Source of the DNA: Patescibacteria group bacterium UBA2135
GTDB taxonomy: Bacteria; Patescibacteriota; Minisyncoccia; Phycocordibacterales; UBA2135
DNA: 64,000 nt
Direction of reading: 5' to 3'
Assembly (NCBI GenBank): GCA_002327685.1
Contig: DCXN01000003.1
Coordinates: 6,981-70,980, forward strand
Shown here: in pieces, positions 1 through 64,000 of the stretch
How positions within the stretch are numbered: position 1 is the stretch's first letter
How the letters are laid out: the number at the start of each line of letters is the position of its first letter
Notes under the pieces: generated by a model
The model's input: only the letters and a program-made list of their open reading frames with translations
Databases searched by the model: none
What the model was told of the DNA's origin: nothing
Made by a program: the position numbers and the translations under genes

Positions 1-153
1 CGGAACTATCCCAAAACAATAGAGTTTGCACGAAAAATAATGCTCCTTTGTAGGCTGCCAGAAGAATCCGAAATCAAAGACGAGATATTCGGCAAGCTCT
101 CACAACCACTACAAGAGCTTCTTCAAGAAGTGATTGCCAAGTGGCGACCATAA
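1..153 (+). CDS. C-terminal fragment of an unknown protein, truncated by the window start
   Basis: Open frame 1 runs from the window start to a TAA at 151-153 (...QELLQEVIAKWRP*). An intrinsic terminator follows. Confidence 0.4.
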   Translation, partial: RNYPKTIEFARKIMLLCRLPEESEIKDEIFGKLSQPLQELLQEVIAKWRP

Positions 154-183
154 TCTACTCTTGCCAACAGTCCACAAAACAAA

Positions 184-216
184 GGCGTCCTCACAACCAC
201 GAGGACGTTTTTTTAC
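184..216 (+). terminator. Rho-independent terminator
   Basis: Hairpin CGTCCTC-N8-GAGGACG followed by TTTTTTT. Confidence 0.6.
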
Positions 217-235
217 ACCCCCCCCTTTTTTTTCT

Positions 236-301
236 CCGCAAGGCCCGGCCTTACATGGGGATAACCTGTTGATAAACTACCCCGCAAGGCCGGGCCTTGC
301 G
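236..301. repeat. REP-like element, family 1 (copy 1)
   Basis: CCGCAAGGCCCGGCCTTAC-ATGGGGATAACCTGTTGATAAACTACCCC-GCAAGGCCGGGCCTTGCG: two inverted arms around the palindromic core AAGGCCCGGCCTT. About 10 copies occur in the window. Confidence 0.8.
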
Positions 302-314
302 AATCAATAAACTT

Positions 315-360
315 TTACAAAAAAGGCTGCCACACAGACACCGTGTCTGTGTGGCAGCCA
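315..360 (-). terminator. Rho-independent terminator for the 392-991 gene
   Basis: Perfect 17-bp stem GGCTGCCACACAGACAC/GTGTCTGTGTGGCAGCC preceded by an A6 run (T-run on the minus strand). Confidence 0.7.
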
Positions 361-391
361 ATGAAACGCGTAGTCTTTAGCCCGTCGAAAC

Positions 392-991
392 CTAACCATT
401 AAGACAACGTTGCTCAAAATATTCCAGTCCAGCAGGCGCAAACTTTCCTTCGCGTGCATCAAATCTCATCATGGAAGAAAATGCGTTTTCGAAGAACCTT
501 GGATCGTGGTGTTTCTCAGCAATCTTACGTCGCCGATCTGAATCTGCAAAAATCGCAATCGGCAAAACATGAAGATCAACAAGTGGCATCTCGAGCAAAT
601 CTCGGATGTCAAGATCATTTCTCGAAAACCCAAACCATCCCTCAGAGAGCCGTGTAAGATTATCTCTAAGGAATGCGTTACTAGAATCTCCCGTCAGGCC
701 TTTAGTGAATTCAACCGATAGAACGTTCGAGTAGAATCCCCTATCAAAGACCATGAGATCAATGTCACCCACCTCGTCGGAATCGTTCGATTTGGCAGTA
801 GAGCCAAAAAGGATGATTTCCACAATACTCGGATCCAGTGCTTCGGTATCCTTATTTTTCATCGCCGACATTATGGAAAGAGTGCCCATAATGGTTTGAT
901 TTGTTGCGGAGGTTCTTTCGACTTGCCGTGAACCAGAGAGAATGAGCTGGGCAATTTTTTCTGCCCATTCAAGAGCTTCCGTACGTTTCAT
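392..991 (-). CDS. Minimal nucleotidyltransferase (Pol-beta superfamily)
   Basis: Motif ILFGSTAKSNDSDEVGDIDLMVF matches the G[GS]-x9-13-DxD signature of nucleotidyltransferases, and a third acidic cluster lies downstream. 199 aa. Confidence 0.6.
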   Translation of the reverse strand: MKRTEALEWAEKIAQLILSGSRQVERTSATNQTIMGTLSIMSAMKNKDTEALDPSIVEIILFGSTAKSNDSDEVGDIDLMVFDRGFYSNVLSVEFTKGLTGDSSNAFLRDNLTRLSEGWFGFSRNDLDIRDLLEMPLVDLHVLPIAIFADSDRRRKIAEKHHDPRFFENAFSSMMRFDAREGKFAPAGLEYFEQRCLNG

Positions 992-1117
992 GGTATTAAC
1001 CTCTCAGCTTTGTTCGTTTTCGGAAAATAAAGCTAACTCCAACTACATTATACACGATAATAAGTATTTGTCAAGAGGCGCCACAGCCTAGACATCAAAC
1101 CCCTATCTCCTACCACC

Positions 1118-1190
1118 CCTCCCTCCAAAACACACCAAATCACCACCAAACACCCTAAAGCCCCAAAATGCCCCGCATTTGGGGGTTTCA
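1118..1190. repeat. C/A-rich ~75-bp intergenic repeat (copy 1)
   Basis: Contains CAAAACACACCAAATCACC ... AAAATGCCCCGCATTTGGGGGTTTC. A near-identical copy is at 12038-12112. Confidence 0.6.
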
Positions 1191-1217
1191 TCTAAAAAAA
1201 CAACGAAAATCCTTAAC

Positions 1218-1853
1218 CTATATCACCCCCATCTTATCCACCAAAACCTCATGCGGATAGTCAAAAACGTCCCGAATAAATTTATCATATACACTTTTCC
1301 TATAGAGAAAATCATCTGTTTTAAGCACTGAATATTGCAATTCCCGCCCTATTTCAGACTCCAAATTCTTAAGAGATACCTTAATAATCCGATGTTTAAG
1401 ATGATCCCCCACCACAAGAACATCAATACGTCCGCGATTTTCAGTCCGCTCAAGCTCATCAACAAATATCCCAGATACCACAAGCAATTTCAATCTCCCA
1501 ACTTTTTTAAAACGATTAACAATATTTTCTTTCTGAAATGAATCACTATTCAAAAGAATATGCCGCAATGGCTCAATATATTGAAAATTCTCATCCAAAA
1601 CCCAGCCACGAACCTTTCGCTTCACAACCTTCTCCCCGCTTTTTGTTTTCTTTACCACTTCTTTAACAAAATTCTTTCGTTTTATGAGCCCAAGACTATG
1701 AATATATGCAAGTTCACGTCTCGTAGTATCAGCAAGTACTTGTGTGCGCATTCGCACATCTTTCGTCTCAAACGACACACCCGGATTAAACAAAAACAGC
1801 CGCATTATTTTCACATACGCAGTACTCCCAAATAATTTAGTAAGAATATCCAT
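1218..1853 (-). CDS. Winged-HTH domain protein, possible antitoxin or regulator partner of the downstream nucleotidyltransferase
   Basis: N-terminal LFGSTAYVKIMRLFLFNPG...RRELAYIHSLGLI resembles an ArsR/PadR-type wHTH. 211 aa. It sits directly upstream, on the same strand, of the nucleotidyltransferase gene. Confidence 0.5.
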   Translation of the reverse strand: MDILTKLFGSTAYVKIMRLFLFNPGVSFETKDVRMRTQVLADTTRRELAYIHSLGLIKRKNFVKEVVKKTKSGEKVVKRKVRGWVLDENFQYIEPLRHILLNSDSFQKENIVNRFKKVGRLKLLVVSGIFVDELERTENRGRIDVLVVGDHLKHRIIKVSLKNLESEIGRELQYSVLKTDDFLYRKSVYDKFIRDVFDYPHEVLVDKMGVI

Positions 1854-1893
1854 GATAGATTTTTAACGAGCGTAGCGAGTATAAAAATCATCA
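1854..1893. promoter_or_regulatory. Duplicated 5' leader/promoter-proximal sequence (copy 1 of 2)
   Basis: GATAGATTTTTAACGAGCGTAGCGAGTATAAAAATCATCA immediately upstream of the start codon. The identical sequence precedes the rplJ start at 4559-4590. Confidence 0.5.
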
Positions 1894-2000
1894 AAATATA
1901 ATCACTTCGCTCATTATTTTATCAATTGTACCACCATTAAAACACCTGCCAACTTGACAACCCACAAAGCTCTCCCTCCCAACACCGTCCCACCCCCCCC

Positions 2001-2063
2001 GCCGCAAGGCCCGGCCTTACATGGGGATAAGTTGTGGAAAACCTACCCCGCAAGGCCGGGCAT
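2001..2063. repeat. REP-like element, family 1 (copy 2)
   Basis: CCGCAAGGCCCGGCCTTACATGGGGATAAGTTGTGGAAAACCTACCCCGCAAGGCCGGGCATT. Confidence 0.75.
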
Positions 2064-2140
2064 TAAAGAGAAACTTACAGATTTTTCACCACCACGCAAA
2101 AGAGCCCCTCTTAACTAGAGGGGCCCTTCACACAGAACAG

Positions 2141-2569
2141 TTATACTCCATACTTCTGCACCAACGCTAAGAATTTTTTTAATTCTTGCAACAGTTCGTT
2201 AAGAGGAACTTCCTTAAAAAGCACGACACGGCTTGCTCCGTCAAAATCTCCTTCATATTCATACCCAAGACGCCTATTAAGACTTTTCTGAAATTCCACG
2301 GAATGCGTTAAGAACGCATCACGGCCATAATACGAGGCAAGCAAGCGAATCCAGATTTCAGCGACACCTTGTCTTATTTTCTCGCCATCATGCCTCACCT
2401 CAAAAGTATCCACAGGGAGAGTCCATTTCTTAGGGAAAGAAGAAGGAATAAGAAACGTTGCTTCTCCGTCACCTCCGTTACGTTCAACACATAAACCCAC
2501 GGACTGAACAATACCTTCAAATGTAGAAAAATATGACATCCTTTCCATCACACACCTCTTCCATGCCAA
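2141..2569 (-). CDS. Hypothetical protein
   Basis: 142-aa ORF with mixed composition and no recognisable motif. Flanked by REP copies. Confidence 0.4.
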   Translation of the reverse strand: MAWKRCVMERMSYFSTFEGIVQSVGLCVERNGGDGEATFLIPSSFPKKWTLPVDTFEVRHDGEKIRQGVAEIWIRLLASYYGRDAFLTHSVEFQKSLNRRLGYEYEGDFDGASRVVLFKEVPLNELLQELKKFLALVQKYGV

Positions 2570-2775
2570 TTATTAACTTTCTAAAATAACCATAACACCA
2601 TAACGCACTGAAAGAAAGGAAACAATAGCCCCACACCGCCGCCGCAGGGAAAAACGAGTTAAGCACAGAGAATTATATCTTGTATACCAACTTCACGAAC
2701 AGAGAAGTTAAAATTGAACAAGAAAAGAAAAGCCACTCAACCGAGAAGGTCAAGTGGCTACTAATCAAGAGTTGA

Positions 2776-3240
2776 TCAAGCAACGGAAGCGTCGTTTTCT
2801 TGTTGAATTTTTTCGGCCAAAATGGCGCGCACTCCTTCGGGCTCCTGCATAAATTGCTTGAAAAGCTCATCCGCCGCTTGTCTATGTTGATCTTCTTCCG
2901 ATAACTGCTGCATCCTGGTTCGCTTCAGAGAGTCGTCAATAGACTGCAGCACTTCAATCAACGGCGTTCTGAGCTTAGCTCTCGGAACATCTTTCGCGTC
3001 CACGCCAAGAGCTTTGAGCATCCAGCGCAAGTTGAGCTGATGTCCACGATAACGCATTTCAGAGATTGTCTGAGACACGAAAAACATTCCGCTGAATGGT
3101 CCATCTCCTCCAGTATCCTCAATAATCTTATTACACAAAGCAATGCATTCATCACAGATATGCACTGCCGGACCAGCAATGAGCTTATGGACTTCATGCT
3201 GACTTTTACCGCAGAATGAACAATCTAAGGCTTTAGGCAT
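2776..3240 (-). CDS. Standalone ClpX-type zinc-binding (ZB) domain protein
   Basis: N-terminus [40 protein letters not shown] closely matches the ClpX N-terminal C4 zinc-finger, but there is no AAA+ domain (155 aa). Start adjusted to ATG 3238-3240, which has an AGGGAG RBS 8 nt upstream. Confidence 0.6.
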
Positions 3241-3357
3241 ATCAAAACTCCCTTTGAACAACAAACGATAGAGTCCTAATCTATTGCTATTGTAACATAA
3301 ATAAAACTAATGTCAACAAGATATGTACACAAAATATTCCTAAAACACCCTAAACCG

Positions 3358-3426
3358 CCGCCGCAAGGCCCGGCCTTACATGGGGATAACCTGTGCATAA
3401 ACCACCCCGCAAGGCCGGGCCTTGCG
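3358..3426. repeat. REP-like element, family 1 (copy 3)
   Basis: CCGCCGCAAGGCCCGGCCTTACATGGGGATAACCTGTGCATAAACCACCCCGCAAGGCCGGGCCTTGCG. Confidence 0.8.
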
Positions 3427-3499
3427 TAAGCTCCTCGCATGCCACACACAAAAAGCCCCTACAAAAGGGACTTTCCGCTCAAACCACTCAAAAAAACAA

Positions 3500-3940
3500 T
3501 TACTTCAACTCAACCTTCCCCCCTGCCTCTTCAATCTTCTTTTTCATATCTTCCGCGTCTTCCTTCTTCACCCCTTCCTTAAGCATAGCCGGCACACCAT
3601 CAACAAGATCTTTCGCATCCTTAAGCCCAAGACCAAGTATCTCTTTTACAGCTTTGATAACCTGTATTTTTTGTTCTCCGCTAGAAGTAAGCTCAACATT
3701 AAATACAGATTTCTCCTCCGCCGCTCCACCAACATCTCCACCTGCAGGAGCAGCAGCAACAGCCGCAACAGCTTGCGCCGACACGCCAAATTTCTTTTCC
3801 AAAACCTTAACCAATTCAGAAAGATCAAGAACACTCATTTTCTCAATCTCCTCAACTAATTTCTTAAATTTTTCAGGAACCTCTACAACCTCGTCCTGCT
3901 GTGATTCCTCTTTAGATTCAGATTTCGTTTCTTCAACCAT
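3500..3940 (-). CDS. rplL: 50S ribosomal protein L7/L12
   Basis: Ala/Glu-rich hinge and the C-terminal domain [29 protein letters not shown]...GGKVELK. Confidence 0.9.
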
Positions 3941-3945
3941 GTTAC

Positions 3946-4027
3946 TAGGCTCTAGATTTTAGGCTCTAGGCTCTAGGAAAGAATCCGTGTTCCGTCCTAA
4001 AGCCTAATGCCTAATGCCTAATGCCTT
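3946..4027. repeat. Short tandem repeats in the rplJ-rplL spacer
   Basis: GGCTCTAG x3 followed by GCCTAATG x3. Confidence 0.5.
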
Positions 4028-4036
4028 TGTTAATTA

Positions 4037-4558
4037 TTAATTCTTCGCCTCCGCGACCTGGTGCAACACACTCACAAACGACTGCGTCATCCCATTTAAC
4101 ACCTGAACAGTCTGCTGAACAGGCGCGTTTATAACCATAACAAATTGCCCAAGAAGAACTTCTCGAGAAGGTATCTTCGCAAGAGCAACAACCTCTTCTT
4201 TCCTCAAATACCTTTTTTCAAGAATACCACCCACAGCCGATACCGCATTTTCAAATTTCTTCTGAAATTCCGCGATACCCTTTGCCGGCAAAACCATATC
4301 CTCACCATAAGCAAGCGCAATTTCTCCCTCAAGCTCCGGCAAATCCCCTTCCATCTCAGCATCTTGAAGTACTCGCTTAAGCAATGTTTTCTTCACTACA
4401 ACATACGAAACCCCCTCCTTACGAAGCGCGCTCCGCATTTCACTTGCGTCAGTTACAGACAACCCATGAAAATTAACAAACACAACAGAGTTCGCATTCT
4501 CCACTACATCAGCAGCCTGTTTGACGATTTCTTCTTTTTTCTGTTTTGTTAAAGCCAT
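4037..4558 (-). CDS. rplJ: 50S ribosomal protein L10
   Basis: MALTKQKKEEIVK...VVFVNFHGLSV...LKR signature of L10. Immediately upstream of rplL. Confidence 0.9.
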   Translation of the reverse strand: MALTKQKKEEIVKQAADVVENANSVVFVNFHGLSVTDASEMRSALRKEGVSYVVVKKTLLKRVLQDAEMEGDLPELEGEIALAYGEDMVLPAKGIAEFQKKFENAVSAVGGILEKRYLRKEEVVALAKIPSREVLLGQFVMVINAPVQQTVQVLNGMTQSFVSVLHQVAEAKN

Positions 4559-4586
4559 GATAGATTTTTAACGAGCGCAGCGAGTA

Positions 4587-4900
4587 TAAAAATCATCACC
4601 CCCTCACTCGAAAATTAATTGGAAATGCTTCTTTTTATTCTCCTCTTTAAACTAATAAGAGCCCCCGCTCTTCGCTTAATTTGCCGTTCTCTTTCACGAG
4701 CATCCTGTTCTGATTTATACGCTTCATAATACACAACATCAAATGGCTTTCTATTTTCTGTTGATGACACATTTCCATTATTATGTTCTTTCACTCTTTT
4801 CTGTAAATCACTGGTATATCCAAAATATAAATCTTTATCTTTCAATGATTGTAATGTGTAGAAAAAGAACATAATAATTAATTTTCGAGTGATGGGGGTT
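4587..4900. mobile_element. Small element bounded by 24-bp terminal inverted repeats and carrying a GIY-YIG nuclease gene
   Basis: Left end CACCCCCTCACTCGAAAATTAATT (4587-4610). Right end AATTAATTTTCGAGTGATGGGGGTT (4876-4900). The same inverted repeats bound the non-coding element at 26880-27034. Confidence 0.55.
4615..4872 (-). CDS. GIY-YIG nuclease superfamily protein
   Basis: FFFYTLQSLKDKDLYFGYTSDLQKRVKEHN matches the GIY-x10-YIG...R...E...N pattern. 85 aa. Confidence 0.7.
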   Translation of the reverse strand: MFFFYTLQSLKDKDLYFGYTSDLQKRVKEHNNGNVSSTENRKPFDVVYYEAYKSEQDARERERQIKRRAGALISLKRRIKRSISN

Positions 4901-5123
4901 AAGAATTAAAAAGAGTCCTTCAAACAAAGGACCGGAGAAACGCTAGCCAACAAAATGGCTAACGAACAATTTCGACCTCGGCAGGACTTCTCGCGAGCTA
5001 CGCTCACGCGCCTACTGTCTCCGATCTTAGATAAAGTAAGTATATTCAATTTAGCCCCCTTGTCAATGCTTCAAATACTTAAACTTTAAATATTTAAACT
5101 CTTCCGTCTTTAACAAGAAACCA

Positions 5124-5144
5124 GCCGCCAATAAATTGGCGGCC
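5124..5144 (-). terminator. Putative terminator hairpin
   Basis: GCCGCCAAT-AAA-TTGGCGGC, with a T-rich tract on the minus strand. Confidence 0.4.
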
Positions 5145-5197
5145 GATAAGCCCATATCCATTAACCCCACTTCTAGCCATCTTCTTAAAATGACCAA

Positions 5198-5413
5198 TTA
5201 AGCGCGGTGGCCATGAACCGGACATCCTGGCCAAAACCTGTGAACACTCGGACAAGTACATTTATACTTCTTCCCCATTCTCTTTGTTTCTTTCCTCATC
5301 CTTTTCTTCATTTTTTTTCTTAACTCTTTCTTCGCCTCCTTCAACTCTTCCCTCATCTTTTTCTTCGCTTCTTTATTCAACTTTTCACCTAGCGTTTGGA
5401 CACCCTTCGCCAT
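5198..5413 (-). CDS. Small Lys-rich protein with a C-terminal Cys/His cluster
   Basis: 71 aa. ...KYKCTCPSVHRFWPGCPVHGHRA. A duplicated 90-bp leader lies directly upstream. Confidence 0.4.
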   Translation of the reverse strand: MAKGVQTLGEKLNKEAKKKMREELKEAKKELRKKMKKRMRKETKRMGKKYKCTCPSVHRFWPGCPVHGHRA

Positions 5414-5503
5414 GATCTTACTCCTCTAGTCTTAGGTTTATGTGAACCAATCTGTCACCTATATAACACAACTTACAATTTAACACCAGCGTTGCAAGAA
5501 AAT
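5414..5503 (-). promoter_or_regulatory. Duplicated 90-bp 5' leader (copy 1)
   Basis: Identical to 5824-5913. Ends ...AGACTAGAGGAGTAAGAT(C/T)AT-ATG, with a GGAG RBS. Confidence 0.55.
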
Positions 5504-5625
5504 TACAAAAAAGCAGGCCGCCCGCTTCGCCACCACCCGCTCCGACGAGTCGGAGACGAGGCGAGAGGCAAGCAAACGACCCGTTACAAGACTTCTTCCC
5601 TATTCTCTTCATCTCTGTGTCTTTA

Positions 5626-5823
5626 TCAGATATCCATGTCATCAATCGACACCCTCATCCCCTCTGCCATTTTTTTATCCGCCTCTTCTTTCTCTTTTAC
5701 TTTAGCCAATTTACCACTATCCACCACCATGATCGAATTAATCCTATCAATCGTCTTCTCCATTTTCTCCATTTTTTTCTTTAATTCTGCCACTTGTACT
5801 TCAATCTCCTCCAAAGTCGACAT
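5626..5823 (-). CDS. Small coiled-coil protein
   Basis: 65 aa, charged heptad-like sequence. Preceded by the same 90-bp leader as the 5198-5413 gene. Confidence 0.4.
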   Translation of the reverse strand: MSTLEEIEVQVAELKKKMEKMEKTIDRINSIMVVDSGKLAKVKEKEEADKKMAEGMRVSIDDMDI

Positions 5824-5913
5824 AATCTTACTCCTCTAGTCTTAGGTTTATGTGAACCAATCTGTCACCTATATAACACAACTTACAATTTAACACCAGC
5901 GTTGCAAGAAAAA
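5824..5913 (-). promoter_or_regulatory. Duplicated 90-bp 5' leader (copy 2)
   Basis: Identical to 5414-5503. Confidence 0.55.
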
Positions 5914-5925
5914 AGGCAGACTACG

Positions 5926-5947
5926 AACAGTCTGCCCTCACATATCT
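5926..5947 (-). terminator. Rho-independent terminator
   Basis: GGCAGACT-ACGAAC-AGTCTGCC hairpin with a T6 run on the minus strand. Confidence 0.55.
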
Positions 5948-6285
5948 TTAGTCGAATGAATCTCAAATCCTTCATCCTGAACATCCTGAGCCCACCGCGT
6001 ATCTTTCCCAAGATACGGATTATGATCCTTACACACCCTATATTTCTCTAATTTTACACTTCCCTCACTTCCGCCACTTCGCAAATCACGTGATGCTGAC
6101 TTACCCGGCGGAATAAAAAAAACGGTAAATTGAGCTTTGTTTAAACATTTTTCTCCCGTATTCGTATGCGGACACTCGCAACAAATCTCCCGCAAAACCT
6201 TGCCCTTCCTAAATTTTCTAAACATCCTAAACTTTCTCAAAAAAGCAAACCAATTCCACAACATCAGCTTACCTCCTTTTTTCAA
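5938..6285 (-). CDS. Hypothetical protein (Cys-containing)
   Basis: 115-aa ORF containing CCECPH...C. Confidence 0.35.
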   Translation of the reverse strand: MKKGGKLMLWNWFAFLRKFRMFRKFRKGKVLREICCECPHTNTGEKCLNKAQFTVFFIPPGKSASRDLRSGGSEGSVKLEKYRVCKDHNPYLGKDTRWAQDVQDEGFEIHSTKDM

Positions 6286-6328
6286 ATCTCCAAACTAACC
6301 ACATCTTACCACCTTATCGCCGCGCTAT

Positions 6329-6397
6329 CGCCGCAAGGCCCGGCCTTACATGGGGATAAACTGTGGAAAACCTACCCCGCAAGGCCCGGCCTTGCGG
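6329..6397. repeat. REP-like element, family 1 (copy 4)
   Basis: CGCCGCAAGGCCCGGCCTTACATGGGGATAAACTGTGGAAAACCTACCCCGCAAGGCCCGGCCTTGCGG. Confidence 0.8.
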
Positions 6398-6720
6398 GTT
6401 TTTATATCCCACCCCTAAACACAAAATCACCTCATTTCCTAGAGCCTATTCACAATCTCGCCGCAAGTGAAAGAAATACTGCTCGCCGGCCAAAATCTCG
6501 AAATTCAGGCTGCAAATTATTCAAGACTCGTCGCCATATCTCGATATGCCTCCTCGTCTTTCATAATTTTCGCTCTGAATTTCGAAATTTATGGCTCGGC
6601 GCGAGATCGTAAACAGGCTCTAACGTCTCAAAATTAAAGCATCATTTTTTAAAAAACAATCCCGAAAATACATTATAAATTAAGGGTATTTTAGGAGCAT
6701 AAACAATCACCAAAAAACAC

Positions 6721-6749
6721 TTGACAAACAGATTTAACCATGATACACT
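6721..6749 (+). promoter_or_regulatory. Sigma70-like promoter (TTGACA-17-TACACT)
   Basis: TTGACAAACAGATTTAACCATGATACACT followed by RBS AGGAGG and ATG at 6794. A near-identical motif is at 14810-14838. Confidence 0.55.
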
Positions 6750-6793
6750 CTACATGGAGACTAGAACTTCACACTTGACTAGGAGGACATCAA

Positions 6794-7210
6794 ATGTCCA
6801 AAAAGGATGCGACGAAAGAAAGACAGCCCAGCGGTCCTTTCAGCGGACTCAGGTCTTGGCTACGTAAAGCCAAAACACCGGAGACCAGCCTAACAGCTAG
6901 CTCCCCAGAGAACCAGCCTGAAAAGCAACCGCCAGAGCTAGTCTTGACGCATCAAACCCATAAGCACAAACGGATCGGCTCGATCAGTGTATCGGTGCCA
7001 GTGCTCGCCAAAGGGAAAATTCTCACCCTTAACTCCCGCCAAGACAAGGGTCAGACACCATTGACTCGTGTCTTATTCAACGAGGTAGCAGGGATCGAGG
7101 GTATGATACTTCGACAGCACAGGGTTCAGATCAGAAGAGTCAAGGGTTCTCACTGGAACCAAATCTTTCCCGATGCAGAAAAAGTTATCCGTCAACATCT
7201 GACGGGCTAA
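6794..7210 (+). CDS. Hypothetical protein
   Basis: 138-aa ORF with a consensus RBS and promoter. Confidence 0.55.
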   Translation: MSKKDATKERQPSGPFSGLRSWLRKAKTPETSLTASSPENQPEKQPPELVLTHQTHKHKRIGSISVSVPVLAKGKILTLNSRQDKGQTPLTRVLFNEVAGIEGMILRQHRVQIRRVKGSHWNQIFPDAEKVIRQHLTG

Positions 7211-7272
7211 TACGCCCGTCACAAAACCAGCCGGCCCACACAGGGTCGGCTTTGTTTTTCACCCCCTCCCTC

Positions 7273-7341
7273 CGCCGCAAGGCCCGGCCTTACATGGGGA
7301 TAACTTGTTGATAAACTGCCCCGTAAGGCCGGGCCTTGCGG
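7273..7341. repeat. REP-like element, family 1 (copy 5)
   Basis: CCGCCGCAAGGCCCGGCCTTACATGGGGATAACTTGTTGATAAACTGCCCCGTAAGGCCGGGCCTTGCGG. Confidence 0.8.
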
Positions 7342-7378
7342 AAACAAAAACACGACCGAACCTTTTGGGTTCGATCGT
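7342..7378 (-). terminator. Rho-independent terminator for the 7401-7823 gene
   Basis: ACGACCGAACC-TTTT-GGGTTCGATCGT hairpin with a T-run on the minus strand. Confidence 0.55.
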
Positions 7379-7400
7379 ATAAAAATTGACACATATCTAT

Positions 7401-7823
7401 TCAGCCACCTGTATTCTCATCACCGTCACCTTGCGCCACAAAATGTTTCTCCGCACCACGACGTGTTACAAAAGCAAACATAAACGCGCCAACATAAAAA
7501 GAAAGAAGAAAGCCAATAATAAGCCAAAGTGGTGTTAAAGACCAAAACGAGATTTCAAAAAGGACTATCGCAAAAAGCATAAGAATGAAAATTTTGACGT
7601 GTGTATAAATCCAAGATTTTTTATGGCGAACTTGCGCCAATAGACCAAAAGCAAACGGGGTAATCAATATACCGATTACTCCAAGAGGTTCTATCGCAAA
7701 ATACATTCCGGTCATTCCGGAAGATTCTATACTTGTTACCGCCACAAAATACATTCTAGCTATCAAACCAAGACCCAAACTGCCCAACAATACCGGAAGT
7801 GTAGACCAGTTAATAATGCGCAT
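7401..7823 (-). CDS. Integral membrane protein
   Basis: 140 aa with four predicted transmembrane segments. Confidence 0.55.
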   Translation of the reverse strand: MRIINWSTLPVLLGSLGLGLIARMYFVAVTSIESSGMTGMYFAIEPLGVIGILITPFAFGLLAQVRHKKSWIYTHVKIFILMLFAIVLFEISFWSLTPLWLIIGFLLSFYVGAFMFAFVTRRGAEKHFVAQGDGDENTGG

Positions 7824-7955
7824 GATAATTTCCTTTCATATCTATTCGCATTTATTCACATTTCTGCGATAAACTCATGAGACTTATGTAACTTCTAAAA
7901 CTAAGTATCCCCAAAAACATTTTTTTGTCAACAGTCAACACACCACCCCACACCC

Positions 7956-8024
7956 CGCCGCAAGGCCCGGCCTTACATGGGGATAAGTTGTTGATAACCC
8001 ACCCCGCAAGGCCGGGCCTTGCGG
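7956..8024. repeat. REP-like element, family 1 (copy 6)
   Basis: CGCCGCAAGGCCCGGCCTTACATGGGGATAAGTTGTTGATAACCCACCCCGCAAGGCCGGGCCTTGCGG. Confidence 0.8.
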
Positions 8025-8079
8025 CATACCCAACCTTTCCCCCCCCACACAACACTGCTCTTACCTAACCACAGCCCAC

Positions 8080-10323
8080 CTACGGCCCCACCCCATACCT
8101 CCAATTCAAAACACCATAATCAAGATGCGGTGGAGCCCCCGCGCCAGTTTTAAAAAACGCCCTAAAATCAGCGACGTCATTATAAGAGAAACTATTACGC
8201 ACCTTATAAATCGCAGCAAACAATCGCTCCCCCTGAATAGGATTCAAAATGTCATCATTTTGCTGAGAACTAGGGCTCGTACCCAAAGAATGCCCATTAA
8301 CAATCGTTGAACTCGCCACAACCCCCCGATATAAATCACCATACACCGTCCCAGATATACCAGAATAAACATACTTGCAAGAGCCACTCTCTGGAATATA
8401 ATATCCCCCTTCAGAAAAACTTGAAGTCTCCGACGGGCAAAAATAACCAATCGCGAGAAGCGAAACACTGTTCTGCGCGCGCGGAGTACCATTAAGCGCG
8501 CCGCCATCCGCATCCGTGCCATTCACGGTAAAAGTATTATTTGATTTCCAATTCGTAGCAAGCGCGCCGTCTACCCCAAAGCTCACCCGCTCCATAGAAA
8601 GATAGTCAGAACCAGCGCTCCCGCCACACCATCCGCCGCCACAATCAGAAAGCGCCGGCGTCTCATCAAGCGTCGTAGTAGCAAAACCACCAAGATACTG
8701 AACAAGACTCAACACCTCGCCGCCATTCCCCAGATCAGAACTGCCGCCCGATCCGCTAAACGCTACTACTAAATCTTCAACAACACTCGTAGTATTACCG
8801 TCAGTCCGCTCTATAAGATAAAATCCGCTTGACGTCGCAGTCGCAGCCCCATCCCCTAACGAAATATCAGGCGCGCCATCTTCAGCGACAAGCGAAACAT
8901 TCGCAAGGGTAATGTCATGATTTGAAGGACTAAACAACTCCACCCACTCATCCGCACTTGACGCGTCCGTTCCTCCCCAGGCAATTTCATTAATAACAAG
9001 CGGGCGCGTAACCACCTCAACAGATTGCGCAGTCGTAGTAGCGCCATTTCCAACGGCATCATAAACAGCAGCTTGTAGATTATACGAGCCATCAGCTGAA
9101 ACCGTTATCGTCCCCGACGCGTCTGTCGTCGTAGCGGTCAACACACCGTCCCGGACGAGCGCGTAATACGCTATGTCAGTTGAAGAAGAACTCCACGAAA
9201 GGTTAAGCGTCATTCCGCCTGACAAACATGTCTCTGACGAAAGAGAATATTCACATTGAAGAACCGAGAACGAGCCAAACACAGGCGCGATGGTGTCTAC
9301 CGAAATAGTTTTCGCCGACGATGTCGCCGTCATCCCCTCACTGTTGGCGGCAATAATTTGAATAGCCGTTTCCCCTTCTGGAAAATTACTCAGCACAAGC
9401 GTCCAACTTTCGTTTTCATCCGCTGTCGTAGTCGCATTATTAAAATTGTTTGAGATGACAAGCGTTGACGAAGCAGTGCCGGAAAACGTGAGCGACGTCG
9501 TCGCGGTGTCAAAAACATCATCCGCGGGAGAAATAATAATCGGCGCGGAAATGACAACAGCCGCTGACTCCTCTTCTTCTTCAGCCTCTTCCTCTTCTTC
9601 TTCCTCCGCAGACTCACTCTCTTCAGCGTCATCCTGCGGCGCCTCCGGCGCCGTACCACCACCCCCACTCCCACCACCAAACCCCGGCTGATACGGTTGC
9701 GGCTGATATGGCTCCGACTCCAACAGGTCATCACCATCAATATCCGTCAATAAATCATCAACATCCGTCGCCACCTCCTCAGACTCAACCGGAATCTCCG
9801 CAAGCGGAGATTCCCCCACAGGCACAACCACAACTTCCGGCGCAACCACATCCACATCCCCCCCAAAAACCTCCCCCACCGACGGCTCCGCAAGCGGAGC
9901 CGTCACACTCACAAGCGGCGCCTCCGGCGCCGCCACAATTGAGAAAAAGGCTTCTTTGTCAGTTTTTTTATCAAGCTCAAAATTTTTTATTCTTTCTATA
10001 ACTTGAGATAGTTGCTGTTCTTGTTTTGCTTTTTCTAAATCACTTTTCATCTCCTCCCTATCATCCGGCAAAAAATACTTACTCGCCAACTCCACATCCT
10101 CCGCCTCAAGCGCTTCAATAAAAAGCGCGAGTGTTTCTTCCGGTGTTGCGCCGCCGAAGGTGTCATTTTCATATTCCTTCTCCAAATTTTCAAAATATTC
10201 AATCGCCGCGCGCTCCTGCCGCCCCTCGGGATTCAAATACGCCACCCCAACCCAAACAAGCAAGCCAACGACAATAATCCCCAAAAACCCTAATAAAAAC
10301 CTTTTACTTGTACCATTTAACAT
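8080..10323 (-). CDS. Large membrane-anchored surface protein with a lamin-tail domain, Ig-like repeats and an acidic/Pro-rich linker
   Basis: N-terminal transmembrane segment. Glu-rich and PQPYQP repeat tract. VINEIAWGGTDASSADEWVELFSP matches a lamin-tail domain. 747 aa. Confidence 0.7.
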   Translation of the reverse strand: MLNGTSKRFLLGFLGIIVVGLLVWVGVAYLNPEGRQERAAIEYFENLEKEYENDTFGGATPEETLALFIEALEAEDVELASKYFLPDDREEMKSDLEKAKQEQQLSQVIERIKNFELDKKTDKEAFFSIVAAPEAPLVSVTAPLAEPSVGEVFGGDVDVVAPEVVVVPVGESPLAEIPVESEEVATDVDDLLTDIDGDDLLESEPYQPQPYQPGFGGGSGGGGTAPEAPQDDAEESESAEEEEEEEAEEEEESAAVVISAPIIISPADDVFDTATTSLTFSGTASSTLVISNNFNNATTTADENESWTLVLSNFPEGETAIQIIAANSEGMTATSSAKTISVDTIAPVFGSFSVLQCEYSLSSETCLSGGMTLNLSWSSSSTDIAYYALVRDGVLTATTTDASGTITVSADGSYNLQAAVYDAVGNGATTTAQSVEVVTRPLVINEIAWGGTDASSADEWVELFSPSNHDITLANVSLVAEDGAPDISLGDGAATATSSGFYLIERTDGNTTSVVEDLVVAFSGSGGSSDLGNGGEVLSLVQYLGGFATTTLDETPALSDCGGGWCGGSAGSDYLSMERVSFGVDGALATNWKSNNTFTVNGTDADGGALNGTPRAQNSVSLLAIGYFCPSETSSFSEGGYYIPESGSCKYVYSGISGTVYGDLYRGVVASSTIVNGHSLGTSPSSQQNDDILNPIQGERLFAAIYKVRNSFSYNDVADFRAFFKTGAGAPPHLDYGVLNWRYGVGP

Positions 10324-10395
10324 AAGTCCTCATATTATATAAAGCTAATAAAAAATAAACTTGACTGACAAAAAATATATACTCTAACAAGCAAA

Positions 10396-10575
10396 CGAAC
10401 GGGAAAGGTCTGACCTTGAGGAAAAAACTGTGTCGCCAGGTCTGGCCTTGAGGAGGAGCGGAGCGACGGGAGAAGACCAGACCTTGCGGTACAGTTTTTG
10501 GGAAAAGGTCGGACCTCGCGGAGTCCATTTGCCGAACTGAGGAGTTTCAGCCCGAGACTGATCCGCCTCAGGCGG
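10396..10575. repeat. Family-2 GC-rich repeat array
   Basis: Units such as GGTCTGACCTTGAGG / CCAGGTCTGGCCTTGAGGAGGAGCGGAGCGACGGGAGAAG / ACCAGACCTTGCGG / GGTCGGACCTCGCGG. The core resembles the family-1 arm (CCGCAAGGYCCGGCCTT). Confidence 0.75.
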
Positions 10576-10595
10576 AAACACAAAACAAAATGCTT

Positions 10596-10835
10596 TTATT
10601 TGAATAGCCTTAATATATCCTCCTTGGTTATAGAAGAATCGCACTTCAAAACAAATTTAGCAATATTATTCACAACCTCACTTTTTATTTTTTTATGTCG
10701 CGGTAATGGACATTTAGTACCAGTATTCTCACAAGGAATTTGATCATGTTTTTTCCCGTTTATAATTGAAAACCCCAGTGTCTCTAGGGCTTTAGTAATT
10801 TTCCTATGGGTACTTTCAAAGAAGTAGTCACTCAT
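10596..10835 (-). CDS. hicA: HicA-family toxin (YcfA-like mRNA interferase)
   Basis: KITKALETLGFSIINGKKHDQ...PLPRHKKIKSEVVNNIAK follows the HicA pattern (LeklGF...kGSHh...vPvH.k.ik.g.lk.Ilk). 79 aa. Confidence 0.5.
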   Translation of the reverse strand: MSDYFFESTHRKITKALETLGFSIINGKKHDQIPCENTGTKCPLPRHKKIKSEVVNNIAKFVLKCDSSITKEDILRLFK

Positions 10836-10838
10836 TTT

Positions 10839-11222
10839 TTAGGCAACAATTTTTTCCATAACAAAATTTCTATCCAAATATTCATTTGGTATTGTCATGC
10901 CAAATTTTTCAACAAGTTCTTGTGACGGCTGATAATGTGTTACAAATTTTCTGTAATCCTCAGGAATTCCCAAGGAAGTATGCATGGCATCGTTCACCAT
11001 TTCAATTATTTCTTTTCCAGAATTTGCTTGTGTTATACAGTTATCAATATTTCCTATTTCAGCAACATAGCCGCCATCTTTAGATGATTGTATTCTGACG
11101 TCTATGGAGTCCGGAATTTTGGAGTTAAAAGCGACGATTAACTCCGGACGAATTGGTTCTTTGGTCCTAAAAAGAAAGTCTGTAAAAGACATATTTATAT
11201 TTATACTACATAAGCAAGACAT
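10839..11222 (-). CDS. hicB: HicB-family antitoxin (UPF0150-like)
   Basis: ...SSKDGGYVAEIGNIDNCITQANSGKEIIEMVNDAMHTSL matches the HicB N-terminal fold pattern. A 4-nt gap separates it from hicA. The true start may be the internal Met at 11192. Confidence 0.5.
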   Translation of the reverse strand: MSCLCSININMSFTDFLFRTKEPIRPELIVAFNSKIPDSIDVRIQSSKDGGYVAEIGNIDNCITQANSGKEIIEMVNDAMHTSLGIPEDYRKFVTHYQPSQELVEKFGMTIPNEYLDRNFVMEKIVA

Positions 11223-11529
11223 TGCAAGAAGCCCATCTCACAAACTTTTCAGCGCACTAACTAAAAGAACACTCTCACACCAAACACAAGAAGCCCGATA
11301 ATGACAACAGCGATAAAAATAAAAACGAGATACAAGAAAACTTCTTTCACAAACGAACGCCCTTTTTTAGACTCCTTTCCTGTTAATTCTTTATCCATAT
11401 TTTTATTTTACCAAAACGATACTCCTCTTCCTACAAACTGCACTCAATTCTGAAAGCAATAAAACGTCTTGCTCTAGAGCAAATTCAGGAGTTTGCTATG
11501 AAGCTCTTTTAAAAAATTTACACTGCCCG

Positions 11530-11817
11530 TCATTCGAAAAATTCAACTTCAATATCAATAGAATTATTTTGTTCGTTAAGAGTCCCTACCATCGCTATAA
11601 TGTGACGTCCTCCAGTTACTTCATTGGCTTGATACATGACAAGCGGACCCTCAAAGCTGCGCCCCTTAGGTAACGCATCTTTAATTCTCTGCACAGCATC
11701 ATCTTTTGAAGTAGCTTGTGCCATCGCTTCCTCCATAGCTTTTTTTGTCGGTACGACAACCTCACGCTTGAATTTTTCTCGTGATGTTTCAACACCAGGT
11801 GCATCTTCTTGTGACAT
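11530..11817 (-). CDS. Hypothetical protein
   Basis: 95-aa ORF with protein-like composition. Confidence 0.4.
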   Translation of the reverse strand: MSQEDAPGVETSREKFKREVVVPTKKAMEEAMAQATSKDDAVQRIKDALPKGRSFEGPLVMYQANEVTGGRHIIAMVGTLNEQNNSIDIEVEFFE

Positions 11818-11929
11818 AAATTTATGTTTAATTATAAATATAAAGTTATATTAACACGATAAGCAAAATTTAATAAATGATAAATGATAGCCCAAAATAA
11901 GGCCAGTCACTTTTTTGCAATTATTAATC

Positions 11930-12033
11930 ACTCGTCTGCCAAATATTATTACACGCCGCGCTTTTCTGCCATCCAGCCGCCATAGCCTCCTCTTCGGCAC
12001 AAAACCACTGCTCCCCTTTCCGCGGGTCAATCC
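11930..12033 (-). pseudogene. Duplicated 3'-terminal fragment of the thermonuclease gene
   Basis: About 105 bp at ~90% identity to 12690-12795, which is the last ~35 codons plus stop of the 12684-13475 gene. Confidence 0.6.
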
Positions 12034-12037
12034 TCAC

Positions 12038-12112
12038 CCCCCCCACTTCAAAACACACCAAATCACCTCCTCCCCAAAAAAACACTATAAAATACCCCGC
12101 ATTGGGGGGTTT
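12038..12112. repeat. C/A-rich ~75-bp intergenic repeat (copy 2)
   Basis: CAAAACACACCAAATCACC...AAAATACCCCGCATTGGGGGGTTTG. Hairpin plus T-rich tail. Confidence 0.6.
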
Positions 12113-12239
12113 GTTTATTCTTTCAAATCATATCCTTGACATATAGCATGTATCGTGCTAGGATTACCGTAGAAAGCCTACATCATGGTAGTTCAAACGA
12201 CAAATATATTGTCCTAATCTGAAACGAAAGGAGTCCATA

Positions 12240-12485
12240 GTGTTGAAAGAGAGAGACGACGAAATCATTAGCAAACACGTTCGCGTTAAGGCATGTGAAG
12301 CACTCGAGCACGGCGATAACGTTGGATGTGTTTGTCATCTTATCGGCAAGGTGGTTAAGATCAAAAAGCGCTACAACGCACCACTCGCTGGCACACCCTC
12401 ATATCACATCAAGGGTATGAATCAGCGCGTCCGGCGTAGTGAAGTCACGCTGCTGAGAGACCAGTCAACACCCTTGAGTAAGTAG
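12240..12485 (+). CDS. Hypothetical small protein (GTG start)
   Basis: 81 aa. AAAGGAG RBS upstream. A hairpin GAGAATCC-GTC-GGATTCTC follows the stop. Confidence 0.4.
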   Translation: MLKERDDEIISKHVRVKACEALEHGDNVGCVCHLIGKVVKIKKRYNAPLAGTPSYHIKGMNQRVRRSEVTLLRDQSTPLSK

Positions 12486-12683
12486 CCCTCGAGAATCCGT
12501 CGGATTCTCAATCGAACTCTCAAGAAGTAACCAGGCGCACGACCTTCGGGTACGGCGTCTTTTATTTTGGAAAATAGGGACAGTTTAGAAAATAAGGTCA
12601 CCCACTTCCCCAACAAACCCCAAAATCACCCCTCCGCGTTACTTAACAAAAAATCAAATCCAAAATCATAAATCATAAATCCC

Positions 12684-13475
12684 TCACCCTTTCGTCTGCC
12701 AAATATTATTACACGCCGCGCTTTTCTGCCATCCAGCCGCCATAGCTTCTTTTTCCGTACAGAACCACTGCTCCCCTTTCCGCGGGTCAATTTTCACACG
12801 TTTGTAATTCGGACATCCCGGAAAGAAATAGTCCTTTTCATAACGCTTATTAATATTCCCCTTTATCACACACTCATCACTAAACGGATCACTCGCTTGC
12901 TCCCGCTCCGCGCTCGCTGACGCTTTTTCATAATCACACGCGCCCCACATTCCCAATTCTTCTTCCTCGGCTTCGCTTTGAGTCGCTTGCAGTTGCGATA
13001 AATATCGCCTGTTGGGTTTCACATAAACGCTCTCCGCATAACCACCACGCACAAGTTCTTTGTTCACAAACACATCATCAATTTCCGGATTCTCGCTACG
13101 CAAAACAACATACCGAAGTAATCTATCATAATTATCACTCGCAGTTTGATCCTTCTCTAAAAGAATCTCTTGTCCTAACACCAATCCAGTCAACTCTTTT
13201 TTAGCTTCCTCACCAAAACACTCCGCGCTCTCCGGAGCATCAATTCCTAACAAACGCACACGAATGTTGTTTTCAATAATTAAAGTATCACCGTCTACGA
13301 CTTGCTCCACAAGATGCAGTCGCTCTTCAAAATTAGCCCCATATTTCCCATAATTTTTAACAACCGTATACCCGCCATAACCCCCAGCCGCCATCACAAA
13401 CGCCAACACGCCCATAATCACCTTGTGCGAAAAAATATTCTTAACCATACCCTTAATTATGCACCATATACTCAC
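12684..13475 (-). CDS. Thermonuclease (staphylococcal nuclease-like, SNc) family protein with an N-terminal membrane anchor and a C-terminal Cys-containing domain
   Basis: VVDGDTLIIENNIRVRLLGIDAPES...DNYDRLLRYVVL...VNKELVRGGYAE is the SNase fold signature. The C-terminus carries ...GEQWFCTEKEAMAAGWQKS. Confidence 0.7.
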   Translation of the reverse strand: MSIWCIIKGMVKNIFSHKVIMGVLAFVMAAGGYGGYTVVKNYGKYGANFEERLHLVEQVVDGDTLIIENNIRVRLLGIDAPESAECFGEEAKKELTGLVLGQEILLEKDQTASDNYDRLLRYVVLRSENPEIDDVFVNKELVRGGYAESVYVKPNRRYLSQLQATQSEAEEEELGMWGACDYEKASASAEREQASDPFSDECVIKGNINKRYEKDYFFPGCPNYKRVKIDPRKGEQWFCTEKEAMAAGWQKSAACNNIWQTKG

Positions 13476-13535
13476 AAAAAAATATCATAAAAAAGCCAGC
13501 TGTTTGGGGCAGAACAACTGGCAAACCATTTTTGA

Positions 13536-13736
13536 TTAAAAAAACAGGTAGAACACTAGGCCGGCAAAGACCATGCCCTCCAATATATAGGTGAATTCGT
13601 GTAATGCCCTCTGAGCCCACCCGTGCGTCTCGTAGTAACTCCGCTTATAGTCAGTCAGGTGGTCAGAAACCATTATAACCCCCATGCTGACCACAGTAAA
13701 AAAGGTAAATATTACGACAATCTTGACGTCTACCAT
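13536..13736 (-). CDS. Small membrane protein
   Basis: 66 aa, two hydrophobic segments. Confidence 0.3.
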   Translation of the reverse strand: MVDVKIVVIFTFFTVVSMGVIMVSDHLTDYKRSYYETHGWAQRALHEFTYILEGMVFAGLVFYLFF

Positions 13737-13875
13737 AACGCCCTCCTTTTCTCGGTTGAACTTTAGGATTACTGGAAAACGAGTCTAAATACATTATACA
13801 CAACGATAAGTATCTGTCAAGTAAAAGCCGCACTTGCATTGCAAAAGTGCGGCTTCATAATTACATGACCCTCGT

Positions 13876-14061
13876 TCAGTCGCTCTCTTTCGTAATGAGC
13901 CATTTCGAGAGAAGATAAGCTGCGACGAGAGCACCGACAGCCACAATGGTCATGTTGATTTTGTCGGTGACCTGGTACGCGGCTAAAACGACACCGCTTG
14001 CGCCCAGCCATACAATAACGAGTGCGATAAGTTCGGTCGGTGAAAAACTTCTCATTGACAT
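13876..14061 (-). CDS. Small membrane protein
   Basis: 61 aa, two hydrophobic segments. An overlapping alternative frame (13817-14086) looks less protein-like. Confidence 0.3.
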   Translation of the reverse strand: MSMRSFSPTELIALVIVWLGASGVVLAAYQVTDKINMTIVAVGALVAAYLLSKWLITKESD

Positions 14062-14129
14062 TGATTGTACTCCTCATAGCTATCAAATAACCTCAATCAT
14101 ATTATCATACTTAAAAGATTACGTCAACC

Positions 14130-14199
14130 CCGCCGCAAGGCCCGGCCTTACATGGGGATAAGCTGTTGATAAACTACTCCATAAGGCCGGGCCTTGCGG
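14130..14199. repeat. REP-like element, family 1 (copy 7)
   Basis: CCGCCGCAAGGCCCGGCCTTACATGGGGATAAGCTGTTGATAAACTACTCCATAAGGCCGGGCCTTGCGG. Confidence 0.8.
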
Positions 14200-14285
14200 A
14201 CAAATGAATTTTTACCAAAACAAAAAAGACCGCCCCCTCGCATACGAAGCGAGGGTTTGGTCTCTCGTTTCGCCGAAGTGGCGGT

Positions 14286-14708
14286 TTAAGGGAACGTCCC
14301 ACAACACTCATAGCAATAGAAGGTGAAACCAACGTGGCTCGGGCCAACGCTACCTCTCGTGTTGCAATGCGGACAGACGGGATACTCCCTCGCCAGCTCC
14401 ATGTCGGTGGCAGTTTCAAATCCCGCTTTGTTGACTCTCCTAAGGAAGATGTTGATACCCACCCTCAGAGAATCTGACAGCGGTTCTACGAAGACATCAT
14501 CCTCCTTTCTAATCAACTGTTCTAGAACACCGATCTGCTGAAACTGGGTCATCGCTTCAACTTGTTCCTTAGTCGTACCGTCGGGAAAAGTTATCCCTTC
14601 TTGAAACACACAATTGATGAGACGGGCAAGCTCATCCTCATCTTGTAAAAGTTTGAGGTTTTGGGCACTCGCCCAATCTCTGATCTTTTGCGCCATTGCG
14701 TCGTCCAT
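14286..14708 (-). CDS. Hypothetical protein with a C-terminal zinc-ribbon-like Cys cluster
   Basis: 140 aa. ...CPHCNTRGS...FYCYECCGTFP. Confidence 0.45.
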   Translation of the reverse strand: MDDAMAQKIRDWASAQNLKLLQDEDELARLINCVFQEGITFPDGTTKEQVEAMTQFQQIGVLEQLIRKEDDVFVEPLSDSLRVGINIFLRRVNKAGFETATDMELAREYPVCPHCNTRGSVGPSHVGFTFYCYECCGTFP

Positions 14709-14809
14709 CGTTACCTCGCTTTCTTTACAATAAATAGGTAATTGACTAAATTGTTTATTCTAAAGCAATTATACTCTATCTAATCCAACATGTCAAGCTC
14801 GCTAAACAT

Positions 14810-14838
14810 TTGACAAATAGATTTAGTTATGACACACT
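14810..14838 (+). promoter_or_regulatory. Promoter motif paralogous to 6721-6749
   Basis: TTGACAAATAGATTTAGTTATGACACACT, 23/29 identical to the 6721 copy. Precedes the 14884 gene. Confidence 0.5.
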
Positions 14839-14883
14839 TTAGATAGACAAAATCGACAAACCCACCTTTTCGGGAGAATCATA

Positions 14884-15177
14884 ATGCCGAAAGAAGCAAC
14901 AACGCGCGAAAGACAAAAATCTTGGGGCTTGGTCATCTTCATGTTAGGATCCGCCGTCTGGATCTTTGTCTATGGAGGAATGTTATACGGAGAAACGCAA
15001 TTCGCGGAATCGGACTACATGACAATAGTTGGAATCATAACCGCAGGCGCACTTCCTCTCGCTATAGCTATCACCATTATCTTCCGGCTTGGAGTTGAGT
15101 ACGGGAGATCGTACGCCGAACGCGCACAGGGGCATAGAGATATCACCACCTGCCACTTCATGAATGATACGAACTAA
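14884..15177 (+). CDS. Small membrane protein
   Basis: 97 aa, two transmembrane segments, GGAG-type RBS. Confidence 0.5.
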   Translation: MPKEATTRERQKSWGLVIFMLGSAVWIFVYGGMLYGETQFAESDYMTIVGIITAGALPLAIAITIIFRLGVEYGRSYAERAQGHRDITTCHFMNDTN

Positions 15178-15268
15178 CCACGCCCATCACAAGCCTCGCC
15201 GACCTCGCCAAGAGGTCGGTTTTTCATTTCCCCCTCTGGCTTCTTTCAAAAAAAATATGGGCGAGATT

Positions 15269-15784
15269 TTACCCTCGCCCATTTATTAGCCTCGCCGCTT
15301 CATCTCCACAATAATGATCACTGTATAAGAATTCAATTATCTTATCACGCTCCCAGTCGGCAATGTCAGGAATCTCATCAAGTCCTAAGGAAAAAGCTGC
15401 CGCAGAAAGATGAATCCTGTCTCTAAGAGGACTCTCAGCAACACTTTCTATCTTGTGACCAGACTCGTGACCAAACCAACCACTCTCGTTTATATATTCA
15501 TAATCGTAATACATAGCAAGCAAGATAGACAATCCGCATTTTGCTTTCTCTTCATAGCCATCCGTTAGCCAAGAGAACACTTTTTCTAGAATACCACTCC
15601 GAAGACTTCTACCACATGAATGCCCTCCAGAATCATAACCACGACATACTTCTATGATGCAATAAAGTGCGATGTCTTTTTTAGAGCCTTCCCTTTCTAG
15701 TAATTTCGCAACTTCTTCTTCAAAATATTCCATTTGTAGTGGAGGAATATTTTTATCCTTGCAAAGAACTTTTAAAGACCTCAT
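15269..15784 (-). CDS. Hypothetical protein
   Basis: 171-aa ORF with no recognised motif. Confidence 0.45.
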   Translation of the reverse strand: MRSLKVLCKDKNIPPLQMEYFEEEVAKLLEREGSKKDIALYCIIEVCRGYDSGGHSCGRSLRSGILEKVFSWLTDGYEEKAKCGLSILLAMYYDYEYINESGWFGHESGHKIESVAESPLRDRIHLSAAAFSLGLDEIPDIADWERDKIIEFLYSDHYCGDEAARLINGRG

Positions 15785-15863
15785 CTCAACCTCCTTAAAT
15801 AGCGCTACTTTCTATCACAGATACTACATATATCTTAGCGAGAGTAAAGAATTAAATTAAACC

Positions 15864-15884
15864 ACGCAGGGCCGGGCCTTGCGG
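15864..15884. repeat. REP-like half-element (family-1 arm) downstream of the RAYT gene
   Basis: ACGCAGGGCCGGGCCTTGCGGG. Confidence 0.6.
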
Positions 15885-15890
15885 GAATCT

Positions 15891-16046
15891 ACGGAATTCT
15901 TTCAGAAGACGTTGGTTGATATGTACGAGCTTCTTTTTGCTCCACGTCAATATATCCGGCAACTAGAGCGCCGACAACGCCAATAAGTACAATGAGCACA
16001 AAACGAGTTAAGAATTTGAGAAATGTTGGAGTAAATACTTCCCTCA
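15891..16046 (-). CDS. Possible 52-aa membrane peptide
   Basis: MREVFTPTFLKFLTRFVLIVLIGVVGALVAGYIDVEQKEARTYQPTSSERIP from a hand translation of the minus strand. Not in the ORF track (under 60 aa). Confidence 0.2.
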
Positions 16047-16054
16047 TCACATTA

Positions 16055-16891
16055 TTATACCACAGTCACCCGTTGTTCTTGTTCTTGTTCTTGTGTTTGT
16101 TGCTGTGATTGTGTGCTTTCAATGTCTTCAGCACCTTCAGCATCTTTAACGTCTTCAACAATCTCAATCCGCGCATCTGCCTGCATATCCACCCTCCCCT
16201 CCTCACCCTCCAATTCAAGAATCTCTTTACTATACGTCAACCACGCGTTGATAAATTCATCAAATTCAGCAAAATCCTCAAAATATTCAGGGAAAAATTC
16301 TTTAGCGTTACTGACAATAGCGCCCTCCGGACGTACTTTCCCGATGAAATCCAAATAGCTTGAATAGTCATAATGCAAAAGCTGTGTGCGAGCTTCTTGC
16401 AGATTTTGAATACCTTTTTCTTTCCATGTTGAGTCAACTAGTTTCACCGGATTTAAATGAATATATGCAAAAAGATATCTCAAGTAATTATCGTGGATGG
16501 CGCGTTTTGACTTAAATCTGCCCTCAAACAACGTACCAGAACGTTCATATTTCGTATTGAAGTACATTGAATACGCCGTCATCAATTTTTGCATGAATCG
16601 TGAAATACCGTTTGGCTGTATTTGTCTTATGAGAATGTGAAAATGATTGGGCATCAAGCAATACGCGCCAATCGCCACAAGAGGTTTTCGTCGTGAAAAC
16701 ATTTTAAGCAATTCAGAAAAAGAAAGCGTTCTTAGAACTTCCATCCTAATTTCACTTTCACCATTACACACATACAATAAACGCATAAAACGATCATAAT
16801 CTTCCCTTTTGAGAAAAATATCACGCTTATCAACACCTCTATTATAGAGATGATAAAATTCATTTTCTGCAAATTGTTCTTTACGAGCCAT
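16055..16891 (-). CDS. REP-associated tyrosine transposase (RAYT; IS200/IS605-like Y1 HUH transposase)
   Basis: YHLYNRGVDKRDIF...AYCLMPNHFHILI (the HUH motif) ...GTLFEGRFKS...YLRYLFAYIHLNPVK (the catalytic Tyr). REP-like elements lie on both sides. Confidence 0.75.
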   Translation of the reverse strand: MARKEQFAENEFYHLYNRGVDKRDIFLKREDYDRFMRLLYVCNGESEIRMEVLRTLSFSELLKMFSRRKPLVAIGAYCLMPNHFHILIRQIQPNGISRFMQKLMTAYSMYFNTKYERSGTLFEGRFKSKRAIHDNYLRYLFAYIHLNPVKLVDSTWKEKGIQNLQEARTQLLHYDYSSYLDFIGKVRPEGAIVSNAKEFFPEYFEDFAEFDEFINAWLTYSKEILELEGEEGRVDMQADARIEIVEDVKDAEGAEDIESTQSQQQTQEQEQEQRVTVV

Positions 16892-16957
16892 ATGTTTGAA
16901 AATTACGCTTAATTACATCATTGTGTTTAATTACATGATTCTATCTTACAAGCACCA

Positions 16958-17031
16958 CCCCCGCAAGGCCCGGCCTTGCAAGTTATCCACAGGTTATCCC
17001 CCAAAAACCTCTCTCAAGGCCGGGCCTTGCA
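16958..17031. repeat. REP-like element, family 1, inverted variant (copy 9)
   Basis: CCCCGCAAGGCCCGGCCTTGCAAGTTATCCACAGGTTATCCCC...CAAGGCCGGGCCTTGC. The central part is the reverse complement of GGGGATAACCTGTGGATAA. Confidence 0.7.
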
Positions 17032-17116
17032 GAAAATCATCCACTCAAAAACCGCCTCACTTATTAGCAAGGCGGTTTTTAATGATTTGCTTTATCTTCG
17101 TATTAGCTTCTTTTCT

Positions 17117-18427
17117 TTATTGCGAAAGCAAAGTTTGCAGTTGCGCCTGAAGTTCTTCTACTTGCTTCAAAGCGTCCTGAATACTCTGCTGAAGCACTGC
17201 GCGTTCTGCAGTCTCCCCGCTTGTTGCCGGAGTTGTCGGCACAACCGGAGCTGTTGGAGTGGTCGGCACAGTAGTACCGCTAAACACTTCCTGCAGTTTC
17301 GCCCGTGTCTTAGGACCAACATACCCATATCCCACATCTCCCGAGCTAGCAACACCATATTTCACTTGGAATTTCTGCACGGCCTTTTCAGTCAAAGAGC
17401 CAAAGAATTCTGTTTCACTGCCCGCCGAACCAACACCTGAAGCCGCAATACTCGTATCAGGATCAGAGTTCAGAAGTTGTTGAAGTCGTTTGATATTAGT
17501 AGATGACATACCGCGACTCATTCCTGTACTAAACACCGGAGAAACTACTGACGCAACTGGACTTGGCGTTGCAACAGATGGCGCCACTGGTGTTACTCCT
17601 GTTGAGAACACTGTGAACAATTTCGCCCGCGTTGCAGGACCAACAAGTCCGTATCCGGTTGTTTCTGGCGTACCAGATGAAGCAAGACCATATTTCGCTT
17701 GAAATTTCTTGACGGCCGCTTCAGTCAAAGAGCCATAATAATTTGTTTCTTTTCCTGGAGAACCAACACCTGAAGCCGCAATGCGCGTGTCAGGATCAGA
17801 GTTCAGAAGTTGTTGAAGTTGCTTAATGTCAGCAGATGACATTCCTTTCTTCATCGTGCTCGTAAAGACAGGAGCAACTGATATCACAACTGGCGTTACT
17901 GTTGGCGTAGTTGCAGTCGGAACTGCCACAGCTGTAGCAGCTGCAGTAGTTGCAGGAGGAGTATATCCTCCTCCTCCACCACCGCCGCCTCCTCCACCGC
18001 CAGAGACACCACCACCACCAGTATTACATGTACCAGAAGATGCTGGTGTGACCGTAACAGTTATCGTACCCGTTCCACTTGGCGGACCCTTCAGGATTAG
18101 GACAGAACTTGATGAGCCGCATTCAAAAGATTCCATTTGGGCAGCTGGGCTAACAGTAAACGTCCTTCGGTTGGTTGAAGTGATTGACATCCCAGAACCG
18201 GTTGGCATATCAACAGTAAAATTACCTGAATTTACCGTAATTGATTCTGCACCTGATTCCTTGACTGTAACAGTCTCGCCATTAGCAGTAATTTCTGTTC
18301 CTATATTGAGGAGCACAGTATCATACGCGGCAAATGTGAGAAGCGGCAGGAAAAGAAAGCTTACCAAGAATACTACGAGGGCATATAGCCACGATTTATC
18401 TGAATTGACTTGAGAATAAACTTTCAT
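17117..18427 (-). CDS. Secreted protein with two peptidoglycan-binding-like (PG_binding_1-type) repeats, a Gly-run and Thr/Pro-rich linkers
   Basis: Signal peptide. Two repeats of ...SSADIKQLQQLLNSDPDTRIAASGVGSPGKETNYYGSLTEAAVKKFQAKYGL.... A G14 tract. 436 aa. Confidence 0.6.
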   Translation of the reverse strand: MKVYSQVNSDKSWLYALVVFLVSFLFLPLLTFAAYDTVLLNIGTEITANGETVTVKESGAESITVNSGNFTVDMPTGSGMSITSTNRRTFTVSPAAQMESFECGSSSSVLILKGPPSGTGTITVTVTPASSGTCNTGGGGVSGGGGGGGGGGGGYTPPATTAAATAVAVPTATTPTVTPVVISVAPVFTSTMKKGMSSADIKQLQQLLNSDPDTRIAASGVGSPGKETNYYGSLTEAAVKKFQAKYGLASSGTPETTGYGLVGPATRAKLFTVFSTGVTPVAPSVATPSPVASVVSPVFSTGMSRGMSSTNIKRLQQLLNSDPDTSIAASGVGSAGSETEFFGSLTEKAVQKFQVKYGVASSGDVGYGYVGPKTRAKLQEVFSGTTVPTTPTAPVVPTTPATSGETAERAVLQQSIQDALKQVEELQAQLQTLLSQ

Positions 18428-18471
18428 GAGATTAATAAATGATTAATTAACAAAAGTAAACGATGGAAACT

Positions 18472-19665
18472 TTACGGAGTTTCACACAAACCTGCCTCTA
18501 TGACAAGGTCAAAGAAATTATCTGTTTGAGAAGCGGGGGTAGTGGTTGCATAGATCCTTACTACCGCACCGTCAGTTGTTCTCATTTGAATACAAGTTCC
18601 AGTATTTGCTGCCCCAGCGTGGAGGCGCAATGTCGTCGTTCCAACAGTACCACCGGCAGAAATGTCACCGTTTACCCCAAGTTTCGCGCCGATATCAGGA
18701 GTTGAGGTTCCTACACCAAGCATGCTACCAAAAGTATTACCACCAAGGGTTGTTGTCGCAAATGTGTCAGCAATTGAAACAGTTGTCGTCGCGTATCCCG
18801 CAACATCAAATGATAATCCTCTTACTGTAAACGCATTTGACGTCGTCGCGTTGCCAGTAATAATAATCGCATCTCCCACAGCATCACCGAGGGTAACCGC
18901 ACCATTTAACGTGGTGTTACCAGTAACGGTTAAAGTACCTTCTGTTTGAATATTACCTGTTGAACCTGAAGTAGTCGCGTATCCGGAAACAACAAGAGCA
19001 TCAGCGACAAGAGCAGTTGTTGACAGCATAGTGGTAGAGGCATTCCCTATTGTATCAATAGAAAACACTTCAGTTTGTAAATAATTGTACGCGTTCAAGA
19101 GATTCCCACCGTATGCACCCTTTCCCATAATGACAAGTGGCACAGATGCTGATGTTGTCGCGTTCACATGCAAAATTGCATTTCCACTATCAACTTCTGT
19201 AACAGGAAGAGTTGATGTTCCAAGCGCCATGTAGCCAGTTGCAATGGTATTAAACCGAACCCCCCTAGAAGCGCCGAGAACGAGTCCCTCGCTTGATGTG
19301 GTAGACGCAACAGTTCTCCAATCCACCCCATCATAAACTTTGATGACACGGTCATCGCTATCAAAGAAAATTGCGCCTGTTGCATCAGCCGTTGGATTTG
19401 CAGCTTGTGACAAAAGAGTAACCTGGTCATAGAAAAATGCCTTACCGGTTACAGCAAGAGTACTAGTTGCAAATACACTTCCAGCTGTTGTCACATCTCC
19501 GGTTAACGTTGATGCGCCGCTAACGGTTAACGTTCCGCCAGTGTTAATGTTTGTACTGATAGTTGTCGCACCATTTACCATTATTGCGACAAATGCAAAT
19601 GAAATAACGACCGCGAGTAATACTGAATAGAAATTTCTATTCGTTAATAATTTTCCCATACTCAT
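18472..19665 (-). CDS. Membrane-anchored Thr/Gly/Ser-rich repeat surface protein (beta-helix-like)
   Basis: N-terminal transmembrane segment, then low-complexity T/G/S/A-rich repeats. 397 aa. Confidence 0.5.
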   Translation of the reverse strand: MSMGKLLTNRNFYSVLLAVVISFAFVAIMVNGATTISTNINTGGTLTVSGASTLTGDVTTAGSVFATSTLAVTGKAFFYDQVTLLSQAANPTADATGAIFFDSDDRVIKVYDGVDWRTVASTTSSEGLVLGASRGVRFNTIATGYMALGTSTLPVTEVDSGNAILHVNATTSASVPLVIMGKGAYGGNLLNAYNYLQTEVFSIDTIGNASTTMLSTTALVADALVVSGYATTSGSTGNIQTEGTLTVTGNTTLNGAVTLGDAVGDAIIITGNATTSNAFTVRGLSFDVAGYATTTVSIADTFATTTLGGNTFGSMLGVGTSTPDIGAKLGVNGDISAGGTVGTTTLRLHAGAANTGTCIQMRTTDGAVVRIYATTTPASQTDNFFDLVIEAGLCETP

Positions 19666-19867
19666 AATGTAACTTTTGAACGCCCAGAAGCGTTCTTAAT
19701 ATTAGAAAGCTAATAATAACTAATAAAAAAGACCTTTAAATTAAGTGACCAATTACTACAGTAAGGAACGCACATATCTTTTAAAAAAGATATACGCACA
19801 GATTACTTCTCATTATTATATAATCTTACTGTAAAGACTCCTAAAAAAACACTGTGGATAACTTCCA

Positions 19868-20065
19868 AAAATTAGGGAGTCCTCCGACCCGAGTCGGAGG
19901 ATGACCATAATTTTTGCGAACCCCCACACCTTTCAAACCGTTGTTTTGCGAAGCAATATCACTATAATTTGAAAAACCAACTTCGTGAGCTATTTTGGCA
20001 CAGAGCGTTTTTTAACAGCAAAACGAAAGCTACGGTTTGAAAGGTGTGGGGGTAATAAAAACATA
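19868..20065 (+). ncRNA. Candidate structured small RNA or MITE-like element with a 21-bp perfect inverted repeat
   Basis: CCTCCGAC-CCGA-GTCGGAGG hairpin, then AACCCCCACACCTTTCAAACCG ... CGGTTTGAAAGGTGTGGGGG enclosing ~95 nt with nested stems. No ORF. A TATAAT-like box at 19819-19824 upstream and a bidirectional terminator at 20118-20152 downstream. Confidence 0.3.
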
Positions 20066-20117
20066 GCCGCTTCACTCCTTATCTTTATTAGCTTTCGTGC
20101 TTTCTACTCATAGCAAA

Positions 20118-20152
20118 AGCACCCCGCCTTACACAGGCGGGGTGCTTTTGTA
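20118..20152. terminator. Bidirectional rho-independent terminator
   Basis: GCACCCCGCC-TTACACA-GGCGGGGTGC flanked by an A-run and a T-run. Lies downstream of the 20165-20869 gene on the minus strand. Confidence 0.65.
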
Positions 20153-20164
20153 AAAGTCTAAACG

Positions 20165-20869
20165 TCAATGGTCAATGGTTGCGCGTAGCGCAGCTTTAAG
20201 CATTTCATCATCCGGAATCTCTGAAATCCCTTTTTCAAGTATACTCTTCGCTTTTTCAGTGCTATCCATCACTTCCACATAAAAATCAGCTATTTGCACA
20301 TAAAGATACGGCAATTTTGGGTCATTTTCAAGCGCTTTCAGGTAGTTTTCCTCCGCAAGAACCGGATTTTGAAGATAATAACCATACAAAACACCTAGAT
20401 TGCCAAACGATAGTGAGTTTTGTGGCCGTATAGCACCTGCGTATTCCCAAACTTGCCGCGCTCCTTCGTAATCTTCAATAGATTTGCGCAAAAGACCCAA
20501 ACCAAGCCATTGATTAAACAAATCAGCGTCTTGCCTCAAAAGTGCAATAATATTCTCTATTTTGTTGGTTATTTCCTCTTTCTGCTCCAAAGAATATGAA
20601 TCTGGGATAATGATCCCCCCATCTAAATCTGGTATGTTAGGCAAAATAACCGCATCGCCTCCATCTTCCGCCCCCACTTCAACAATTTCCACCACTGCAT
20701 CTTCCACTTCTTCCACTAACGTGTTAACAGGTTGCTCTTCAGATAATACTGACGTAGCAACAAAGTCATCTCTCACCATCAGGTCAGTATATATAAAGTA
20801 GCCAATAAAACCTCCTAAAGTAAGCACAATAAGTGCTATAAATATGTTGTTTTTGTTCATGTTAAACAT
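20165..20869 (-). CDS. Membrane-anchored TPR-repeat protein
   Basis: N-terminal transmembrane segment (NIFIALIVLTLGGFIGYFIY), acidic linker, TPR-like repeats. Start placed at the internal Met at 20869 because the 5' extension runs into REP copy 10. Confidence 0.55.
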   Translation of the reverse strand: MFNMNKNNIFIALIVLTLGGFIGYFIYTDLMVRDDFVATSVLSEEQPVNTLVEEVEDAVVEIVEVGAEDGGDAVILPNIPDLDGGIIIPDSYSLEQKEEITNKIENIIALLRQDADLFNQWLGLGLLRKSIEDYEGARQVWEYAGAIRPQNSLSFGNLGVLYGYYLQNPVLAEENYLKALENDPKLPYLYVQIADFYVEVMDSTEKAKSILEKGISEIPDDEMLKAALRATIDH

Positions 20870-20909
20870 ATTATACCTAACAAATTGATTTACGCAACAC
20901 TCATACTCA

Positions 20910-20950
20910 CCCCGCAAGGCCCGGCCTTACATGGGGATAACCTGTGGATA
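20910..20950. repeat. REP-like element, family 1 (copy 10, left arm plus centre only)
   Basis: CCCCGCAAGGCCCGGCCTTACATGGGGATAACCTGTGGATAG. Confidence 0.65.
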
Positions 20951-21105
20951 GTGCCCGGTCTTCGCATTGCTTCGCGTCCCTAGGCAACTTCGTGCCGGGA
21001 TCCCGGCGGTAATGCCGTCTAGGGATTACCATTCGCATCATTTCGCATGGTATATTCGCACCGATTCGCATTACCCGTTCACGTTCTTGCGCTTATCATA
21101 AATAC
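20951..21105. other. GC-rich structured non-coding segment with palindromes and spaced TTCGCA(T) repeats
   Basis: GCCGGGATCCCGGC palindrome, TCCCTAG...CTAGGGA inverted repeat, and five (A/T)TTCGCA(T/C) motifs at roughly 10-bp spacing. About 55% GC in a ~40% GC context. Confidence 0.4.
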
Positions 21106-21107
21106 AC

Positions 21108-21138
21108 ACAAAAAATCCCCCGTGAGGGGGATTTTTTG
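21108..21138. terminator. Bidirectional rho-independent terminator for the 21199-24822 gene
   Basis: AAAAAATCCCCCGTGAGGGGGATTTTTTG. Confidence 0.75.
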
Positions 21139-21198
21139 TGACTCTCCACATCATCTCTTTAGATAAGAGGTGGATCACAAGATAGCCATTTTTAGATT

Positions 21199-24100
21199 TT
21201 AGTGAATAAAGACTCTGTTTGGCAAATCTTGACCAACTGTTGGGAATCCAGGAAGTCCGTAACTGTTTGTCCAGTCAGTCGTCTGATTTGAAGCCGCTGC
21301 TGCTGAAATTGTCGTCGTTGAGTTCGGAGACCATACAAATCGGTCAGTCGTTGACGCACTGTTAAGCACATCATCAACACAACTCATGTGATTATCGTTA
21401 TTGAACCAACATGTCTCTCCTACTCCTGAAGGCTCAGCAGTGTCAGTAAGCAACCTAATACTTAACGTTTCAGTGCTACCCGAAGTAAGTGTAGTTATTG
21501 TGTCTGCGCGCAATGCATATGTCTTTGAAGTTCCTGCTTGAACGATTCGGTCTGGGGCAGTCGGATCAAAGATAATCTTCAATTTCTCCTGCGCGCCAGC
21601 ACCGGCTATAGCCGAAGTTGATGTTGCTACAGTCGTTCCGTTTAAGCTTCCTGATGGGCCGCGAAGTTGGAATCCAGAAATCCCAGACAATCCAACAACG
21701 CCCACGTTAAATGACATTGAGTGCAATGTCACGTCACGCCCCGAAGCAGCAGTTAGCTTAACTTTGTAGAGGTCTGTTCCTGCAGAAAGAGCAGTAGTAG
21801 TGGTAACGTCTTCAATAGTAATCAAGCCGCGGTAAATCTTCGTTGCATTTGACGCTGTATCACTGCTTGAGCCACTAATTGTTACCCCTGAATCAGCGCC
21901 GGTCGCGTAGTTACCATTAAGACCATTGTTGCTTCCGTCATAGTCAACCGAGATTACTGCGCCGAACGCGCCTACAGAGCTGTTTGTGTCTTGCGGTGTA
22001 AAGTCACCCTTAACCGTCAACACAACAGACTCAGATTTCGGAACATGAACCGCAGTCGACAGTGTTGATGTCGCATAGTCAAGGTTCGTGCCCAAACCAA
22101 ATTGTCCTTCACCAACCTTGGTACTTCCCTTCCAGATTGACACTTTTTGGTTAAGGAGGTCATTTGTCGTGTTAGATGCAGTGTTGCCTAACTGAAGCGC
22201 GATTCCTTTAATGTCAATGTCTTCCTGTGCACCCGCGTCAAATCTGTATTTCGCCAAGACAACATCTGTTGCTCCGGCTTGCGCCGCTTTGAAGAGAACT
22301 GACGTGTCGTTTGCAACCGTGTATGAACCACTTGCGGCCGCAGTCATCACCTGACCATTCGCGTCAGTAAATGACTCATTAATTGTCTGGCCAGATGTAA
22401 CTCCTGATGCACCAGTGTACGATGCGTCGCCATCAATACCCCACCAATACAGCGCAGTAACACCAGTCTTGATGTTACATCGGAGAGACAGTGTCTTTGA
22501 AGTTCCCTTTGGAAGGACAAGGCCTGTCCCATCAAATGTAATTGTTGTTGAAGACGCTGTGCCATCCGTTGCCGGGTTTTTCACATTTGAACCAGTTGTC
22601 AATGATGTTGCATTTGTCGCAGTACCATCATAGAGCTGACAGTTGGTAAGGTCAGTTCGCGTACCACTTGTGGAATAATACAGCGGAATAGTGGTAACTC
22701 TAATGTCCTCACCTGACTGCGTTACATCAAAGATGTAGCGAGCAAATTCAAACTGTGTTGCTCCCGCAATAACAGTTCGCGCAGTCGGCTGTGCTGAAAC
22801 AGATACCGCAAACGTTCCGGCTTTCACTGTCTGTGATGAACCAGATACCGCCGATGCCGGCGCCGGTGTAATTGTATTTCCGGTTACCTGTCCGGTTACT
22901 GTGGTGAAGTCTGAACTTGGTGTCGTTGATGCCGCGATTGTATTATCAGACACGAAATCGGTGCCCAACTTTGCCTTCAAGATTGCATTAGTAACACCAA
23001 CTGGGAATGTCACAGTATCGGTAAGTGTTATTGTCCCGTTATTTGCAGTTGCTCCTGCGCCATCTACTGGTCCTGCAAGCACCGAGCCATTTTCGTCAAC
23101 CAAAGTGACATTTGTAACATCCGCCAATCCAAGTGCAGCTGCGCTACCTGTCAAGGTGACGTTAAACGCCATGGACGCAACTGAAATTGGTTCACCCTTT
23201 ACGTCAATGGTAAACCCTGCAATTGGCTGGTCACTCAAGTTTATCGCTACGTTTTGCGCGGGTACTCCCACAGTCCATGAAGATACGTTCAAGGTTCCTG
23301 CAGAAATAGTAACCTGTGCCGCGTCGTAATATGGATTGTTCGAGTTGTTCACGTCAGCGCCATCTGCTGCTGCTGCTGTTCCATCAAATGGTAGTAGGAC
23401 ACCGAATCCATAAGTATTTCCAACCAAATGAATGTCAGTACGCCGTTCAACATCAAAGTCAACTGTTCGATTTGACCCATCAATAAGGTCAGCTCTCACA
23501 GAAACATCCTTTGAAAATCCTTTCTTAATCTCTAAGCCGCCATCAGGGAAGACGGTTGTGTGGAACCGTCCATTTATGACAGTCGGATACTCCACTCCAT
23601 CAAGCAGTGTAACGATATTTGTAAGATCGTCACCTGTTGCTGAACCAGATTGGTACCACCTGATTGACCTAAGAGTTAAGTCTTCGGCTGATCCTGCAGT
23701 TAACTTAACACCTGAGAATATGTAGTTGGTAACGCCAACCTCTTTGGTCTGATTCGCGCCAGGATCAAGTGCACCACGCTGTATCGTAACCGATCCAATG
23801 GAAAGCGATGAGTTCACCGTGTGATTCGCACCAGCAATTGGAAGTGTTCCATAAACTGTTGCCGCGGTATTGACCGCAATGACTGCAAGTGCTGGAACTT
23901 CTCCCGCCTCACCTGAAAGGTTTGAAGCAGTATCCATGTTTCCACCAATGATCACTGTTTTTGTTGTCCCCGCGGGAATAGTGAAGTCTACTCCAATAGT
24001 TGCTTGATGAGATGAATTCAGTGTTTTTTCAATACCGATCAACGTTCCATCATCATTCATAAGGACAATACCGACGAATGAAGTGTCAGAAGCAATGCCC

Positions 24101-24822
24101 CGCCGCTCAACAACCAAACTGTTGACGACAACATCGCCGTCAGCGCTTGCGGTCAAGTCAACTTTGGTAAACGGCACTCGTGTTGCGCTTCCCGGCGCAA
24201 GTGAGTTTGCCGGCTGATTTGCTGACGCAGAAACCGTCAAGCCGCTACCAAGTGGTACAACCACTGGTGTAGTCGGCGTTGTAGGTGTCGTTGGCGTTGT
24301 AGGCGTAGCAACCGCTACAGAACAAAGATCATTTGCTTTCGCGCGTGACATTGTTCCGAAGTATCCGGTACCTGCCGAAAGGCCAATAGGTGTCAGAACT
24401 TCTGAAGCATACTTGTTCTGCCATTTTACAACTCCAGTTTTGGTGATTGAACCAAAGTATGATGTTTCATTTCCTGGAGATCCAGCTCCACTTGAACCAA
24501 GCGAGGTCGTAGAATCTGAATTCAAGAACTGTTGAAGTTTCATAACATCATCTCCAGAGCTACCAGATGTCAGACTGCGAGTCCATGTGTACGGACACAC
24601 ACCCGCACCGACTGTTGCTGTTGTGCCTCCTCCGATTGAAGTAATCTGCGCTTGCAGTGCCGCAATCGTATCAAGCAAACTTTGAATTTGTGCTTGAAGT
24701 GATTCAACGGTTTGTGCTGATGCTTTACCTGGTGCCACCGCTACGAAAGCAGTTGCAAAAAGCAAAACCGCAATAACCAAACCGATGATTTTGACAGTTT
24801 TAGATGAAATAATAGTACTCAT
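21199..24822 (-). CDS. Giant secreted/surface protein (1207 aa) with a PG-binding-like domain and many Ig-like beta-repeat domains
   Basis: Signal peptide. Coiled coil LQAQIQSLLDTIAALQAQI. PG-binding-like SGDDVMKLQQFLNSDSTTSLGSSGAGSPGNETSYFGSITK. TPTTPTTP linker. Long Thr/Ser/Gly/Val-rich repeats. Confidence 0.7.
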   Translation of the reverse strand: MSTIISSKTVKIIGLVIAVLLFATAFVAVAPGKASAQTVESLQAQIQSLLDTIAALQAQITSIGGGTTATVGAGVCPYTWTRSLTSGSSGDDVMKLQQFLNSDSTTSLGSSGAGSPGNETSYFGSITKTGVVKWQNKYASEVLTPIGLSAGTGYFGTMSRAKANDLCSVAVATPTTPTTPTTPTTPVVVPLGSGLTVSASANQPANSLAPGSATRVPFTKVDLTASADGDVVVNSLVVERRGIASDTSFVGIVLMNDDGTLIGIEKTLNSSHQATIGVDFTIPAGTTKTVIIGGNMDTASNLSGEAGEVPALAVIAVNTAATVYGTLPIAGANHTVNSSLSIGSVTIQRGALDPGANQTKEVGVTNYIFSGVKLTAGSAEDLTLRSIRWYQSGSATGDDLTNIVTLLDGVEYPTVINGRFHTTVFPDGGLEIKKGFSKDVSVRADLIDGSNRTVDFDVERRTDIHLVGNTYGFGVLLPFDGTAAAADGADVNNSNNPYYDAAQVTISAGTLNVSSWTVGVPAQNVAINLSDQPIAGFTIDVKGEPISVASMAFNVTLTGSAAALGLADVTNVTLVDENGSVLAGPVDGAGATANNGTITLTDTVTFPVGVTNAILKAKLGTDFVSDNTIAASTTPSSDFTTVTGQVTGNTITPAPASAVSGSSQTVKAGTFAVSVSAQPTARTVIAGATQFEFARYIFDVTQSGEDIRVTTIPLYYSTSGTRTDLTNCQLYDGTATNATSLTTGSNVKNPATDGTASSTTITFDGTGLVLPKGTSKTLSLRCNIKTGVTALYWWGIDGDASYTGASGVTSGQTINESFTDANGQVMTAAASGSYTVANDTSVLFKAAQAGATDVVLAKYRFDAGAQEDIDIKGIALQLGNTASNTTNDLLNQKVSIWKGSTKVGEGQFGLGTNLDYATSTLSTAVHVPKSESVVLTVKGDFTPQDTNSSVGAFGAVISVDYDGSNNGLNGNYATGADSGVTISGSSSDTASNATKIYRGLITIEDVTTTTALSAGTDLYKVKLTAASGRDVTLHSMSFNVGVVGLSGISGFQLRGPSGSLNGTTVATSTSAIAGAGAQEKLKIIFDPTAPDRIVQAGTSKTYALRADTITTLTSGSTETLSIRLLTDTAEPSGVGETCWFNNDNHMSCVDDVLNSASTTDRFVWSPNSTTTISAAAASNQTTDWTNSYGLPGFPTVGQDLPNRVFIH

Positions 24823-25829
24823 AGTTTAAGTTGTTTACACATATTACTCAGATTACTTAGTTTAGAGTGATATATGTTTAATACAATTTTTTACTAACAA
24901 TAAATTAGCTGATAAAGGGTTTCGAGACATGCTCTAACCCCGCGAATAAACTTGTGAACAAATTCAGTGTTCACAGCAAGATAATAAATTTAAAGTGTGA
25001 GTTGTGTAAAATGCGAATGAACATTTTACAACATTTGCACTCTACACAACTCACACAACGATATGTATTTCCACTTCGATCACCGCACACAATAAATGAT
25101 TGGCAATTATAAGCGACGTAGAGCGAGCGCAATCTAAAAGACGAAACGAAGTGGAGTTTTTCAGATTGCCAAGCCGAGGAGCTTATACAAGACGAAGTGC
25201 TTTTATTTTCGACTATTTTCGACCTTTGCTATTTCTCTGTTTTTGAGTGGCAACATACCACTCGACCATTCATTAATTTTAATTTCAGATTTAAGATTTC
25301 AGATTAAATTAAATAAATTTGCAATTTAAAACTTGCAATTATTTTAATTTCTTTTCATTCGGTATCTTTATTTAATTGTCAAAGTGCGCGTACCTATTCT
25401 TTCAATCTTCAAGTATCTTAATTCATTCTACTCACACTCCTATTTCAACCAACCCCAAAAGGGTTACAAGTTACAGAAACTACAGAAAAAATCAGCGCGT
25501 ATTTTTCGCATCAATACTTTTCCATTTCCTACACATTATTATAATACGAATACAATAATGCACAATAATGTTGTACAAAAAAACTGTGGATAACTTCACC
25601 ATTTTTTCGCAACAACTAGTAAGTTATATTACCTCAAAATAAAGGAAAAATACCTTGAAATTATATAGATTTGTGGGATAATTAATTTCAGATTTATGAT
25701 TTAAGATTTATGATTTTGGGAATTTTAGATTTACGATTTTCGATATATGATTTATGCCTTGCGTGATGTTTTACGCGTCGCTACCATTTTCGTCTTTGTT
25801 CGTAAATCTTATATCATATATCTTAAATC
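24823..25829. promoter_or_regulatory. About 1-kb ORF-poor AT-rich upstream region of the giant surface protein gene, with inverted and tandem repeats
   Basis: TTGTGAACA-N7-TGTTCACAG palindrome near 24957-24982. GTGTGAGTTGTGTAAAATG...CATTTTACAACATTTGCACTCTACACAACTCACAC inverted repeat near 24996-25060. AGATTTATGATTT-like tandem repeats at 25680-25760. ATTTCAGATTT repeats near 25290-25320. Confidence 0.4.
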
Positions 25830-26654
25830 TTAAATCAGCGTATACCTACTCCACCGTCTCTCCCCTATACGACTCACTTTCCCTAAGCGTATCAAAGACA
25901 TAAGTTCCCGCTGAATTGTCTTTTCACTACATTCAGAAATAATTTCAGAAATGTCTTTTATATTCGCCTCACCTCTCGTGCGAATTACTTTTAAAATCAT
26001 ATCCCGACGCACTCCCTTTTTCCCTGTCAATGACACATTGTCACTGTTATTGCTGGGGCTCTGCGAGCAAGACACCTTCTCACGATTAGTCCCCTGTTCA
26101 GTATCATAAAGGACATTTCCATCTGCTTTTTGTCCTTTATGATATTGTCTTTTATTTTGTCCTTTATCTAGAGTGTTTGATACCTCGAAAAGATCTTTTG
26201 AAAGAAAAAAGTTGTCAACAATACTTTGGGTTGATAATTGCGCGTGCAGTATGTCATACAATGTACTGTATTCTGACTGCAAAATTGAATAATTCATACG
26301 AGAAATAAGACGTATAGATAGACCTAGCCTCAAAAGAGACATCGTTTCTGAAAGAATAGGAAGTATATCTACAATAATATGTTCTTTTTTGGTTGCAGAA
26401 GAAGCGCTGGAAAAAAGTGTTATAAGAGACAAAAAATGAACAGCTTTCTCTCTAATCTCCCATTTAAATGGTTCTTTAAAATTCAAAAAGTCAGTAATCA
26501 TATAAAGCGCTGTGGTTAATTTTTCTGCCTTTTTCGCCACAAACAACATTTGTTCGTTATATTGTATTAAACCAAGCCTTGATATGCCTTGTTTGTCATT
26601 ATTGTGATATCTCTGCTTCTGGTTGTCTTTTTGATGTCTTTCATTTGAATACAT
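25830..26654 (-). CDS. Putative transcriptional regulator with a C-terminal winged-HTH
   Basis: C-terminus ...ILKVIRTRGEANIKDISEIISECSEKTIQRELMSLIRLGKVSRIGERRWSRY is DeoR/GntR-like wHTH. 274 aa. Confidence 0.45.
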   Translation of the reverse strand: MYSNERHQKDNQKQRYHNNDKQGISRLGLIQYNEQMLFVAKKAEKLTTALYMITDFLNFKEPFKWEIREKAVHFLSLITLFSSASSATKKEHIIVDILPILSETMSLLRLGLSIRLISRMNYSILQSEYSTLYDILHAQLSTQSIVDNFFLSKDLFEVSNTLDKGQNKRQYHKGQKADGNVLYDTEQGTNREKVSCSQSPSNNSDNVSLTGKKGVRRDMILKVIRTRGEANIKDISEIISECSEKTIQRELMSLIRLGKVSRIGERRWSRYTLI

Positions 26655-26879
26655 AGAATTGTCCTAAAGAGAAGAAGGATAATGTAGTGTCCGTTATTCT
26701 GTATTATATAAAAGACATGCATCGTGCATAGTTTACAGTCGCGAAGTTATAGGTTGTAGGAAGTAATACATTTGACCTTTGACAATTGACTCGACGAATA
26801 AGTCACGGGTTAAATGTCAAATGTTGGTAATATGTTATGATTAAATAAAATAACGAACGAAGTGAGTATATTTTGTTAA

Positions 26880-27034
26880 CCCCCCTCACTCGAAAAATTA
26901 TTGACGACGTAGAGCGAGGTAAATGGACGGGAAAGGTCTGACCTTGAGGAGGAGCGAAGCGACGGGAGAAGGTCGGACCTTGCGGAGTCCATTTGCCGAG
27001 CCGAGGAGTTAGTAACTTTTCGAGTGAGGGGGTG
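26880..27034. mobile_element. Non-coding MITE-like element with the same inverted repeats as the GIY-YIG element, carrying a family-2 repeat core
   Basis: Inverted repeats CCCCCTCACTCGAAAA (26881-26896) and TTTTCGAGTGAGGGGG (27017-27032) enclose GACGGGAAAGGTCTGACCTTGAGGAGGAGCGAAGCGACGGGAGAAGGTCGGACCTTGCGGAGTCCATTTGCCGAGCCGAGGAG. Confidence 0.55.
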
Positions 27035-27072
27035 CTCAAAAATTATAGTCGCTCCGCTCCTTAATTTTTAGC

Positions 27073-29355
27073 ATGACAAGAAAATACAAAAAAAGACGCG
27101 GGAAATCTTCTTTCCTGCCCGCATTAAAAGAAGAGACGCGGCGCTTCATATTCTCAATCCTCTCGTTTGTTATCGCGATCTTTTTTCTGCTTGCATACGC
27201 TAATCAAGCTGGAATTGTAGGAGAATCAATACGAAACATATTCAACAAATTCTTCGGTGTCGGATATTTCCTCTTTCCCGCCTTTCTCGTAGGAGCTGGT
27301 ATAGTATTTCTTTCAATAAAACGCACACATATTGCCGCGGCAACTTTTTTAGGCGGTCTTTTATTTCTCACATCCGGCCTTGCGCTAATCAGCACATTCA
27401 ATAGTGAGGCTGGAGGCATTGTGGGAGCGATACTCTCTTCTCCTTTTGTCGCACTCTTTGATACATTTGCCACAAAAGTGATCCTTATCGCTTTACTATT
27501 CGTCTCGTTACTAATCTTATTTGACGCAACCCCTACAAAGATTATTTCCTCTCTCTCCGAGCTGGCAAACTGGTTAAAAAATTTGGTGAGCAGAAAACAG
27601 GAATCACTAGATTCTGATGAATACGAGGAAGATGAAGACGGTGAAGAGGGTGAATATGATGATGAGGAGTATGATGAAGAAGACGAGATAGAGGCACAAG
27701 ACGAATCGGAAGGAGAGACTACGCACAAAGAAGACGCCGAGAAACGTACTGCGCCTTTTGCGCAAACACTATCGCAAACCAAAGAAAACATTCTTTCATT
27801 CGTACAGGCTACCTCAAAAGAGTACACTCCTCCCCCACTATCGCTTTTTGAAACAGACAAAGGCAAACCTGATGTTGGAGACATAAAAGCAAATGCGAAT
27901 ATTATCAAAAGAACGCTTCAACATTTTGGTATAAATGTTGAAATGGACGAGGTGTCTATCGGTCCATCAATTACACGTTACGCGTTAAAACCGGCACAAG
28001 GAGTAAAACTTTCCCGCATTATAGGACTTCAAAACGATCTATCGCTCGCGCTTGCGGCACACCCTCTTCGCATTGAAGCACCAATACCTGGAAGATCTTT
28101 AGTCGGTATTGAAATACCAAATAATAAAAAAACTATCGTTGGTCTTGGTTCACTTCTAAAATCGCCTGAAATAAAGAAAACATCTGCTCCACTTGCGTTT
28201 CCTATCGGACGCAGTATTACAGGAAATCCAATTGTCGGAAACTTAAACAAAATGCCGCACCTGCTAATCGCCGGAGCAACTGGTGCGGGAAAATCGGTTT
28301 CCCTGCACACGATTATTACATCGTTACTCCACCGTAATGCACCTACAAACCTTAGGATTATCATGGTAGACCCTAAGCGAGTAGAATTGACACTCTATAA
28401 CAATATCCCACATCTTCTGACACCAGTCATCACCGATCCTAAAAAGGCAATTTTAGCACTCAAGTGGGCCGGCAAAGAAATGGATCGCCGATATGATGTT
28501 TTAGAAGCAGAATCAGTACGCGATATCGCTTCATATCATAAAAATGTTGTTGAACCTGCTTATGCAGAACAAGCGCAGAACAAGCGCGGAACAAGCGCGG
28601 CGGAACAAGAACAAGAACAGGAAGTAAATCCACTACCAGAAACAATGCCGTATATTGTTGTCATCATTGATGAGCTAGCGGATATTATGAATCTATATCC
28701 ACGAGAACTTGAGTCAGCAATTGTACGCATTGCGCAGATGGCGCGCGCTGTAGGTATTCATCTCATTCTCTCAACACAACGACCACAGGTAAACATCATC
28801 ACCGGACTAATTAAGGCAAACATTCCAACACGCATCGCGCTTCAAGTCGCTTCACAAACCGACTCAAGAACAATTCTTGACATGGGTGGTGCCGAGAAAC
28901 TCTTAGGTTCCGGTGACCTACTCTATCTTTCAAGTGAGATGTCAAAACCGGTACGTCTGCAATCTGCCTATATCGGAGAATCAGAAATAAAGAAGATAAC
29001 TAAATTTCTCGCAAAGCAAAACAAAGACGGTAAATTTGATGTTGACGTACACATTAACTCTCCCAAGAAAGACGTATTATTTGAAGCAAACCTTGAAGAA
29101 AATCTGGAGGACAAAGAAGGCACCGAGGAAGATGAATTGTATGAAGATGCCCGGGAAATCGTCATTCAAAGCAAAAAAGCATCAACAACGTACCTTCAAC
29201 GAAAATTAAGAATTGGATACGCTCGCGCGGCGAGCATCATGGACATGCTTGAAGAGCGCGATGTTGTAGGGCCCGCGGAAGGATCCAAGCAAAGAGAGGT
29301 ATTAATATCCGCTGGTGAGGAGACAGATTATGATGATGAAAACGAAAGTATTTAG
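27073..29355 (+). CDS. ftsK: DNA translocase FtsK/SpoIIIE
   Basis: N-terminal transmembrane segments, an acidic linker (EYEEDEDGEEGEYDDEEYDEEDE), Walker A GATGAGKSV, and a C-terminal gamma winged-helix TTYLQRKLRIGYARAASIMDMLEERDVVGP. Confidence 0.9.
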   Translation: MTRKYKKRRGKSSFLPALKEETRRFIFSILSFVIAIFFLLAYANQAGIVGESIRNIFNKFFGVGYFLFPAFLVGAGIVFLSIKRTHIAAATFLGGLLFLTSGLALISTFNSEAGGIVGAILSSPFVALFDTFATKVILIALLFVSLLILFDATPTKIISSLSELANWLKNLVSRKQESLDSDEYEEDEDGEEGEYDDEEYDEEDEIEAQDESEGETTHKEDAEKRTAPFAQTLSQTKENILSFVQATSKEYTPPPLSLFETDKGKPDVGDIKANANIIKRTLQHFGINVEMDEVSIGPSITRYALKPAQGVKLSRIIGLQNDLSLALAAHPLRIEAPIPGRSLVGIEIPNNKKTIVGLGSLLKSPEIKKTSAPLAFPIGRSITGNPIVGNLNKMPHLLIAGATGAGKSVSLHTIITSLLHRNAPTNLRIIMVDPKRVELTLYNNIPHLLTPVITDPKKAILALKWAGKEMDRRYDVLEAESVRDIASYHKNVVEPAYAEQAQNKRGTSAAEQEQEQEVNPLPETMPYIVVIIDELADIMNLYPRELESAIVRIAQMARAVGIHLILSTQRPQVNIITGLIKANIPTRIALQVASQTDSRTILDMGGAEKLLGSGDLLYLSSEMSKPVRLQSAYIGESEIKKITKFLAKQNKDGKFDVDVHINSPKKDVLFEANLEENLEDKEGTEEDELYEDAREIVIQSKKASTTYLQRKLRIGYARAASIMDMLEERDVVGPAEGSKQREVLISAGEETDYDDENESI

Positions 29356-29432
29356 TATCTGGTATTTAGTATTTAGTATACGATTAAATTTTTTTATACT
29401 AGATACTAGATACTAAATACTTGATACCCATG
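29341..29432. repeat. AT-rich inverted-repeat region built from ATACTAAATAC / GTATTTAGTAT units
   Basis: GTATTTAGTAT x3 followed by ATACTAGATACTAGATACTAAATAC. The same unit family occurs at 33781-33875. Confidence 0.5.
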
Positions 29433-29786
29433 AAATTCAAATCAGGCATCAAAATTGCCCTCGGAGCAATTGTCATCACAACTATACTCGGATATGCTTA
29501 TTCAAAGACTGAATCATTTCTGCGCGGACCAACTATAGACGTTACTACCCCGCAAAGTGGGTCCAGCGTACATCAACAAATTACTGTTATAGAAGGAACA
29601 ATTGAACGCGCGGCGCATATTACGTTAAATGGACGGCAAATTTACACAGACGAAGCAGGCGTATTAAAAGAAGAGGTGTTGCTCGCGGAAGGATACAATG
29701 TTCTTGAACTTTCTGCGAGAGATAGGTTTGGAAGAGAGACGAGGGAGATTATAGAGATAGTGTACAATCAGAGTCTCCAATTTTGA
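29421..29786 (+). CDS. Membrane-anchored hypothetical protein
   Basis: 121 aa with an N-terminal transmembrane segment. Confidence 0.45.
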   Translation: MIPMKFKSGIKIALGAIVITTILGYAYSKTESFLRGPTIDVTTPQSGSSVHQQITVIEGTIERAAHITLNGRQIYTDEAGVLKEEVLLAEGYNVLELSARDRFGRETREIIEIVYNQSLQF

Positions 29787-29789
29787 ATT

Positions 29790-29900
29790 TTTAATTTCGA
29801 ATTTCGAATAAATTTTAAATGAATGAATGTTTCAAAATTAGTACATTCGAATTTGATTCAAAATTCAAAATTAGAAATTCGAAATTAAATGTTAGAGTAA
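29790..29900. promoter_or_regulatory. AT-rich inverted repeat upstream of recA
   Basis: TTAATTTCGAATTTCGAAT ... AGAAATTCGAAATTAAAT arms about 70 nt apart. Confidence 0.35.
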
Positions 29901-29925
29901 TTATATTAATTTATATCCCATATTT

Positions 29926-30930
29926 ATGACAAATAAAAAACAGACAAAACCCAAAAAGGAGACAAACACCGGTCTTGAAAACACCATTGAATCAATTAAA
30001 ACAAAGTTCGGCGAAGGCGCTATTATGAAACTTGGCGACAGGCCAAAGGTTAACATTGATGCAATTCCAACCGGTTCAATTGGACTTGACGCAGCACTTG
30101 GTATTGGAGGACTCCCGCGCGGACGCATTGTTGAAATCTACGGCCCAGAATCTTCCGGAAAAACCACGTTGGCACTCCACGTAGTCGCAGAAGCACAAAA
30201 AAAGGGCGGCGTATGTGCATTTGTTGACGCAGAACACGCCATGGATCCTGAATATTCAAAAAAGCTAGGAGTAGAAACAAAAGAATTACTCATTTCACAG
30301 CCGGATACCGGCGAACAAGCGCTTGAAATCACAGAAAGTCTCGTTCGCTCTGGAAAAATTGACGTAATTGTCGTTGACTCTGTCGCAGCGCTCACTCCTA
30401 GAGATGAGATTGAAGGCGAAATGGGAGCGCACCATGTAGGAAAACAAGCACGATTGATGTCACAAGCGCTTCGGAAATTAACTGCAATTGTCGCGAGAAG
30501 CAAGACCGTCGTTATTTTTATAAATCAAATTCGCATGCAAATAGGCGTGATGTTCGGAAATCCAGAAACTACTCCGGGAGGTAAGGCGCTTAAATTTTAC
30601 ACTTCAGTCCGTATTGATATCAGGAGAATCGCACAGATTAAAAAAGGAGATGATGTGATCGGCTCGCGAACACGAGCAAAAGTTGTTAAGAACAAAGTTG
30701 CCGCCCCATTCAGAAAAGCAGAGTTTGACCTAATCCACAATGAGGGAATCTCTCGCGAGGGAGAAATACTTGTCATCGGAGAAAATATAGGAATTATTTC
30801 AAAGTCCGGAGCATCATACAGTTTCGCAAAAGAAAAATTAGGCAGAGGATACGACGCAGCACGCATCACCCTCAAAGAAAACACCAAACTACGAAACGAA
30901 CTCCTAAAAGAAATTAAGGGACAATTGTAA
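29926..30930 (+). CDS. recA: Recombinase RecA
   Basis: [36 protein letters not shown]...[22 protein letters not shown]. Confidence 0.95.
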
Positions 30931-30942
30931 ACTAAATCATGT

Positions 30943-31070
30943 AGCCAGGTCTAGCCTTGAGGAAAAAACTGTACGGCCAGGTCTGACCTTGAGGAGGAGC
31001 GGAGCAACGGGAGAAGGTCGGACCTTGCGGTATAGTTTTCGGAAGAAGACCAGACCTTACGGACCTTGTC
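30943..31070. repeat. Family-2 GC-rich repeat array
   Basis: CCAGGTCTAGCCTTGAGGAAAAAACTGTACGGCCAGGTCTGACCTTGAGGAGGAGCGGAGCAACGGGAGAAGGTCGGACCTTGCGG...GACCAGACCTTACGGACCTTG. Confidence 0.75.
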
Positions 31071-31230
31071 GGAATAAAACGATAACAATTACTATCACAA
31101 TAACAACGTTATGGTTATAGTTATTAGTTACGGTTATAATTATTGTTTCTCACAAAAACCCATTTTCCTCTTGCTACGCCGCTACCAAAAACTCTCCGAC
31201 TTTCATCGATGAGTTTTCAATTTACAAGCT

Positions 31231-33078
31231 CTAATCCCCTATTGAAAGATTAGGATATTTGGTACGCAGGTCATCTCTTTCCGACAAAATGAGACCACTA
31301 AGATGAACGTTGCCGTCTACACGTTTTGGTAATTTAAGACCTTCGGATGATGTTAAGCCACTAAGATGAAGATTGCCGCTTACATTTTCGGGCAACTTAA
31401 GACCTTCAGATGATATTAAGCCATCAAGATTAAGACCACCGTCCATATGCTCGGGAAAATTGAGGTCTTTAGCTGACGTTAATCTTTCGAGATTAAGGCC
31501 GTCGCCTATATATTCGGGAAGATTGAGGCCTTTGATTGAGGTTAATCTGTTGAGAACCAGATGCCCACCTACATATCCGGGTAGCTTAAGACCTTCGACT
31601 GATGTTAATCTGAAGAAGTCAAGGTTGCCACCTACACGATTAGGTAATTTGAGCCCTTCGAACGAGGTTAAGTTATTGAGATAAAGGTTGCCACCTATAT
31701 ATTCAGGTAATTCAAGACCTTTAGTTGACGTTACGTCTTTGAGGTCTAAATGACCAAGGTGAAAAAGTATGCCACCTTGTAGAGCTTCTTCTTTGGTTAT
31801 ACTTACCTTATCTTTTGGCACATCAAATGCGAAAGATAAATCTTCTTTAACGTCTCTTTGATTTTGTATCTCTTTAATACGCGAGTCTCGTTGATGACCG
31901 AATCCTTCAATCTTAGAATCAATTTCGTAAAGAAATTTTATGTCGTCTTTTGAAAGTTCTTCGCCAGCCCGCCCTGAGTCTTGTCGAAGGGTTTTTCTCT
32001 CAATCTCGGTAAGCCGCTTCATGTCAGAAGTCTTCTTTTTGTATTGCTCTCCGTCAGGGAATTCCTGGAGTTTTTCTTCCACCACAGGAGCAATGTTTGA
32101 ATCAAGGTTTTGCTGTTCAGCTATGCCACGGACTTCTGCGATTTTGCCTTGTTGCATACGAATAGCAGCTCTCGGAATTATTGGTTTCCCATCTTCGTCG
32201 TATGAATAATATACATAAAAGTCACCTCCTTTAAGTTGTGTTTCCGCGGTTGACTCTCCCGCGGTACACCATCCTGTACCATGTCCTTGGAGAGAATGTA
32301 CCAATGGCATATGGTCTGAATTTCTGTCATATTTTATCCATTTTCCTTCTGTTCCGATTAGTTGTTCTTTTGACGCAGGTGTAATGCTTTCTATCGCGAA
32401 AGCATAGAGTTTGGAGAAGTTTTCGCCCTGGAGGAGTTCGTTAAATTTTTTCTGCTTTTCTTCATCAAACAAATACACGTCTAAATCTTCTCCCTTTGCT
32501 TTCTCTTCTATAGAATCAAGGACATAAGCCAAAGCTTCTCTGTTTAAGTCTGGGAATGGTTTTACAGTACCTTTTGTTCGCTTGGTGAATGATTTTTTCT
32601 CTTTGTCGTATTCACCCATTCCAAGCATACTTCGAAATGCGTAGTACTTTAACCAATCGGGGTATGTGGCATCTTTTGATGACAGATAGTCAGTCCATAC
32701 ATCCATGGAGCTTTTTTGGTCTGTGATGATAACTTCTGTCGCCTGCTCGCGAAGTTCTCCGCTAATCTCTACATCGCCGTGTCCTTGTTCACGCGCTATT
32801 CTCTGTTGAGCATCAAAATAGCTTTCGGATATTTCATCTTCCTTTATGACAAACTTGTCATAAAGCACCTTTTTCAGAGCTCGCATGCCGCGTTCGCGTT
32901 TTTCGGGATCTTCACGTTCAATAATCTCCTTAAAGCGATTAAGGTAGTTTTGTATCTGCTCTGTTGGTTTTTGTGGCACACGCTCACCCGTGATGGTTTC
33001 CGCACGCCTTGTAGCAGATTTCACCTCCGGTTTATTATGTAAATCGTATTTTTTCTTTAGAAATTCAGGATTTTCCAT
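31231..33078 (-). CDS. Leucine-rich-repeat protein (unknown N-terminal domain plus ~8 C-terminal LRR-like 23-24-aa repeats)
   Basis: Repeats LKLPxxVGGNLxLxxLTSxEG at the C-terminus. 615 aa. Confidence 0.55.
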   Translation of the reverse strand: MENPEFLKKKYDLHNKPEVKSATRRAETITGERVPQKPTEQIQNYLNRFKEIIEREDPEKRERGMRALKKVLYDKFVIKEDEISESYFDAQQRIAREQGHGDVEISGELREQATEVIITDQKSSMDVWTDYLSSKDATYPDWLKYYAFRSMLGMGEYDKEKKSFTKRTKGTVKPFPDLNREALAYVLDSIEEKAKGEDLDVYLFDEEKQKKFNELLQGENFSKLYAFAIESITPASKEQLIGTEGKWIKYDRNSDHMPLVHSLQGHGTGWCTAGESTAETQLKGGDFYVYYSYDEDGKPIIPRAAIRMQQGKIAEVRGIAEQQNLDSNIAPVVEEKLQEFPDGEQYKKKTSDMKRLTEIERKTLRQDSGRAGEELSKDDIKFLYEIDSKIEGFGHQRDSRIKEIQNQRDVKEDLSFAFDVPKDKVSITKEEALQGGILFHLGHLDLKDVTSTKGLELPEYIGGNLYLNNLTSFEGLKLPNRVGGNLDFFRLTSVEGLKLPGYVGGHLVLNRLTSIKGLNLPEYIGDGLNLERLTSAKDLNFPEHMDGGLNLDGLISSEGLKLPENVSGNLHLSGLTSSEGLKLPKRVDGNVHLSGLILSERDDLRTKYPNLSIGD

Positions 33079-33111
33079 GTGTTTAGGTTATCATAGTTTC
33101 GTTATGTGTTA

Positions 33112-33141
33112 AACATTCCAACATTCTGCAGAATGTTGGAA
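33112..33141. promoter_or_regulatory. Perfect 15-bp-arm palindrome upstream of the LRR gene
   Basis: CATTCCAACATTCTG/CAGAATGTTGGAATG. Confidence 0.4.
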
Positions 33142-33429
33142 TGTTAATGATATGCGAAAAAATCAAAACATATCCTTGATTATACGCTAATCTACATATC
33201 CCATCACTATACGATCGTGAGATAATAGGATATGTGTAGGATGGGCAAAAGAAACTATTGAAGTCCGACTTCAACAATAAGCAATCTAAAATCTAAAGCA
33301 CCTCTACCAAAACAGCCCCGCCATTCGGCGAGGATGTTTTGGTGTTTTTATTTCCACTAACTACCTTTGAGTTATTTAAATCTCTTATCAGCGTTAGTTC
33401 AGCGTTGCTATCAGCGTAATTTCAGCGAT

Positions 33430-33765
33430 CTACACAGGCATAAATGCTTCGGTTGTAATTTTTCGTCTCTGAATAATATCTCGTGCTAGAAGCGCAGTAA
33501 ATGCGATCATACCGAGTACAAGTATTTGCGTCATTACTTCAGTATTCAAAACCGCAGACTCAAGAAATGTAAAACTTCCCGTAAGTCCCCCGTCAAGATT
33601 CCAATTAGCAATGACATGTTTAATTGAAACATATGAAGTAATCTGCCATCCCAAGAGAACAATCAACACAGCTTTTATTGAAAGTGGATTAAATACATGC
33701 CTTAGAAACCACAGAAGATATATTCTCCGCATAATATATGCTTTGTTTTGTTCAGGTGTTTTCAT
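33430..33765 (-). CDS. Membrane protein, possibly the anti-sigma partner of the upstream ECF sigma factor
   Basis: 111 aa with transmembrane segments, immediately downstream of the sigma factor gene on the same strand. The function is inferred from position only. Confidence 0.4.
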   Translation of the reverse strand: MKTPEQNKAYIMRRIYLLWFLRHVFNPLSIKAVLIVLLGWQITSYVSIKHVIANWNLDGGLTGSFTFLESAVLNTEVMTQILVLGMIAFTALLARDIIQRRKITTEAFMPV

Positions 33766-33780
33766 TTTTAAATCAAAGTA

Positions 33781-33875
33781 TCTCGTATCTAGTATCTCGT
33801 ATTTTGTATAAAAACTAAAAAAAATTAACCGTATATACCATACTAAATACTAAATACCAGATACTAAATACTTTC
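33781..33875. repeat. AT-rich ATACTAAATAC-type repeat region
   Basis: ATCTCGTATCTAGTATCTCGTA...ATACTAAATACTAAATACCAGATACTAAATAC. Confidence 0.5.
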
Positions 33876-33876
33876 G

Positions 33877-34434
33877 TTAATTGTTAATTTTACTATTTAC
33901 TTTTTTAAACTCTCGCTTTGCGCGATAAATGCGTGTTTTTACCGCAGATATGGAAATGCCTTCAAGTGCGGCAATTTCTTTCTGTGGCATGCCATCAAGA
34001 AAATGAAGTTTTAACGCCCTACCCAACTGTTTAGGCATTCTCGTCAAAACAGAAGCTACAAAATCATATGTTTCAACATCCTCTACTTTGTCGGGAAATG
34101 CTTCATATACTTCCTTTTCAACCCGTAATAACGCGCCATCACTTTTCTTTAACTTCTGATAGTGTGAAAAGGTTGTGTTCAATAGTATTTTATATCCCCA
34201 TGATTTGAATGAAGCGCCCTGCTGAATTTTAAACCGGCCCGCATTTACATAAATTTTTACAAATGTTTCTTGCACAATATCATCAACTTCTTCCCGAGGA
34301 CCCAATATCCCACGCACCTTATTAAGAAACGGTGTTTGATAACGTTCAATCAACACCTCAAATACTGCCGGTTTTTTTACCGACAGAAAAAGAATCTCCT
34401 CATCACTTTTATCATGAAGTTCTTCGTGTTTCAT
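33877..34434 (-). CDS. RNA polymerase sigma factor, ECF (sigma-70 family)
   Basis: Region 2 (...DIVQETFVKIY...) and region 4 HTH (LDGMPQKEIAALEGISISAVKTRIYRAKREF). Start placed at the internal Met at 34434. Confidence 0.75.
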   Translation of the reverse strand: MKHEELHDKSDEEILFLSVKKPAVFEVLIERYQTPFLNKVRGILGPREEVDDIVQETFVKIYVNAGRFKIQQGASFKSWGYKILLNTTFSHYQKLKKSDGALLRVEKEVYEAFPDKVEDVETYDFVASVLTRMPKQLGRALKLHFLDGMPQKEIAALEGISISAVKTRIYRAKREFKKVNSKINN

Positions 34435-34444
34435 ACCTTTAATA

Positions 34445-34534
34445 CCTACAACATACAACTAACAACCTACAACTTAAAACCGATTGTGTTGATTGCTAGT
34501 CACCAGTTGTTAGTTGTTAGTTGTATGTTGTTGG
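34445..34534. promoter_or_regulatory. Long hairpin (29-bp arms) between rpsR and the sigma factor gene
   Basis: CCTACAACATACAACTAACAACCTACAAC ... GTTGTTAGTTGTTAGTTGTATGTTGTTGG. Confidence 0.5.
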
Positions 34535-34723
34535 TTATTTTGAGACATACGGCAAAAAACCCATAAAACGAGCTCGTTTCACCGCTTCAGAAATTTTTCT
34601 CTGATTGCGAGCGCTCACTTTTGTATATTTCTTTGAGACAATGCGAGCATGCAAATTAATATACTTTTTCAGCGTCTCAGTGTCCTTATAGTCTATATAT
34701 TTTAAGTTTGTGGCGTTATTCAT
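34535..34723 (-). CDS. rpsR: 30S ribosomal protein S18
   Basis: ...YIDYKDTETLKKYI...ARNQRKISEAVKRARFMGFLPY. Start taken at the internal ATG, which has a GGAGCGAAGGAAC RBS. Confidence 0.8.
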   Translation of the reverse strand: MNNATNLKYIDYKDTETLKKYINLHARIVSKKYTKVSARNQRKISEAVKRARFMGFLPYVSK

Positions 34724-34738
34724 GTTCCTTCGCTCCAC

Positions 34739-34873
34739 TCAGTCAAATTAAAAATGTAAAGCTCAAAACGAAAAATGACGGAGTAAAATGTAAAAATTAG
34801 AAAAATTTTAAAATTGTGGTATTTTGAATTTTAAATTGTAGTTTTGATTTTTGATTCTTGCACTTTGAGTTTA
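34739..34873 (-). promoter_or_regulatory. Duplicated ~130-bp leader (copy upstream of rpsR)
   Basis: About 90% identical to 35363-35489. Ends with GAGTGGAGCGAAGGAAC-ATG. Confidence 0.5.
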
Positions 34874-35347
34874 CTAGAACGGTATATCCCCTGGTTTAAT
34901 ATCTTCTTCCGGATATTCAATCGTGTCAAGCTCTTCTTTTTTTTCACCAACTGACTGCGTCTGTCCGGCGGAATCTTTTTGCGAAGACTGGGTCGGTGCC
35001 ATACCACCACCTCCCCCACTTGACCTTGGACCAAATTGCACGCGATCTGCCACAATTTCGGTACGATATTTCTTTTCCCCATCCTGTCCATCCCAACTTC
35101 TGTTTTGTATTCGTCCTTCAATTAAAGCAGAGCTTCCTTTGCGCAAATACTGTGAAACAGTTTCAGCTTGCCGTCCAAATACAACTACATTATGAAAATC
35201 AACACTTTCTTGCTGTTTACCGTCTTTGTCTTTCCAGACACGATTAGTTGCAATAGAAAAATTGGTAACAGGTGTACCTGATGGAAGTGATTTCAATTCA
35301 GGATCACGCGTAAGATTTCCAAATATGAATGCTTTGTTTAGATACAT
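34874..35347 (-). CDS. ssb: Single-stranded DNA-binding protein
   Basis: OB-fold (LNKAFIFGNLTRDPELK...), Gly-rich tail and C-terminal DIPF. Confidence 0.85.
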   Translation of the reverse strand: MYLNKAFIFGNLTRDPELKSLPSGTPVTNFSIATNRVWKDKDGKQQESVDFHNVVVFGRQAETVSQYLRKGSSALIEGRIQNRSWDGQDGEKKYRTEIVADRVQFGPRSSGGGGGMAPTQSSQKDSAGQTQSVGEKKEELDTIEYPEEDIKPGDIPF

Positions 35348-35362
35348 GTTCCTTCGCTCCAC

Positions 35363-35489
35363 TCAGTCAAATTAAAAATAAAAAACTCAAAACTAAAAAT
35401 GACAGAGTAAAGTGTAAAAATTAGAAAAATTTTAAAATTGCGGTATTTTGAATTTTAAATTGTAGTTTTGATTTTTGCGCTTTACGTTT
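35363..35489 (-). promoter_or_regulatory. Duplicated ~130-bp leader (copy upstream of ssb)
   Basis: About 90% identical to 34739-34873. Confidence 0.5.
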
Positions 35490-35996
35490 TTAGTTTCCTA
35501 CAAGTTCTTCAATCGTCTTATCAAGTTCTTCTTCCGAAAGCTGTTTTCCAGGCTTCTGCACCTTTTGCTCTTTTGTTATGCGGCCTGTTGGCTGTTTCGG
35601 TTTAAGAAACGTCATCTTCTTTACTGATGGCAGCTTCTCGCGAGCTATTTTCACTAAAATAAATCGCAATATATGTTTATTATGCTTTAATTCTTTGTCA
35701 AATTCAAGAAGATCTTTTGGAGACATCTGAAATTTAATCCAACCAAAAAGCGCGGTATCAAAATACTTTCGCTTTTGACCCATAATTTTAGACATAGAGT
35801 ACGCAAGAGACATAACTCTAGGCATCTGATCAGAGACCATAGCACCGCTATGTTTTTCAATACCGTCCTTAAGAACCCCCACTTCCTGTGGAATTTCTTC
35901 TTCAGAAAGTGTTGGCAATAGATGATAACCGAGCTCGTATAAGCGCGGTTCTTTGTCGTCTATATTCTCTTGTAATTCTATATCAACTTCTGTCAT
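35490..35996 (-). CDS. rpsF: 30S ribosomal protein S6 with a C-terminal extension
   Basis: YELGYHLLPTLSEEE... S6-like N-terminus. Position is the conserved rpsF-ssb-rpsR order. Confidence 0.65.
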   Translation of the reverse strand: MTEVDIELQENIDDKEPRLYELGYHLLPTLSEEEIPQEVGVLKDGIEKHSGAMVSDQMPRVMSLAYSMSKIMGQKRKYFDTALFGWIKFQMSPKDLLEFDKELKHNKHILRFILVKIAREKLPSVKKMTFLKPKQPTGRITKEQKVQKPGKQLSEEELDKTIEELVGN

Positions 35997-36087
35997 GTGA
36001 AAGAATGGTAACAGAAGGATTATTAAAAGTCAAAACCCGTTCTACGCGAGATCAAAAACGGCGGGCATAATGCCCGCCGTATATACG

Positions 36088-37491
36088 CTACTTTTTCATC
36101 TCAATAGCAACAAATCTAGGCCCAAATTCACTTTCAACGTACAACAACACATCCGTACGCCCAGCTGTACGCAGTTCATCAAGCACACGCAAAACATCAA
36201 CAACATCAGTGACACTCTGATTTTGAATCTTTGAGATGATATCTCCAAACTTCACGCCCTTTTGCTCAGCAGGACTACCTTTTTCAACTGCAATAACCAC
36301 TACACCCTGTTCATTAATATTATATACCTCACGCAATAACGGAGTAACAAGTGAAAGCGTAACACCTAATTGTGGAATTTTTTGCCCTTTAACAACCTGC
36401 GAATCTTCTTCTTTCTCAGAAGAATCGTCCTCAACCTTACCTATGGTAACAAAAACTTTCTTTTCTTCTGACTCGCGCCACACAGTGACAACGACTTTGC
36501 TGTTGGGTTGAATATTCGCAATCATATGAACCAACATGCGCTTTTCAGAAATTTTTTTCTCGCCCACAAAAAGAATTATATCACCCATCTTGATTCCTGC
36601 CTTGTGAGCTGGACCACCCTCAATCACATGTGTAACGATAACGCTAAACGCTTCTTTATTAAAGCCAAATGCCTTAGCTATTCCTAGAGTTATTGTCTGA
36701 AGATGAACACCAAGCCATCCTCGGCGTACTTCTCCATGTTGAATCAGTTGCTCAACAACAGATTGCGCTATTGAACTAGGGATCGCAAATCCGATACCGA
36801 TATTGACACCGGTTAGTGAAAAATGACCTGAGACAATACCAATGACTTTGCCAAAAATATTAAACATCGGGCCACCCGAATTCCCCTTATTAATGGCCGC
36901 ATCAGTTTGAATAAAACCAACGAAGGAACTGTTACTAAGTTTGCGACCGAGTGCCGAAATAATACCCCAGCTCATTGTGTCAACAAAATCAAGCGGACTG
37001 CCAATTACAATAATCAAATCTCCAACCCGAGCTGTATCAGAATTACCAAACCTCACAAACGGTAATTCTTTTTCTGAATTAATCTTCAAAACAGCAAGGT
37101 CTGTCATTGGATCATGTCCAACAAGTTTTGCATCAAATTCTGCACCATCTAGCAGAACAACAACAATTTCCAAAGCATCTCTAATGACATGAACGTTGGT
37201 CACCACATAGCCATCACTACTGATAATAAATCCTGAACCGGAACTTCTTTGTTTGTGTTTCGGAGCTTGCTTTGGTACAGGAAGATCAGGGACATCGGAA
37301 GGAACTTCGACCCGCTTCACTAAAACACGAACCACAGCAGGACGAACTTTTTCTGCCAAGTCAGCTAAATCAGTTAAGCCAACAGGGTTAACTAGCGTAT
37401 CTTTGGTATATATAAAACAAGCAAAAACAATTGCTAAAGAAAGACATACTGATACCAATACAGTAATTACAGGCACAAGATATCGTTTCAT
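36088..37491 (-). CDS. htrA: HtrA/DegP-family serine protease with two PDZ domains
   Basis: Trypsin-like domain with GNSGGPMFN, then two PDZ domains. N-terminal transmembrane segment. Confidence 0.85.
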   Translation of the reverse strand: MKRYLVPVITVLVSVCLSLAIVFACFIYTKDTLVNPVGLTDLADLAEKVRPAVVRVLVKRVEVPSDVPDLPVPKQAPKHKQRSSGSGFIISSDGYVVTNVHVIRDALEIVVVLLDGAEFDAKLVGHDPMTDLAVLKINSEKELPFVRFGNSDTARVGDLIIVIGSPLDFVDTMSWGIISALGRKLSNSSFVGFIQTDAAINKGNSGGPMFNIFGKVIGIVSGHFSLTGVNIGIGFAIPSSIAQSVVEQLIQHGEVRRGWLGVHLQTITLGIAKAFGFNKEAFSVIVTHVIEGGPAHKAGIKMGDIILFVGEKKISEKRMLVHMIANIQPNSKVVVTVWRESEEKKVFVTIGKVEDDSSEKEEDSQVVKGQKIPQLGVTLSLVTPLLREVYNINEQGVVVIAVEKGSPAEQKGVKFGDIISKIQNQSVTDVVDVLRVLDELRTAGRTDVLLYVESEFGPRFVAIEMKK

Positions 37492-37635
37492 TTGTTGCCC
37501 TTTCTACGTATACGACATATCTAATATTCATATTAAAGACAAGAAAGACGCTTGTCAAAAATTCTTGATTTTTCATACATCATCTGGTACTTTCAAGTCA
37601 GAAGACGAGAGAAATTAGACGACAGGAGACATCTC

Positions 37636-38367
37636 GTGAACACATTCAAAGCACTTACTTTATTGGTGTTTCTTGCTATTTTTGCTTTTTCTCCAGTCCT
37701 TGCGGACGAAAGCAACACTATAGCTCCCACACAAGCAACGGATAAAACACCTTCCAGCTACGATCTGGTCAAAAAAATTTTAGGTAAGGATTTCCTTCCA
37801 CCAGAAGAAGTAACAAAAGCGCGCGGCTTCTATTATCTTAAGACACAGCTTGCTAAATTCAAAAAATCACTTCCTTCAAAAGAAGTGCTTGAGTGGCTCA
37901 AAGCAAACGACTATATGCTCGTTGCCGGTCCTCCGTACACACTCTCACTCTTGAGTATGCAAAGACGCGATGACACGCTATTCTATCACGATAGCGAAGA
38001 AGGATGGTACGCAAACTATAAAGAGAGATTTTTCTACGCCGACACCATCAGTCCAGGTTGGCTCGCGCTCCGTAAGTCATCAGTTCCCGGTTCAACGGAA
38101 AAAACATGGGGTGAACAGCAAGCATCACTTTCAGATAACGAACGCGTTCCAAACGCAGCGGAAGTCGCATGGGGATTGACGACATACCAAAAAGTCCGCG
38201 ACACATACCTCATGAGCGGTAATGTCTTGGTACGAACCTCGTCCGTGAGCTCCAGAGGTGTTCAAGTCTACGTTGGCGGCTTCGCCTCACACAAACTAGA
38301 CATCAACGACTGGAAAGGCGAGGCTCCCAATAGCCACTTAGGTGTTGCCGCCGCTCTAAAACTTTGA
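37636..38367 (+). CDS. Secreted hypothetical protein
   Basis: Signal peptide (NTFKALTLLVFLAIFAFSPVLA). GTG start with an AGGAG RBS. The ORF track extends it upstream to 37552. Confidence 0.45.
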   Translation: MNTFKALTLLVFLAIFAFSPVLADESNTIAPTQATDKTPSSYDLVKKILGKDFLPPEEVTKARGFYYLKTQLAKFKKSLPSKEVLEWLKANDYMLVAGPPYTLSLLSMQRRDDTLFYHDSEEGWYANYKERFFYADTISPGWLALRKSSVPGSTEKTWGEQQASLSDNERVPNAAEVAWGLTTYQKVRDTYLMSGNVLVRTSSVSSRGVQVYVGGFASHKLDINDWKGEAPNSHLGVAAALKL

Positions 38368-38458
38368 GCTTTGAATCCTCAAAGCTCAACCCTCAAACCC
38401 CCGAGCCCCGCTTTTAGCGGGGCTCTTTCCTTGATTGAAAAAATATCACCATGTGTGG

Positions 38459-39241
38459 CTAAACACTAAACACCCTCTTCGCATTCGCCACCAACACCTC
38501 CCGAACTTTCTCAAAATCCTCCCCACGAATTTCAGCGATTTTCTTTACCACTTCTTTAACATAAATCGGCTCATTTCGCCGACCACGATACGGAACCGGA
38601 GCAGCAAAAGGACAATCAGTTTCAGATAAGATTGACTCAAGCGGTAAACCACGCACCACATCATCATAGTCTGAAGTGAAAGTAATCACCCCGGGAAAAG
38701 AAATAGTAAAACCTAGTTCCACATATGCATTCGCCTCCGCAAGCGAACCGGTAAAAAAATGAATGTTGCCGAATAATTTTTCTCCATATATTTTTTTCTT
38801 CTCTTGAAGTATTGCTGTTGTTTCTGTATGCGCATCCCGACAGTGAATCATCAGTGATTTTCCTAACTCCACACCAAGTTCAACGTGTTGCATAAACACC
38901 TCTTTTTGTTTTTCAAGTTCTTTCTCACTCCACTCTTTAGTACGAAATAAATCAATTCCGCATTCACCAATCGCAACAACGCCCTCCTTCTGCGCAAGAG
39001 TTTTATAAAAACTTGTAGAAAATTCCTCTTTTAGAGCATCATTTGGATGAAGCCCCACAGCCGCGAATATTCCATCCTTCACAGAAATCATATCGCACGC
39101 CTTCTGCGATGATTCTTTATCAGTCCCAACAACAACAGTAGAGACACTTTCTTCTTTCATTCGTCCCAAAACCTCCGCCAAATCTTCGTCAAAACCGAAA
39201 AATTGAAGATGCGAATGTGTATCAAAATATTTTGGTATCAT
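38459..39241 (-). CDS. tatD: TatD-family metal-dependent hydrolase (DNase)
   Basis: MIPKYFDTHSHLQF...GLHPN...GECGID.... Confidence 0.85.
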   Translation of the reverse strand: MIPKYFDTHSHLQFFGFDEDLAEVLGRMKEESVSTVVVGTDKESSQKACDMISVKDGIFAAVGLHPNDALKEEFSTSFYKTLAQKEGVVAIGECGIDLFRTKEWSEKELEKQKEVFMQHVELGVELGKSLMIHCRDAHTETTAILQEKKKIYGEKLFGNIHFFTGSLAEANAYVELGFTISFPGVITFTSDYDDVVRGLPLESILSETDCPFAAPVPYRGRRNEPIYVKEVVKKIAEIRGEDFEKVREVLVANAKRVFSV

Positions 39242-39261
39242 ATTTAATTTTTTTTCTTTTT

Positions 39262-39300
39262 ATCTATGGGCTAATTCGTGCGAATAAGCCCATAGATACT
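39262..39300. other. Hairpin with core TTATTCGTGCGAATAA (copy 1)
   Basis: TATCTATGGGC-TAATTCGTGCGAATAA-GCCCATAGATA. The same loop core sits in a perfect 18-bp-stem hairpin at 62493-62532. Confidence 0.5.
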
Positions 39301-39800
39301 AGGATCACTCTTGCTCTGCATCGCTGATAAAAAAGCTCCGCTGAAGCGGAGCAAGCCTTGTTTAACGCAAAGAGTTAAACTCATCGGTGGAAAGTCGCGC
39401 CGCTTCAACGGGGGAAATCCTCTCAACAGGGACTTCTCACTCCTCAGCGGTTGCCCAAAGGGGCTCGCGAACAATCCACCGACGCCGAAAAATGGTTCAT
39501 TCAAATTCGATAACAACAGATATTATAATCGCCCTAATTAATTGAATGCTCCTTTGGCTACATCGCTGGAGCAGGACGGGAAACTGCATCAGTGCTCACC
39601 TGCAAATATCCATTGTCATTGTAACATAAAGCAATCAAATTTGTCAGGCAAAACTAACTAACTACTTACCATCCCAAACAAGCCTTGCAATATAAGGGTA
39701 TTTAGGAAGCAGACAAAATTTTCTTTTGTACTTTTTTGAAGTCACCCCTTCCACAAAAAAGGCCCCAAAGAATGCACACGCACTCTTTGGGGCTTAATTT
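39300..39800. ncRNA. Candidate structured non-coding RNA of unknown class
   Basis: About 500 nt with no protein-like ORF and locally elevated GC (~50%). Multiple short GC stems (GCTCCGC-TGAA-GCGGAGC; GTTTAAC-GCAAAGA-GTTAAAC). The only ORF (39271-39516, minus) has an implausible composition. Confidence 0.3.
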
Positions 39801-39811
39801 ACATCCACTTG

Positions 39812-40114
39812 TCATATTCTATCCCCAGGCTTTTCTCTCTGAATATCTCTCCAGCCTTTCCCCTCCTCTATAGGGCAACTCATGCCTTTGGGAGTGGTAA
39901 GCATAATGGTGAAACTTCCTCCAGACGAGATGAAAACCTCTACCAAATTGCCTTTATTGCTAAGTCCGACAGACTTCAGCGCTTCCGAATGTTCCTTTTT
40001 TAGAAATGCGATGACTCTTTTACGTTCGTAGCAATCAATACTAAAACCAGTGTTTGCCGGCGCCGCACAACCATATATTAAAAACAAGAACAACACAACG
40101 AATAAACACCTCAT
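39812..40114 (-). CDS. Small lipoprotein
   Basis: Signal peptide with lipobox LFLIYGC. Start at the internal ATG, which has an RBS. Confidence 0.5.
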   Translation of the reverse strand: MRCLFVVLFLFLIYGCAAPANTGFSIDCYERKRVIAFLKKEHSEALKSVGLSNKGNLVEVFISSGGSFTIMLTTPKGMSCPIEEGKGWRDIQREKPGDRI

Positions 40115-40171
40115 TTCCCTTCTCCTAGCCAAAATTTACGAACTACAACTAACTACTTTCAGTATGTCAAA

Positions 40172-41662
40172 TTAATCCGCTTTTATCAATACAGTCGGAA
40201 TTCTTACAAACAACGGTTCAGGCGCTTTATTTTCCGCAATCGCTTTTTTAATTTTCTCTGCCGTTTCGGGCAAAAATGGCATTAACATACGCGCAACACC
40301 CATTAGCCCATTCACGAGATACACAATGTCGTTTTTTGCTTTATCTTCATCTTCTTTTATTGTTTTAAACGGTTGAGTCTCTTGAACATAAACATCAAGT
40401 TCACCAATTCGCTTCCAGATAATATCAGCTGTTTTTTGAATTTCATACTGCCCCATCAATTGTTCATATTCCCCTTTCGTTACTTCACTCCAGCCTGAGG
40501 CTGGTCCGCCTTGGGCGGAAAATGTCCCGTCACCGACAACGACAGGTTCTTGAAGATGTGTCTCCGCCATTTTCATAACTCTGCTCACTAAATTTCCCAA
40601 ACCGTTGGCAAGGTTCGCATTATACACTTCTCTAAATTTTTCCATTGTGAAGTCAGAATCTTCAAACGGATGAACGTGACGAGCAAGATAATACCGAAGA
40701 GCATCAGTTCCGTATTCATCAATAATTTTGAATGGGTCAACAACATTGCCAATACTTTTGCTCATTTTCTCTCCCCCGCTGGTAATAAAGCCGTGAATGA
40801 CAATTTGTTTTGATGGAGATAATCCGGCAGACAAAAGCATTGCTTGCCACATTGCCGCCTGCTGACGAATTTGATCTTTCCCCGCAAGTTGTACAACTGG
40901 CCACCACATTTCAAACTTTTTCATGTCATCAGGCCAGCCAACTGTAGAGATATAATTAACAAGCGCGTCAAACCAAACAAACATCACATGCTCATCATCC
41001 CCAGGCACAGCAACTCCCCATGGCATTTTTTCCTTTAATCGTGAAATACTGAAGTCCTTTAAGCCGCGCTCTGCAAGCGCTTTTATTTCATTAAAACGAA
41101 AATCTGGAACAACAAAATCCGGCTGTCTTTCGTAAAGTTCCAATAATGGTTTTTGATATTTTGAAAAACGAAAAAAATAATTTTCCTCGTCAATTATTTC
41201 AAGCTCCTGATTAGAATGAAGCGAACAACATCCTTTTTCATTTAATTCTGAATCAGTTTTTTCTAATTCACATCCAACGCAATATTTTACTTTGTAATTC
41301 TTCTTATAAATATCTCCACTTGCATCGCAACGTTTCCAAAATTCCTGCGCCGCTTTTTTATGACGCTCATCTGTTGTCCGTATAAAATTAAGCCCTTCCC
41401 ATAAATTAAGCGCAGGCTGTAAACGTTTGAATTTTTCCGCATACTCATCCACATACGCCTGCGGTTCAACTCCACCCTCTTGCGCCTTCCTATAAATTTT
41501 TATTCCATGCTCATCCGTTCCCGTATTAAAAAAAACTTCATCTCCATTAAGGACATGATAACGAGCAAGTATATCAGCAGACACAATCTCTAAAGCAAAA
41601 CCGACGTGAGGATCGGCATTTACGTACGGTAGAGTCGTTGTAATGTAAAAGGATTTTTCCAT
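40172..41662 (-). CDS. metG: Methionyl-tRNA synthetase
   Basis: Class I aaRS with PYVNADPHVGFALE (HIGH-like), KMSKSIGNVV, and CxxC...CxxC knuckles. Start at the internal Met (MEKSF...). Confidence 0.9.
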   Translation of the reverse strand: MEKSFYITTTLPYVNADPHVGFALEIVSADILARYHVLNGDEVFFNTGTDEHGIKIYRKAQEGGVEPQAYVDEYAEKFKRLQPALNLWEGLNFIRTTDERHKKAAQEFWKRCDASGDIYKKNYKVKYCVGCELEKTDSELNEKGCCSLHSNQELEIIDEENYFFRFSKYQKPLLELYERQPDFVVPDFRFNEIKALAERGLKDFSISRLKEKMPWGVAVPGDDEHVMFVWFDALVNYISTVGWPDDMKKFEMWWPVVQLAGKDQIRQQAAMWQAMLLSAGLSPSKQIVIHGFITSGGEKMSKSIGNVVDPFKIIDEYGTDALRYYLARHVHPFEDSDFTMEKFREVYNANLANGLGNLVSRVMKMAETHLQEPVVVGDGTFSAQGGPASGWSEVTKGEYEQLMGQYEIQKTADIIWKRIGELDVYVQETQPFKTIKEDEDKAKNDIVYLVNGLMGVARMLMPFLPETAEKIKKAIAENKAPEPLFVRIPTVLIKAD

Positions 41663-41666
41663 TCCA

Positions 41667-42764
41667 TTACGTTTTTTTACTAGACCGTCTCTCTTCCTTT
41701 TCAAGACGCTTTTCTTCTTCAAGCTTGTCTTGTTTATCTTTTTGAATGTCGTCAGTAAATTCAACAAGGGCAGCCGCAATCGGTACCGCAAGGATAATTC
41801 CTAAAAGCCCTGCAAGTTCTGCTCCGACAATAAGCGAAATGATAACTAAAATAGGAGAAACACCAACAACTTTTCTCACAACCAACGGATAAATCAGGTG
41901 GTTTTCAAATTGTTGAATAATAACATAAAGTCCAATAACCATAAGCCCTAGAGAAAAGCTTTGAAGAAAACCTAAAGCAATAGCTGGTATGGAGGCAAGA
42001 ATAGGGCCAAACAACGGAATTAATTCAAACAACGCCGCAAGTACCGCAAGTAAAAGCGCGTACGGTACCCCTAAAATAGTGAGTCCTAAATAGACCAAAA
42101 CACCAATAATAACACCCAGAAGAAGTTGTCCCTGCATCCATTTGCCGATTTTCATTTGCGAGCGATTCCACAGGTCCACTATATATTTTTCATGATGCAA
42201 CGGTGTAATGAGACGAAGAAAATTCTCAATTCCTTTTTTTTGAACTGCAAGATAAAAAGATATAACAATAATAAGTACGAAACTAAAAAGACCACCGAAG
42301 ACAGCGCTTAGAGACTGAACAAGCCCACCAGAAATACCTGTAGCAACATTTCTCAATTCTGCAACTGTCTCTTGAATTGAAAATTCCTGTGAAAATTGCT
42401 CAATAAAGGACTGTCCGCTTAAGAACCCACCGGCTTCTGGCGCAAAGAAAGTCAATGACTCAACATATTGCGGAAATGAGGAAAGAAGACCCGATGTCTC
42501 GTTAAGGAGAGGTGGTAGAAAGAGATAAAAGATTCCAATTAAAACAATTGCAAAAAAGAGATAGATAAAAATGACTGCCAAAACACGCGGTATCTTATAT
42601 CGCTCAAACAATTTTGTCATGGGTTCAATTGCTGATGCAATAACAACAGCAGTGAGAAGCACAAGAACAAGATCGCGCAAAATATATAAAACAACAAAAA
42701 GGAGCGCAACTAAAATTGCCTTGAAAAATGCAGCCGCATTGATGTTAATAGTCGTATTTCCCAT
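41667..42764 (-). CDS. AI-2E family transporter (PerM/UPF0118)
   Basis: 365 aa with eight transmembrane segments and a charged C-terminal tail. Typical AI-2E topology. Confidence 0.75.
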   Translation of the reverse strand: MGNTTININAAAFFKAILVALLFVVLYILRDLVLVLLTAVVIASAIEPMTKLFERYKIPRVLAVIFIYLFFAIVLIGIFYLFLPPLLNETSGLLSSFPQYVESLTFFAPEAGGFLSGQSFIEQFSQEFSIQETVAELRNVATGISGGLVQSLSAVFGGLFSFVLIIVISFYLAVQKKGIENFLRLITPLHHEKYIVDLWNRSQMKIGKWMQGQLLLGVIIGVLVYLGLTILGVPYALLLAVLAALFELIPLFGPILASIPAIALGFLQSFSLGLMVIGLYVIIQQFENHLIYPLVVRKVVGVSPILVIISLIVGAELAGLLGIILAVPIAAALVEFTDDIQKDKQDKLEEEKRLEKEERRSSKKT

Positions 42765-42811
42765 TATTTATACTTTATCACACGAAGATACTCCCGCATA
42801 GGGATATTTCA

Positions 42812-44092
42812 CTACAGACTTTTCGCGAGCAAGGAAAGAAATTGCTTATCGTCTTTTGCGGCAATAGGCCCAATAAGCGCGAGGCTCCCTTTCTCCGGTT
42901 TAAATATATCCTTAGCAATTCTTTTCACATCGCTAGCAGAAACCGCCTGTATATCTCGCGCGCGCTCCTGTGGCGTTTTTAATTTCTTCACCATCACTTC
43001 TTCAAGCCCATAGAATTGCGCGCGGGCATGCGAAGTCTCAAGGGATGAAAACAAATTGCCTGTGAGATAATTTTTCACTTTTTTTAATTCCGCTTCAGAA
43101 ACTAAATCTTGTTTTATCAAACGCACTTCATCTAAAATCGCATGGAGTATTTCCGTCACTCGTTTGTTATCAACACCCGTATATATTGTCAGAAGCCCAT
43201 GGTCAGTCAGCGCATCATGTTCAGCGCCGATGTAATACCCCGCGCCCAGCTGATCACGAATACGATGAAACAAACGCGAACTCATACCGCCACCCAACAC
43301 AGCCGCCAGAACAGAAAGCGCGGCATTGTCTTTGTGCCCCGCGCGATATCCGCGAAACCCAAGTGCGAGATGCGTCTGGCTTGTTTTTTTATGCTTGATA
43401 AATACTCGCGGTTTATCCTGCGCATCTTTTGTTTTTTCTTTTTTACCCTTTCTTGATGTGGAAATGTCAGAGAACGCATTTTGTACCGCGCGAACAACTC
43501 CTTTTTCGTCATATTTCCCCGCGACAACAACAACCGTTGAGGAAGCAACATAATGCTCTTGTTTGTACGAAACTATATCTTCACGTTTTATTCGCCGCAC
43601 AGTATCACGAGTTCCTGCGATTGGCCATCCGGCCGGCTGATTACCATACAACAAATCGGTCAAAACGTCCCAAATGTCCCGCCGTGGATCATCTTCGTAC
43701 ATTTCAATCTCGCCAACAATAACACCTCGTTCCTTTTCAATCTCTTCTTTAGGAAGTGTAGAATTAAGATAAATGTCTGACAGCACATCAAGAACGCGCT
43801 TGAGGTGCCGTGACTCTGTTTTTGCGTAATATCCGGTATATTCAAGGCCTGTAAAAGCATTATACTGCGCGCCAAGACCGTCAAGTTCTTCCGAAATAGC
43901 TTTTGAACTCGGCCTTTTTACAGTACCCTTAAAACAAAGATGCTCCAAAAAATGCGAGATACCGTTAATACGTTTTGTTTCGTATTTAGAACCAGTTTCA
44001 GTTAACACCAAAACAGTCGTGGTAAGACTGTTTTTCATGGGAACTAAAATAACCCGCACACCATTTTTCAATGTTTTCTTTTTAAATTTCAT
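42812..44092 (-). CDS. M16-family zinc peptidase (pitrilysin-like)
   Basis: HxxEH motif in GISHFLEHLCFKGT. Confidence 0.8.
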   Translation of the reverse strand: MKFKKKTLKNGVRVILVPMKNSLTTTVLVLTETGSKYETKRINGISHFLEHLCFKGTVKRPSSKAISEELDGLGAQYNAFTGLEYTGYYAKTESRHLKRVLDVLSDIYLNSTLPKEEIEKERGVIVGEIEMYEDDPRRDIWDVLTDLLYGNQPAGWPIAGTRDTVRRIKREDIVSYKQEHYVASSTVVVVAGKYDEKGVVRAVQNAFSDISTSRKGKKEKTKDAQDKPRVFIKHKKTSQTHLALGFRGYRAGHKDNAALSVLAAVLGGGMSSRLFHRIRDQLGAGYYIGAEHDALTDHGLLTIYTGVDNKRVTEILHAILDEVRLIKQDLVSEAELKKVKNYLTGNLFSSLETSHARAQFYGLEEVMVKKLKTPQERARDIQAVSASDVKRIAKDIFKPEKGSLALIGPIAAKDDKQFLSLLAKSL

Positions 44093-44223
44093 CCCGTTAG
44101 AGGTAGGACACGGTCTCCGTAAACCAACCCTACATAATTAAACTTTTGAATTTTTAAACTTTTAAATCTTTAAATAATATGTGCTATGTATGTTCCCATA
44201 ATGACCATGGCTTCGTACGGGAT

Positions 44224-45594
44224 TCATCGTAATTTTGTTGTCAATTCTTTAACAGAAACTCGCTCCTGTTTTCCAGTATCCCTATCACGCACCGTCACAC
44301 TGTCATTTTCAAGAGTTTCAAAATCAATCGTAACGCAATTCGGCGTACCAATCTCATCCTGCCGACGATAGCGTTTACCAATATTCCCATTATCGTCCCA
44401 CATTATTTCAGGAATTTCTTTTTTCAACGCACCAAAAACTTCTTCTGCTTTTTTTACTAATTCCGGCTTATTGCGCATAAGAGGAAAGACAGCCGCTTTA
44501 ATAGGGGCAATGCTTGGCTTCAAACGCAACACAACTCTTTTCTCGCCGTTCATTTCGTCTTCATCGTAACTCTCCGCAAGCACCGCAAGTATTGTGCGAT
44601 CCAACCCCGCAGATGTTTCAACAACATAAGGAATATAACGCTCTTTCGTTTCTTCGTCCATCACCCTGAAATCAACTCCTGAAAACTTTTGATGTTGAGT
44701 AAGATCATAATCACCACGATTATGAACACCCTCAAGTTCATCCCAACCAAACGGATATTTATACTGTATATCCCAGGCGTCTCTTGCATAAAATACCAAA
44801 TGTTCATGTTGCTTCCATCGTAAGTTTTCCTTTTTTATACCAAGATCAATATAATATTGCATACGCTCTTTCTTCCAGTCTTCGTATGCTTTTTCCGCAT
44901 CGCGTGGATGTACAAAATACTGCATTTCCATCTGCTCAAATTCGCGTTTTCTAAAAAGAAATTGTCGCGGACTGATTTCGTTTCTAAATACTTTACCGAC
45001 TTGAGCAATACCAAAAGGAACATTATAAAAACCGGTATTCAGTACATTTTTAAAATTAATAAAAATACCCTGCGCAGTCTCCCCGCGAAGATACGCTTCT
45101 TCGTCTTCTTCCTCAAATTTTCCAAGTGTGGAGGTCGCTAAAAGATTTTTCTGCACAACCTTTCCAAAATTTTTCTTTCCACATACCGGGCATTTGAGTT
45201 TCTCTCGGTTAGTATCAAATAATTCATTCAACTCTGTTTCAGACATTTTTTCATCTGCCTGCACATCTACACTTTCCAAAAGATGATCCGCTCGCAACTT
45301 ACTATGGCAAGAAAAACACACAACCAGCGGATCATTGAAGCCTGACACATGTCCGCTTGCTTCCCACACTTTGGGTGAAGTAAAAATACTTGAATCAAGA
45401 AAAGCCATTTTCCCATGCATCCGCATCGTGCGCATCCACGCATTTACTATATTCTGCCGAAGCGCTACTCCGTGATGCCCATAGTCATACATTCCGGCAA
45501 ATCCGCCATAAATCTCTGACCCTTGAAATACAAAACCCCGCCTTTTAGTAAGACTTACTATTTTGTCTAATTTGGATAAATTGTTGTTTTCCAT
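44224..45594 (-). CDS. glyQS: Glycyl-tRNA synthetase (single-chain class II)
   Basis: Class II motifs and a C-terminal anticodon-binding domain. Start at the internal Met (MENNNLSKLDK...). Confidence 0.85.
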   Translation of the reverse strand: MENNNLSKLDKIVSLTKRRGFVFQGSEIYGGFAGMYDYGHHGVALRQNIVNAWMRTMRMHGKMAFLDSSIFTSPKVWEASGHVSGFNDPLVVCFSCHSKLRADHLLESVDVQADEKMSETELNELFDTNREKLKCPVCGKKNFGKVVQKNLLATSTLGKFEEEDEEAYLRGETAQGIFINFKNVLNTGFYNVPFGIAQVGKVFRNEISPRQFLFRKREFEQMEMQYFVHPRDAEKAYEDWKKERMQYYIDLGIKKENLRWKQHEHLVFYARDAWDIQYKYPFGWDELEGVHNRGDYDLTQHQKFSGVDFRVMDEETKERYIPYVVETSAGLDRTILAVLAESYDEDEMNGEKRVVLRLKPSIAPIKAAVFPLMRNKPELVKKAEEVFGALKKEIPEIMWDDNGNIGKRYRRQDEIGTPNCVTIDFETLENDSVTVRDRDTGKQERVSVKELTTKLR

Positions 45595-45744
45595 ACGCAG
45601 TTTTAATGCACACATCGGCGAGGCTCGCCTCTTAGGCGGCCCGCCTTTTGGCAAGTGAAACTATTTTTGATAATTTATCCATAAATTGCTTACAACTTTC
45701 AACTGTTTCTATGGCGAAAATTAAATCATCACGGTTTCGTTGTT

Positions 45745-45882
45745 CGTCATAGGTCGTAGGTCGTTCGTTGTAGGTCGTTCGTTGTAGGTTGTTTGTCGTA
45801 GGTCGTTCGTTGTAGGTCGTTCGTTGTAGGTTGTTTGTTGTAGGTTGTTTGTTGTAGGTTGTTTGTTGTAGGTTGTTTGTTA
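45745..45882. repeat. Tandem repeat, 14-bp period x ~10
   Basis: (C/T)GTTGTAGGT(C/T)GTT repeated. Lies between the 45880-47808 gene stop and the glyQS start. Confidence 0.8.
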
Positions 45883-47808
45883 CTCGTCTTTAGGCAACAC
45901 TACCTTCCCCTGACTAAAAATAAAGTTCGGGTCAGTGCTAAGCGAAGTATCAAGCGCCTTACTTGAAAGACGCGCGACTGTCTCTGTAAACTCATCAACT
46001 CCTGAAAACGTTGACTCACCAATTACCGTCGGAGTCTGGTTGAGATGCGACAAGCTTGGCATAAGTTTTACCTGAAATGCAACCTCTCGCGGCGGCAATG
46101 TCATACCCGACCCCGCCTCAAGCCGATCAATGTTCCATACCACTTCGCGAGACGATTCATTGTATGAAATATTTTCACTCATTGGCGTAAAAACTCCCAC
46201 CCATTTAACATAAGGAGGTAAAACTGCTTTGACCATTGAGCGAGAGACATGATTTGACGAATTAACAGCCGTAAAAACAACTGTGTATGTTGTTTCGCGC
46301 TCAACTTCCGGCGGTACAGGACCTGTGTTTATAAACGGTCCAACAAAATATACCATACGAGACGTAAATACAACATCAGAGGCAATTTTAATCGTACGCT
46401 CAATTGAATTTTCAACTCGCTCATCAACGCCTGACTCCGAAAGTCGCTTACCACTTGTAGTTACAACAATATCAACAGTTGGATTTTTAAATAGTGAACC
46501 GCTTGTGGTAAAAAGCGGCTGCAACGCAAACCGAAAACTTGTTCTTCCCTGCGCGCCAGACTCAATGTCCGCAAGATCCGGCAGTGAATTCTTATCCCAC
46601 AAAATCGTGTTATCAGCTGAATCAAAGAATCCATTACGCGGCTTCACTGAAAGTTCATTAATAACATCACCTGAAAGCTTTGCTTCAATGCGCGCGTCAA
46701 CAATTTTGGTCGGCAAGTTATTTGTCCATACGACCTCAACGTCAACAAGCGAGCCGCTTCCCACAGCTGGTTCTTTTCTTGTTTCTCCATTGACAAACAA
46801 AAGCGTACTCAAGAAAGGGCGCGCAATTGAAATAGTAGATATTGATGTATTGTATGTAACCCCGAGTTCATTTTCTTTCTCTTTGGATTTAGCGCCGCTT
46901 GAAACCCGGAATACTTTCTCTTCCCCATCTTGCCCTTCAAGAATTCCGCGAACAACAATCACGCGCCGTGCCCGCGGCGCCAAATCACCAATAAGCCATT
47001 TGTTATCGCCAGATACGGCCTGCGGCTCAGCCCCAAGAAATGAAAAACCAAACGGATAGTCTATCTCGACAGCAAGATCACGAGTTATTATGTCGGTATT
47101 TGATATGACTGTAGCTTTAATTTCAAATTCCTGCCCTGCCACCGCTTCAGAAAGTGTCTCTACGGTAAGGCTGGTAGCAGAAGAGCTGATATGTATTTCA
47201 TGTTCTTTTTCTTTTACAAAAATGGCATTAGAATCTTCTACTCTATACTCAAGTGTAATATTAAATTTCTTTTCATCTCCTTCTTGTCCAAACAATACAA
47301 GCCGCAAAGGTTCTTCAATAACCTCCCCTGCTTCAATACGATCAAGCGATTTACGAAAGTTGGAAAGTTCTGTTTTAAGTTTGCCAACACTTCTTGTTCC
47401 TTGCGGATATTCAACCAAAAAATCAACAAATTCAAGAGGGACACTATTGTTATTTTCAATTACAATTTGGAGTTGCACTTCTTCACCCGCGGGCGCCGCA
47501 ACAGGGCCTGAAACAAGAATGTCCACATTTTTTGTGGAGATAACATTAGAATCACGCAGCAAAACAAATGAAGCAACAATCATCGCAAGAACAAAAAAGA
47601 GTATTGAGATAATGAAAAATTTTTTCCAGAATGGCATGATTGGTTTTTTTGCGTCCGCAGGATCCGCTTCTTCGGCTTCCCACCCGCTTTCACCCTCCCC
47701 GTCATGTGTATGAAGCTCAAAGCGTTCACTTGGAGGCAAATTCGCGCCACGCCTATACAAAGACTTTTTAAGCCGCTCTATCTTCCCCTCTTTTTTCACC
47801 TTAGACAT
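45880..47808 (-). CDS. Membrane-anchored large hypothetical protein with repeated beta-rich domains
   Basis: 642 aa. N-terminal transmembrane segment after a charged cytoplasmic head. Extracellular Ig-like repeats. Confidence 0.6.
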   Translation of the reverse strand: MSKVKKEGKIERLKKSLYRRGANLPPSERFELHTHDGEGESGWEAEEADPADAKKPIMPFWKKFFIISILFFVLAMIVASFVLLRDSNVISTKNVDILVSGPVAAPAGEEVQLQIVIENNNSVPLEFVDFLVEYPQGTRSVGKLKTELSNFRKSLDRIEAGEVIEEPLRLVLFGQEGDEKKFNITLEYRVEDSNAIFVKEKEHEIHISSSATSLTVETLSEAVAGQEFEIKATVISNTDIITRDLAVEIDYPFGFSFLGAEPQAVSGDNKWLIGDLAPRARRVIVVRGILEGQDGEEKVFRVSSGAKSKEKENELGVTYNTSISTISIARPFLSTLLFVNGETRKEPAVGSGSLVDVEVVWTNNLPTKIVDARIEAKLSGDVINELSVKPRNGFFDSADNTILWDKNSLPDLADIESGAQGRTSFRFALQPLFTTSGSLFKNPTVDIVVTTSGKRLSESGVDERVENSIERTIKIASDVVFTSRMVYFVGPFINTGPVPPEVERETTYTVVFTAVNSSNHVSRSMVKAVLPPYVKWVGVFTPMSENISYNESSREVVWNIDRLEAGSGMTLPPREVAFQVKLMPSLSHLNQTPTVIGESTFSGVDEFTETVARLSSKALDTSLSTDPNFIFSQGKVVLPKDE

Positions 47809-47862
47809 TACACTTCATTATAGCATTGAATAAGCAAGGTACTAGGTTTTAAGCTAATCGCG

Positions 47863-48053
47863 CCGCCAGGTCTGGCCTTGAGGAGGAGCGGAGCCGAGTC
47901 TGACTCGGCGCAGCGACGGGAAAAGGCCGGACCTTGCGGAACGGTTTTTTCTAATTTGCAGACCTTGAGAAAAAAACTGTGCAGCCAGGTCTGGCCTTGA
48001 GGAGGAGCGAAGCGACGGGAAAAGGCCGGACCTTGCGGAACAGTTTTCCGCAG
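47863..48053. repeat. Family-2 GC-rich repeat array (two large units)
   Basis: CCAGGTCTGGCCTTGAGGAGGAGCG(G/A)AGC...GACGGGAAAAGGCCGGACCTTGCGGAAC(G/A)GTTTT x2, one unit with an inserted CCGAGTCTGACTCGG hairpin. Confidence 0.8.
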
Positions 48054-48150
48054 TTTCCCCCCATTCCATCAGAACCTTGCAAGGTTTTGATAGAATGTTA
48101 ACAATTTAGGCAAAATTCCCCTCAATTTTATATGAATACAGCAATTTTTA

Positions 48151-48190
48151 AACTATTTCAGTTTATCAAAATGAAGGTTCCTCGTGCGCA
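48151..48190. repeat. 36-40-bp direct repeat abutting a stop codon (copy 1)
   Basis: AACTATTTCAGTTTATCAAAATGAAGGTTCCTCGTGCGCA. Copy 2 is at 49075-49113. Confidence 0.6.
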
Positions 48191-48844
48191 TTAGTTCTCT
48201 AAATCAACAACAGTAATATCAGAAAAAACCTCTTGCAATACACGTAATCGTTCTGATGATTCTGTTTGTGACTTCTTTGAAAATTCTTTAATACTGTTTT
48301 CAATGTCATTTGTCATCTCTCCTGTTTTTTTAAATTTTTCTAATTCTCCATTTGGTAACATTGGCCAAAAATCTTTTGGTAAGCCACTCGTACCCTTTCT
48401 AACTCCTCCAATAAATCTCTTGTAGATACGGGATGTATATTTTTCTATTGGTGTGGGGTGAATGTATATAAATTCAAAATCAGACAACGTATCTGAAAAA
48501 ATACTTTTTAATGTATGTGGGTTTGCCATTGAACCTTCCACTACAACATTACCTCGCAATATAGCTTTTCGTAACTCTTGTTGAGCACCGGTAATAAAAG
48601 CTTCTCTCCATTCTGATGGTTCACCAAAACGATATGCCACAACATAAGCTTTAGGAACATCATCTACACCAAATTTTTCAACAACATTTTTTTGTACAAT
48701 TTGATCAAATGAAATCGATACATACCCAAGATCCTCTACTAGTTGATGAGCGAATGTTGTTTTTCCTGTTGAGGTTTTACCACTGATATATACAATCTGT
48801 GGTTTTGTGTTTTTAATCTTCTTATATACTCCCTCAAGATTCAT
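48191..48844 (-). CDS. P-loop NTPase / nucleoside(-tide) kinase-like protein
   Basis: Walker A IVYISGKTSTGKTTFAHQL. 217 aa. Confidence 0.55.
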   Translation of the reverse strand: MNLEGVYKKIKNTKPQIVYISGKTSTGKTTFAHQLVEDLGYVSISFDQIVQKNVVEKFGVDDVPKAYVVAYRFGEPSEWREAFITGAQQELRKAILRGNVVVEGSMANPHTLKSIFSDTLSDFEFIYIHPTPIEKYTSRIYKRFIGGVRKGTSGLPKDFWPMLPNGELEKFKKTGEMTNDIENSIKEFSKKSQTESSERLRVLQEVFSDITVVDLEN

Positions 48845-48909
48845 AAAATTATTATAACGCTGAATACTTAATATATTGAATAAATATAGTACCTCGTGCT
48901 AGCTCTAAG

Positions 48910-48995
48910 ATGCGGAGACTGAGGGATTCGAACTGTCTCGGTCACCCCGATACTAAATGTTAAGTGCGGGGTGTTAGGGATTCGAACACTTCTCG
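48910..48995. other. tRNA-like T-loop motifs (GGGATTCGAAC x2) that do not fold into a canonical cloverleaf
   Basis: Two GGGATTCGAAC motifs 52 nt apart plus a 7-bp stem CACCCCG...CGGGGTG. Manual folding on either strand failed to give T-stem pairing. Possibly a degraded tRNA or att remnant. Confidence 0.2.
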
Positions 48996-49074
48996 TGCGT
49001 AATCACTACGCTCAAATTGCCTAACCTCCTCAAGCTAAAACTTTTGTCGATCAAGCCCCGTAAAGTTTATTTTT

Positions 49075-49113
49075 AACTATTTTAATTTATCAAAATGAAG
49101 GTCCTCGTGTACC
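49075..49113. repeat. 36-40-bp direct repeat abutting a stop codon (copy 2)
   Basis: AACTATTTTAATTTATCAAAATGAAGGTCCTCGTGTACC. Confidence 0.6.
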
Positions 49114-49824
49114 TTAATTTTTAACATCATATTTTAAATGAAGATAGGAATGTTCTAATTGTTTGCAAGATACTAATGTAAGTGGTCTCAACTTCATCAA
49201 CTCGAAGTTATTATGTAATGACTCACCATCAATAAGTGTTGCTGTATTCTTTCCTCCGACTAAAATTGGTGCAACAACAATGGAAAGATGGTCAATCAAT
49301 CCAGCTCTTAACAAAACGGAGTTTAGTGTTCCTCCAGATTGAATTGTGAGCTTGTCAGCCCCATTCTTTTTTAACTTATAGAGTACATCTTGAAAATCAA
49401 TTTCATTATTATATAAAAGAAAAGTAATCTTATCATTCTGACCTGAAAGAATTTTTGCAGGATGATTAGCGTTTGTACTTACAACAAACACGCCTCTAGT
49501 TTTTTCAGCCAAGTATTCAATCCCTTCAGAAGTTAGGTGTGGCTTATTATCAACTACCACGAATGAAACAGGAATACCATCTTGAAATACCTTTTTCTCA
49601 TTTACTCCAATTTTTTCAAAAACTCTACCCGAGTTAAGCGAAAAAGGATCCGTAGTCTGTTCAATATCATAGTATTGTTTCAATCCTTCTTTTACCCCAT
49701 CAACATTAAGGAAATCCTTATCGACATCCATTGCGTCGGTATCTCCAGTCGATATTTTCCCATCGACAGACATAAGCATGAATAGTGTTGTTTCTGGTCT
49801 TTCCATATATTTATCATAACGCAA
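49114..49824 (-). CDS. RibD C-terminal domain / dihydrofolate-reductase-like reductase
   Basis: TLFMLMSVDGKISTGD...VVVDNKPH...IVVAPILVGGKNT. Confidence 0.6.
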   Translation of the reverse strand: MRYDKYMERPETTLFMLMSVDGKISTGDTDAMDVDKDFLNVDGVKEGLKQYYDIEQTTDPFSLNSGRVFEKIGVNEKKVFQDGIPVSFVVVDNKPHLTSEGIEYLAEKTRGVFVVSTNANHPAKILSGQNDKITFLLYNNEIDFQDVLYKLKKNGADKLTIQSGGTLNSVLLRAGLIDHLSIVVAPILVGGKNTATLIDGESLHNNFELMKLRPLTLVSCKQLEHSYLHLKYDVKN

Positions 49825-49894
49825 TCAATAAAATTGCATAACAAATTGCCTACAGATAAATGTGAATAATCGCCATTAATTTTCTGATATTTTT

Positions 49895-51361
49895 TTATTC
49901 CTCTCGCAACTTATCCAACTCAAGAGTTTCGTCTATGCGAATCTGATTTACAAAATCCGAAACGTGAGAAACAAGCACCATGGCCCCTTTATATTGATCT
50001 AGCGCCTTTGCGATGATGGGTAGATGGCGAAAGTTTATATGATTAGTAGGTTCGTCTAAAATAAGCAGGTTCGGTCTCATAAGTGCAAGTTGTGCAAATG
50101 ACACGAGTCCTTTTTGTCCTTCGGACAAATTTCCTATCTTTGTGTATATAAGCTCTCCTGTTATCAAAAATCCTGCCGCCAAACTCCTCATCATCTGTTC
50201 ATCCTCTCTGTCCATTGCCTTCTTCAGCGTGTCATACACAGTCTCATCAAAATCAAGCATGGAAAAATCCTGTCTATAATAGCCCACTCTCACACCATCT
50301 GAAATCTTTGCACCCTGCTCTGTGCCATGCGCCAAATTATTAAGCAAAGTACTTTTTCCTATGCCATTTGGGCCAGTTAAAAGAAGATGCCTATTTTTCG
50401 TTAAAGATACGTCCGCCACTCTAGAAGACAACTTATCGCCTTGCATAATAGAGAGTGCGTGAATCCGCAAAATCTCGCCTACGTGATGCTCCTTAACGTC
50501 TATATCAAATTTTCGTATAGTTTTGTCTTCACGACGCACATCCACTTTGGATTCTTCCGCCTCTTGCGCACTTTCACGCATACGTTTTGCCAAGATCCTC
50601 ATGCGACCTCCTTTGTTTGCGAAAAAGTTTGCCTTGTCTTTTTTCTCTTGAATATGTTTTTCAAATTGAGCGTTTTTTCTACGTTCTTTTTCTACACGAG
50701 CTACTATCTCCTTAACCACGTCTTTGTAGTCACCAACATATTTTTCTATTTTTCTCGTAAAGACATCTAGATACAAAACGCCTTCCGTGAAAGCATTTAA
50801 AAAATCTGCATCATGAGAAATCACGATAACCGTTTTTTTGTAATCAATCAAAAACTTTTTCAAATGTGAAATCCCATCTTTATCTAGATTGTTTGTGGGT
50901 TCATCTAAGAGCAATATGTCAGGGTTCTGTATTAAAGCAGATGCCAAAAGAAGGCGCGCCTGCTGTCCTCCAGAGAAATCTTTTATGAGCTTTTCCTTTG
51001 GGGCGTGTAGGTTTACGACTTCTAAAATCTTATCTATACGCACATCAATGTTATATATTTTCTCCGTGAAGCACTCTTGAAAAAACTCACGCACAGAAAT
51101 TTCAAGCTGGTCACGTGGTATTACCTGTCTAGCTATCGCCACGGAAAGATTCGGCGCGAAATGAATATCCCCTTCTGCAGGCGTACGCTTTTTTGTGATT
51201 AGCTCAAACAAAGTGCTTTTCCCTGATCCATTTTGCCCCATGAGAGTTATTTTTGAGCCACGACGCACAGTAAAGCTCACCTCATCTAATATGGGTTTCT
51301 TTGCGCTGTATTCAAATGACACCTCGTCAAATCTTATTATTACTTCTGTTTTTTCTGACAT
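49895..51361 (-). CDS. ABC-F family ATPase (tandem ABC domains, no transmembrane domain)
   Basis: Two Walker A motifs (GQNGSGKST; GPNGIGKST), two signature motifs (FSGGQQAR; LSEGQKG), and a charged interdomain linker. Confidence 0.85.
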   Translation of the reverse strand: MSEKTEVIIRFDEVSFEYSAKKPILDEVSFTVRRGSKITLMGQNGSGKSTLFELITKKRTPAEGDIHFAPNLSVAIARQVIPRDQLEISVREFFQECFTEKIYNIDVRIDKILEVVNLHAPKEKLIKDFSGGQQARLLLASALIQNPDILLLDEPTNNLDKDGISHLKKFLIDYKKTVIVISHDADFLNAFTEGVLYLDVFTRKIEKYVGDYKDVVKEIVARVEKERRKNAQFEKHIQEKKDKANFFANKGGRMRILAKRMRESAQEAEESKVDVRREDKTIRKFDIDVKEHHVGEILRIHALSIMQGDKLSSRVADVSLTKNRHLLLTGPNGIGKSTLLNNLAHGTEQGAKISDGVRVGYYRQDFSMLDFDETVYDTLKKAMDREDEQMMRSLAAGFLITGELIYTKIGNLSEGQKGLVSFAQLALMRPNLLILDEPTNHINFRHLPIIAKALDQYKGAMVLVSHVSDFVNQIRIDETLELDKLREE

Positions 51362-51371
51362 AGTTAGCAAA

Positions 51372-52090
51372 GCATTTTAATCAATTTAATCAAAAAGAAC
51401 GCACGCGGTGCGTCCTTGCTCCTTGTTGACAGAACTATACTACAAATCCACTACCTACGCAATCATCTTTTTGAAACGCCGTCAGGTCTGGCCTTCCCGC
51501 CTGCCATCGCCCGACTGACCTTTGCGGACGATTAGGCAGTGGCGGGCAGGGAGGAGGAGCGGAGCGACGGGCCTCGGTCTCGGATAATTCTATACCAAGC
51601 ACTACAAGGCTTTTCTGACGGCTTTTAGTTTACTGTTTCAATGCTCCTCGGAACAAAGTGTAAATTGCTTATCCTCGTAAAACAAGCTATCCTTAGATTG
51701 GATGCTTGAGCAGTGCCGAGGCTAATACGGCGAGATCAGCACGCTAGCCCGAATACCTCGACAGTACTTTGACCGGCCTTAGCTTCAAAGTTGAGGAACG
51801 TCGTCCGTAACTATAACGGACCTTCGCTTGAGCATCCACTTTCTTCTAGCCATTTCTTTGGAAGTGGTTTTTCTATTATAAGAAGCTCTTCATACTCTGA
51901 TCATACTCTGAACCTACCCCGAACTACCTGACTGCTTAGAACGATGTTGAAACCTGTTTTATTTTATCAAATTAATCACTCGACAAAGATTCAAATGGCA
52001 GATAATGCTCGAATATTTTAATGAACATCGAGCTGTCCACAGAAACAAGAAAGCCGCCTACTTCAAACATAAAGTGACGGCTTATATTAA
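51372..52090. other. About 720-nt ORF-free region (candidate leader or ncRNA) containing a disrupted family-2 repeat
   Basis: No ORF of 60 aa or more in any frame. Mixed GC. Several stems (AACGCAC-GCG-GTGCGT; CCGCCTGCC...GGCAGTGGCGGG). The family-2 core (51481-51584) carries a 50-nt insertion. Confidence 0.35.
51481..51584. repeat. Family-2 repeat, disrupted copy
   Basis: GTCAGGTCTGGCCTTCC-[50-nt insert]-AGGGAGGAGGAGCGGAGCGACGGGCCTCGGTCTCGG. Confidence 0.6.
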
Positions 52091-52477
52091 TTAGGAATCT
52101 CCGAGAAAAGAATCCAGACTCTCTTTATTAAATTCCATGCAATGACCAACGATAACCAGAACATCACGTGGCTTAAACCACACTGCTTCAAGATTCCGCC
52201 CTTTGAACTTATCTTCGCCTTCACGAAAATTTCGCTGAAATACAGCAGTTGAGGCACCGTGTGTTCCATATTCATGAAAAAACCAACGCTGTCCATCATC
52301 TTCTAAAGGATCCCCTCGAAAGAGGAGGCATGGAACAGTACTTTGTTCACTTGGACCAGAAAACGCGACAGCATCGATTTTTGGAAAAGTACGTCCTTTG
52401 CAATCAAAAAGGTGTTGCCCTTTTACCTCAACCACTTTTAACACAGTAACAAACAAACCTTTTGATATCTCAAACAT
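52091..52477 (-). CDS. Hypothetical protein
   Basis: 128-aa ORF with a protein-like composition. Confidence 0.4.
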   Translation of the reverse strand: MFEISKGLFVTVLKVVEVKGQHLFDCKGRTFPKIDAVAFSGPSEQSTVPCLLFRGDPLEDDGQRWFFHEYGTHGASTAVFQRNFREGEDKFKGRNLEAVWFKPRDVLVIVGHCMEFNKESLDSFLGDS

Positions 52478-52604
52478 TTCTACCTACCTTTAAATTTAAT
52501 ATCAAAATTCTAATACAGTAATAACACTATGTAATTTCTTTTGCAACAGATTACCGCGGGCTAACGAGATAGTTTTTTATGCGACGTAAACGGAAACAGT
52601 CACA

Positions 52605-53459
52605 TTAATTTCTCACATTCTTCCCATCGCTCTTAAAAATAATCGTCCCCTGCTCGTCTGTCCTCAAAATTTCACTTTCAAATTGTTCAAGGCGCGCAAT
52701 CACCTCTTCGTGAGGGTGACCGTATCTATTTGCCACGCCAGCCGATATGACAGAAAATAATGGTGACGCATACCCAAGAAACAAATCGGATGTAGAGGTT
52801 TTTGAGCCATGATGACCAATCTTCAACACATCAACGTCAATCATTTTCCCATCAAGCGAAACAACAAAGTTTTCCATCTTTTGCGACGCGTCACCTGTGA
52901 AAAGAAATGATGTATCTTCATAAATCAGTTTCGCAATAATTGATGCATCATTCGCGCTCACTCCAGACATGTCTCTGTCAGGAAACAAAACAAGTAAGTA
53001 CACTTTTTCATCCAAAAATATTTTCATTCCACGCCGCGCTATAACATTCTCACTTCCCTCTAACGCAATCAAACGCACTAGCTCCTCGTACGCACCTGTT
53101 TCTACCGCAATACCAGGCTCAATAAAATAATCAACTTTAAAATTTTTCAAAACCGCCGGAAGCCCACCGATATGATCTTTGTCCGGATGTGTTGCAAGCA
53201 CAACATCAATTGAACGATCATAAAATGGCATAACAGTGGAAAGCTCCTGCAAAACGCGAGTATTCCCTCCACCGTCTATAAGCATTTGATTCCCATTTGG
53301 CGCTTCAATAAAAACCGCATCCCCCTGCCCCACATCCAAAAACGCAACCGTCAAAATCCCCGCGCGTTCCTCACCAAAAATCGCACACCAAATCAAGGCG
53401 TTCGCAAAGAAAAGCACGCCAAGAAAATACCATTTTGCGTTTTGGCGGATAGATTCCAT
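52605..53459 (-). CDS. Metallo-beta-lactamase-fold protein (ComEC/Rec2 C-terminal domain-like), membrane-anchored
   Basis: LDVGQGDAVFIEAPNGNQMLIDGG...HPDKDHIGG...GHHGS. N-terminal transmembrane segment. Confidence 0.75.
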   Translation of the reverse strand: MESIRQNAKWYFLGVLFFANALIWCAIFGEERAGILTVAFLDVGQGDAVFIEAPNGNQMLIDGGGNTRVLQELSTVMPFYDRSIDVVLATHPDKDHIGGLPAVLKNFKVDYFIEPGIAVETGAYEELVRLIALEGSENVIARRGMKIFLDEKVYLLVLFPDRDMSGVSANDASIIAKLIYEDTSFLFTGDASQKMENFVVSLDGKMIDVDVLKIGHHGSKTSTSDLFLGYASPLFSVISAGVANRYGHPHEEVIARLEQFESEILRTDEQGTIIFKSDGKNVRN

Positions 53460-53533
53460 TTAGGAGAGTATAGCAAAGAGAACAAAAAGAAAAAGCCGTC
53501 TCGCCAAACGACGAGACGACAAATATAAAACTT

Positions 53534-53926
53534 CTAGATATCAAAGAAAAGATACCCAAGCTCCTCACCAGCTGGTTGGCTTGAAAGCGACACGCAATCT
53601 TCACGCGAAGAAAACTGTTTCACTAAACGAAGACATGTCGCTACCCCCTCTACAATATCAGAGTGTAGTGAGAGATTCTGGTTTTGCGTGCTCCAATTGC
53701 ACGGAGCATGTCGTGCCCTTCGCAAGATTCCCAAAACCATGTCGCCGTTGCTGTTTTGGGACACGCCTGCTAACTGCTCAATGAGACGGTCTAGATTTTC
53801 GTGCGAATGGTTGATATCTGGACGCGGAATTGACGGCATTGGTCCCTTCCGAATCAGTTCATCCGCGGCGTTGAATGCTAACAGCGCTAAATCGCTAAAA
53901 ACTAAGGCCACAAGGTCCTCCTTCAA
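53534..53926 (-). CDS. Hypothetical protein in a locally GC-rich, probably acquired segment
   Basis: 130 aa. Local GC is about 50%. Confidence 0.4.
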   Translation of the reverse strand: MKEDLVALVFSDLALLAFNAADELIRKGPMPSIPRPDINHSHENLDRLIEQLAGVSQNSNGDMVLGILRRARHAPCNWSTQNQNLSLHSDIVEGVATCLRLVKQFSSREDCVSLSSQPAGEELGYLFFDI

Positions 53927-54004
53927 GGGTAATTCTGCATTCTTTTTACATGTAACTCAAAAACTTGTCAAGCAACAGTGACGCTCCTGTACATACACAA
54001 AAAA

Positions 54005-54277
54005 TTACCGATAAATATCCTTCCGATTGCCAACGTAAAGAAAATGTACGTTCTTGGCATCAATAAAACGAAATTTGATACGATAGTCTTTATTAATCCA
54101 AAAACTCCACACTTGCTCATGATGTGGTTCCAATTTTTTAGCACGAAGAGACGTGTGAAATGGGTTCTTACGAAATAATTCTGTCTTCATTTCTGCTCTT
54201 CGTTGAACAACAGCTGGTAGCTTCTTATATAACCGAGTAAACGTTGGTGTGATAAAAATCTCCAACATACATATCAT
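54005..54277 (-). CDS. relE: RelE/ParE-family toxin
   Basis: ...LPAVVQRRAEMKTELFRKNPF...KLEPHHEQVWSFWINKDYRIKFRFIDAKNVHFLYVGNRKDIY matches the RelE/StbE pattern. Confidence 0.75.
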   Translation of the reverse strand: MICMLEIFITPTFTRLYKKLPAVVQRRAEMKTELFRKNPFHTSLRAKKLEPHHEQVWSFWINKDYRIKFRFIDAKNVHFLYVGNRKDIYR

Positions 54278-54474
54278 TTACGAAGTTCGCGCAAGGATTT
54301 TATTTTGCGCGCCTTACCTTCTTTTGATTCTTTCAATGATTTGTTGAGAGATTTTAGAAAGTCAGAGTTATACAACCCAAAAACATCCGCCAGCTTTTCC
54401 CACTGGTTGAGGTCAATTTCTATCTTAATTTTTTTCCGTGAGTTTAGTTTATCTAAAATAGTTATTGTTGCCAT
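54274..54474 (-). CDS. Antitoxin (RelB/Phd-like small protein) overlapping the relE start
   Basis: 66 aa. Its stop overlaps the relE start by 4 nt (ATGA). Confidence 0.5.
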   Translation of the reverse strand: MATITILDKLNSRKKIKIEIDLNQWEKLADVFGLYNSDFLKSLNKSLKESKEGKARKIKSLRELRK

Positions 54475-54547
54475 TCGCTTTAATTTATCACACTTTTACC
54501 GATTTCGCAATTTCGTTTCACCCGAAAAATGAAAGGTTGCAATGCCT

Positions 54548-54672
54548 GTTTTACATCCACATCGTCAAAACCGCGCGCTCCTCACCAAAAATTGCGTACC
54601 AAATCAAAGCATTCGCAAAAAAAAGCACGCCAAGAAAATACCATTTTGCGTTTTGCTTAATATTCTTCATAA
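54548..54672 (-). pseudogene. Duplicated 5' fragment (promoter-proximal region plus first ~40 codons) of the metallo-beta-lactamase gene
   Basis: About 125 bp at roughly 85-90% identity to 53327-53459. Forms direct repeats around the 130-aa gene and the relBE cassette. Confidence 0.6.
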
Positions 54673-55581
54673 GGACAGCGATTCAACTACCTTGTTGCCC
54701 ATCTCTAATCCAGTCTGCCAAGCGGCTTTAAGCATTTTAGGGTCAGTAGTTCTTGATCGAACATTAAAATTATTCGGAGGAGCAATAAGTGTTATGTGGG
54801 GATTGTTTTGTATTGATTCCAAGTCCATTTTTAACCTGTCTTCTGTTGTTGCATATGAACGATACAAAGTTGGATCGTCAAACATCCAACTCATAAACTT
54901 TCCCTCAAATATGTTTTTCATCTTGTAACTAAATTTTCTTCGGATTGGGCTGTTCAAAATAATAATTATCTTGCTATTTGGATGCAATTTCAAAAGAGAG
55001 TCCAGCCCGATGATATCCATAATGGCTCCGTCTATATACCGAGAGCCATCAATGACTGGAACTTTATGAACGTATGGAAATGGTTTAACACCAGCTTTTA
55101 GTATCTCCAGGATATCTGGACGACGTGCTTCAATATATTCAACAGTATGAGTCTCTAGGTTGAAAAGCTTCACATACAACGGAATTGACTGAGAAAGAAT
55201 CCGATTGGTATTCAAATACTTTTCGTTTTTCACAACATTCATTAAATAATCAACGTCAAGCGCATCTTGTAACTTATTTTGTGGAACCGATTTTATAAAT
55301 TTATTTTGGAATCGTTGCCAAGTGCCAATCCAAAACCCCTTAGTAGAAATGAAATTTTTATTTAAATCCTCCCAAAACATAGACGACCCATACGGTGTTT
55401 GTCTTGCTAAAAAATATGCTCCGATCAAAACACCGGCGGATGCTCCATAAACAGCCTTTATCCTTGGATAAATACTATGTCGTTCAAATGCTGTGGAAAC
55501 TCCTGCCCCGAATGATCCTGTCATGGTGCCTCCGGCAAAATATATAACAAACTTATCTGAAGAGTCTTTTTTATTATTCAT
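54667..55581 (-). CDS. Patatin-like phospholipase
   Basis: Oxyanion hole FAGGTMTGSFGAGV (GGxxxG) and nucleophile elbow GASAG (GxSxG). Confidence 0.75.
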   Translation of the reverse strand: MNNKKDSSDKFVIYFAGGTMTGSFGAGVSTAFERHSIYPRIKAVYGASAGVLIGAYFLARQTPYGSSMFWEDLNKNFISTKGFWIGTWQRFQNKFIKSVPQNKLQDALDVDYLMNVVKNEKYLNTNRILSQSIPLYVKLFNLETHTVEYIEARRPDILEILKAGVKPFPYVHKVPVIDGSRYIDGAIMDIIGLDSLLKLHPNSKIIIILNSPIRRKFSYKMKNIFEGKFMSWMFDDPTLYRSYATTEDRLKMDLESIQNNPHITLIAPPNNFNVRSRTTDPKMLKAAWQTGLEMGNKVVESLSL

Positions 55582-55745
55582 TAGTCTTCATTTTACAAGA
55601 TTACCTATTTTTTAAAAGAATCTTTTTACCTCACTGAAGTTTTACAAAAGGATTCCATTGCAGATTAACATACATATCAGTACAAAAAGAAAAAGCCGCG
55701 ACTACCCAAAGCAATCGCGGCTCTACCTGGAGGATTTAAAGCAAA

Positions 55746-56399
55746 TCAACCAAGACATTCCCTAATTCTATTCAACGTCTCTCTACCATCTAAATCACGA
55801 ACGCTTGATGCCGGAATATTTACATGAGCTAATGTACGGTATCGTTCAAGTCGCCTTTTAAGCAAAATTGGATAACACCGCCTTAAGGCGTCCTCTTTGG
55901 ACTCACCTGCGTTCATTGAAAAATGACCGCACCAAATAACAGGTTTTGGATTACTAAAAAATTGCTCTATCATGCAGTCTAGAGAATCATTACCAACGTC
56001 AAGGTGAACTACAAGACAACTCTCGTACAAAACCTGAAGAGTCTCTGCATTAAGATGAACAACACTTCCTGTCGTGTCAAGCACAAGGTTTTTACCGCTT
56101 GTCTGAATTGATGCGCGTCTAGTAAGTTGGTCTTCAGATCTTAAATAACATTTTTCACGCTCTTGATAACCTGTATCAGAAGGATGCCCTAGCCATGAAG
56201 ATATATCTGTCATGGAATGAAAATTAAACATTTCCTGGATTTTTTCATCAACATGATGCCAGGAAAAGCCTAGTTTACAACAAAGCACCTTTGATCTATA
56301 ACTTTTCCCTGCATTTGACATCCCGACGAAAGAAAGTCTCAGGGTTTGCCCAGCAACGTGCGTATCAAACTCGCTCTGCTTCAACTGTCCAATGCTCAT
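55746..56399 (-). CDS. P-loop kinase (shikimate/gluconate-kinase-like fold)
   Basis: Walker A FVGMSNAGKSY, then LVLDTTG. Confidence 0.5.
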   Translation of the reverse strand: MSIGQLKQSEFDTHVAGQTLRLSFVGMSNAGKSYRSKVLCCKLGFSWHHVDEKIQEMFNFHSMTDISSWLGHPSDTGYQEREKCYLRSEDQLTRRASIQTSGKNLVLDTTGSVVHLNAETLQVLYESCLVVHLDVGNDSLDCMIEQFFSNPKPVIWCGHFSMNAGESKEDALRRCYPILLKRRLERYRTLAHVNIPASSVRDLDGRETLNRIRECLG

Positions 56400-56623
56400 A
56401 AATTTCCCCTTATGTACTTTTTACAAGAATTATCTGGAGCAATAGTATCAAAGATATATTTTTTAAGCAACGAAATCACAAGAAGAAATGCTTTTGTTCG
56501 GTTTTTAAATCTGAAATTAAATGTTATCCACACCACACGCTTGCGAATTCTACTGTTTAGACTATCATGTTGTTAATTTGTGTCGATTTATAAAAAATTA
56601 AAAGCTAAACAAGCAATATATTT

Positions 56624-57508
56624 ATGCAAGAAACTACATTGCGGAAAAGTGATTCCGTGCAACATAATGTCTCACAATTTATTGACCCCATTGACCCTAT
56701 TGAATTTGATTCCACCGCAAAGAAATTGCGGTATTTTTTTGCCTCACGAGGCTTTATTGAGGTCCCAACGCAACACCGGCTTTCTATTTTAGCGGCCTGT
56801 GAAGACCCGCAAACTATCGCAACATATTCATATCTTGGCACTAAATGGCCCCTCCCTCAGACCGGACAAATGTGGCTTGAACACGAACTCCTGAGACGGC
56901 CGGATATTCCCGGTCTTTTTTGTATAAGCTACAGCTTTCGCGCCGAACCAAACCCTATTCCCGGGCGGCACAATCTTACATTCCCTATGTTTGAGTTTGA
57001 AGCAAAGGGCGATATGGAAACACTTCGCGAACTTGAGATAGATCTCGTAGAATATTTAGGTTTCGGCGCGCGAGATTCTTTCCACGATGCCGACTACGCT
57101 GAAACAGCAGAACGTTACAATACCAAAGAACTTGAAGCTGAACATGAATTAAAACTTTACGATGAGTATGGTCCTGTCGTACTCCTCAAAGATTTTCCAC
57201 AATACACGTCACCATTTTGGAACATGAAAAAAGAAAGAGATAAGGCGCGAAAAATAGATGTTCTCCTTCACGGCGTTGAAACAATTGGCTCAGCAGAGCG
57301 TGGTACAGACCCTGAAGAAATGCGCGAACTCTTTTATACAATTTCAGATGGCATGTATGCTGACATTCTTTTTTCACAATTCGGCCGCGAGCGAGTTGAA
57401 CATGAATTAGAAGATTTCCTTTCGAATGATTTCTTCCCCCGCTGTGGCGGCGGCATCGGCATGACACGAATAATCCGCGCGCTTAATCTAACAAAAAAAA
57501 CGACTTAG
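56624..57508 (+). CDS. asnA: Aspartate-ammonia ligase (AsnA-like class II aaRS paralog)
   Basis: Class II aaRS catalytic core ending ...FFPRCGGGIGMTRI. 294 aa, the archaeal-type AsnA size. Confidence 0.65.
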   Translation: MQETTLRKSDSVQHNVSQFIDPIDPIEFDSTAKKLRYFFASRGFIEVPTQHRLSILAACEDPQTIATYSYLGTKWPLPQTGQMWLEHELLRRPDIPGLFCISYSFRAEPNPIPGRHNLTFPMFEFEAKGDMETLRELEIDLVEYLGFGARDSFHDADYAETAERYNTKELEAEHELKLYDEYGPVVLLKDFPQYTSPFWNMKKERDKARKIDVLLHGVETIGSAERGTDPEEMRELFYTISDGMYADILFSQFGRERVEHELEDFLSNDFFPRCGGGIGMTRIIRALNLTKKTT

Positions 57509-57581
57509 GAAACAACAGCTAATAAGTAAAAAGCCGGAGTTTACGTCCGGCTTTTGCGCAGTATTAAATTTTTGTACAACA

Positions 57582-58859
57582 TCACTCGGAACTGTCTCGT
57601 AAAAGAGAACGCGCCATCTCAAGTTGCGCGTCATAACTAAACGGACCATTAGGATTCCGAGTGTCTTTAACGACATGATTAGGAGAAATACCAAATCCTT
57701 GAACCGACATTCTTGAATTTCCAACCAGAAACTTAAAAGTTGTAAGAATTAACCCTGAATTGTCGGCAAGCTTAAACAATGTCTGTCCTACACCCTTGCC
57801 AAACGATTTCTCTCCGACAACGAAAAAATTACCACTTGAAATACCCCAGTCTTTTATGGTACCTGCATAAATTTCAGATGCGGAGACACTGTATCCATCA
57901 ATCAAAACAGCAACTTTAAAATCGCTGAATTCTCCTGGAGACTTTCTATCTTCCGCGCTCAAAACTTTTTCTCCAGTCTTCGAGTTAGTAGATATTCCAA
58001 GTGGATTTTCAATCGTACGAACATCTTCCCCGTCTCTGGATTTTATGACAAGCATTACATCTTGTGGATTCGCGCTGAAATAATAAAGCATCTTTAGGGC
58101 TTCCGATAATTTACCACCCAAATTGCCGCGAAGATCGATGATAACGCGCGGATTGAGATTCTCCGCACGAAAAGTTCTAAGCGCAATCTCTAAGTCATCT
58201 GCCGTACCCTTTAAAAATTCACTGACACGCGCATATCCGATTCCATCCTTTAGTTCTTTAAAAAATACGGTTTGTGTTTTAGCTTTAATCCTGACTCTTT
58301 GAATCGCCGGTAATCCAATTATGTCTTCACCTCGCTTAATTGTCATGAAAACTATAGACCCAACTAATCCTCCTAGTTTTTCTGTAGCAATTTCAATATT
58401 AGTGATTTGATAAGATTCTGTCTCACCAGCTTGGCGAATATTCAAAATCTTGTCACCTGTTTGTACACCAGCATACCATGCAGGTGTACCGTCTATCACC
58501 TTCGTTATAATCACTTTTCCATTATCTTCTCTAATCTTTATCCCAATACCAACGAAATATCCACGAATATGAGATAGTTTTTTCTTAAGCTCAACAGGAG
58601 TTAAGAATTCAGAATGCCTATCAAGACATACAGATTCATTCTTTTTGTCTCCATCACCCGAAAGCGAACTTCCTGACAATTCTTTTAAAATGTCATCCTG
58701 GCATTTTGTCCAATCAATGTCATATAAATACCTCTCTTTAACAAGTTTTAAAGCATGTTCAATTACGGTAGCTTCTGTTTTCCAGTCAGCATGCGTACTA
58801 GGAATAGAAACTGTAAATAGAAAAATAAAGACTGCAACAACTTTCAAAGCAGTATTCAT
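57582..58859 (-). CDS. ctpA: S41-family C-terminal processing peptidase
   Basis: Signal peptide, PDZ, S41 catalytic region (...IDGYSVSASE... / ...KSFGKGVGQT). Confidence 0.75.
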   Translation of the reverse strand: MNTALKVVAVFIFLFTVSIPSTHADWKTEATVIEHALKLVKERYLYDIDWTKCQDDILKELSGSSLSGDGDKKNESVCLDRHSEFLTPVELKKKLSHIRGYFVGIGIKIREDNGKVIITKVIDGTPAWYAGVQTGDKILNIRQAGETESYQITNIEIATEKLGGLVGSIVFMTIKRGEDIIGLPAIQRVRIKAKTQTVFFKELKDGIGYARVSEFLKGTADDLEIALRTFRAENLNPRVIIDLRGNLGGKLSEALKMLYYFSANPQDVMLVIKSRDGEDVRTIENPLGISTNSKTGEKVLSAEDRKSPGEFSDFKVAVLIDGYSVSASEIYAGTIKDWGISSGNFFVVGEKSFGKGVGQTLFKLADNSGLILTTFKFLVGNSRMSVQGFGISPNHVVKDTRNPNGPFSYDAQLEMARSLLRDSSE

Positions 58860-58991
58860 CTGTCAAACTCCATCACACTAAACTTCTGTTATTGTTTGTA
58901 TCACACAGAGAGCCAATAAACAAAAACATAATCAGCCTCGGGGCGACTTTTCATTATCGGGATCAAACATTAGTTATGTTACAATCAATTC

Positions 58992-59588
58992 ATGCAAAAA
59001 TATAAAGAACAGACATTTAATACCCCTGACTTAGAAGGACTGTCGACGAAACAGATTGAAATACATCTTAAGTTATACGCCGGATACGTAAATCATGTAA
59101 ATTTAATTAGAGAAAAAATCCACGAACTTGAAGCGGAAAGTAGCGAAAAACATGTATACGCTATTGCCGAGCTTCGCAGGAGATTCAGTTTTGAGTTTAA
59201 TGGAATGCGAATGCACGAATATTATTTTGAACAGTGGGAGAACGGGCCCAAAGTACCTGACGAATCGTCAGCGCTTGGACAAGCGATTTCAGAAAAATAT
59301 GGGAGTTGGGAAAAATTTATTGAACATTTTAGAGCAGTTGGTGCGACACGCGGAGTCGGTTGGACAGTCCTCTACTATGACTCTATTGGCATGACTCCAC
59401 ACACGACATGGGTTGGCGAACACGAACTCGGAGTACTCGCGGGACTCCCTGTTATATTAGCAATGGATATGTGGGAGCACGCATTTATGGTTGATTACAC
59501 TCCAATGGAAAAAAATAAATACATAGACGTATTTTTCACAAACCTCAATTGGAGCATCCCTGAAGAACGATTCAATAAAACACAATAA
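58992..59588 (+). CDS. Fe/Mn superoxide dismutase
   Basis: N-terminal HLKLYAGYVNHVN and C-terminal DMWEHAF metal-ligand motifs. Confidence 0.85.
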   Translation: MQKYKEQTFNTPDLEGLSTKQIEIHLKLYAGYVNHVNLIREKIHELEAESSEKHVYAIAELRRRFSFEFNGMRMHEYYFEQWENGPKVPDESSALGQAISEKYGSWEKFIEHFRAVGATRGVGWTVLYYDSIGMTPHTTWVGEHELGVLAGLPVILAMDMWEHAFMVDYTPMEKNKYIDVFFTNLNWSIPEERFNKTQ

Positions 59589-59610
59589 TCATTGAAAAAT
59601 CCCGTCCCGC

Positions 59611-61098
59611 TTACAACTGGACGGGTTTTTTCTTTACAAGATATAAGAGCGCCAGTCCATAGAGAGCGTAAACAACCACCATCACCCACACAGGAAAAGA
59701 TGGCACAGAAACAGAAGCAAACGGTAAACGTGAAAATATATCTACAATGGTAAGCTCATAACTTAAAAGAGCGTAGGCAATATATGCAAATGGTAACGAC
59801 AAAATAATGTGTACAATGCCAAACACGCCGGTTAAAAATCCGAACAACATAGTAAGTGGAATAAATGCAAGAATAAGAATATTGACAACAACGGCGACAA
59901 TACTAAACTGCCCTGTCATATATAAAAGAAGTGGCAAAACAAAAATCTGTGTTGCAATAGTTGCCGTTGCAAACTCTCTTAATCCAAATTTTTTGGGCAC
60001 AAAAGAAAATATGCCCTGCATATGCGGCGCGAGATAAATCAACCCAACCGTAGCAAGAAAAGAAAGCTGAAACGAAGCGTCAAATATTAAAATTTTGGGA
60101 TTATGCACGAGCATTGCAATACCGGCAATTAAAAGTGCTGTTGTAATAGCGTAAAGTCTCCCTGTTGCTCTCGCGAGAAGTACTAACAACGCCATGATGC
60201 TCGCGCGGACAACAGTCGCCCCTGCTCCTGTCATCAAAGCAAAGCCTACAATTCCAAACACTGAAAGCCCTAGTGCAATACCGCGCGGAGCAAATGAGGC
60301 AAGACGTCCGATCCATTCCGCGACAATAGTTACGTTATACCCCGACAAAACGACTATATGGATAATGCCGACTGCGCGAAATGCTTCAAGAAGTTCTTCT
60401 CCAAGCGATTGCTTTGCTCCGAACACGACACCACCTACAAGTGATGCATGCGGTTCAGGAAGTGTAAGCGAAACGCTTTTAAGAAGCTTATTCTTGATTA
60501 AAAAAAGCTTCTGCGCAAATATATTTCCGCCGCCAACCCCAATTTTTTCAACTTCAGGATAAAACATCTGATAAAAAACATTGTCTTTTTTCAGATACCC
60601 AACATAATCAAACACTCGATCAGAGTCGTCTTGAGCAAAATTTTCCGGCTCATCTAAAATGCCCGACACTCGTACAACATCCCCATATTGAAATTCGGGA
60701 TATTTATCTACCACTAATAAAACATTTACCTTTTCCAGAATCTGTCTATCGGGAAGTATGGCATCAGCGCGTACAGTTAATTTTGTATGTCCCTCTCTAA
60801 CATCCGGCTCACGAACAACAGCGCCCTCCAGCACAATCTGTGTATCAATATGTTCTCCAAGTGGTGGTAAAATGTCTCCGATATCAAAACGAATGGTTCC
60901 AAGAGCAAGCGCGAAAATAAAAATTCCTGCCACAACAAAATAGTGTCGATTGCGTATACTCAAAACCGTAAGAATAAAAAACGTAACAGCAAGAAAGGTT
61001 AAAAAATAAACAAAAGTATCACCAAAATCAAAAAACGAACGAAATGCAATTCCGCCCGTAAAACCAACAAACGCAACAAGAAGCCATTTATTTATCAT
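59611..61098 (-). CDS. comEC: ComEC/Rec2 competence channel protein (DUF4131 plus Competence domains; no attached beta-lactamase domain)
   Basis: Polytopic membrane protein with ...AVGIIHIVVLSGYNVTIVA.... The beta-lactamase-like domain is encoded separately at 52605-53459. Confidence 0.8.
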   Translation of the reverse strand: MINKWLLVAFVGFTGGIAFRSFFDFGDTFVYFLTFLAVTFFILTVLSIRNRHYFVVAGIFIFALALGTIRFDIGDILPPLGEHIDTQIVLEGAVVREPDVREGHTKLTVRADAILPDRQILEKVNVLLVVDKYPEFQYGDVVRVSGILDEPENFAQDDSDRVFDYVGYLKKDNVFYQMFYPEVEKIGVGGGNIFAQKLFLIKNKLLKSVSLTLPEPHASLVGGVVFGAKQSLGEELLEAFRAVGIIHIVVLSGYNVTIVAEWIGRLASFAPRGIALGLSVFGIVGFALMTGAGATVVRASIMALLVLLARATGRLYAITTALLIAGIAMLVHNPKILIFDASFQLSFLATVGLIYLAPHMQGIFSFVPKKFGLREFATATIATQIFVLPLLLYMTGQFSIVAVVVNILILAFIPLTMLFGFLTGVFGIVHIILSLPFAYIAYALLSYELTIVDIFSRLPFASVSVPSFPVWVMVVVYALYGLALLYLVKKKPVQL

Positions 61099-61550
61099 AA
61101 AGACAATGACATATTTTCTTTAGAATTTTCCCCTCTGTCCATCGCGTCATTTGCCAGCTTATCCGCTTTTTTATTTTTCTCGCGCCGCACGTGCGTAAAT
61201 GTAATATTTGGAAAATCAGTAACGCGCATGTTGTTCACCGCAATAAATTGCGAAAACAATGTTTCTTTTTTGACTTGATATTCACCGCGCAATTGTTTGA
61301 CAACAAGCTCACTGTCAGTATGCACTTCAACGGAAGATTTTTGGAGTTTTTCTTTTCCTAAAAATTTTTTCAGATATTGAAGCCCTAAAATAATCGCCTG
61401 ATATTCCGCCCAGTTATTAGTACGCGTACCCAAAAATTGAGATATTTCTTTTAAAACGTTCCCCTGCTCGTCCGCGATAACAACACCCGCGCCAGCAGGC
61501 CCCGGATTCCCCCTCGCACCACCATCTGTATAGATAATAACTTTTGACAT
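61095..61550 (-). CDS. rnhA: Ribonuclease HI
   Basis: MSKVIIYTDGGARGNPGPAGAGVV...EYQAIILGL...VHTDSELVVKQ...NKKADKLAN. Confidence 0.85.
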   Translation of the reverse strand: MSKVIIYTDGGARGNPGPAGAGVVIADEQGNVLKEISQFLGTRTNNWAEYQAIILGLQYLKKFLGKEKLQKSSVEVHTDSELVVKQLRGEYQVKKETLFSQFIAVNNMRVTDFPNITFTHVRREKNKKADKLANDAMDRGENSKENMSLSL

Positions 61551-61677
61551 TTAACATTTAACATTTGACACTCAACCAGTCATTTTTTATTGGTTGATCG
61601 TCAAATATCAGATATTAGATCGTTCCAGAGGTTCAATCTCCAAACAAAACCTCCAAACAAATAATTACATTTTTAGT

Positions 61678-61707
61678 GTATCAGAAATTGGCTCCGCGCA
61701 AAGCGCG
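61678..61707. terminator. Strong GC-rich hairpin (13-bp perfect stem) at the edge of the GC-rich island
   Basis: ATTGGCTCCGCGC-AAA-GCGCGGAGCCAAT. Confidence 0.5.
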
Positions 61708-61758
61708 GAGCCAATAGTAAAGTAGCCAAGTACAAGATTCAAGACCACAATTCTCAGT

Positions 61759-62412
61759 TCAACTCGCTGGGACAATAAACGCAAACACGTTGCCAACATC
61801 CCGCCGGTCGCAAGGCTCAAACCAAGTCGCACTGAGCCAAAGACCATCATCGTGTGGACTCAAGCAGAACACGCTCGGACTGCCCTGGCGATCCTTGATG
61901 GGATTATGGGGAACAATAATATGCCGAAATCCCATTTCCTTCATCTGTCGATCCGAGACGGATTCCAGGATGCGCGGCGCAATACCCGCAAGCGGATTTC
62001 CATAGCCGTACTTTTCTGTTCCCCTCTTGCGCAGGTTGTCGTTCGTGCAGTCGGTATCGCACATGATTTCATCGGTGGGCATGAGCACGATTTGGTACTC
62101 CTGTCCCTCGACGAGCCGATGGTTCTTGTCGTAGCCGTCATGCCTCTTGCTCAAGAGGCACGATCGGGGCCAATCGTCCGTGCAGAATCCGGCGGCAGTA
62201 AGCCGCCTAAGCTCCTCCTTGCCCGTAAGGTCAAGCCCTGTGACCTTAAAGACAAAGTGACCGTGCTCGTTGCGCATGAACGAGAACGGGTTCTTGCGCT
62301 GTGTAAACAGCGCAAGTTCGTCGAGCGTAAGACCTCCATGCTGAACCTTGTGGCACAGGTCAGCAAGAAGACCAGCCAAGCGTTCGCCCGGCAAGGTTCC
62401 GATGTCACCCAT
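61759..62412 (-). CDS. Hypothetical protein encoded in a GC-rich (~57% GC) island
   Basis: Start at the internal ATG with an AGGAGAA RBS. Overlapping ORFs in all frames reflect the high GC. Confidence 0.5.
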   Translation of the reverse strand: MGDIGTLPGERLAGLLADLCHKVQHGGLTLDELALFTQRKNPFSFMRNEHGHFVFKVTGLDLTGKEELRRLTAAGFCTDDWPRSCLLSKRHDGYDKNHRLVEGQEYQIVLMPTDEIMCDTDCTNDNLRKRGTEKYGYGNPLAGIAPRILESVSDRQMKEMGFRHIIVPHNPIKDRQGSPSVFCLSPHDDGLWLSATWFEPCDRRDVGNVFAFIVPAS

Positions 62413-62492
62413 CAGAGTTCTCCTGTTTTGCCAGTGGGCTCTCCGACTACCGGAGTTTGCCATAGCAGAAAACCCTGAGCACAATTGCAAGT

Positions 62493-62532
62493 TCGTTGTT
62501 GTAGGCTTATTCGTGCGAATAAGCCTACAACA
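62493..62532. other. Hairpin with core TTATTCGTGCGAATAA (copy 2), perfect 18-bp stem
   Basis: GTTGTTGTAGGC-TTATTCGTGCGAATAA-GCCTACAACAAC. Confidence 0.55.
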
Positions 62533-62722
62533 ACACAGTCTAAGAGCTTTCTGCTACGGCAAACATATTTCAAAATCTGCGCACACTATACCCTACTTAA
62601 TACCACCTTGTCAAAAACTTTTTTTGCACCGCACGCTAAAATCCCAACAGCAACATAAAATCTATTCTAATATTCTCAAGAATTCAAGAATAGATTCAAG
62701 CTCTTGTTTTACATCCCACGTT

Positions 62723-64000
62723 CTACGTTCTCCTTATATCAACAAGTCGCAACCGCGGCTCACGGCTTCCGCGGAAACCATTACGCTCCATGTGGACCGT
62801 GAGAGTTACCCTCTCTCCTTCTTTGAAATCAGTAAGTTTTTTGTCGGCAAAAAAAGAAATTGCTGAAACGATTTTATCATCATTATTTTTAAAAAGAAAT
62901 GTCATGTGATTTTTTTCTTTTCCGAAAAATTGTATATCGTGAATTTTGATATTTTCAAATAAAAATATTGGTTTAGGATTACCCATACCAAATGGTGCAA
63001 GTTGTTCAACAGCAGAAAGCGTACGCTCATTAACTTCGTCAAGTAAAAGTGTAGTATCAACTGGTTTGTCTTTTTGTTCAGATGTATATTTAGGCACCAA
63101 TTCACGCGCGCGCAAAAGAGCTTCTTCAAACGTATGAATCTTTTCATTATGTATTGTAAAACCACCAGCGCGCTCATGCCCTCCGAAGTCACTAAAAACA
63201 TCTCCTTCAACACCCTGCATGAACTCAACAACATGAATACTGCCATCTGAACGACATGAGCCACGAATAATGGGAGACCCTAATCGTCCCCAAAGAAATA
63301 CCGGTCGTTCAAATTCTTTAGAGAGAGTATTCGCGGCAAGACCAAGCACTCCTGGCTGCCAATTAGGATTACCGGCCACAATAATTTCTTTTATTTCATC
63401 CCTGTTTATCTTTTTTCTTGCTTCTTTTACAATACCCGCAACCACACCTTTCCTTTTATCATTCAAACGATTCAATTGTTTAAGCGTTTCCAGCGCCGCC
63501 GTCTCGTCACGTTCAGAAAGAAAATTAAACCCTAAAACAGGGTCATCCATCCTGCTTGCGGCATTAATACGTGGGCCAATCACAAACCCAATGTCATCTT
63601 CAGTTAAAAATCTCTGATTAATATACAAATTTCTGAACAAGCGCATGAGACCGGGACGAGGACTCTTGCGAAGCACTTTAAGCCCAAAGTGAGCAAGTAC
63701 TCTATTCTCTCCAACAAGTGGAACCATGTCCGAGACAGTTGCAATGGCAACCATGTCCAAAAGCCACTTCTCCCAACCATCATGGATATCAAAAATTTCC
63801 TTTTCTTTTCCTTTCTGTATCACGCCTTGAAGAAATTTAAACGCGACACCACATCCGCATAATTCTTTAAATGGATACTCATCCCCTTTTTGATGAGGAT
63901 TTAATATCGCATATGCTTTTGGAAGATCTTCGGAAACTTCACCTGCTTTATCACGAGGCAAATGGTGGTCAGTTATAATTACATCAATATCCAAAGTACG
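62723..64000 (-). CDS. recJ: Single-stranded-DNA-specific exonuclease RecJ (N-terminally truncated by the window end)
   Basis: DHH motif (VIITDHH), DHHA1 (GGHERAGGF), and a C-terminal OB-fold region. RecJ is normally longer, so the gene probably continues past 64000. Confidence 0.75.
   Translation of the reverse strand, partial: RTLDIDVIITDHHLPRDKAGEVSEDLPKAYAILNPHQKGDEYPFKELCGCGVAFKFLQGVIQKGKEKEIFDIHDGWEKWLLDMVAIATVSDMVPLVGENRVLAHFGLKVLRKSPRPGLMRLFRNLYINQRFLTEDDIGFVIGPRINAASRMDDPVLGFNFLSERDETAALETLKQLNRLNDKRKGVVAGIVKEARKKINRDEIKEIIVAGNPNWQPGVLGLAANTLSKEFERPVFLWGRLGSPIIRGSCRSDGSIHVVEFMQGVEGDVFSDFGGHERAGGFTIHNEKIHTFEEALLRARELVPKYTSEQKDKPVDTTLLLDEVNERTLSAVEQLAPFGMGNPKPIFLFENIKIHDIQFFGKEKNHMTFLFKNNDDKIVSAISFFADKKLTDFKEGERVTLTVHMERNGFRGSREPRLRLVDIRRT

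What the first reader, a model, noticed from the sequence alone, without database searches (positions are those of the whole stretch)
2776..3240. Standalone ClpX zinc-binding-domain protein without an AAA+ module
The first ~45 residues ([40 protein letters not shown]) are a near-textbook ClpX N-terminal C4 zinc finger. The remaining ~110 residues have no ATPase motifs. A free ZB domain could act as an adaptor mimic or regulator of ClpXP, or bind another partner. No clpX or clpP is in this window.
Basis: partly seen in the sequence, partly recalled or inferred. Interest (0 to 1): 0.5.

Follow-up and report, generated by a model that had tools for sequence, protein, structure and literature searches.

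The report
Orphan ClpX zinc-finger protein, accessory cassette
A marine ultra-small (Patescibacteria) bacterium carries a self-contained, dispensable gene for a protein that joins a near-perfect copy of the ClpX protease's zinc-binding docking domain to a very rare helical tail with no motor, so it probably mimics ClpX's docking site, but this is untested.

Summary
Window 2776-3240 (minus strand) encodes an intact 154-aa protein. Residues 3-42 are a ClpX C4 zinc-binding domain (ZBD): Pfam 69 bits, 75-78% identical to E. coli ClpX ZBD, with all four Cys and the F16/I46 docking patch kept. The remaining ~110 residues have no AAA+ signal, and no clpX remnant lies downstream.

The gene has its own near-consensus promoter, Shine-Dalgarno site and terminator. 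An ortholog with the same architecture (P0036) exists in another genome, so this is not a broken clpX.

The tail domain is extremely rare: two protein clusters among 5.8 billion proteins (1.84 billion representatives). AlphaFold predicts a small alpha/beta unit plus a long helical hairpin, with no known fold.

A syntenic sister genome lacks exactly this ~710-nt cassette. The cassette is bracketed by a duplicated edge of a REP-like hairpin repeat, so the gene is accessory.

Standalone ZBD proteins with other partners are common in bacteria and phages and are uncharacterised. The best mechanistic guess is a dimeric ZBD mimic that competes for or tethers ClpX N-domain ligands. I could not test whether this genome has ClpXP. 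Moderate interest.

The parts
3289..3316 (-). Sigma-70-type promoter: TTGACA, 16-nt spacer, TG-extended TACAAT (11 of 12 consensus positions)
   Evidence: It lies 49 nt upstream of the ATG and downstream of the rplL terminator-like site (3469-3456) and the hairpin repeat.
3248..3254 (-). Shine-Dalgarno sequence AAGGGAG, 7 nt before the ATG
   Evidence: read directly from the sequence
2776..3240 (-). CDS of the 154-aa standalone ZBD protein (stop codon 2776-2778)
   Evidence: The identical protein and DNA occur on 14 contigs from Tara/ENA, JGI and Logan. It is in NCBI as part of a MAG labelled '[bacterium]'.
3115..3234 (-). ClpX-type C4 zinc-binding domain, residues 3-42. Zn ligands are C7, C10, C29 and C32 (E. 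coli C14, C17, C36, C39). F9 and I39 correspond to E. coli F16 and I46.
   Evidence: residue mapping taken from the 2DS5 alignment; the role of F16/I46 is from PMC7804408
3085..3114 (-). Gly-rich linker, residues 43-52 ([10 protein letters not shown]); low confidence in the structure models
   Evidence: alignment with P0036
2779..3084 (-). Lineage-specific C-terminal domain, residues 53-154. Predicted as a short helix, beta-hairpin and two short helices, then a long helical hairpin (full-protein residues ~94-132 and ~134-153). Motifs conserved with P0036: LxLRWxL, TPL(I/V)(E/D)VL..IDD, PEGVR.aL..K.Q.
   Evidence: only P0036 shares it; pLDDT 72.5; 75-87 over the core; no known fold or sequence relative
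2731..2759 (-). Intrinsic terminator: 12-bp stem, 5-nt loop and T-run, starting 17 nt after the stop codon
2644..3357 (.). Extent of the cassette (terminator, CDS and promoter) that is absent from the syntenic sister genome L179, which has about 9 nt at this position
   Evidence: Flanks align as window 2507-2643 = L179 4360-4499 and window 3358-3429 = L179 4516-4587.
2636..2649 (+). Left bracket CCGCCGCCGCAGGG: a duplicated copy of the C-rich 5' edge of the hairpin repeat
   Evidence: sequence; compared with L179
3355..3368 (+). Right bracket CCGCCGCCGCAAGG: the start of the complete hairpin repeat
   Evidence: sequence
3339..3423 (+). REP-like hairpin repeat copy (about 22-bp stem) between the rplL terminator and the ZBD promoter. 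It is context for the cassette, not part of the protein.
   Evidence: family D1; 8 identical 29-nt cores; fold -57.4 kcal/mol, z = -4.9

Best explanation
This is an intact, independently transcribed accessory gene of a marine Patescibacteria (Paceibacteria/Minisyncoccia-like) bacterium. It encodes a two-module cytoplasmic protein. The N-terminal module is a bona fide ClpX-type zinc-binding domain. In ClpX this domain is a constitutive dimer and the docking platform for adaptor tails (SspB, RssB, trigger factor) and for N-domain-dependent substrates. The C-terminal module is a near-orphan ~100-aa domain (small alpha/beta unit plus long helical hairpin) that is not an ATPase. The most likely mechanism (inferred, not shown) is as follows. 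The protein dimerises through the ZBD, and probably also through the helical hairpin. It presents the same hydrophobic peptide-docking patch as ClpX's N-domain. It therefore acts as a ZBD mimic: it competes with ClpX for adaptors or degrons (decoy/anti-adaptor, stabilising certain proteins), or it tethers whatever its tail binds to the same ligands. Shown here: the domain identity, the intact functional residues, the absence of an AAA+ module, the autonomous transcription unit, conservation of the architecture in a second genome, and dispensability (absence in a sister genome). Inferred: dimerisation, ligand competition and any link to ClpXP in this organism.
For: All four Cys are present, as are F9 (=F16) and I39 (=I46). 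PMC7804408 states that lambda-O, SspB, RssB and TF use this same hydrophobic region. The ZBD is ~79% identical between P0001 and P0036 by my residue count, and 75-78% identical to E. coli ClpX. The tail is only 32-36% identical. This pattern indicates stronger constraint on the ZBD surface. Free ZBD dimerises and inhibits adaptor-mediated ClpXP degradation in vitro (PMC7226468), so a decoy mechanism is physically established for the isolated domain. The unit is autonomous, with promoter, SD and terminator. P0036 and P0066 are likewise solo genes flanked by opposite-strand genes, with no shared neighbour. This argues that the protein does not need a co-encoded partner. There is no AAA+ relation. 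Many phage and bacterial ZBD-only proteins with varied partner domains exist, which shows the ZBD is a reusable interaction module.
Against: I could not determine whether this genome encodes ClpX or ClpP. None was seen in about 84 kb of its contig or on L178. Some CPR bacteria have Clp protease, but this lineage is unknown. There is no conserved gene neighbourhood to tie the protein to proteolysis. Two ZBD positions that are Tyr in E. coli (Y13, Y34) are D6 and H27 here; P0036 has Y and F at these positions. Ligand specificity may therefore differ. The gene is absent from a sister genome, so it is not a core regulator. The tail has no recognisable function, and there are no expression data.
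Confidence: 0.4

Rival explanations
1. ClpX-independent regulator. The ZBD serves only as a zinc-stabilised dimerisation and peptide-binding module, as in ZBD-HTH proteins and ZBD-sigma-factor fusions. The helical tail carries the real activity, for example binding a nucleic acid or another protein.
For: ZBD is fused to HTH domains, Glyoxalase_8 domains and sigma factors in other proteins (PMC11119718). There is a weak pairwise resemblance between the tail and the ZBD-HTH family tail: 37% over 59 aa, E=0.084. Weak MarR-type hits recur. No Clp genes are seen nearby.
Against: The profile comparison of the tail with the ZBD-HTH tail is negative (hhalign probability 0.08%). No HTH or other nucleic-acid-binding family is detected. 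The MarR hits are non-significant (E of at least 0.12; Foldseek probability at most 0.05). The near-identity of the ZBD surface to that of ClpX suggests the same ligands.
Confidence: 0.28
2. Mobile-element or phage-derived cassette. The gene is a moron-like accessory gene of the kind phages carry, perhaps to shield their own proteins from host ClpXP, or it is a component of a defence or variable island acquired horizontally.
For: The cassette is absent from a syntenic sister genome and is bracketed by a short duplicated sequence at a REP-like element. It sits in a hypervariable, ORFan-rich region with 8 REP-like repeats and a RAYT-like gene. Neighbouring ORFs hit PADLOC candidate families. 43 of 72 ZBD ORFs on IMG/VR viral contigs are short standalone proteins. 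PHROGs 6797, 12435 and 5259 match the ZBD. Isolate phages D6, P88 and others encode such ORFs.
Against: No viral or phage sequence shares the tail domain. There are no phage structural or integrase genes nearby. The cassette GC (0.42) equals that of the genome. The target itself has no PADLOC hit. The indel could equally be a deletion in the sister lineage. This rival concerns origin and is compatible with the decoy mechanism.
Confidence: 0.15
3. Trans-acting N-domain of a split ClpX. The lineage's ClpX lacks its own ZBD, and this protein supplies it in trans, with the tail docking onto the AAA+ ring.
For: Only the architecture (ZBD plus an unknown docking-type helical domain) and the very high ZBD conservation.
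Against: The gene is dispensable in a sister genome. It is extremely rare, with two clusters in 5.8 billion proteins, whereas a split ClpX would be expected throughout a clade. It is not linked to any AAA+ gene.
Confidence: 0.07
4. Decaying or truncated clpX (pseudogene fragment). The tail is frame-shifted or degenerated AAA+ sequence.
For: BLAST extensions from the ZBD into ClpX fragments give colinear-looking but weak alignments. Examples are GPFSG against GPTGSGKT, and EGVRAIL against EGVQQALL.
Against: These alignments are not significant: E of 1.6 or more, and no better than shuffles. hhalign of the tail profile against the ClpX AAA+ profile gives probability 0.15%. P0001 and P0036 place the 'Walker A' in different alignment columns. 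No AAA+ remnant exists downstream in any frame. The gene has its own promoter, SD and terminator. The same 154-162-aa architecture is conserved at 43% identity in another genome.
Confidence: 0.03

Closest known systems
N-terminal zinc-binding domain of ClpX (E. coli; PDB 1OVX, 2DS5-2DS8; Pfam PF06689)
   Same: The same domain: 75-78% identity over 40 residues, the CxxC...CxxC zinc ligands, the KLIAGP hairpin, the helix LCNxII, and the F16/I46 docking patch.
   Different: It is not attached to an AAA+ unfoldase. It has no Walker A/B motifs, pore loops or IGF loop. E. coli Y13 and Y34 are D6 and H27 here. It is followed by an unrelated helical domain.
Standalone 'ClpX C4-type zinc finger protein' class (NCBI name), including the ZBD-HTH family (P0002, P0003, P0020 and others), Glyoxalase_8-ZBD (P0009) and tandem-ZBD proteins (P0039, P0047)
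   Same: A short protein built around one ClpX-type ZBD without an ATPase, and with no characterised function found in the literature searches. The ZBD of P0001 shares the 'ALCNKII' helix variant with P0002.
   Different: The partner domain differs. The tail here shows no profile similarity to the HTH tail (hhalign probability 0.08%) and has no Pfam family. The tail family has only two clusters.
Phage-encoded short ZBD proteins (PHROG 6797, 12435, 5259; ORFs of Escherichia phages D6, P88 and PhiR41_1; IMG/VR contigs)
   Same: Standalone ZBD ORFs of 55-217 aa carried on mobile DNA. Like the target, they are accessory genes.
   Different: They have different extensions, often N-terminal to the ZBD. 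None shares this C-terminal domain. The target lies in a bacterial chromosome with no phage genes around it.
ClpXP adaptors and anti-adaptors that act at the ZBD (SspB, RssB, IraD/IraM/IraP, trigger factor)
   Same: This is a functional analogy only: small proteins that control which substrates reach ClpX by acting at the ZBD docking site (PMC7226468, PMC7804408).
   Different: Those proteins bind the ZBD. This protein is itself a ZBD, so it would act as a mimic of the receptor rather than as a ligand. There is no sequence relationship.
Sigma-70 factors with an accessory zf-C4_ClpX domain in cyanobacteria (PMC11119718)
   Same: They show that the ClpX-type ZBD is reused outside ClpX as an accessory module.
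   Different: Those proteins are sigma factors. The target has no sigma or HTH domain.

Membership tests
ClpX (TIGR00382 / NF003745 equivalogs) | N-terminal C4 zinc-binding domain | tested here: met
   Pfam PF06689 at 69 bits against a cutoff of 27; PDB ClpX ZBD at E=6e-16
ClpX (TIGR00382 / NF003745 equivalogs) | AAA+ module (Walker A/B, pore loops, IGF loop) and a full-length score above the curated cutoff | tested here: not met
   46 bits against cutoffs of 359 and 371, matching only residues 4-45. No AAA Pfam hit. hhalign of the tail against ClpX AAA+ gives probability 0.15%.
zf-C4_ClpX domain family (PF06689) | Four zinc-ligand cysteines in CxxC...(18)...CxxC spacing, and a score above the gathering threshold | tested here: met
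   C7, C10, C29 and C32 align to E. coli C14, C17, C36 and C39; 69 bits
zf-C4_ClpX domain family (PF06689) | Zinc binding and homodimerisation of the domain | not testable with these tools
   Inferred from sequence conservation. Dimerisation is shown only for the E. coli ZBD (PMC7226468).
Disrupted or pseudogenised clpX | AAA+ coding remnant downstream or in another frame, with loss of expression signals | tested here: not met
   tblastn with 9 ClpX fragments finds only the ZBD. Promoter, SD and terminator are intact. An ortholog with the same architecture exists.
ZBD-HTH standalone family (P0002/P0003/P0020 type) | C-terminal helix-turn-helix ending ...VSRQAAWERF | tested here: not met
   No HTH Pfam hit for the target, whereas P0002, P0003 and P0020 have HTH hits. 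hhalign A4 against A6 gives probability 0.08%. The pairwise BLAST E-value is only 0.084.
ClpXP decoy / anti-adaptor (functional class) | Co-occurrence with ClpX and ClpP in the same genome | not testable with these tools
   Only about 84 kb of the contig and a few related contigs were accessible, and none has clpX or clpP. The genome is not in the species-representative collection.
ClpXP decoy / anti-adaptor (functional class) | Conserved adaptor/substrate docking patch on the ZBD (E. coli F16, I46) | tested here: met
   F9 and I39 align to F16 and I46; their role is described in PMC7804408
Phage ZBD proteins (PHROG 6797 / 12435 / 5259) | Full-length similarity to the phage family and a phage genomic context | tested here: not met
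   The PHROG matches cover only the ZBD. Viral and phage tblastn matches cover only residues ~3-45. There are no phage genes in the neighbourhood.

The most novel reading that the evidence does not exclude
This would be a natural receptor mimic of ClpX: a paralogous free N-domain that a host-dependent ultra-small bacterium uses to re-route or block ZBD-dependent proteolysis. It would act either in its own cell or, more speculatively, in the partner cell it lives on, given that its ZBD is about as similar to proteobacterial ClpX ZBDs as to its own ortholog. It would be the first described anti-adaptor that is itself a copy of the protease's docking domain, carried on a REP-associated accessory cassette.
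Probability: 0.2. Interest if true: 0.6.

Novelty: new variant of a known kind. Interest (0 to 1): 0.35.

Why it matters
ZBD-only proteins are numerous in bacteria and phages and already carry a database name, but my literature searches found no functional study of them. If this one (or the class) acts as a free copy of ClpX's docking domain, it would be a new and simple way to tune regulated proteolysis. Because the ZBD is about 78% identical to the E. coli domain, the idea can be tested directly in the well-established E. coli ClpXP assays. For this particular gene the significance is limited. It is a rare, dispensable, lineage-specific accessory gene with an orphan tail and no informative context. 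Its main value is as an example of domain reuse and of cassette-like gene turnover next to REP-like repeats in a Patescibacteria genome.

Tried and rejected
1. AAA+ relic hypothesis. tblastn and BLASTP extensions suggested a colinear match of the tail to the ClpX Walker A to pore-2 region. I rejected this for four reasons. The E-values are 1.6 or more. 56-378 of 500 shuffles score as well. hhalign probability is 0.15%. P0001 and P0036 give mutually inconsistent 'Walker A' placements.

2. Homology of the tail to the ZBD-HTH family tail. The pairwise E-value is 0.084, but the profile-profile comparison is negative, so it is not established.

3. P0066 as a third family member. It has the same architecture and size. 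However, tail similarity is only E=0.012 pairwise and E=0.025 with 1.9% probability by hhalign, so it is left as 'possible'.

5. Finding the genome in the species-representative collection failed, so clpX/clpP presence could not be checked. RecA was used instead to place the organism.

6. Population variation. All seven retrieved copies of the gene are identical at the DNA level, so no dN/dS test was possible. The only variant is P0034 (A142S).

7. Conserved neighbourhood: none among the three loci.

8. Rfam: no family anywhere in the window.

9. Literature. There were no papers on standalone ClpX-type ZBD proteins in the searchable library, and no statement on ClpX in Paceibacteria.

Full report
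**1. Observation**

The finding's coordinates hold. On the minus strand an ORF runs from ATG 3240 to the stop at 2776-2778 and encodes 154 aa identical to the quoted sequence.
- Pfam assigns residues 7-41 to zf-C4_ClpX (E=3.2e-19, 69 bits against a 27-bit cutoff).
- The solved E. coli ClpX zinc-binding domains (2DS5, 1OVX) match residues 3-42 at E~6e-16, with 75-78% identity.
- NCBIfam's ClpX equivalogs match only residues 4-45, at 46 bits against cutoffs of 359 and 371.
- From the 2DS5 alignment, C7, C10, C29 and C32 correspond to the E. coli zinc ligands C14, C17, C36 and C39. F9 and I39 correspond to F16 and I46. That hydrophobic region is used by lambda-O, SspB, RssB and trigger factor (PMC7804408).
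- The E. coli Y13 and Y34 positions are D6 and H27 here.

**2. Not a clpX fragment**

Residues 43-154 hit nothing in Pfam, NCBIfam or PDB sequences.
- tblastn of nine ClpX fragments against the window finds only the ZBD. The only other AAA-type signal is an unrelated P-loop ORF at 48.2-48.8 kb.
- BLAST extensions from the ZBD produced colinear-looking alignments to the Walker A to pore-2 region. These are no better than shuffles.
- A tail profile against a ClpX AAA+ profile gives hhalign probability 0.15%.
- The two family members place the supposed Walker A in different columns.
- The gene has a near-consensus promoter (TTGACA-16-TGnTACAAT, 3316-3289), an AAGGGAG Shine-Dalgarno site 7 nt from the ATG, and a 12-bp-stem terminator 17 nt after the stop (sequence). 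It is a monocistronic unit lying between the rplL terminator and the next ORF.

**3. Family size**

An exhaustive phmmer search of the tail against 1.84 billion representatives returned one true relative. P0036 is 162 aa, has the same ZBD-linker-tail architecture, and is 36% identical in the tail and 43% overall.
- A two-sequence tail profile against 5.8 billion proteins again returned only P0001 and P0036.
- P0066 (161 aa) has the same layout and size, but its tail similarity is marginal (E=0.012 pairwise; E=0.025 and 1.9% probability by hhalign).
- In all three genomes the gene is a solo unit. P0036 and P0066 are flanked by opposite-strand genes, and P0036 has a strong bidirectional terminator. 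No neighbour is shared among the three loci.
- The ZBD is ~79% identical between P0001 and P0036 by my residue count, while the tail has drifted to about one third identity. The ZBD surface is therefore the most constrained part.

**4. Structure of the tail**

**5. Organism and context**

The window is chromosomal DNA. It carries rplJ-rplL, recA, ftsK, metG, proS-like, ssb, rpsF, htrA, recJ, comEC and other housekeeping genes.
- RecA is 73-77% identical to Minisyncoccia, Nomurabacteria and Paceibacterota MAGs, so the host is a Patescibacteria (CPR) bacterium.
- NCBI labels the MAG simply '[bacterium]'. It comes from Tara Oceans station 039, mesopelagic.
- Seven retrieved copies of the gene from ENA, JGI and Logan assemblies are identical at the DNA level.
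- No clpX or clpP occurs in the window, in the extra ~20 kb of the same contig seen through L001 and L094, or on the related contig L178, which carries ftsH, rpoD and dnaG.
- The genome is not in the species-representative collection. Whether it has ClpXP could therefore not be tested. Some CPR bacteria do have Clp protease.

**6. The gene is an accessory cassette**

The first 21 kb of the window holds eight same-orientation copies of a REP-like element with an invariant 29-nt core and a ~22-bp hairpin. One copy lies directly upstream of the ZBD promoter.

Scanning metagenome contigs for the repeat core recovered L179. This is a syntenic stretch of a sister genome with 78-92% nucleotide identity over ORF211, ORF142, the repeat, rplL, rplJ and beyond.
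- In L179, the ORF142 homolog abuts the repeat.
- The window segment ~2644-3357 is exactly terminator plus CDS plus promoter. In L179 it is replaced by about 9 nt.
- In the window the segment is bracketed by CCGCCGCCGCA(A)GG at 2636-2649 and 3355-3368. This is a duplication of the C-rich edge of the repeat.
- No ZBD is encoded anywhere on the repeat-bearing contigs.
- Cassette GC (0.42) matches the genome.

The gene is therefore dispensable and indel-polymorphic. Insertion cannot be distinguished from deletion by recombination between the short repeats.

**7. Comparison with what is known**

ZBD-only proteins are common.
- The first protein search returned many 113-139-aa ZBD proteins with a C-terminal HTH (…VSRQAAWERF), 214-aa Glyoxalase_8-ZBD proteins, and tandem-ZBD proteins. 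NCBI already names some of these 'ClpX C4-type zinc finger protein'.
- Cyanobacterial sigma factors can carry the domain (PMC11119718).
- On IMG/VR viral contigs, 43 of 72 ZBD-motif ORFs are short standalone proteins.
- PHROGs 6797, 12435 and 5259 match the ZBD.
- Isolate phages such as D6, P88 and PhiR41_1 encode such ORFs, annotated as hypothetical or mis-annotated.
- None of these shares the tail found here. The ZBD-HTH tail is unrelated by profile comparison, despite a weak pairwise resemblance.
- My literature searches found no functional study of any standalone ClpX-type ZBD protein.

**8. Mechanism**

Established knowledge: the ClpX ZBD is a stable dimer and the docking site for adaptors and some substrates. 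Isolated ZBD dimerises and, added in trans, inhibits RssB-mediated sigma-S degradation by ClpXP (PMC7226468). SspB, RssB, trigger factor and lambda-O share the F16/I46 patch (PMC7804408).

The target keeps this patch and all zinc ligands, and it carries no ATPase. The most economical model is therefore a dimeric receptor mimic. It would sequester ZBD ligands (decoy or anti-adaptor), or it would link them to whatever the helical tail binds. I put this at about 0.4.

The rivals are:
- a ClpX-independent regulator that uses the ZBD merely as a dimerisation or peptide-binding module (~0.28);
- a phage or mobile-element-derived accessory cassette (~0.15; this concerns origin and is compatible with the decoy mechanism);
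- a trans-acting N-domain for a ZBD-less ClpX (~0.07);
- a decaying clpX (~0.03, effectively refuted).

**9. Verdict**

The architectural interpretation is supported, and the functional interpretation is plausible but untested. It is a new variant (orphan tail, CPR host, REP-adjacent cassette) of a known but uncharacterised kind (standalone ClpX-type ZBD proteins). Interest is moderate (0.35). The class deserves an experiment, and this protein's E. coli-like ZBD makes one easy. However, this particular gene is rare, dispensable and without informative context.

Noticed in passing
window 214-298, 1980-2064, 3339-3423, 6309-6393, 7253-7337, 7936-8020, ~14133-14197, ~20912-20940; related motifs at 15866-15882, 16963-17030, 47923-48036: This is a REP/REPIN-like intergenic element. 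It has an invariant 29-nt core (CCGCAAGGCCCGGCCTTACATGGGGATAA), and all 8 full copies lie in the same orientation. It folds into a ~22-bp hairpin (-57 kcal/mol, z = -4.9). It has no Rfam family. The exact core occurs in only 5 metagenome contigs.
   Followed up: partly
window 16055-16891 (-), flanked by the palindromic motif at 15866-15882 and 16963-17030: This ORF encodes a Y1/IS200-like transposase. It hits Pfam Y1_Tnp (E=6.6e-8) and NCBIfam REP-associated tyrosine transposase (E=3.8e-10, below cutoff). The REP-like motif flanks it on both sides, which is the classical RAYT-REP arrangement, here in a Patescibacteria genome. It is conserved in the sister genome (L179 10412-11549).
   Followed up: partly
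window 1-17000 compared with L179 (MPMB02186772.1): The region around rplJ-rplL is hypervariable between sister genomes. Besides the ZBD cassette, window ~9273-15898 (6.6 kb) corresponds to only ~1 kb in L179, and several ORFan genes differ. Gene turnover appears to occur between the REP-like elements.
   Followed up: partly
window 1218-1853 (-) and 392-991 (-): The two ORFs downstream of the target hit PADLOC candidate-defence families (PDC-M05A at E=1e-14; PDC-S09 at E=4e-5). The second also hits nucleotidyltransferase domains weakly (NTP_transf_2). They may be an MNT-type nucleotidyltransferase pair or a candidate defence module.
   Followed up: no
window 1850-1893 and 4555-4598: A 44-nt sequence, 98% identical between its two copies, overlaps the start codon and 5' leader of both ORF211 and rplJ (CCATGATAGATTTTTAACGAGCG(T/C)AGCGAGTATAAAAATCATCA). 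It may be a shared promoter, operator or leader element.
   Followed up: no
window 5407-5502 and 5817-5912: A 96-nt direct repeat at 98% identity, spaced 410 nt apart, brackets small ORFs in the region between the GIY-YIG gene and the next REP-like copy.
   Followed up: no
window 3500-4558 (-): rplJ-rplL is not followed by rpoB-rpoC as in most bacteria; the ZBD cassette and ORFans follow instead. The 64-kb window contains no tRNA gene and no Rfam family, not even an L10 leader. Several large ORFs (1207 aa at 21199-24822; 642 aa at 45880-47808; 615 aa at 31231-33078) have no Pfam hit.
   Followed up: no
proteins P0039, P0041, P0043, P0047, P0048, P0049, P0052 (metagenomic, not in the window): Some proteins consist of two to four tandem ClpX-type ZBDs with no ATPase. 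P0039 has four ZBDs in 221 aa. This is another uncharacterised architecture of the domain. Some high-scoring hits (P0040, P0042, P0046) look like assembly chimeras of clpX.
   Followed up: no
L135-L149 and similar IMG/VR loci; Escherichia phages D6, P88, PhiR41_1 (H1-H8): A conserved 107-121-aa enterobacterial phage or prophage protein has an N-terminal helical domain and a C-terminal ZBD (PHROG 6797). GenBank records annotate it as hypothetical or mis-annotate it as 'carboxylate-amine ligase'.
   Followed up: partly

Follow-up and report, generated by a model that had tools for sequence, protein, structure and literature searches.

A hairpin-nested GIY-YIG nuclease gene in the rplJ leader and a candidate mobile nuclease/hairpin partnership in Patescibacteria

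Results

Organization of the rplJ locus

The DNA analyzed here, called the window, is a 64-kb stretch from a marine Patescibacteria (CPR) genome bin, and several public assemblies, among them a 107-kb contig and GCA_002688065.1, also contain its locus. On the minus strand, positions 4615-4872 hold an intact 85-aa ORF for a GIY-YIG protein (Pfam PF01541, E = 1.3e-15). As the initial annotation had recognized, this ORF is bracketed by inverted repeats, whose arms we place at 4599-4620 and 4876-4898. We refer to the arm-bounded unit, window positions 4599-4898, as element B, and the features of the locus are listed below.

4037..4558, minus strand: rplJ (ribosomal protein L10; Pfam Ribosomal_L10, E = 1e-20), directly downstream of element B
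4559..4598, minus strand: right outer module of element B, TGATGA plus TTTTTATACTCGCTGCGCTCGTTAAAAATCTATC, abutting the rplJ ATG and 98% identical to 1854-1893
4599..4620, minus strand: 3' arm of element B, AATTAATTTTCGAGTGAGGGGG in gene orientation and CCCCCTCACTCGAAAATTAATT on the forward strand, overlapping the stop codon
4615..4872, minus strand: stand-alone GIY-YIG nuclease gene, 85 aa, occupying the hairpin loop (PF01541; AlphaFold pLDDT 94)
4876..4898, minus strand: 5' arm of element B (gene orientation), CCCCCATCACTCGAAAATTAATT, ending 3 nt 5' of the ATG
4898..5042, minus strand: L10-leader-like RNA with terminator hairpin (RF00557, 35.7 bits, E = 4e-4, full-length match), its 3' end meeting the 5' arm
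4914-4933, minus strand: terminator-like site in the rplJ leader
5039..5066, minus strand: promoter-like site TTGACA-16-TATACT upstream of the leader (11/12 consensus positions; kept in loci L008 and L219-L222)

In gene orientation, the promoter-like site is followed by the L10-leader-like RNA, the 5' arm, 3 nt, the ORF, the 3' arm, the 40-nt outer module (4598-4559) and the rplJ ATG. Element B is nested in the rplJ leader, between the L10-leader-like RNA and the start codon of rplJ, and not in the promoter-proximal region to which it had been assigned. The arms had been described as 24 bp long with one mismatch; the single mismatch (or one bulged A) holds, but the paired length is 22 bp and the outermost base is unpaired. 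Target-site duplications, which had been suggested as a feature to look for at the boundaries, were found neither at element B nor at the other junctions read.

The L10-leader-like element scores 35.7 bits, below the RF00557 gathering score of 44, and a scan of the whole window at Rfam gathering thresholds gave no match. Because its sequence and hairpins are kept in five related loci, including relatives without the insert, the rplJ leader of the window is probably a divergent member of RF00557. Shine-Dalgarno sites are rarely used in the window genome.

The encoded protein is a minimal GIY-YIG core

The GIY-YIG protein is a single domain, matched only by PF01541 and overlapping models of the GIY-YIG clan, with a weak match to a group I intron endonuclease model; its 85 residues contain neither a DNA-binding nor a strand-transfer domain. 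Y5, Y16, G18, R26, H30 and E50 are invariant among 30 homologues, and Tyr5, Tyr16, Arg26, His30 and Glu50, aligned by eye, are presumably the equivalents of the catalytic residues of the I-TevI GIY-YIG domain. The AlphaFold model comprises a bare GIY-YIG core (beta-beta-alpha-beta) followed by one long basic helix. The best solved relatives are the UPF0213 proteins BH0048 (E = 1e-12) and EF2693 (E = 9e-10), and then the nuclease domain of SLX1, to which the model aligns with a Foldseek TM of ~0.6, and the catalytic domain of I-TevI.

A family profile scored the UPF0213 chains at 51.3 and 42 bits, and the protein of the Neisseria gonorrhoeae ssnA locus, which we picked out by nine dRS3/NTS repeats within 1.4 kb of a chromosome, at 42.7 bits. 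By these sequence scores, the Patescibacteria family appears roughly equidistant from Ssn and from UPF0213/YhbQ. Relatives fall into 7,888 or more protein clusters; among the 120 best matches listed, all those with a named source are from Patescibacteria.

Gene-free units and outer modules in the window

Besides element B, the window contains a second unit with the same arms, a unit with arms of another type, and a set of short modules lying outside the arms.

1863..1917, minus strand: site A, inverted outer motifs only 13 nt apart, lacking inner arms and immediately 5' of gene 1218-1853
19920..20053, minus strand: element D, non-coding, with the other common arm type, ACCCCCACACC.../...GGTGTGGGGGT (28 nt, 93% complementary)
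26850..26880, plus strand: left outer motif of element C, ATAACGAACGAAGTGAGTATA...
26881..27032, plus strand: element C, non-coding, 152 nt, arms CCCCCTCACTCGAAAA / TTTTCGAGTGAGGGGG around a strongly structured core with a family-2 repeat
27033..27072, plus strand: right outer hairpin of element C, TGCTCAAAAATTATAGTCGCTCCGCTCCTTAATTTTTAGC; its stem closes with the A (27073) of the ftsK ATG

Element C had been reported as a 155-bp unit at 26880-27034. Its shared arms, its lack of coding capacity, its family-2 core and its place upstream of ftsK are all upheld, and only the extent changes, to 152 nt at 26881-27032. The two 16-nt arms (26881-26896, CCCCCTCACTCGAAAA, and 27017-27032) are exact complements without a mismatch, and 40 nt separate the end of the unit from the start of ftsK, an assignment confirmed by Pfam FtsK domains. 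Folded with RNA parameters, the whole element reaches -87.5 kcal/mol and the core -58.6 kcal/mol (z = -8.0); a permissive Rfam scan of the element returned nothing. The family-2 repeat lies at 26934-26985 inside the core and also occurs elsewhere without arms, so the core may be cargo in the hairpin loop and not a deletion derivative of the GIY-YIG gene. Element C is oriented with its plus-strand neighbor in a window whose genes lie mostly on the minus strand. Element D, which has a DNA fold of -33 kcal/mol (z = -6.3), likewise has the orientation of its flanking genes.

The arms are rare in the window. Allowing up to three mismatches, the arm 16-mer matched seven times against 0.56 expected from shuffles, and the four matches with at most one mismatch are exactly the arms of elements B and C. 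The 64 kb contain two cognate arm pairs, plus one pair of the other type. A generic intergenic terminator or REP motif of the window genome was ruled out as the source of the arms, since they occur only at the listed sites. The initial annotation had named a generic intergenic motif as the finding that would count against it; this objection fails for the window, with its two pairs, but half applies, since across the phylum the arms form a REP-like family of dispersed hairpins, as described below.

The outer module (TTAACGAGCGnAGCGAGTATA...) has five copies in the 64 kb, all next to these units: one beside element B, an inverted pair around element C and an inverted pair at 1863-1917. With so few copies, all so placed, a general promoter or leader was ruled out as an explanation of the motif. 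A duplication of 35 bp had been noted upstream of gene 1218-1853; it is real but longer, covering 44 bp at 98% identity (1850-1893 versus 4555-4598) with both start codons included, and it corresponds to the outer module. The impression of an empty site there was also borne out, in that 1863-1917 resembles the outer scaffold without the inner unit, and its two outer motifs pair with each other when folded (z = -2.5). We regard site A as a candidate unoccupied scaffold.

Gene and hairpin covary across Patescibacteria

The search of related genomes for the inverted repeats, as had been proposed, recovered arms of this kind around homologues of the gene and in gene-free hairpins across Patescibacteria. 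A metagenome scan yielded more than 543 relatives, and 81 genes from metagenomes and genomes were evaluable for flanking stems. A flanking stem with a mean length of 19 bp and C-rich/G-rich arms was present in 57 of the 81. In this set, the median distance from the 5' arm to the ATG is 4 nt and the 3' arm sets in 3 nt short of the stop codon's end, with the loop taken up exactly by the ORF. Homologues with 65-77% identity lie in unrelated contexts and carry the same arms or compensated ones:

L008: upstream of rplJ in a groundwater lineage; same arms
L014: between a T2SS-F (type II secretion F) gene and a pilin gene; compensating changes in both arms, CCCCCACACTCAAAAACTAC / GTAGTTTTTGAGTGTGGGGG
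L018 and L039: beside type IV coupling protein genes; same arms
L101: a further homologue of this identity group; same arms

The arms covary, and the arm type tracks the protein clade. At 65% protein identity or more, six of eight stems are of the TCACTC type, and at 55-65% identity 18 of 21 are of the ACACC type. The arms differ among subfamilies (CCCCCTCACTCGAAA, CCCCCACACCAATT, CCCCTCACCCAGAAA and others), and the two arms of each element always match. Because even the element-specific extensions of the arms are always mutually complementary, the arrangement follows a hairpin logic and does not represent two copies of a protein-binding site.

About one-quarter of the GIY-YIG genes lie immediately 5' of a co-oriented tRNA, with the 3' arm overlapping the first tRNA bases; Rfam scans of 18 related loci detected tRNAs only. 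The other downstream genes are functionally unrelated to one another and include those for L10 (three cases, window included), L21, GroES, RuvC, MraZ, ABC transporters and type IV secretion. Tandem GIY-YIG paralogues exist. For one protein, P0024, the 10 places listed among 24 contigs all fall within a single type IV secretion cluster, with no second context among them. No member of the family was found in viral contigs, and hence no sign of phage carriage.

Hairpins without the gene share a nested architecture

The sequence GAGTGWGGGGGTGCTC was scanned against one genome per species. High-GC genomes gave many chance matches, none of them with a partner arm; in low-GC Patescibacteria, every match had an upstream partner arm. 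The units fall into size classes of 27 and 47 nt (plain hairpins), 101-108 nt (a tight group), 114-152 nt and 279-299 nt (gene bearing), and several genomes hold 2-6 hairpin copies, a count from partial data. Loops of the ~102-nt class are AT-rich (~80 nt) and for the most part unstructured, and their sequences are unrelated even among copies in a single genome; the longer non-coding loops are GC-rich structured repeats like that of the unit upstream of ftsK. Two other origins of the short units were rejected: as deletion derivatives of the GIY-YIG gene they should resemble it, and the loops have no similarity to the gene; as small protein genes, with the right flank as a coding N-terminus, they gave inconsistent reading frames.

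Twenty-three units were oriented with TGCTC at the right. Nearly all are co-directional with both neighboring genes, and none lies within a plausible co-oriented gene. In most of them, ~42-72 nt separate the end of the co-oriented upstream ORF from the left arm, and ~20-70 nt separate the right arm from the start of the downstream ORF. A left outer hairpin of ~60 nt starts at the upstream stop codon (TAAAGG...CCTTTA) and abuts the left arm, and a right outer hairpin of ~65 nt (TGCTCAAT...ATTGGCA) abuts the right arm; in ~17 of the 23 loci the latter ends in ..GCATG, closing on the A of the downstream ATG. Most loci of the TCACTC type have outer hairpins on both sides. GAGC..GCGA is found in loops of the left outer hairpin and its complement in those of the right one, and no copy is misoriented; this motif occurs in 8 and 6 of the 23 hairpins against a background of 0.8%. 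Since reverse-complementary outer loops surround the arms, the whole structure is a nested imperfect palindrome. In the oriented units, ...TTA flanks the left side and TGCTC the right, and these flanks are not direct repeats. Mismatches in the stems around the genes, 8 of G.T type versus 10 of A.C type, are not biased toward G-U on the sense strand.

Arm-bounded units are gained, lost and copied

By comparing the window with the groundwater locus L008, we found that the GIY-YIG proteins are 75% identical, whereas L10 is 25% and L7/L12 50% identical; the arm cores and the next bases are identical, and the unit sits at the same spot upstream of rplJ. A third lineage (L157) also has a GIY-YIG gene upstream of rplJ. 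The initial annotation had suggested looking for rplJ loci that lack the insertion, and these were found in the four closest L10 relatives (60-66% identity), which keep the promoter, leader and terminator and have neither the GIY-YIG gene nor the arms nor the outer module before rplJ. The element has been gained or lost at rplJ, and it is conserved far above the host genes.

Copying is visible within one Saccharibacteria genome, where two 107-nt units at different loci (L030 and L035) agree at 105 of 107 positions while their outer hairpins are only ~60-70% identical. The inner units, 98% identical inside diverged flanks, were therefore recently copied or converted separately from their surroundings. 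Together, these cross-genome comparisons show gain, loss and copying of arm-bounded units. Among ~200 loci there was no orthologous filled/empty pair at a hairpin site, and in ~27 low-GC loci no right outer hairpin opening with TGCTCA occurred without the right arm (20 of the 20 found follow it). An indel between L014 and L016 proved to be a local tandem duplication unrelated to the element.

Discussion

Comparison with known systems

Ssn proteins are 94-aa single-domain GIY-YIG proteins (CDD cd10448) that act as site-specific ssDNA nucleases, binding hairpin repeats (NTS/SRM) and cutting beside them, and they are inactive on dsDNA and RNA (Chenal et al., Nat Commun 2025, PMC11893778). The ssn genes are flanked by NTS/SRM repeats, which are dispersed in hundreds of copies, and the arrangement NTS-ssnA-NTS was likened by its authors to insertion sequences and to RAYT/REP (PMC11893778); the main text of that paper makes no mention of Patescibacteria. 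The two systems have much in common. Each has a single-domain GIY-YIG protein of ~90 aa, a gene flanked on both sides by hairpin-forming repeats that come within a few nucleotides of the stop codon, intergenic dispersal of the same repeats, covariation of repeat sequence with protein, and host lineages that are host-associated with small genomes; moreover, the Patescibacteria profile detects the gonococcal ssnA-locus protein (at the 42.7 bits given above). However, the Patescibacteria family scores no higher against Ssn than against UPF0213, and the published SRM pattern (HGTCWY..YYVSBRH..WNVSBRG..RNCYNB) has no match in the 64-kb window. The Patescibacteria gene lies in the loop of one hairpin, whereas ssnA lies between complete hairpins, and the Patescibacteria units have a low copy number in the window and abut start codons and tRNA 5' ends. 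The family shares the lifestyle of Ssn, but with its own hairpin and with the gene inside the loop.

Other systems resemble it in part. In REP/REPIN with RAYT (TnpA-REP) and in IS200/IS605, a nuclease gene is flanked by inverted palindromic repeats that it is thought to spread, and REP/RAYT shares the hairpin-based logic, the absence of target duplications and the strict orientation; RAYT is an HUH/Y1 transposase, whereas the Patescibacteria protein has a GIY-YIG fold, so this is analogy and not homology. UPF0213/YhbQ/YazA proteins (PDB 1zg2, 1ywl) and SLX1 are the best sequence and structure matches, with a minimal GIY-YIG core and then a basic helix, but the G-x-GAKYT segment of the aligned UPF0213 sequences is missing in the Patescibacteria protein, and SLX1 requires SLX4 and has a RING domain. 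Like I-TevI and phage T4 Seg, the system has a selfish nuclease gene between host genes, co-oriented, host-transcribed and patchy at a fixed site; unlike it, those enzymes have long DNA-binding domains and no hairpin nesting. We know of no cognate non-coding repeats for free-standing GIY-YIG homing endonucleases. The Correia elements of Neisseria are also small intergenic units bounded by inverted repeats beside gene starts, but they make TA duplications and encode nothing, whereas the Patescibacteria units lack duplications and some carry a nuclease gene. A literature search found no description of such an element in Patescibacteria, or of hairpin repeats flanking UPF0213/YhbQ genes.

A hairpin-directed nuclease and its rivals

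According to the above-described comparisons, we think it rather probable that the window element is one copy of a mobile nuclease/hairpin partnership spread across Patescibacteria, with a mechanism like that of Ssn/NTS. By analogy with that system, we infer that hairpins are recognized in ssDNA and nicked and that units are copied into other cognate hairpins. In single-stranded DNA, the nuclease would recognize both its cognate hairpin and the asymmetric flanks, ...TTA at left and TGCTC at right, and would nick beside the hairpin. Repair or template switching at such breaks would then copy arm-bounded units, and the gene with them, into further cognate hairpins; following horizontal transfer, the copying would extend to cognate hairpins of new genomes. 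As the GIY-YIG gene lacks its own promoter, a copy would persist only if it points along host transcription and lies shortly before a start codon or the 5' end of a tRNA. The low copy number in the window, with two cognate pairs and one other in 64 kb, speaks against this explanation; so do the outer hairpins that reach from stop to start codons and the strict co-orientation, which hint at a role at the RNA level that it leaves unexplained. The missing SRM pattern in the window, scores for UPF0213 at least as high as for Ssn, and the position of the gene within one hairpin instead of between two also count against it, as does the failure to find an orthologous filled/empty pair among the ~200 loci or a right outer hairpin opening with TGCTCA without the right arm in the ~27 low-GC loci.

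It is possible, though we regard it as doubtful, that the units are minimal autonomous mobile elements of ~300 bp, in which an 85-aa nuclease inside its own hairpin loop would direct ssDNA nicking at hairpins and copying from loop to loop, with neither transposase nor target duplications; throughout Patescibacteria, they would land precisely in the gap that separates a stop codon or leader from the following start codon or tRNA 5' end.

The inverted arms that bound coding and non-coding units alike, the dispersed multi-copy distribution, the near-identical non-coding copies at two loci of one genome and the presence/absence at rplJ would also be expected of a cut-and-paste TIR transposon whose transposase is the GIY-YIG protein and whose MITEs, mobilized in trans, are the non-coding units. 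This we hold to be improbable. No target-site duplication occurs at the junctions read, where the flanks are not direct repeats, and the distal parts of the arms vary between elements while matching within each. The 85-aa catalytic core has neither a DNA-binding nor a strand-transfer domain; there is no recognizable transposase, and our literature search found no GIY-YIG-only transposase. The non-coding loops of one genome resemble neither one another nor the gene, and no space for a promoter or ribosome-binding site is left between the arms and the ORF. The initial annotation had proposed an autonomous/non-autonomous mobile pair; its specific shared arms, and the gain, loss and copying of the units, bear this out, but not in the form of a TIR transposon with a MITE, given the missing duplications and transposase and the unrelated loops. 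A free-standing homing endonuclease is very unlikely in our judgment. It would cut the intact double-stranded palindrome as a dimer, and break repair would copy the gene into the center, where the gene indeed exactly lies; the same genomes also hold uninterrupted forms of the palindrome (27 and 47 nt). The presence/absence at the same site with conservation far above host genes, the discordance between element and host relationships at the rplJ site (occupied versus empty lineages), and the weak matches to the group I intron endonuclease model and to the I-TevI catalytic domain fit it as well. But known GIY-YIG homing enzymes owe their specificity to a DNA-binding domain of a kind that is absent here, the flanking homology between sites is short and diverged, none of the genes occurs in viral contigs, and gene homing gives no reason for the many loops filled with unrelated non-coding DNA that keeps a constant length.

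The arms and outer hairpins might instead be transcribed intercistronic structures, acting as an RNase III processing site, as a stabilizer of the upstream mRNA 3' end or as a device presenting the downstream start codon, with the GIY-YIG gene as a passenger or as a host gene throttled by the stem. The co-orientation with both flanking genes at nearly all 23 loci suits such a module, as do a left hairpin starting at the stop codon and a right one ending at the start codon, the arms abutting the ATG and stop of the GIY-YIG ORF, the agreement of element C with its local plus-strand gene in a mostly minus-strand window, and the rarity of Shine-Dalgarno sites. We nevertheless consider it unlikely, since the stem mismatches lack the G-U excess on the sense strand, the outer loop motifs are mutually reverse-complementary and never misoriented, which is a symmetry at the DNA level, and no Rfam family is matched. 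Furthermore, the units are horizontally mobile, rplJ of the closest relatives does without them, and the characterized relative Ssn is inactive on RNA (PMC11893778).

Implications

On the nuclease/hairpin reading, the Ssn concept of a tiny GIY-YIG nuclease with hairpin repeats would extend to Patescibacteria, with a different repeat and geometry and, here, with comparative evidence for gain, loss and copying of the pair. It would offer a candidate function for at least 7,888 protein clusters whose only present labels are "GIY-YIG nuclease" or the erroneous "excinuclease ABC subunit C." Patescibacteria naturally take up DNA, and their genetics depends on transformation; a hairpin-directed ssDNA nuclease could affect both the genome dynamics and the engineering of these bacteria, and each nuclease/hairpin pair is a candidate sequence-specific ssDNA tool. 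If the doubtful reading as autonomous elements were true, the units would be among the smallest self-propagating DNA elements known, and the uncharacterized minimal GIY-YIG proteins of the Ssn/UPF0213 type would gain a biological role.

For annotation, it matters that units occur inside 5' leaders such as that of rplJ, and beside tRNAs. The units also yield spurious N- or C-terminal extensions of called genes, as in P0005, P0010, P0040 and P0041.

A third arm-bounded unit and the dispersed repeats

Besides element B, which carries the GIY-YIG gene before rplJ, and the non-coding element C before ftsK, the window contains a third unit enclosed by complementary arms.

19920-20053, same orientation as the flanking minus-strand genes: non-coding arm-bounded unit

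Its arms (ACCCCCACACCTTTCAAACCGT... / ...ACGGTTTGAAAGGTGTGGGGGT) are 28 nt long and 93% complementary, and they are of the type found elsewhere with the GIY-YIG clade of 50 to 63% identity. Despite this matching arm type, the window holds no GIY-YIG gene of that clade.

Two dispersed repeat families were also located, the first being GC-rich and abundant (CCGCAAGGCCCGGCCTTACATGGGGATAA...CCCCGCAAGGCCGGGCCTTGCG; present at least 10 times across 236-20950) and the second structured (AGGTCTGACCTTGAGGAGGAGCGRAGCGACGGGAGAAGGTCGGACCTTGCGG).

236-323, 2002-2089, 3361-3448, 6331-6418, 7275-7362, 7958-8045, 14133-14220: family-1 repeat, example copies
10406-10546, 26934-27010, 30947-31063, 47868-48071, 51551-51571: family-2 structured repeat

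Among the family-2 copies in the window, only the one at 26934, the core of element C, lies within arms; the remaining copies have none. The family-1 repeat gives rise to spurious ORFs, whose peptides recur (e.g., QGPALHGDKL...ARPGLA).

Arm-bounded units in other genomes

In two loci from other genomes, the 3' arm is directly followed by the truncated 5' half of a tRNA.

L154, 2780-2905: 3' arm, then truncated tRNA 5' half
L165, 405-592: 3' arm, then truncated tRNA 5' half

At both loci, a complete tRNA lies 50 to 120 nt beyond the truncated half, and upstream of the 5' arm, the 3' arm together with the initial bases of the tRNA recurs in degenerate form. Three divergent GIY-YIG paralogues are packed into 1.7 kb of another locus (L152, 1307-2955), with a non-coding arm-bounded unit of about 108 nt between paralogues (~1945-2053). 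Several GIY-YIG/hairpin units at L224-L233, L018, and L039 reside within conjugation-like type IV secretion gene clusters, which encode PrgI, TraC-like, VirB4-like, and coupling proteins; such clusters are a possible route for the horizontal spread of these units.

Translation starts and other repeats in the window

Shine-Dalgarno sites are scarce throughout the window (a strong one in 2 of 40 long ORFs), and the many TATAAT-like boxes 6 to 8 nt upstream of ATG suggest that leaderless mRNAs are widespread.

A perfect 39-nt inverted repeat (29341-29379 / 33840-33878; 81 nt at 75%) encloses a 4.4-kb segment, possibly invertible or mobile, with two large genes. Upstream of the rplJ leader, in a region of small ORFs, lies a 96-nt direct repeat (5407-5502 / 5817-5912, 98% identity). 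A TTCGTTGTAGGTCG-like tandem array with a period of 14 nt (45722-45903) has related inverted copies at 34444-34535. On the minus strand, a 615-aa ORF contains six in-register 63-nt repeats (31295-31735), so its protein has a repeated 21-residue unit.

Follow-up and report, generated by a model that had tools for sequence, protein, structure and literature searches.

Two Adjacent Small Genes with Identical Leaders Probably Arose by Duplication and Complementary Truncation of One Orphan Gene in a Marine Candidate Phyla Radiation Bacterium

Introduction

Why are two adjacent small genes, whose proteins have no evident similarity, preceded by exactly the same sequence? This question is raised by a locus of Patescibacteria group bacterium UBA2135, for which a stretch of 64 kb was analyzed (hereafter the window; GC content 41.7%). 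The original prediction regarded the two proteins, here named P1 and P2, as unrelated, and attributed their common leader either to a mobile promoter/leader cassette or to a shared cis-regulatory RNA, for example a riboswitch-like element or an sRNA target. Comparison with a sister species leads to a different reading, in which the two ORFs are parts of one gene.

Results and Discussion

The Repeat and Its Two Copies

A base-by-base comparison showed an exact direct repeat of 88 nt, with positions 5415-5502 identical to 5825-5912 at 88 of 88 positions. The repeat scan gave a longer span, 5407-5502 versus 5817-5912, which covers 96 nt with two mismatches at a spacing of 410 nt. The mismatches lie at 5410 and 5414, and then from 5503 outward. 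The repeat had been placed at 5414-5503 and 5824-5913; it is real, and the C/T difference at 5414 had been noticed, but these limits are one base too long at each end.

Both copies and both ORFs are on the minus strand. On this strand a terminator-like hairpin with its T run directly precedes each copy, and the sequence at the end of the copy is AGAGGAG-TAAGAT(C/T)-ATG; that is, P1 and P2 have the same Shine-Dalgarno sequence AGAGGAG, 7 nt before the ATG. The 83-nt core of the repeat occurred exactly twice in the window, and none of 100 dinucleotide shuffles contained any match. Searches of the 64 kb with the 83-nt pattern (at most 3 mismatches) and with blastn-short detected no third copy, even a partial one. 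The statement that an identical leader stands before two small ORFs is therefore confirmed, with only two copies in 64 kb.

The locus was found at 100% identity in more than 10 independent contigs, including SPAdes and MEGAHIT assemblies, Tara scaffolds and the NCBI MAG GCA_002688065.1. The contigs with the identical split arrangement are all marine, mostly from Tara Oceans, and come from several assemblers and samples. Because the same arrangement appears in independent assemblies, it is not an assembly artefact, and the repeat is a genuine genomic feature.

The Two ORFs and Their Surroundings

The features of the locus are listed in Table 1. Each gene had been said to possess its own terminator, and terminator-like hairpins with T runs were indeed found after P1 and P2; the hairpin with a T run that the terminator scan located 3' of P2 lies at 5528-5510. 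On the minus strand, P1 is followed in order by the promoter TTGACA-16-TATACT, the L10 leader, an 85-aa GIY-YIG ORF, and rplJ and rplL. By the names of its nearest L10 homologues, the organism is a Paceibacteria/Parcubacteria-like member of the Candidate Phyla Radiation. The L10 leader also occupies the matching position in two other loci (L018 and L022), and together with the promoter context it fixes the synteny with the sister species described below. A tmRNA at 4900-5060 was considered as well; ARAGORN returned nothing, the element is the L10 leader, and the idea of an sRNA there was likewise dropped.

Table 1. Coordinates of the features of the locus in the window.
Feature	Position	Strand	Evidence
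P2, 65 aa; N-terminal half of the presumed ancestral gene (predicted helix 1) and a new 8-residue tail, VSIDDMDI, after the mid-gene segment	5626..5823	-	DNA colinearity, BLASTP, alignment
P1, 71 aa; C-terminal half of the presumed ancestral gene; Lys-rich helix and conserved tail CxCx9CPxH	5198..5413	-	BLASTP, DNA alignment, HMMER
Leader copy B: promoter-like region, short 5' UTR, Shine-Dalgarno AGAGGAG (5831-5837), up to the P2 start codon	5824..5912	-	Exact repeat 5825-5912
Leader copy A: Shine-Dalgarno (5421-5427), up to the P1 start codon	5414..5502	-	Exact repeat 5415-5502
36-nt core of copy B, TGTTATATAGGTGACAGATTGGTTCACATAAACCTA, with the same sequence in the sister species	5843..5878	-	Longest identical run in the interspecies leader alignment
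36-nt core of copy A, invariant between species	5433..5468	-	Interspecies leader alignment
Terminator hairpin GGCAGACTGTTCGTAGTCTGCC and T run, directly upstream of leader copy B	5912..5939	-	Terminator scan; sister alignment
Mid-gene segment M' in P2, KVKEKEEADKKM	5668..5704	-	Homologous to the same sister residues as the P1 segment 5354-5390
Relic of the C-terminal half, AAGAGAATAGGGAAGAAGT, in the P2 3' UTR, past the stop codon and out of frame	5591..5616	-	Comparison with P1 coding DNA 5266-5291
Long GC-rich hairpin and U run, ending the P2 unit	5504..5583	-	Fold -50.9 kcal/mol, z -2.65; terminator scan
P1 terminator, kept in the sister species	5120..5147	-	Terminator scan; DNA alignment
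Promoter TTGACA-16-TATACT	5066-5039	-	Promoter scan; directly 3' of the P1 terminator
Ribosomal protein L10 leader	4898-5042	-	RF00557, 35.7 bits, E 0.0013, below the gathering score of 44

When P1 and P2 were compared with each other, the protein similarity was not significant (pairwise BLASTP, E 0.05). Nor was the DNA similarity of the gene bodies outside the leader, whose score was reached in 47 of 500 shuffles. The word-indexed protein search returned no homologue of P1 or P2 beyond themselves, and Pfam, NCBIfam, PHROGs, PADLOC and PDB sequences gave only weak chance matches caused by low complexity or coiled coils. The kinship between the two is visible only because an intact orthologue was found.

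The Intact Gene in a Sister Species

A 23-mer of the leader was scanned against metagenome contigs and gave one match, MPMB02186772.1 (L022). This contig belongs to a Paceibacteria-like sister species (loci L022, L023 and L026-L033) with about 84% nucleotide identity across rplL-rplJ, and it is colinear with the window at 77-90% nucleotide identity. The sister locus has one leader and one ORF of 115 aa; the terminator known from the window comes next, and then the L10 leader and rplJ. The ORF is located at 6130-6477 of L022 on the minus strand, between an Nfu_N-like gene/REP element and the L10 leader/rplJ, and its position is the same in L023 and L026-L033. In at least 13 contigs from other samples, the sister locus always consists of a single gene and a single leader.

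Both ORFs of the window match this one protein. Residues 9-71 of P1 align with residues 55-115 of the sister protein (BLASTP, 59% identity, E 7 × 10−20), and residues 28-57 of P2 align with its residues 39-71 (E 4 × 10−5). At the DNA level, L022 6601..6280, comprising the hairpin, the leader and the N-terminal half, aligns with window positions 5936..5668, and L022 6316..6040, comprising the C-terminal half and the terminator, aligns with 5390..5108 at 77%. A HMMER search with P1 against 1.84 billion representatives recovered a single genuine relative, the 115-aa protein of the sister species (P0123); the other three of the four matches were discarded as translated tandem-repeat artefacts.

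By these alignments, the sister species has an intact gene of which P2 represents the N-terminal and P1 the C-terminal half. The description of the two proteins as unrelated consequently has to be given up. The notion of a duplicated expression module serving two ORFs holds, but the ORFs that it serves are not independent in origin.

The gene and the leader were both absent upstream of rplJ in more distant relatives (L017-L021, with L10 proteins 60-66% identical). The proteins form an orphan family in which no known domain was recognized; it was found in two species only. Its conserved features are a long N-terminal helix, a Lys-rich second helix and the C-terminal motif CxCx9CPxH, and the stretch RFWPGCPVHG is identical between the tail of P1 and the sister protein. 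A small metal-binding, nucleic-acid-binding protein is a reasonable guess at its nature, but no more than a guess.

Scars of a Duplication

The two DNA alignments overlap on the sister gene by 37 nt (L022 6316..6280), so that this mid-gene segment is present in P2 as well as in P1; we denote the copies as M' and M, respectively. It reads GESLSEEAKKNM in the sister protein, KEKEEADKKM at the end of P2 and GEKLNKEAKKKM near the start of P1. The presence of the segment in both ORFs requires a duplication; a newly inserted stop and start alone would not produce it. By our own count on the DNA alignment, the three versions, M', M and that of the sister species, are separated by similar distances (18-20 of 24) and give no date for the duplication.

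A relic of the C-terminal half is preserved behind the stop codon of P2. It is colinear with P1 and identical to it at 18 of 19 positions over the core and at 22 of 26 over the full span, a score reached in 3 of 1000 shuffles. The repeat scan, local alignment and blastn-short all found the relic, which is nearer to P1 than to the sister gene; it is short and lies within AG-rich low-complexity sequence.

The upstream side has left a trace too. Leader copy B is preceded by a hairpin whose orthologue stands before the single leader of the sister species (20 of 24 positions identical to L022, 0 of 1000 shuffles). Upstream of copy A, only the 3' end of the presumed ancestral hairpin remains, GGCCTGCTTTTTT (12 of 13 positions, 18 of 1000 shuffles), and this partial hairpin marks the 5' edge of the duplicated unit. 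P1 itself opens with ATG GCG, as the sister gene does, and then passes to the mid-gene region, so that about codons 3-50 are missing in frame. For the intact protein, an AF2 model based on an alignment of three sequences is indicative only (mean pLDDT 70.9, pTM 0.37). At this pTM of 0.37, the model has helices at residues 2-53 and 60-93, and the break between them, residues 54-59, is the split point.

Gene Fission or Gene Fusion

Judged from the sequences, the unit of promoter, leader and gene was probably duplicated in tandem, after which the two copies would have been truncated in a complementary manner, and the leaders later kept identical. This would be a gene fission. It builds on the homology, colinearity, synteny, duplicated mid-gene segment and relic described above, and on the contrast in leader identity given below. 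From these we infer the ancestral status of the intact gene and the order of the events that follow.

The ancestor would have carried one gene of about 115 codons, with one promoter-leader, just upstream of the L10-leader/rplJ operon. Its product would have consisted of a long helix at the N terminus, joined by a short linker to a Lys-rich helix, and of a Cys/His tail. In the lineage of the window, a unit would have been duplicated in tandem that comprised the 3' half of the upstream terminator hairpin, the T run, the promoter, the 5' UTR, the Shine-Dalgarno sequence and the gene. The upstream copy would have retained the N-terminal half, lost the reading frame after the mid-gene segment and gained a hairpin terminator. 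The downstream copy would have retained ATG-GCG and lost about codons 3-50 in frame, so that only the C-terminal half was left. Each half would have ended up with the same promoter-like region, 5' UTR, Shine-Dalgarno sequence and start codon, and with a terminator of its own. The halves are predicted to be transcribed and translated separately at similar rates, and the leader would have been kept identical by gene conversion while its surroundings decayed.

The opposite direction is also conceivable. The state with two genes and two leaders could be the older one, and the 115-aa gene of the sister species would then have arisen by a fusion, through a deletion between M' and M that removed the tail of P2, its terminator, leader copy A and the head of P1. 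Such a deletion would need a single recombination step, since M' and M are direct repeats that flank exactly what the sister species is without, and the roughly equal divergence of the three versions of the segment agrees with it. However, a full-length gene and its duplication would still have to come earlier, as M' and M, the two leaders and the relic require, which makes an extra step. That the relic resembles P1 (18 of 19) more closely than the sister gene agrees with a duplication that postdates the species split, and all 13 differences of the 88-nt repeat from the sister leader are common to both copies in the window. We therefore regard a fusion in the sister species as quite improbable.

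Possible Selection on the Two Halves

Are the two halves still genes? The dN/dS values against the sister species were 0.25 for P1 and 0.42 for P2, as compared with 0.13 for rplJ; the values of P1 and P2 rest on about 30 synonymous sites each, with dS near 1. They are compatible with some purifying selection on both halves.

P1, P2 or both could instead be non-functional remnants that have merely remained open, the identity of the leaders being due to a very recent event or to conversion. Several observations agree with such decay. The family is an orphan without a known domain, the hydrophobic stretch of P2 is altered and shorter than that of the sister protein, and the low-coverage contig L006 is without the P2 unit. 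Moreover, the region is rich in indels, a GIY-YIG cassette and a 115-aa ORF both being missing from the sister species. Nevertheless, the Shine-Dalgarno sequence, the ATG and the terminator are intact for both ORFs; neither half has a dN/dS as high as 1, and almost the whole Cys/His tail is conserved. The split falls within the predicted inter-helix linker (AF2, pTM 0.37), and the arrangement is fixed and identical across many samples. On balance, we consider a broken gene unlikely, and a fission that left two putatively functional halves remains our preferred reading.

Probable Homogenization of the Leaders

The two leaders of the window differ at 0 of 88 positions, whereas 13 of 88 positions differ between the window and the sister species (Fisher's test, p-value 1.5 × 10−4), or 14 of 89 if the base before the ATG is included. 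Since the leader changes between species, it is not intrinsically invariant. What else remains of the paralogous units, namely the mid-gene segment together with the relic, shows 10 differences in 50 positions (p-value 2 × 10−5 versus the leader), which indicates that the duplication was not so recent that nothing has changed. Taken together, the substitution counts suggest that the leader copies were most likely homogenized by gene conversion, which is the simplest account. The conversion tract would be restricted to the only block still homologous in register between the two units. The edges of the proposed tract are two mismatches beside the ATG and the break at the T run.

A possible consequence of the repeat was considered. 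The split could be adaptive: the halves would reassemble as a two-subunit version of the ancestral protein, the identical leaders would hold the subunits at matched levels, and the 88-nt repeats would recombine so as to delete or amplify the N-terminal unit reversibly. If this were true, leader recombination would act as a population-level on/off or dosage switch for one subunit. We consider this idea decidedly speculative and improbable. Two contigs would fit it, one of 976 nt at 2.4x coverage that lacks the 410-nt P2 unit (L006) and one of 529 nt that represents a closed 410-nt cycle (L013; 410 plus a k of 119). They were rejected as proof of leader-to-leader recombination because the handling of the 88-nt repeat in a de Bruijn graph can give both.

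The Nature of the Leader

In the interspecies leader alignment, the 36-nt core is identical, a run with a probability of about 0.005 if the mismatches were placed at random. It contains the extended -10-like motif TGTTATATA, which lies in the 5' half of the leader and is conserved in both species, and an imperfect palindrome, GTGA-N9-TCAC, which sits at about the expected transcription start and is compatible with an operator. The scan for a minus-strand sigma-70 -35/-10 pair in the leader gave none above the consensus threshold; promoter activity of the leader is suggested by the extended -10-like motif and by its position after a terminator. A promoter-like site on the plus strand was also observed inside the core, reading CTGTCA-16-TACAAT in the window, with TATAAT in the sister species.

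A shared cis-regulatory RNA, either a riboswitch-like element or a common sRNA target, would account for the identity of the copies through selection on structure. The invariant core, which lies at the start of the putative transcript, could be taken in its favor. However, the fold of the whole leader (93 nt) has a z of only -1.23, and shuffled versions of the 52-nt UTR are more structured than the UTR itself (MFE of -4 kcal/mol, z of +1.0 to +1.35 in both species). Against Rfam the leader gave no match, whether at the gathering threshold or with E values up to 5; what was returned were chance matches to the terminator. The contigs of the two species yielded only two distinct leader sequences. 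The core, moreover, overlaps the extended -10 motif and the palindrome, so a promoter or operator acting at the DNA level suits it at least as well. A regulatory RNA is accordingly a very improbable explanation, and the riboswitch-like element that had been suggested finds no match here. From its sequence, the leader resembles an ordinary promoter followed by a 5' UTR of about 40 nt that lacks structure and would be efficiently translated; it does not resemble a riboswitch.

The mobile cassette calls for a similar judgement. In that case a promoter-leader cassette would have moved independently before two different genes. The pair does pass the screen of PMC3488235 for such elements (at least 50 nt, at least 80% identity, within 150 nt of the start codons, and coding sequences without detectable mutual homology). 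However, there are two copies only, adjacent in tandem 410 nt apart, and no further one elsewhere in the 64-kb window. In addition, the coding sequences are halves of one gene and share its mid-gene segment, and the 3' end of the hairpin and the T run upstream of the leader were duplicated along with it. We searched for the leader outside the locus with three sub-patterns, each against one or two collections. A 20-mer gave only three unrelated matches in species-representative genomes, all in the Roseobacter group (family Roseobacteraceae), and a 24-mer gave no match in JGI metagenome contigs and IMG/VR; the only true match in any of these searches was the single copy of the sister species. 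From the window and the collections scanned, independent movement of a cassette is therefore hardly credible.

The original prediction was to fall if the leader occurred only here as a simple tandem duplication and was not conserved in relatives. In the window and the collections scanned, the leader was found here only as a tandem duplication, but a single copy is about 85% conserved in the relative. An integron attC site or cassette array, suggested by small ORFs in one orientation with a repeat between them, was also discarded; the copies number only two, no strong hairpin forms in the leader, and the Shine-Dalgarno sequence and the ATG of the downstream ORF belong to the repeat.

Comparison with Known Systems

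Matus-Garcia et al. (2012; PMC3488235) and Nijveen et al. (2012; PMC3575422) have described putative mobile promoters, and two-member families were the commonest class in the former survey. The present pair resembles them in that an upstream region of at least 50 nt is highly similar while the coding sequences have no mutual homology in a pairwise search. It differs from them in that its members lie in tandem at a spacing of 410 nt and came into being together with the gene that they serve; the window and the collections scanned gave no sign of transfer to an unrelated locus. Screens for mobile promoters or shared leaders will thus catch products of fission unless an intact orthologue is sought.

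The locus also has a likeness to the concerted evolution (gene conversion) of short duplicated segments in bacterial genomes, for the two leaders in the window are identical to each other, with a divergence of about 15% from the orthologue and of about 20% between the paralogous remnants in the flanks. Unlike duplicated segments under concerted evolution, the tract is only about 90 nt, homology is lost on both sides of it, and it is regulatory rather than coding; gene conversion is the proposed cause of this pattern.

Gene fission by duplication and complementary degeneration is mechanism 3 of Leonard and Richards (2012), as summarised in PMC5174107; a proposed bacterial example is the split of a Geobacter pilin into GSU1496 and GSU1497. 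As in gene fission, two colinear neighbours here correspond to a gene that is intact in a relative, a duplicated unit and degenerated parts have left traces, and the split lies between structural elements. A difference is that each half here has a complete and still identical copy of the parental promoter-leader and a terminator of its own, so that the halves are predicted to form separate transcription units and not an operon. The scars are also legible in our case, namely the mid-gene segment present in both ORFs, the relic out of frame and what is left of the upstream hairpin, and the gene is a tiny orphan.

The wider biological weight of the case is small, because this tiny orphan gene is confined to two species. 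It illustrates that the downstream half of a split gene can gain a promoter, a ribosome-binding site and a start codon in one step, as an inherited copy of the parental ones. On the whole, the locus fits a known evolutionary process, duplication with differential domain loss, as a new example in a lineage-restricted orphan gene. It would add to bacterial gene fission a case with legible duplication scars from a marine, Paceibacteria-like organism of the Candidate Phyla Radiation.

Leader copies and variant contigs

Each of the two identical leader copies, A and B, which precede P1 and P2, the two halves of the split gene, contains a promoter-like site on the opposite strand (see the table). 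At the equivalent leader site of the sister species the sequence reads CTGTCA-16-TATAAT. If active, the plus-strand site would send antisense transcripts into the terminator region that lies upstream. Two short contigs carry other arrangements of this locus. In L006 (976 nt, 2.4x coverage), the upstream ORF is followed by a single leader and then directly by P1, the 410-nt P2 unit being absent. The other, L013 (529 nt), reads P2-terminator-leader-P2, and its length is exactly 410 + 119 (MEGAHIT k = 119), that is, a closed cycle. The two contigs are either products of leader-to-leader recombination or graph artefacts from the 88-nt repeat.

Upstream of leader copy B there is a Cys-rich ORF, for which family searches returned no match. 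The sister species lacks this ORF, and there the hairpin and leader follow almost directly after the REP-like element.

Coordinates of the additional features in the window
Feature	Position	Strand	Remark
GIY-YIG ORF, 85 aa	4615-4872	minus	PF01541, E 1.3e-15
22-nt terminal inverted repeats, CCCC(C/A)TCACTCGAAAATTAATT	4599-4620 and 4876-4897		flank GIY-YIG ORF
Ribosomal protein L10 leader	4898-5042	minus	
Promoter-like CTGTCA-16-TACAAT	5452-5479 and 5862-5889	plus	inside each leader copy
Cys-rich ORF, 115 aa (or 108 aa)	5938-6285	minus	between REP element and leader copy B
Second pair of the 22-nt inverted repeats	26881-27032		2-3 mismatches
Two ORFs of similar size	34874-35362 and 35490-35996	minus	adjoin 624-nt-offset matches
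REP-like repeat copies	236-302, 2002-2064, 3361-3427, 6331-6397, 7275-7341, 7958-8024, 14133-14199, 16961-17032, 20912 and others		intergenic

The L10 leader and the GIY-YIG cassette

The L10 leader scored 35.7 bits in Rfam against a gathering score of 44 (E 0.0013) and is thus a sub-threshold call only. The call is backed by synteny, and the corresponding promoter-plus-leader stretch was seen in the upstream sequences of two related genomes (L018 and L022). The Rfam model may under-represent CPR versions of this leader. Across the whole 64 kb, no family reached its Rfam gathering score, and no tRNA or tmRNA gene was found by ARAGORN.

Between this autoregulatory leader and rplJ lies the GIY-YIG cassette (4599-4897). 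The locus comparison showed that the sister species is without the entire cassette of about 300 nt. The ORF and its inverted repeats look like a small mobile cassette inserted within the ribosomal-protein leader region. The second pair of these repeats encloses only some 110 nt, which contain a hairpin but no ORF, and the whole has the appearance of a MITE-like solo copy of the GIY-YIG-carrying element.

Other repeats in the window

Short matches recur at an offset of 624 nt in the region of about 34790-35470 (34805/35429 and 34831/35455). They adjoin two minus-strand ORFs of similar size, and a further local tandem duplication is suggested.

The window also holds 27 matches to a REP-like intergenic repeat family, where 0.02 would be expected. 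Its core is the hairpin CCGCAAGGCCCGGCCTT, and ACATGGGGATAA often comes after it. A Y1_Tnp (PF01797) protein is encoded at 1058-1909 of the sister-species contig L023, and this is possibly a REP-associated transposase.
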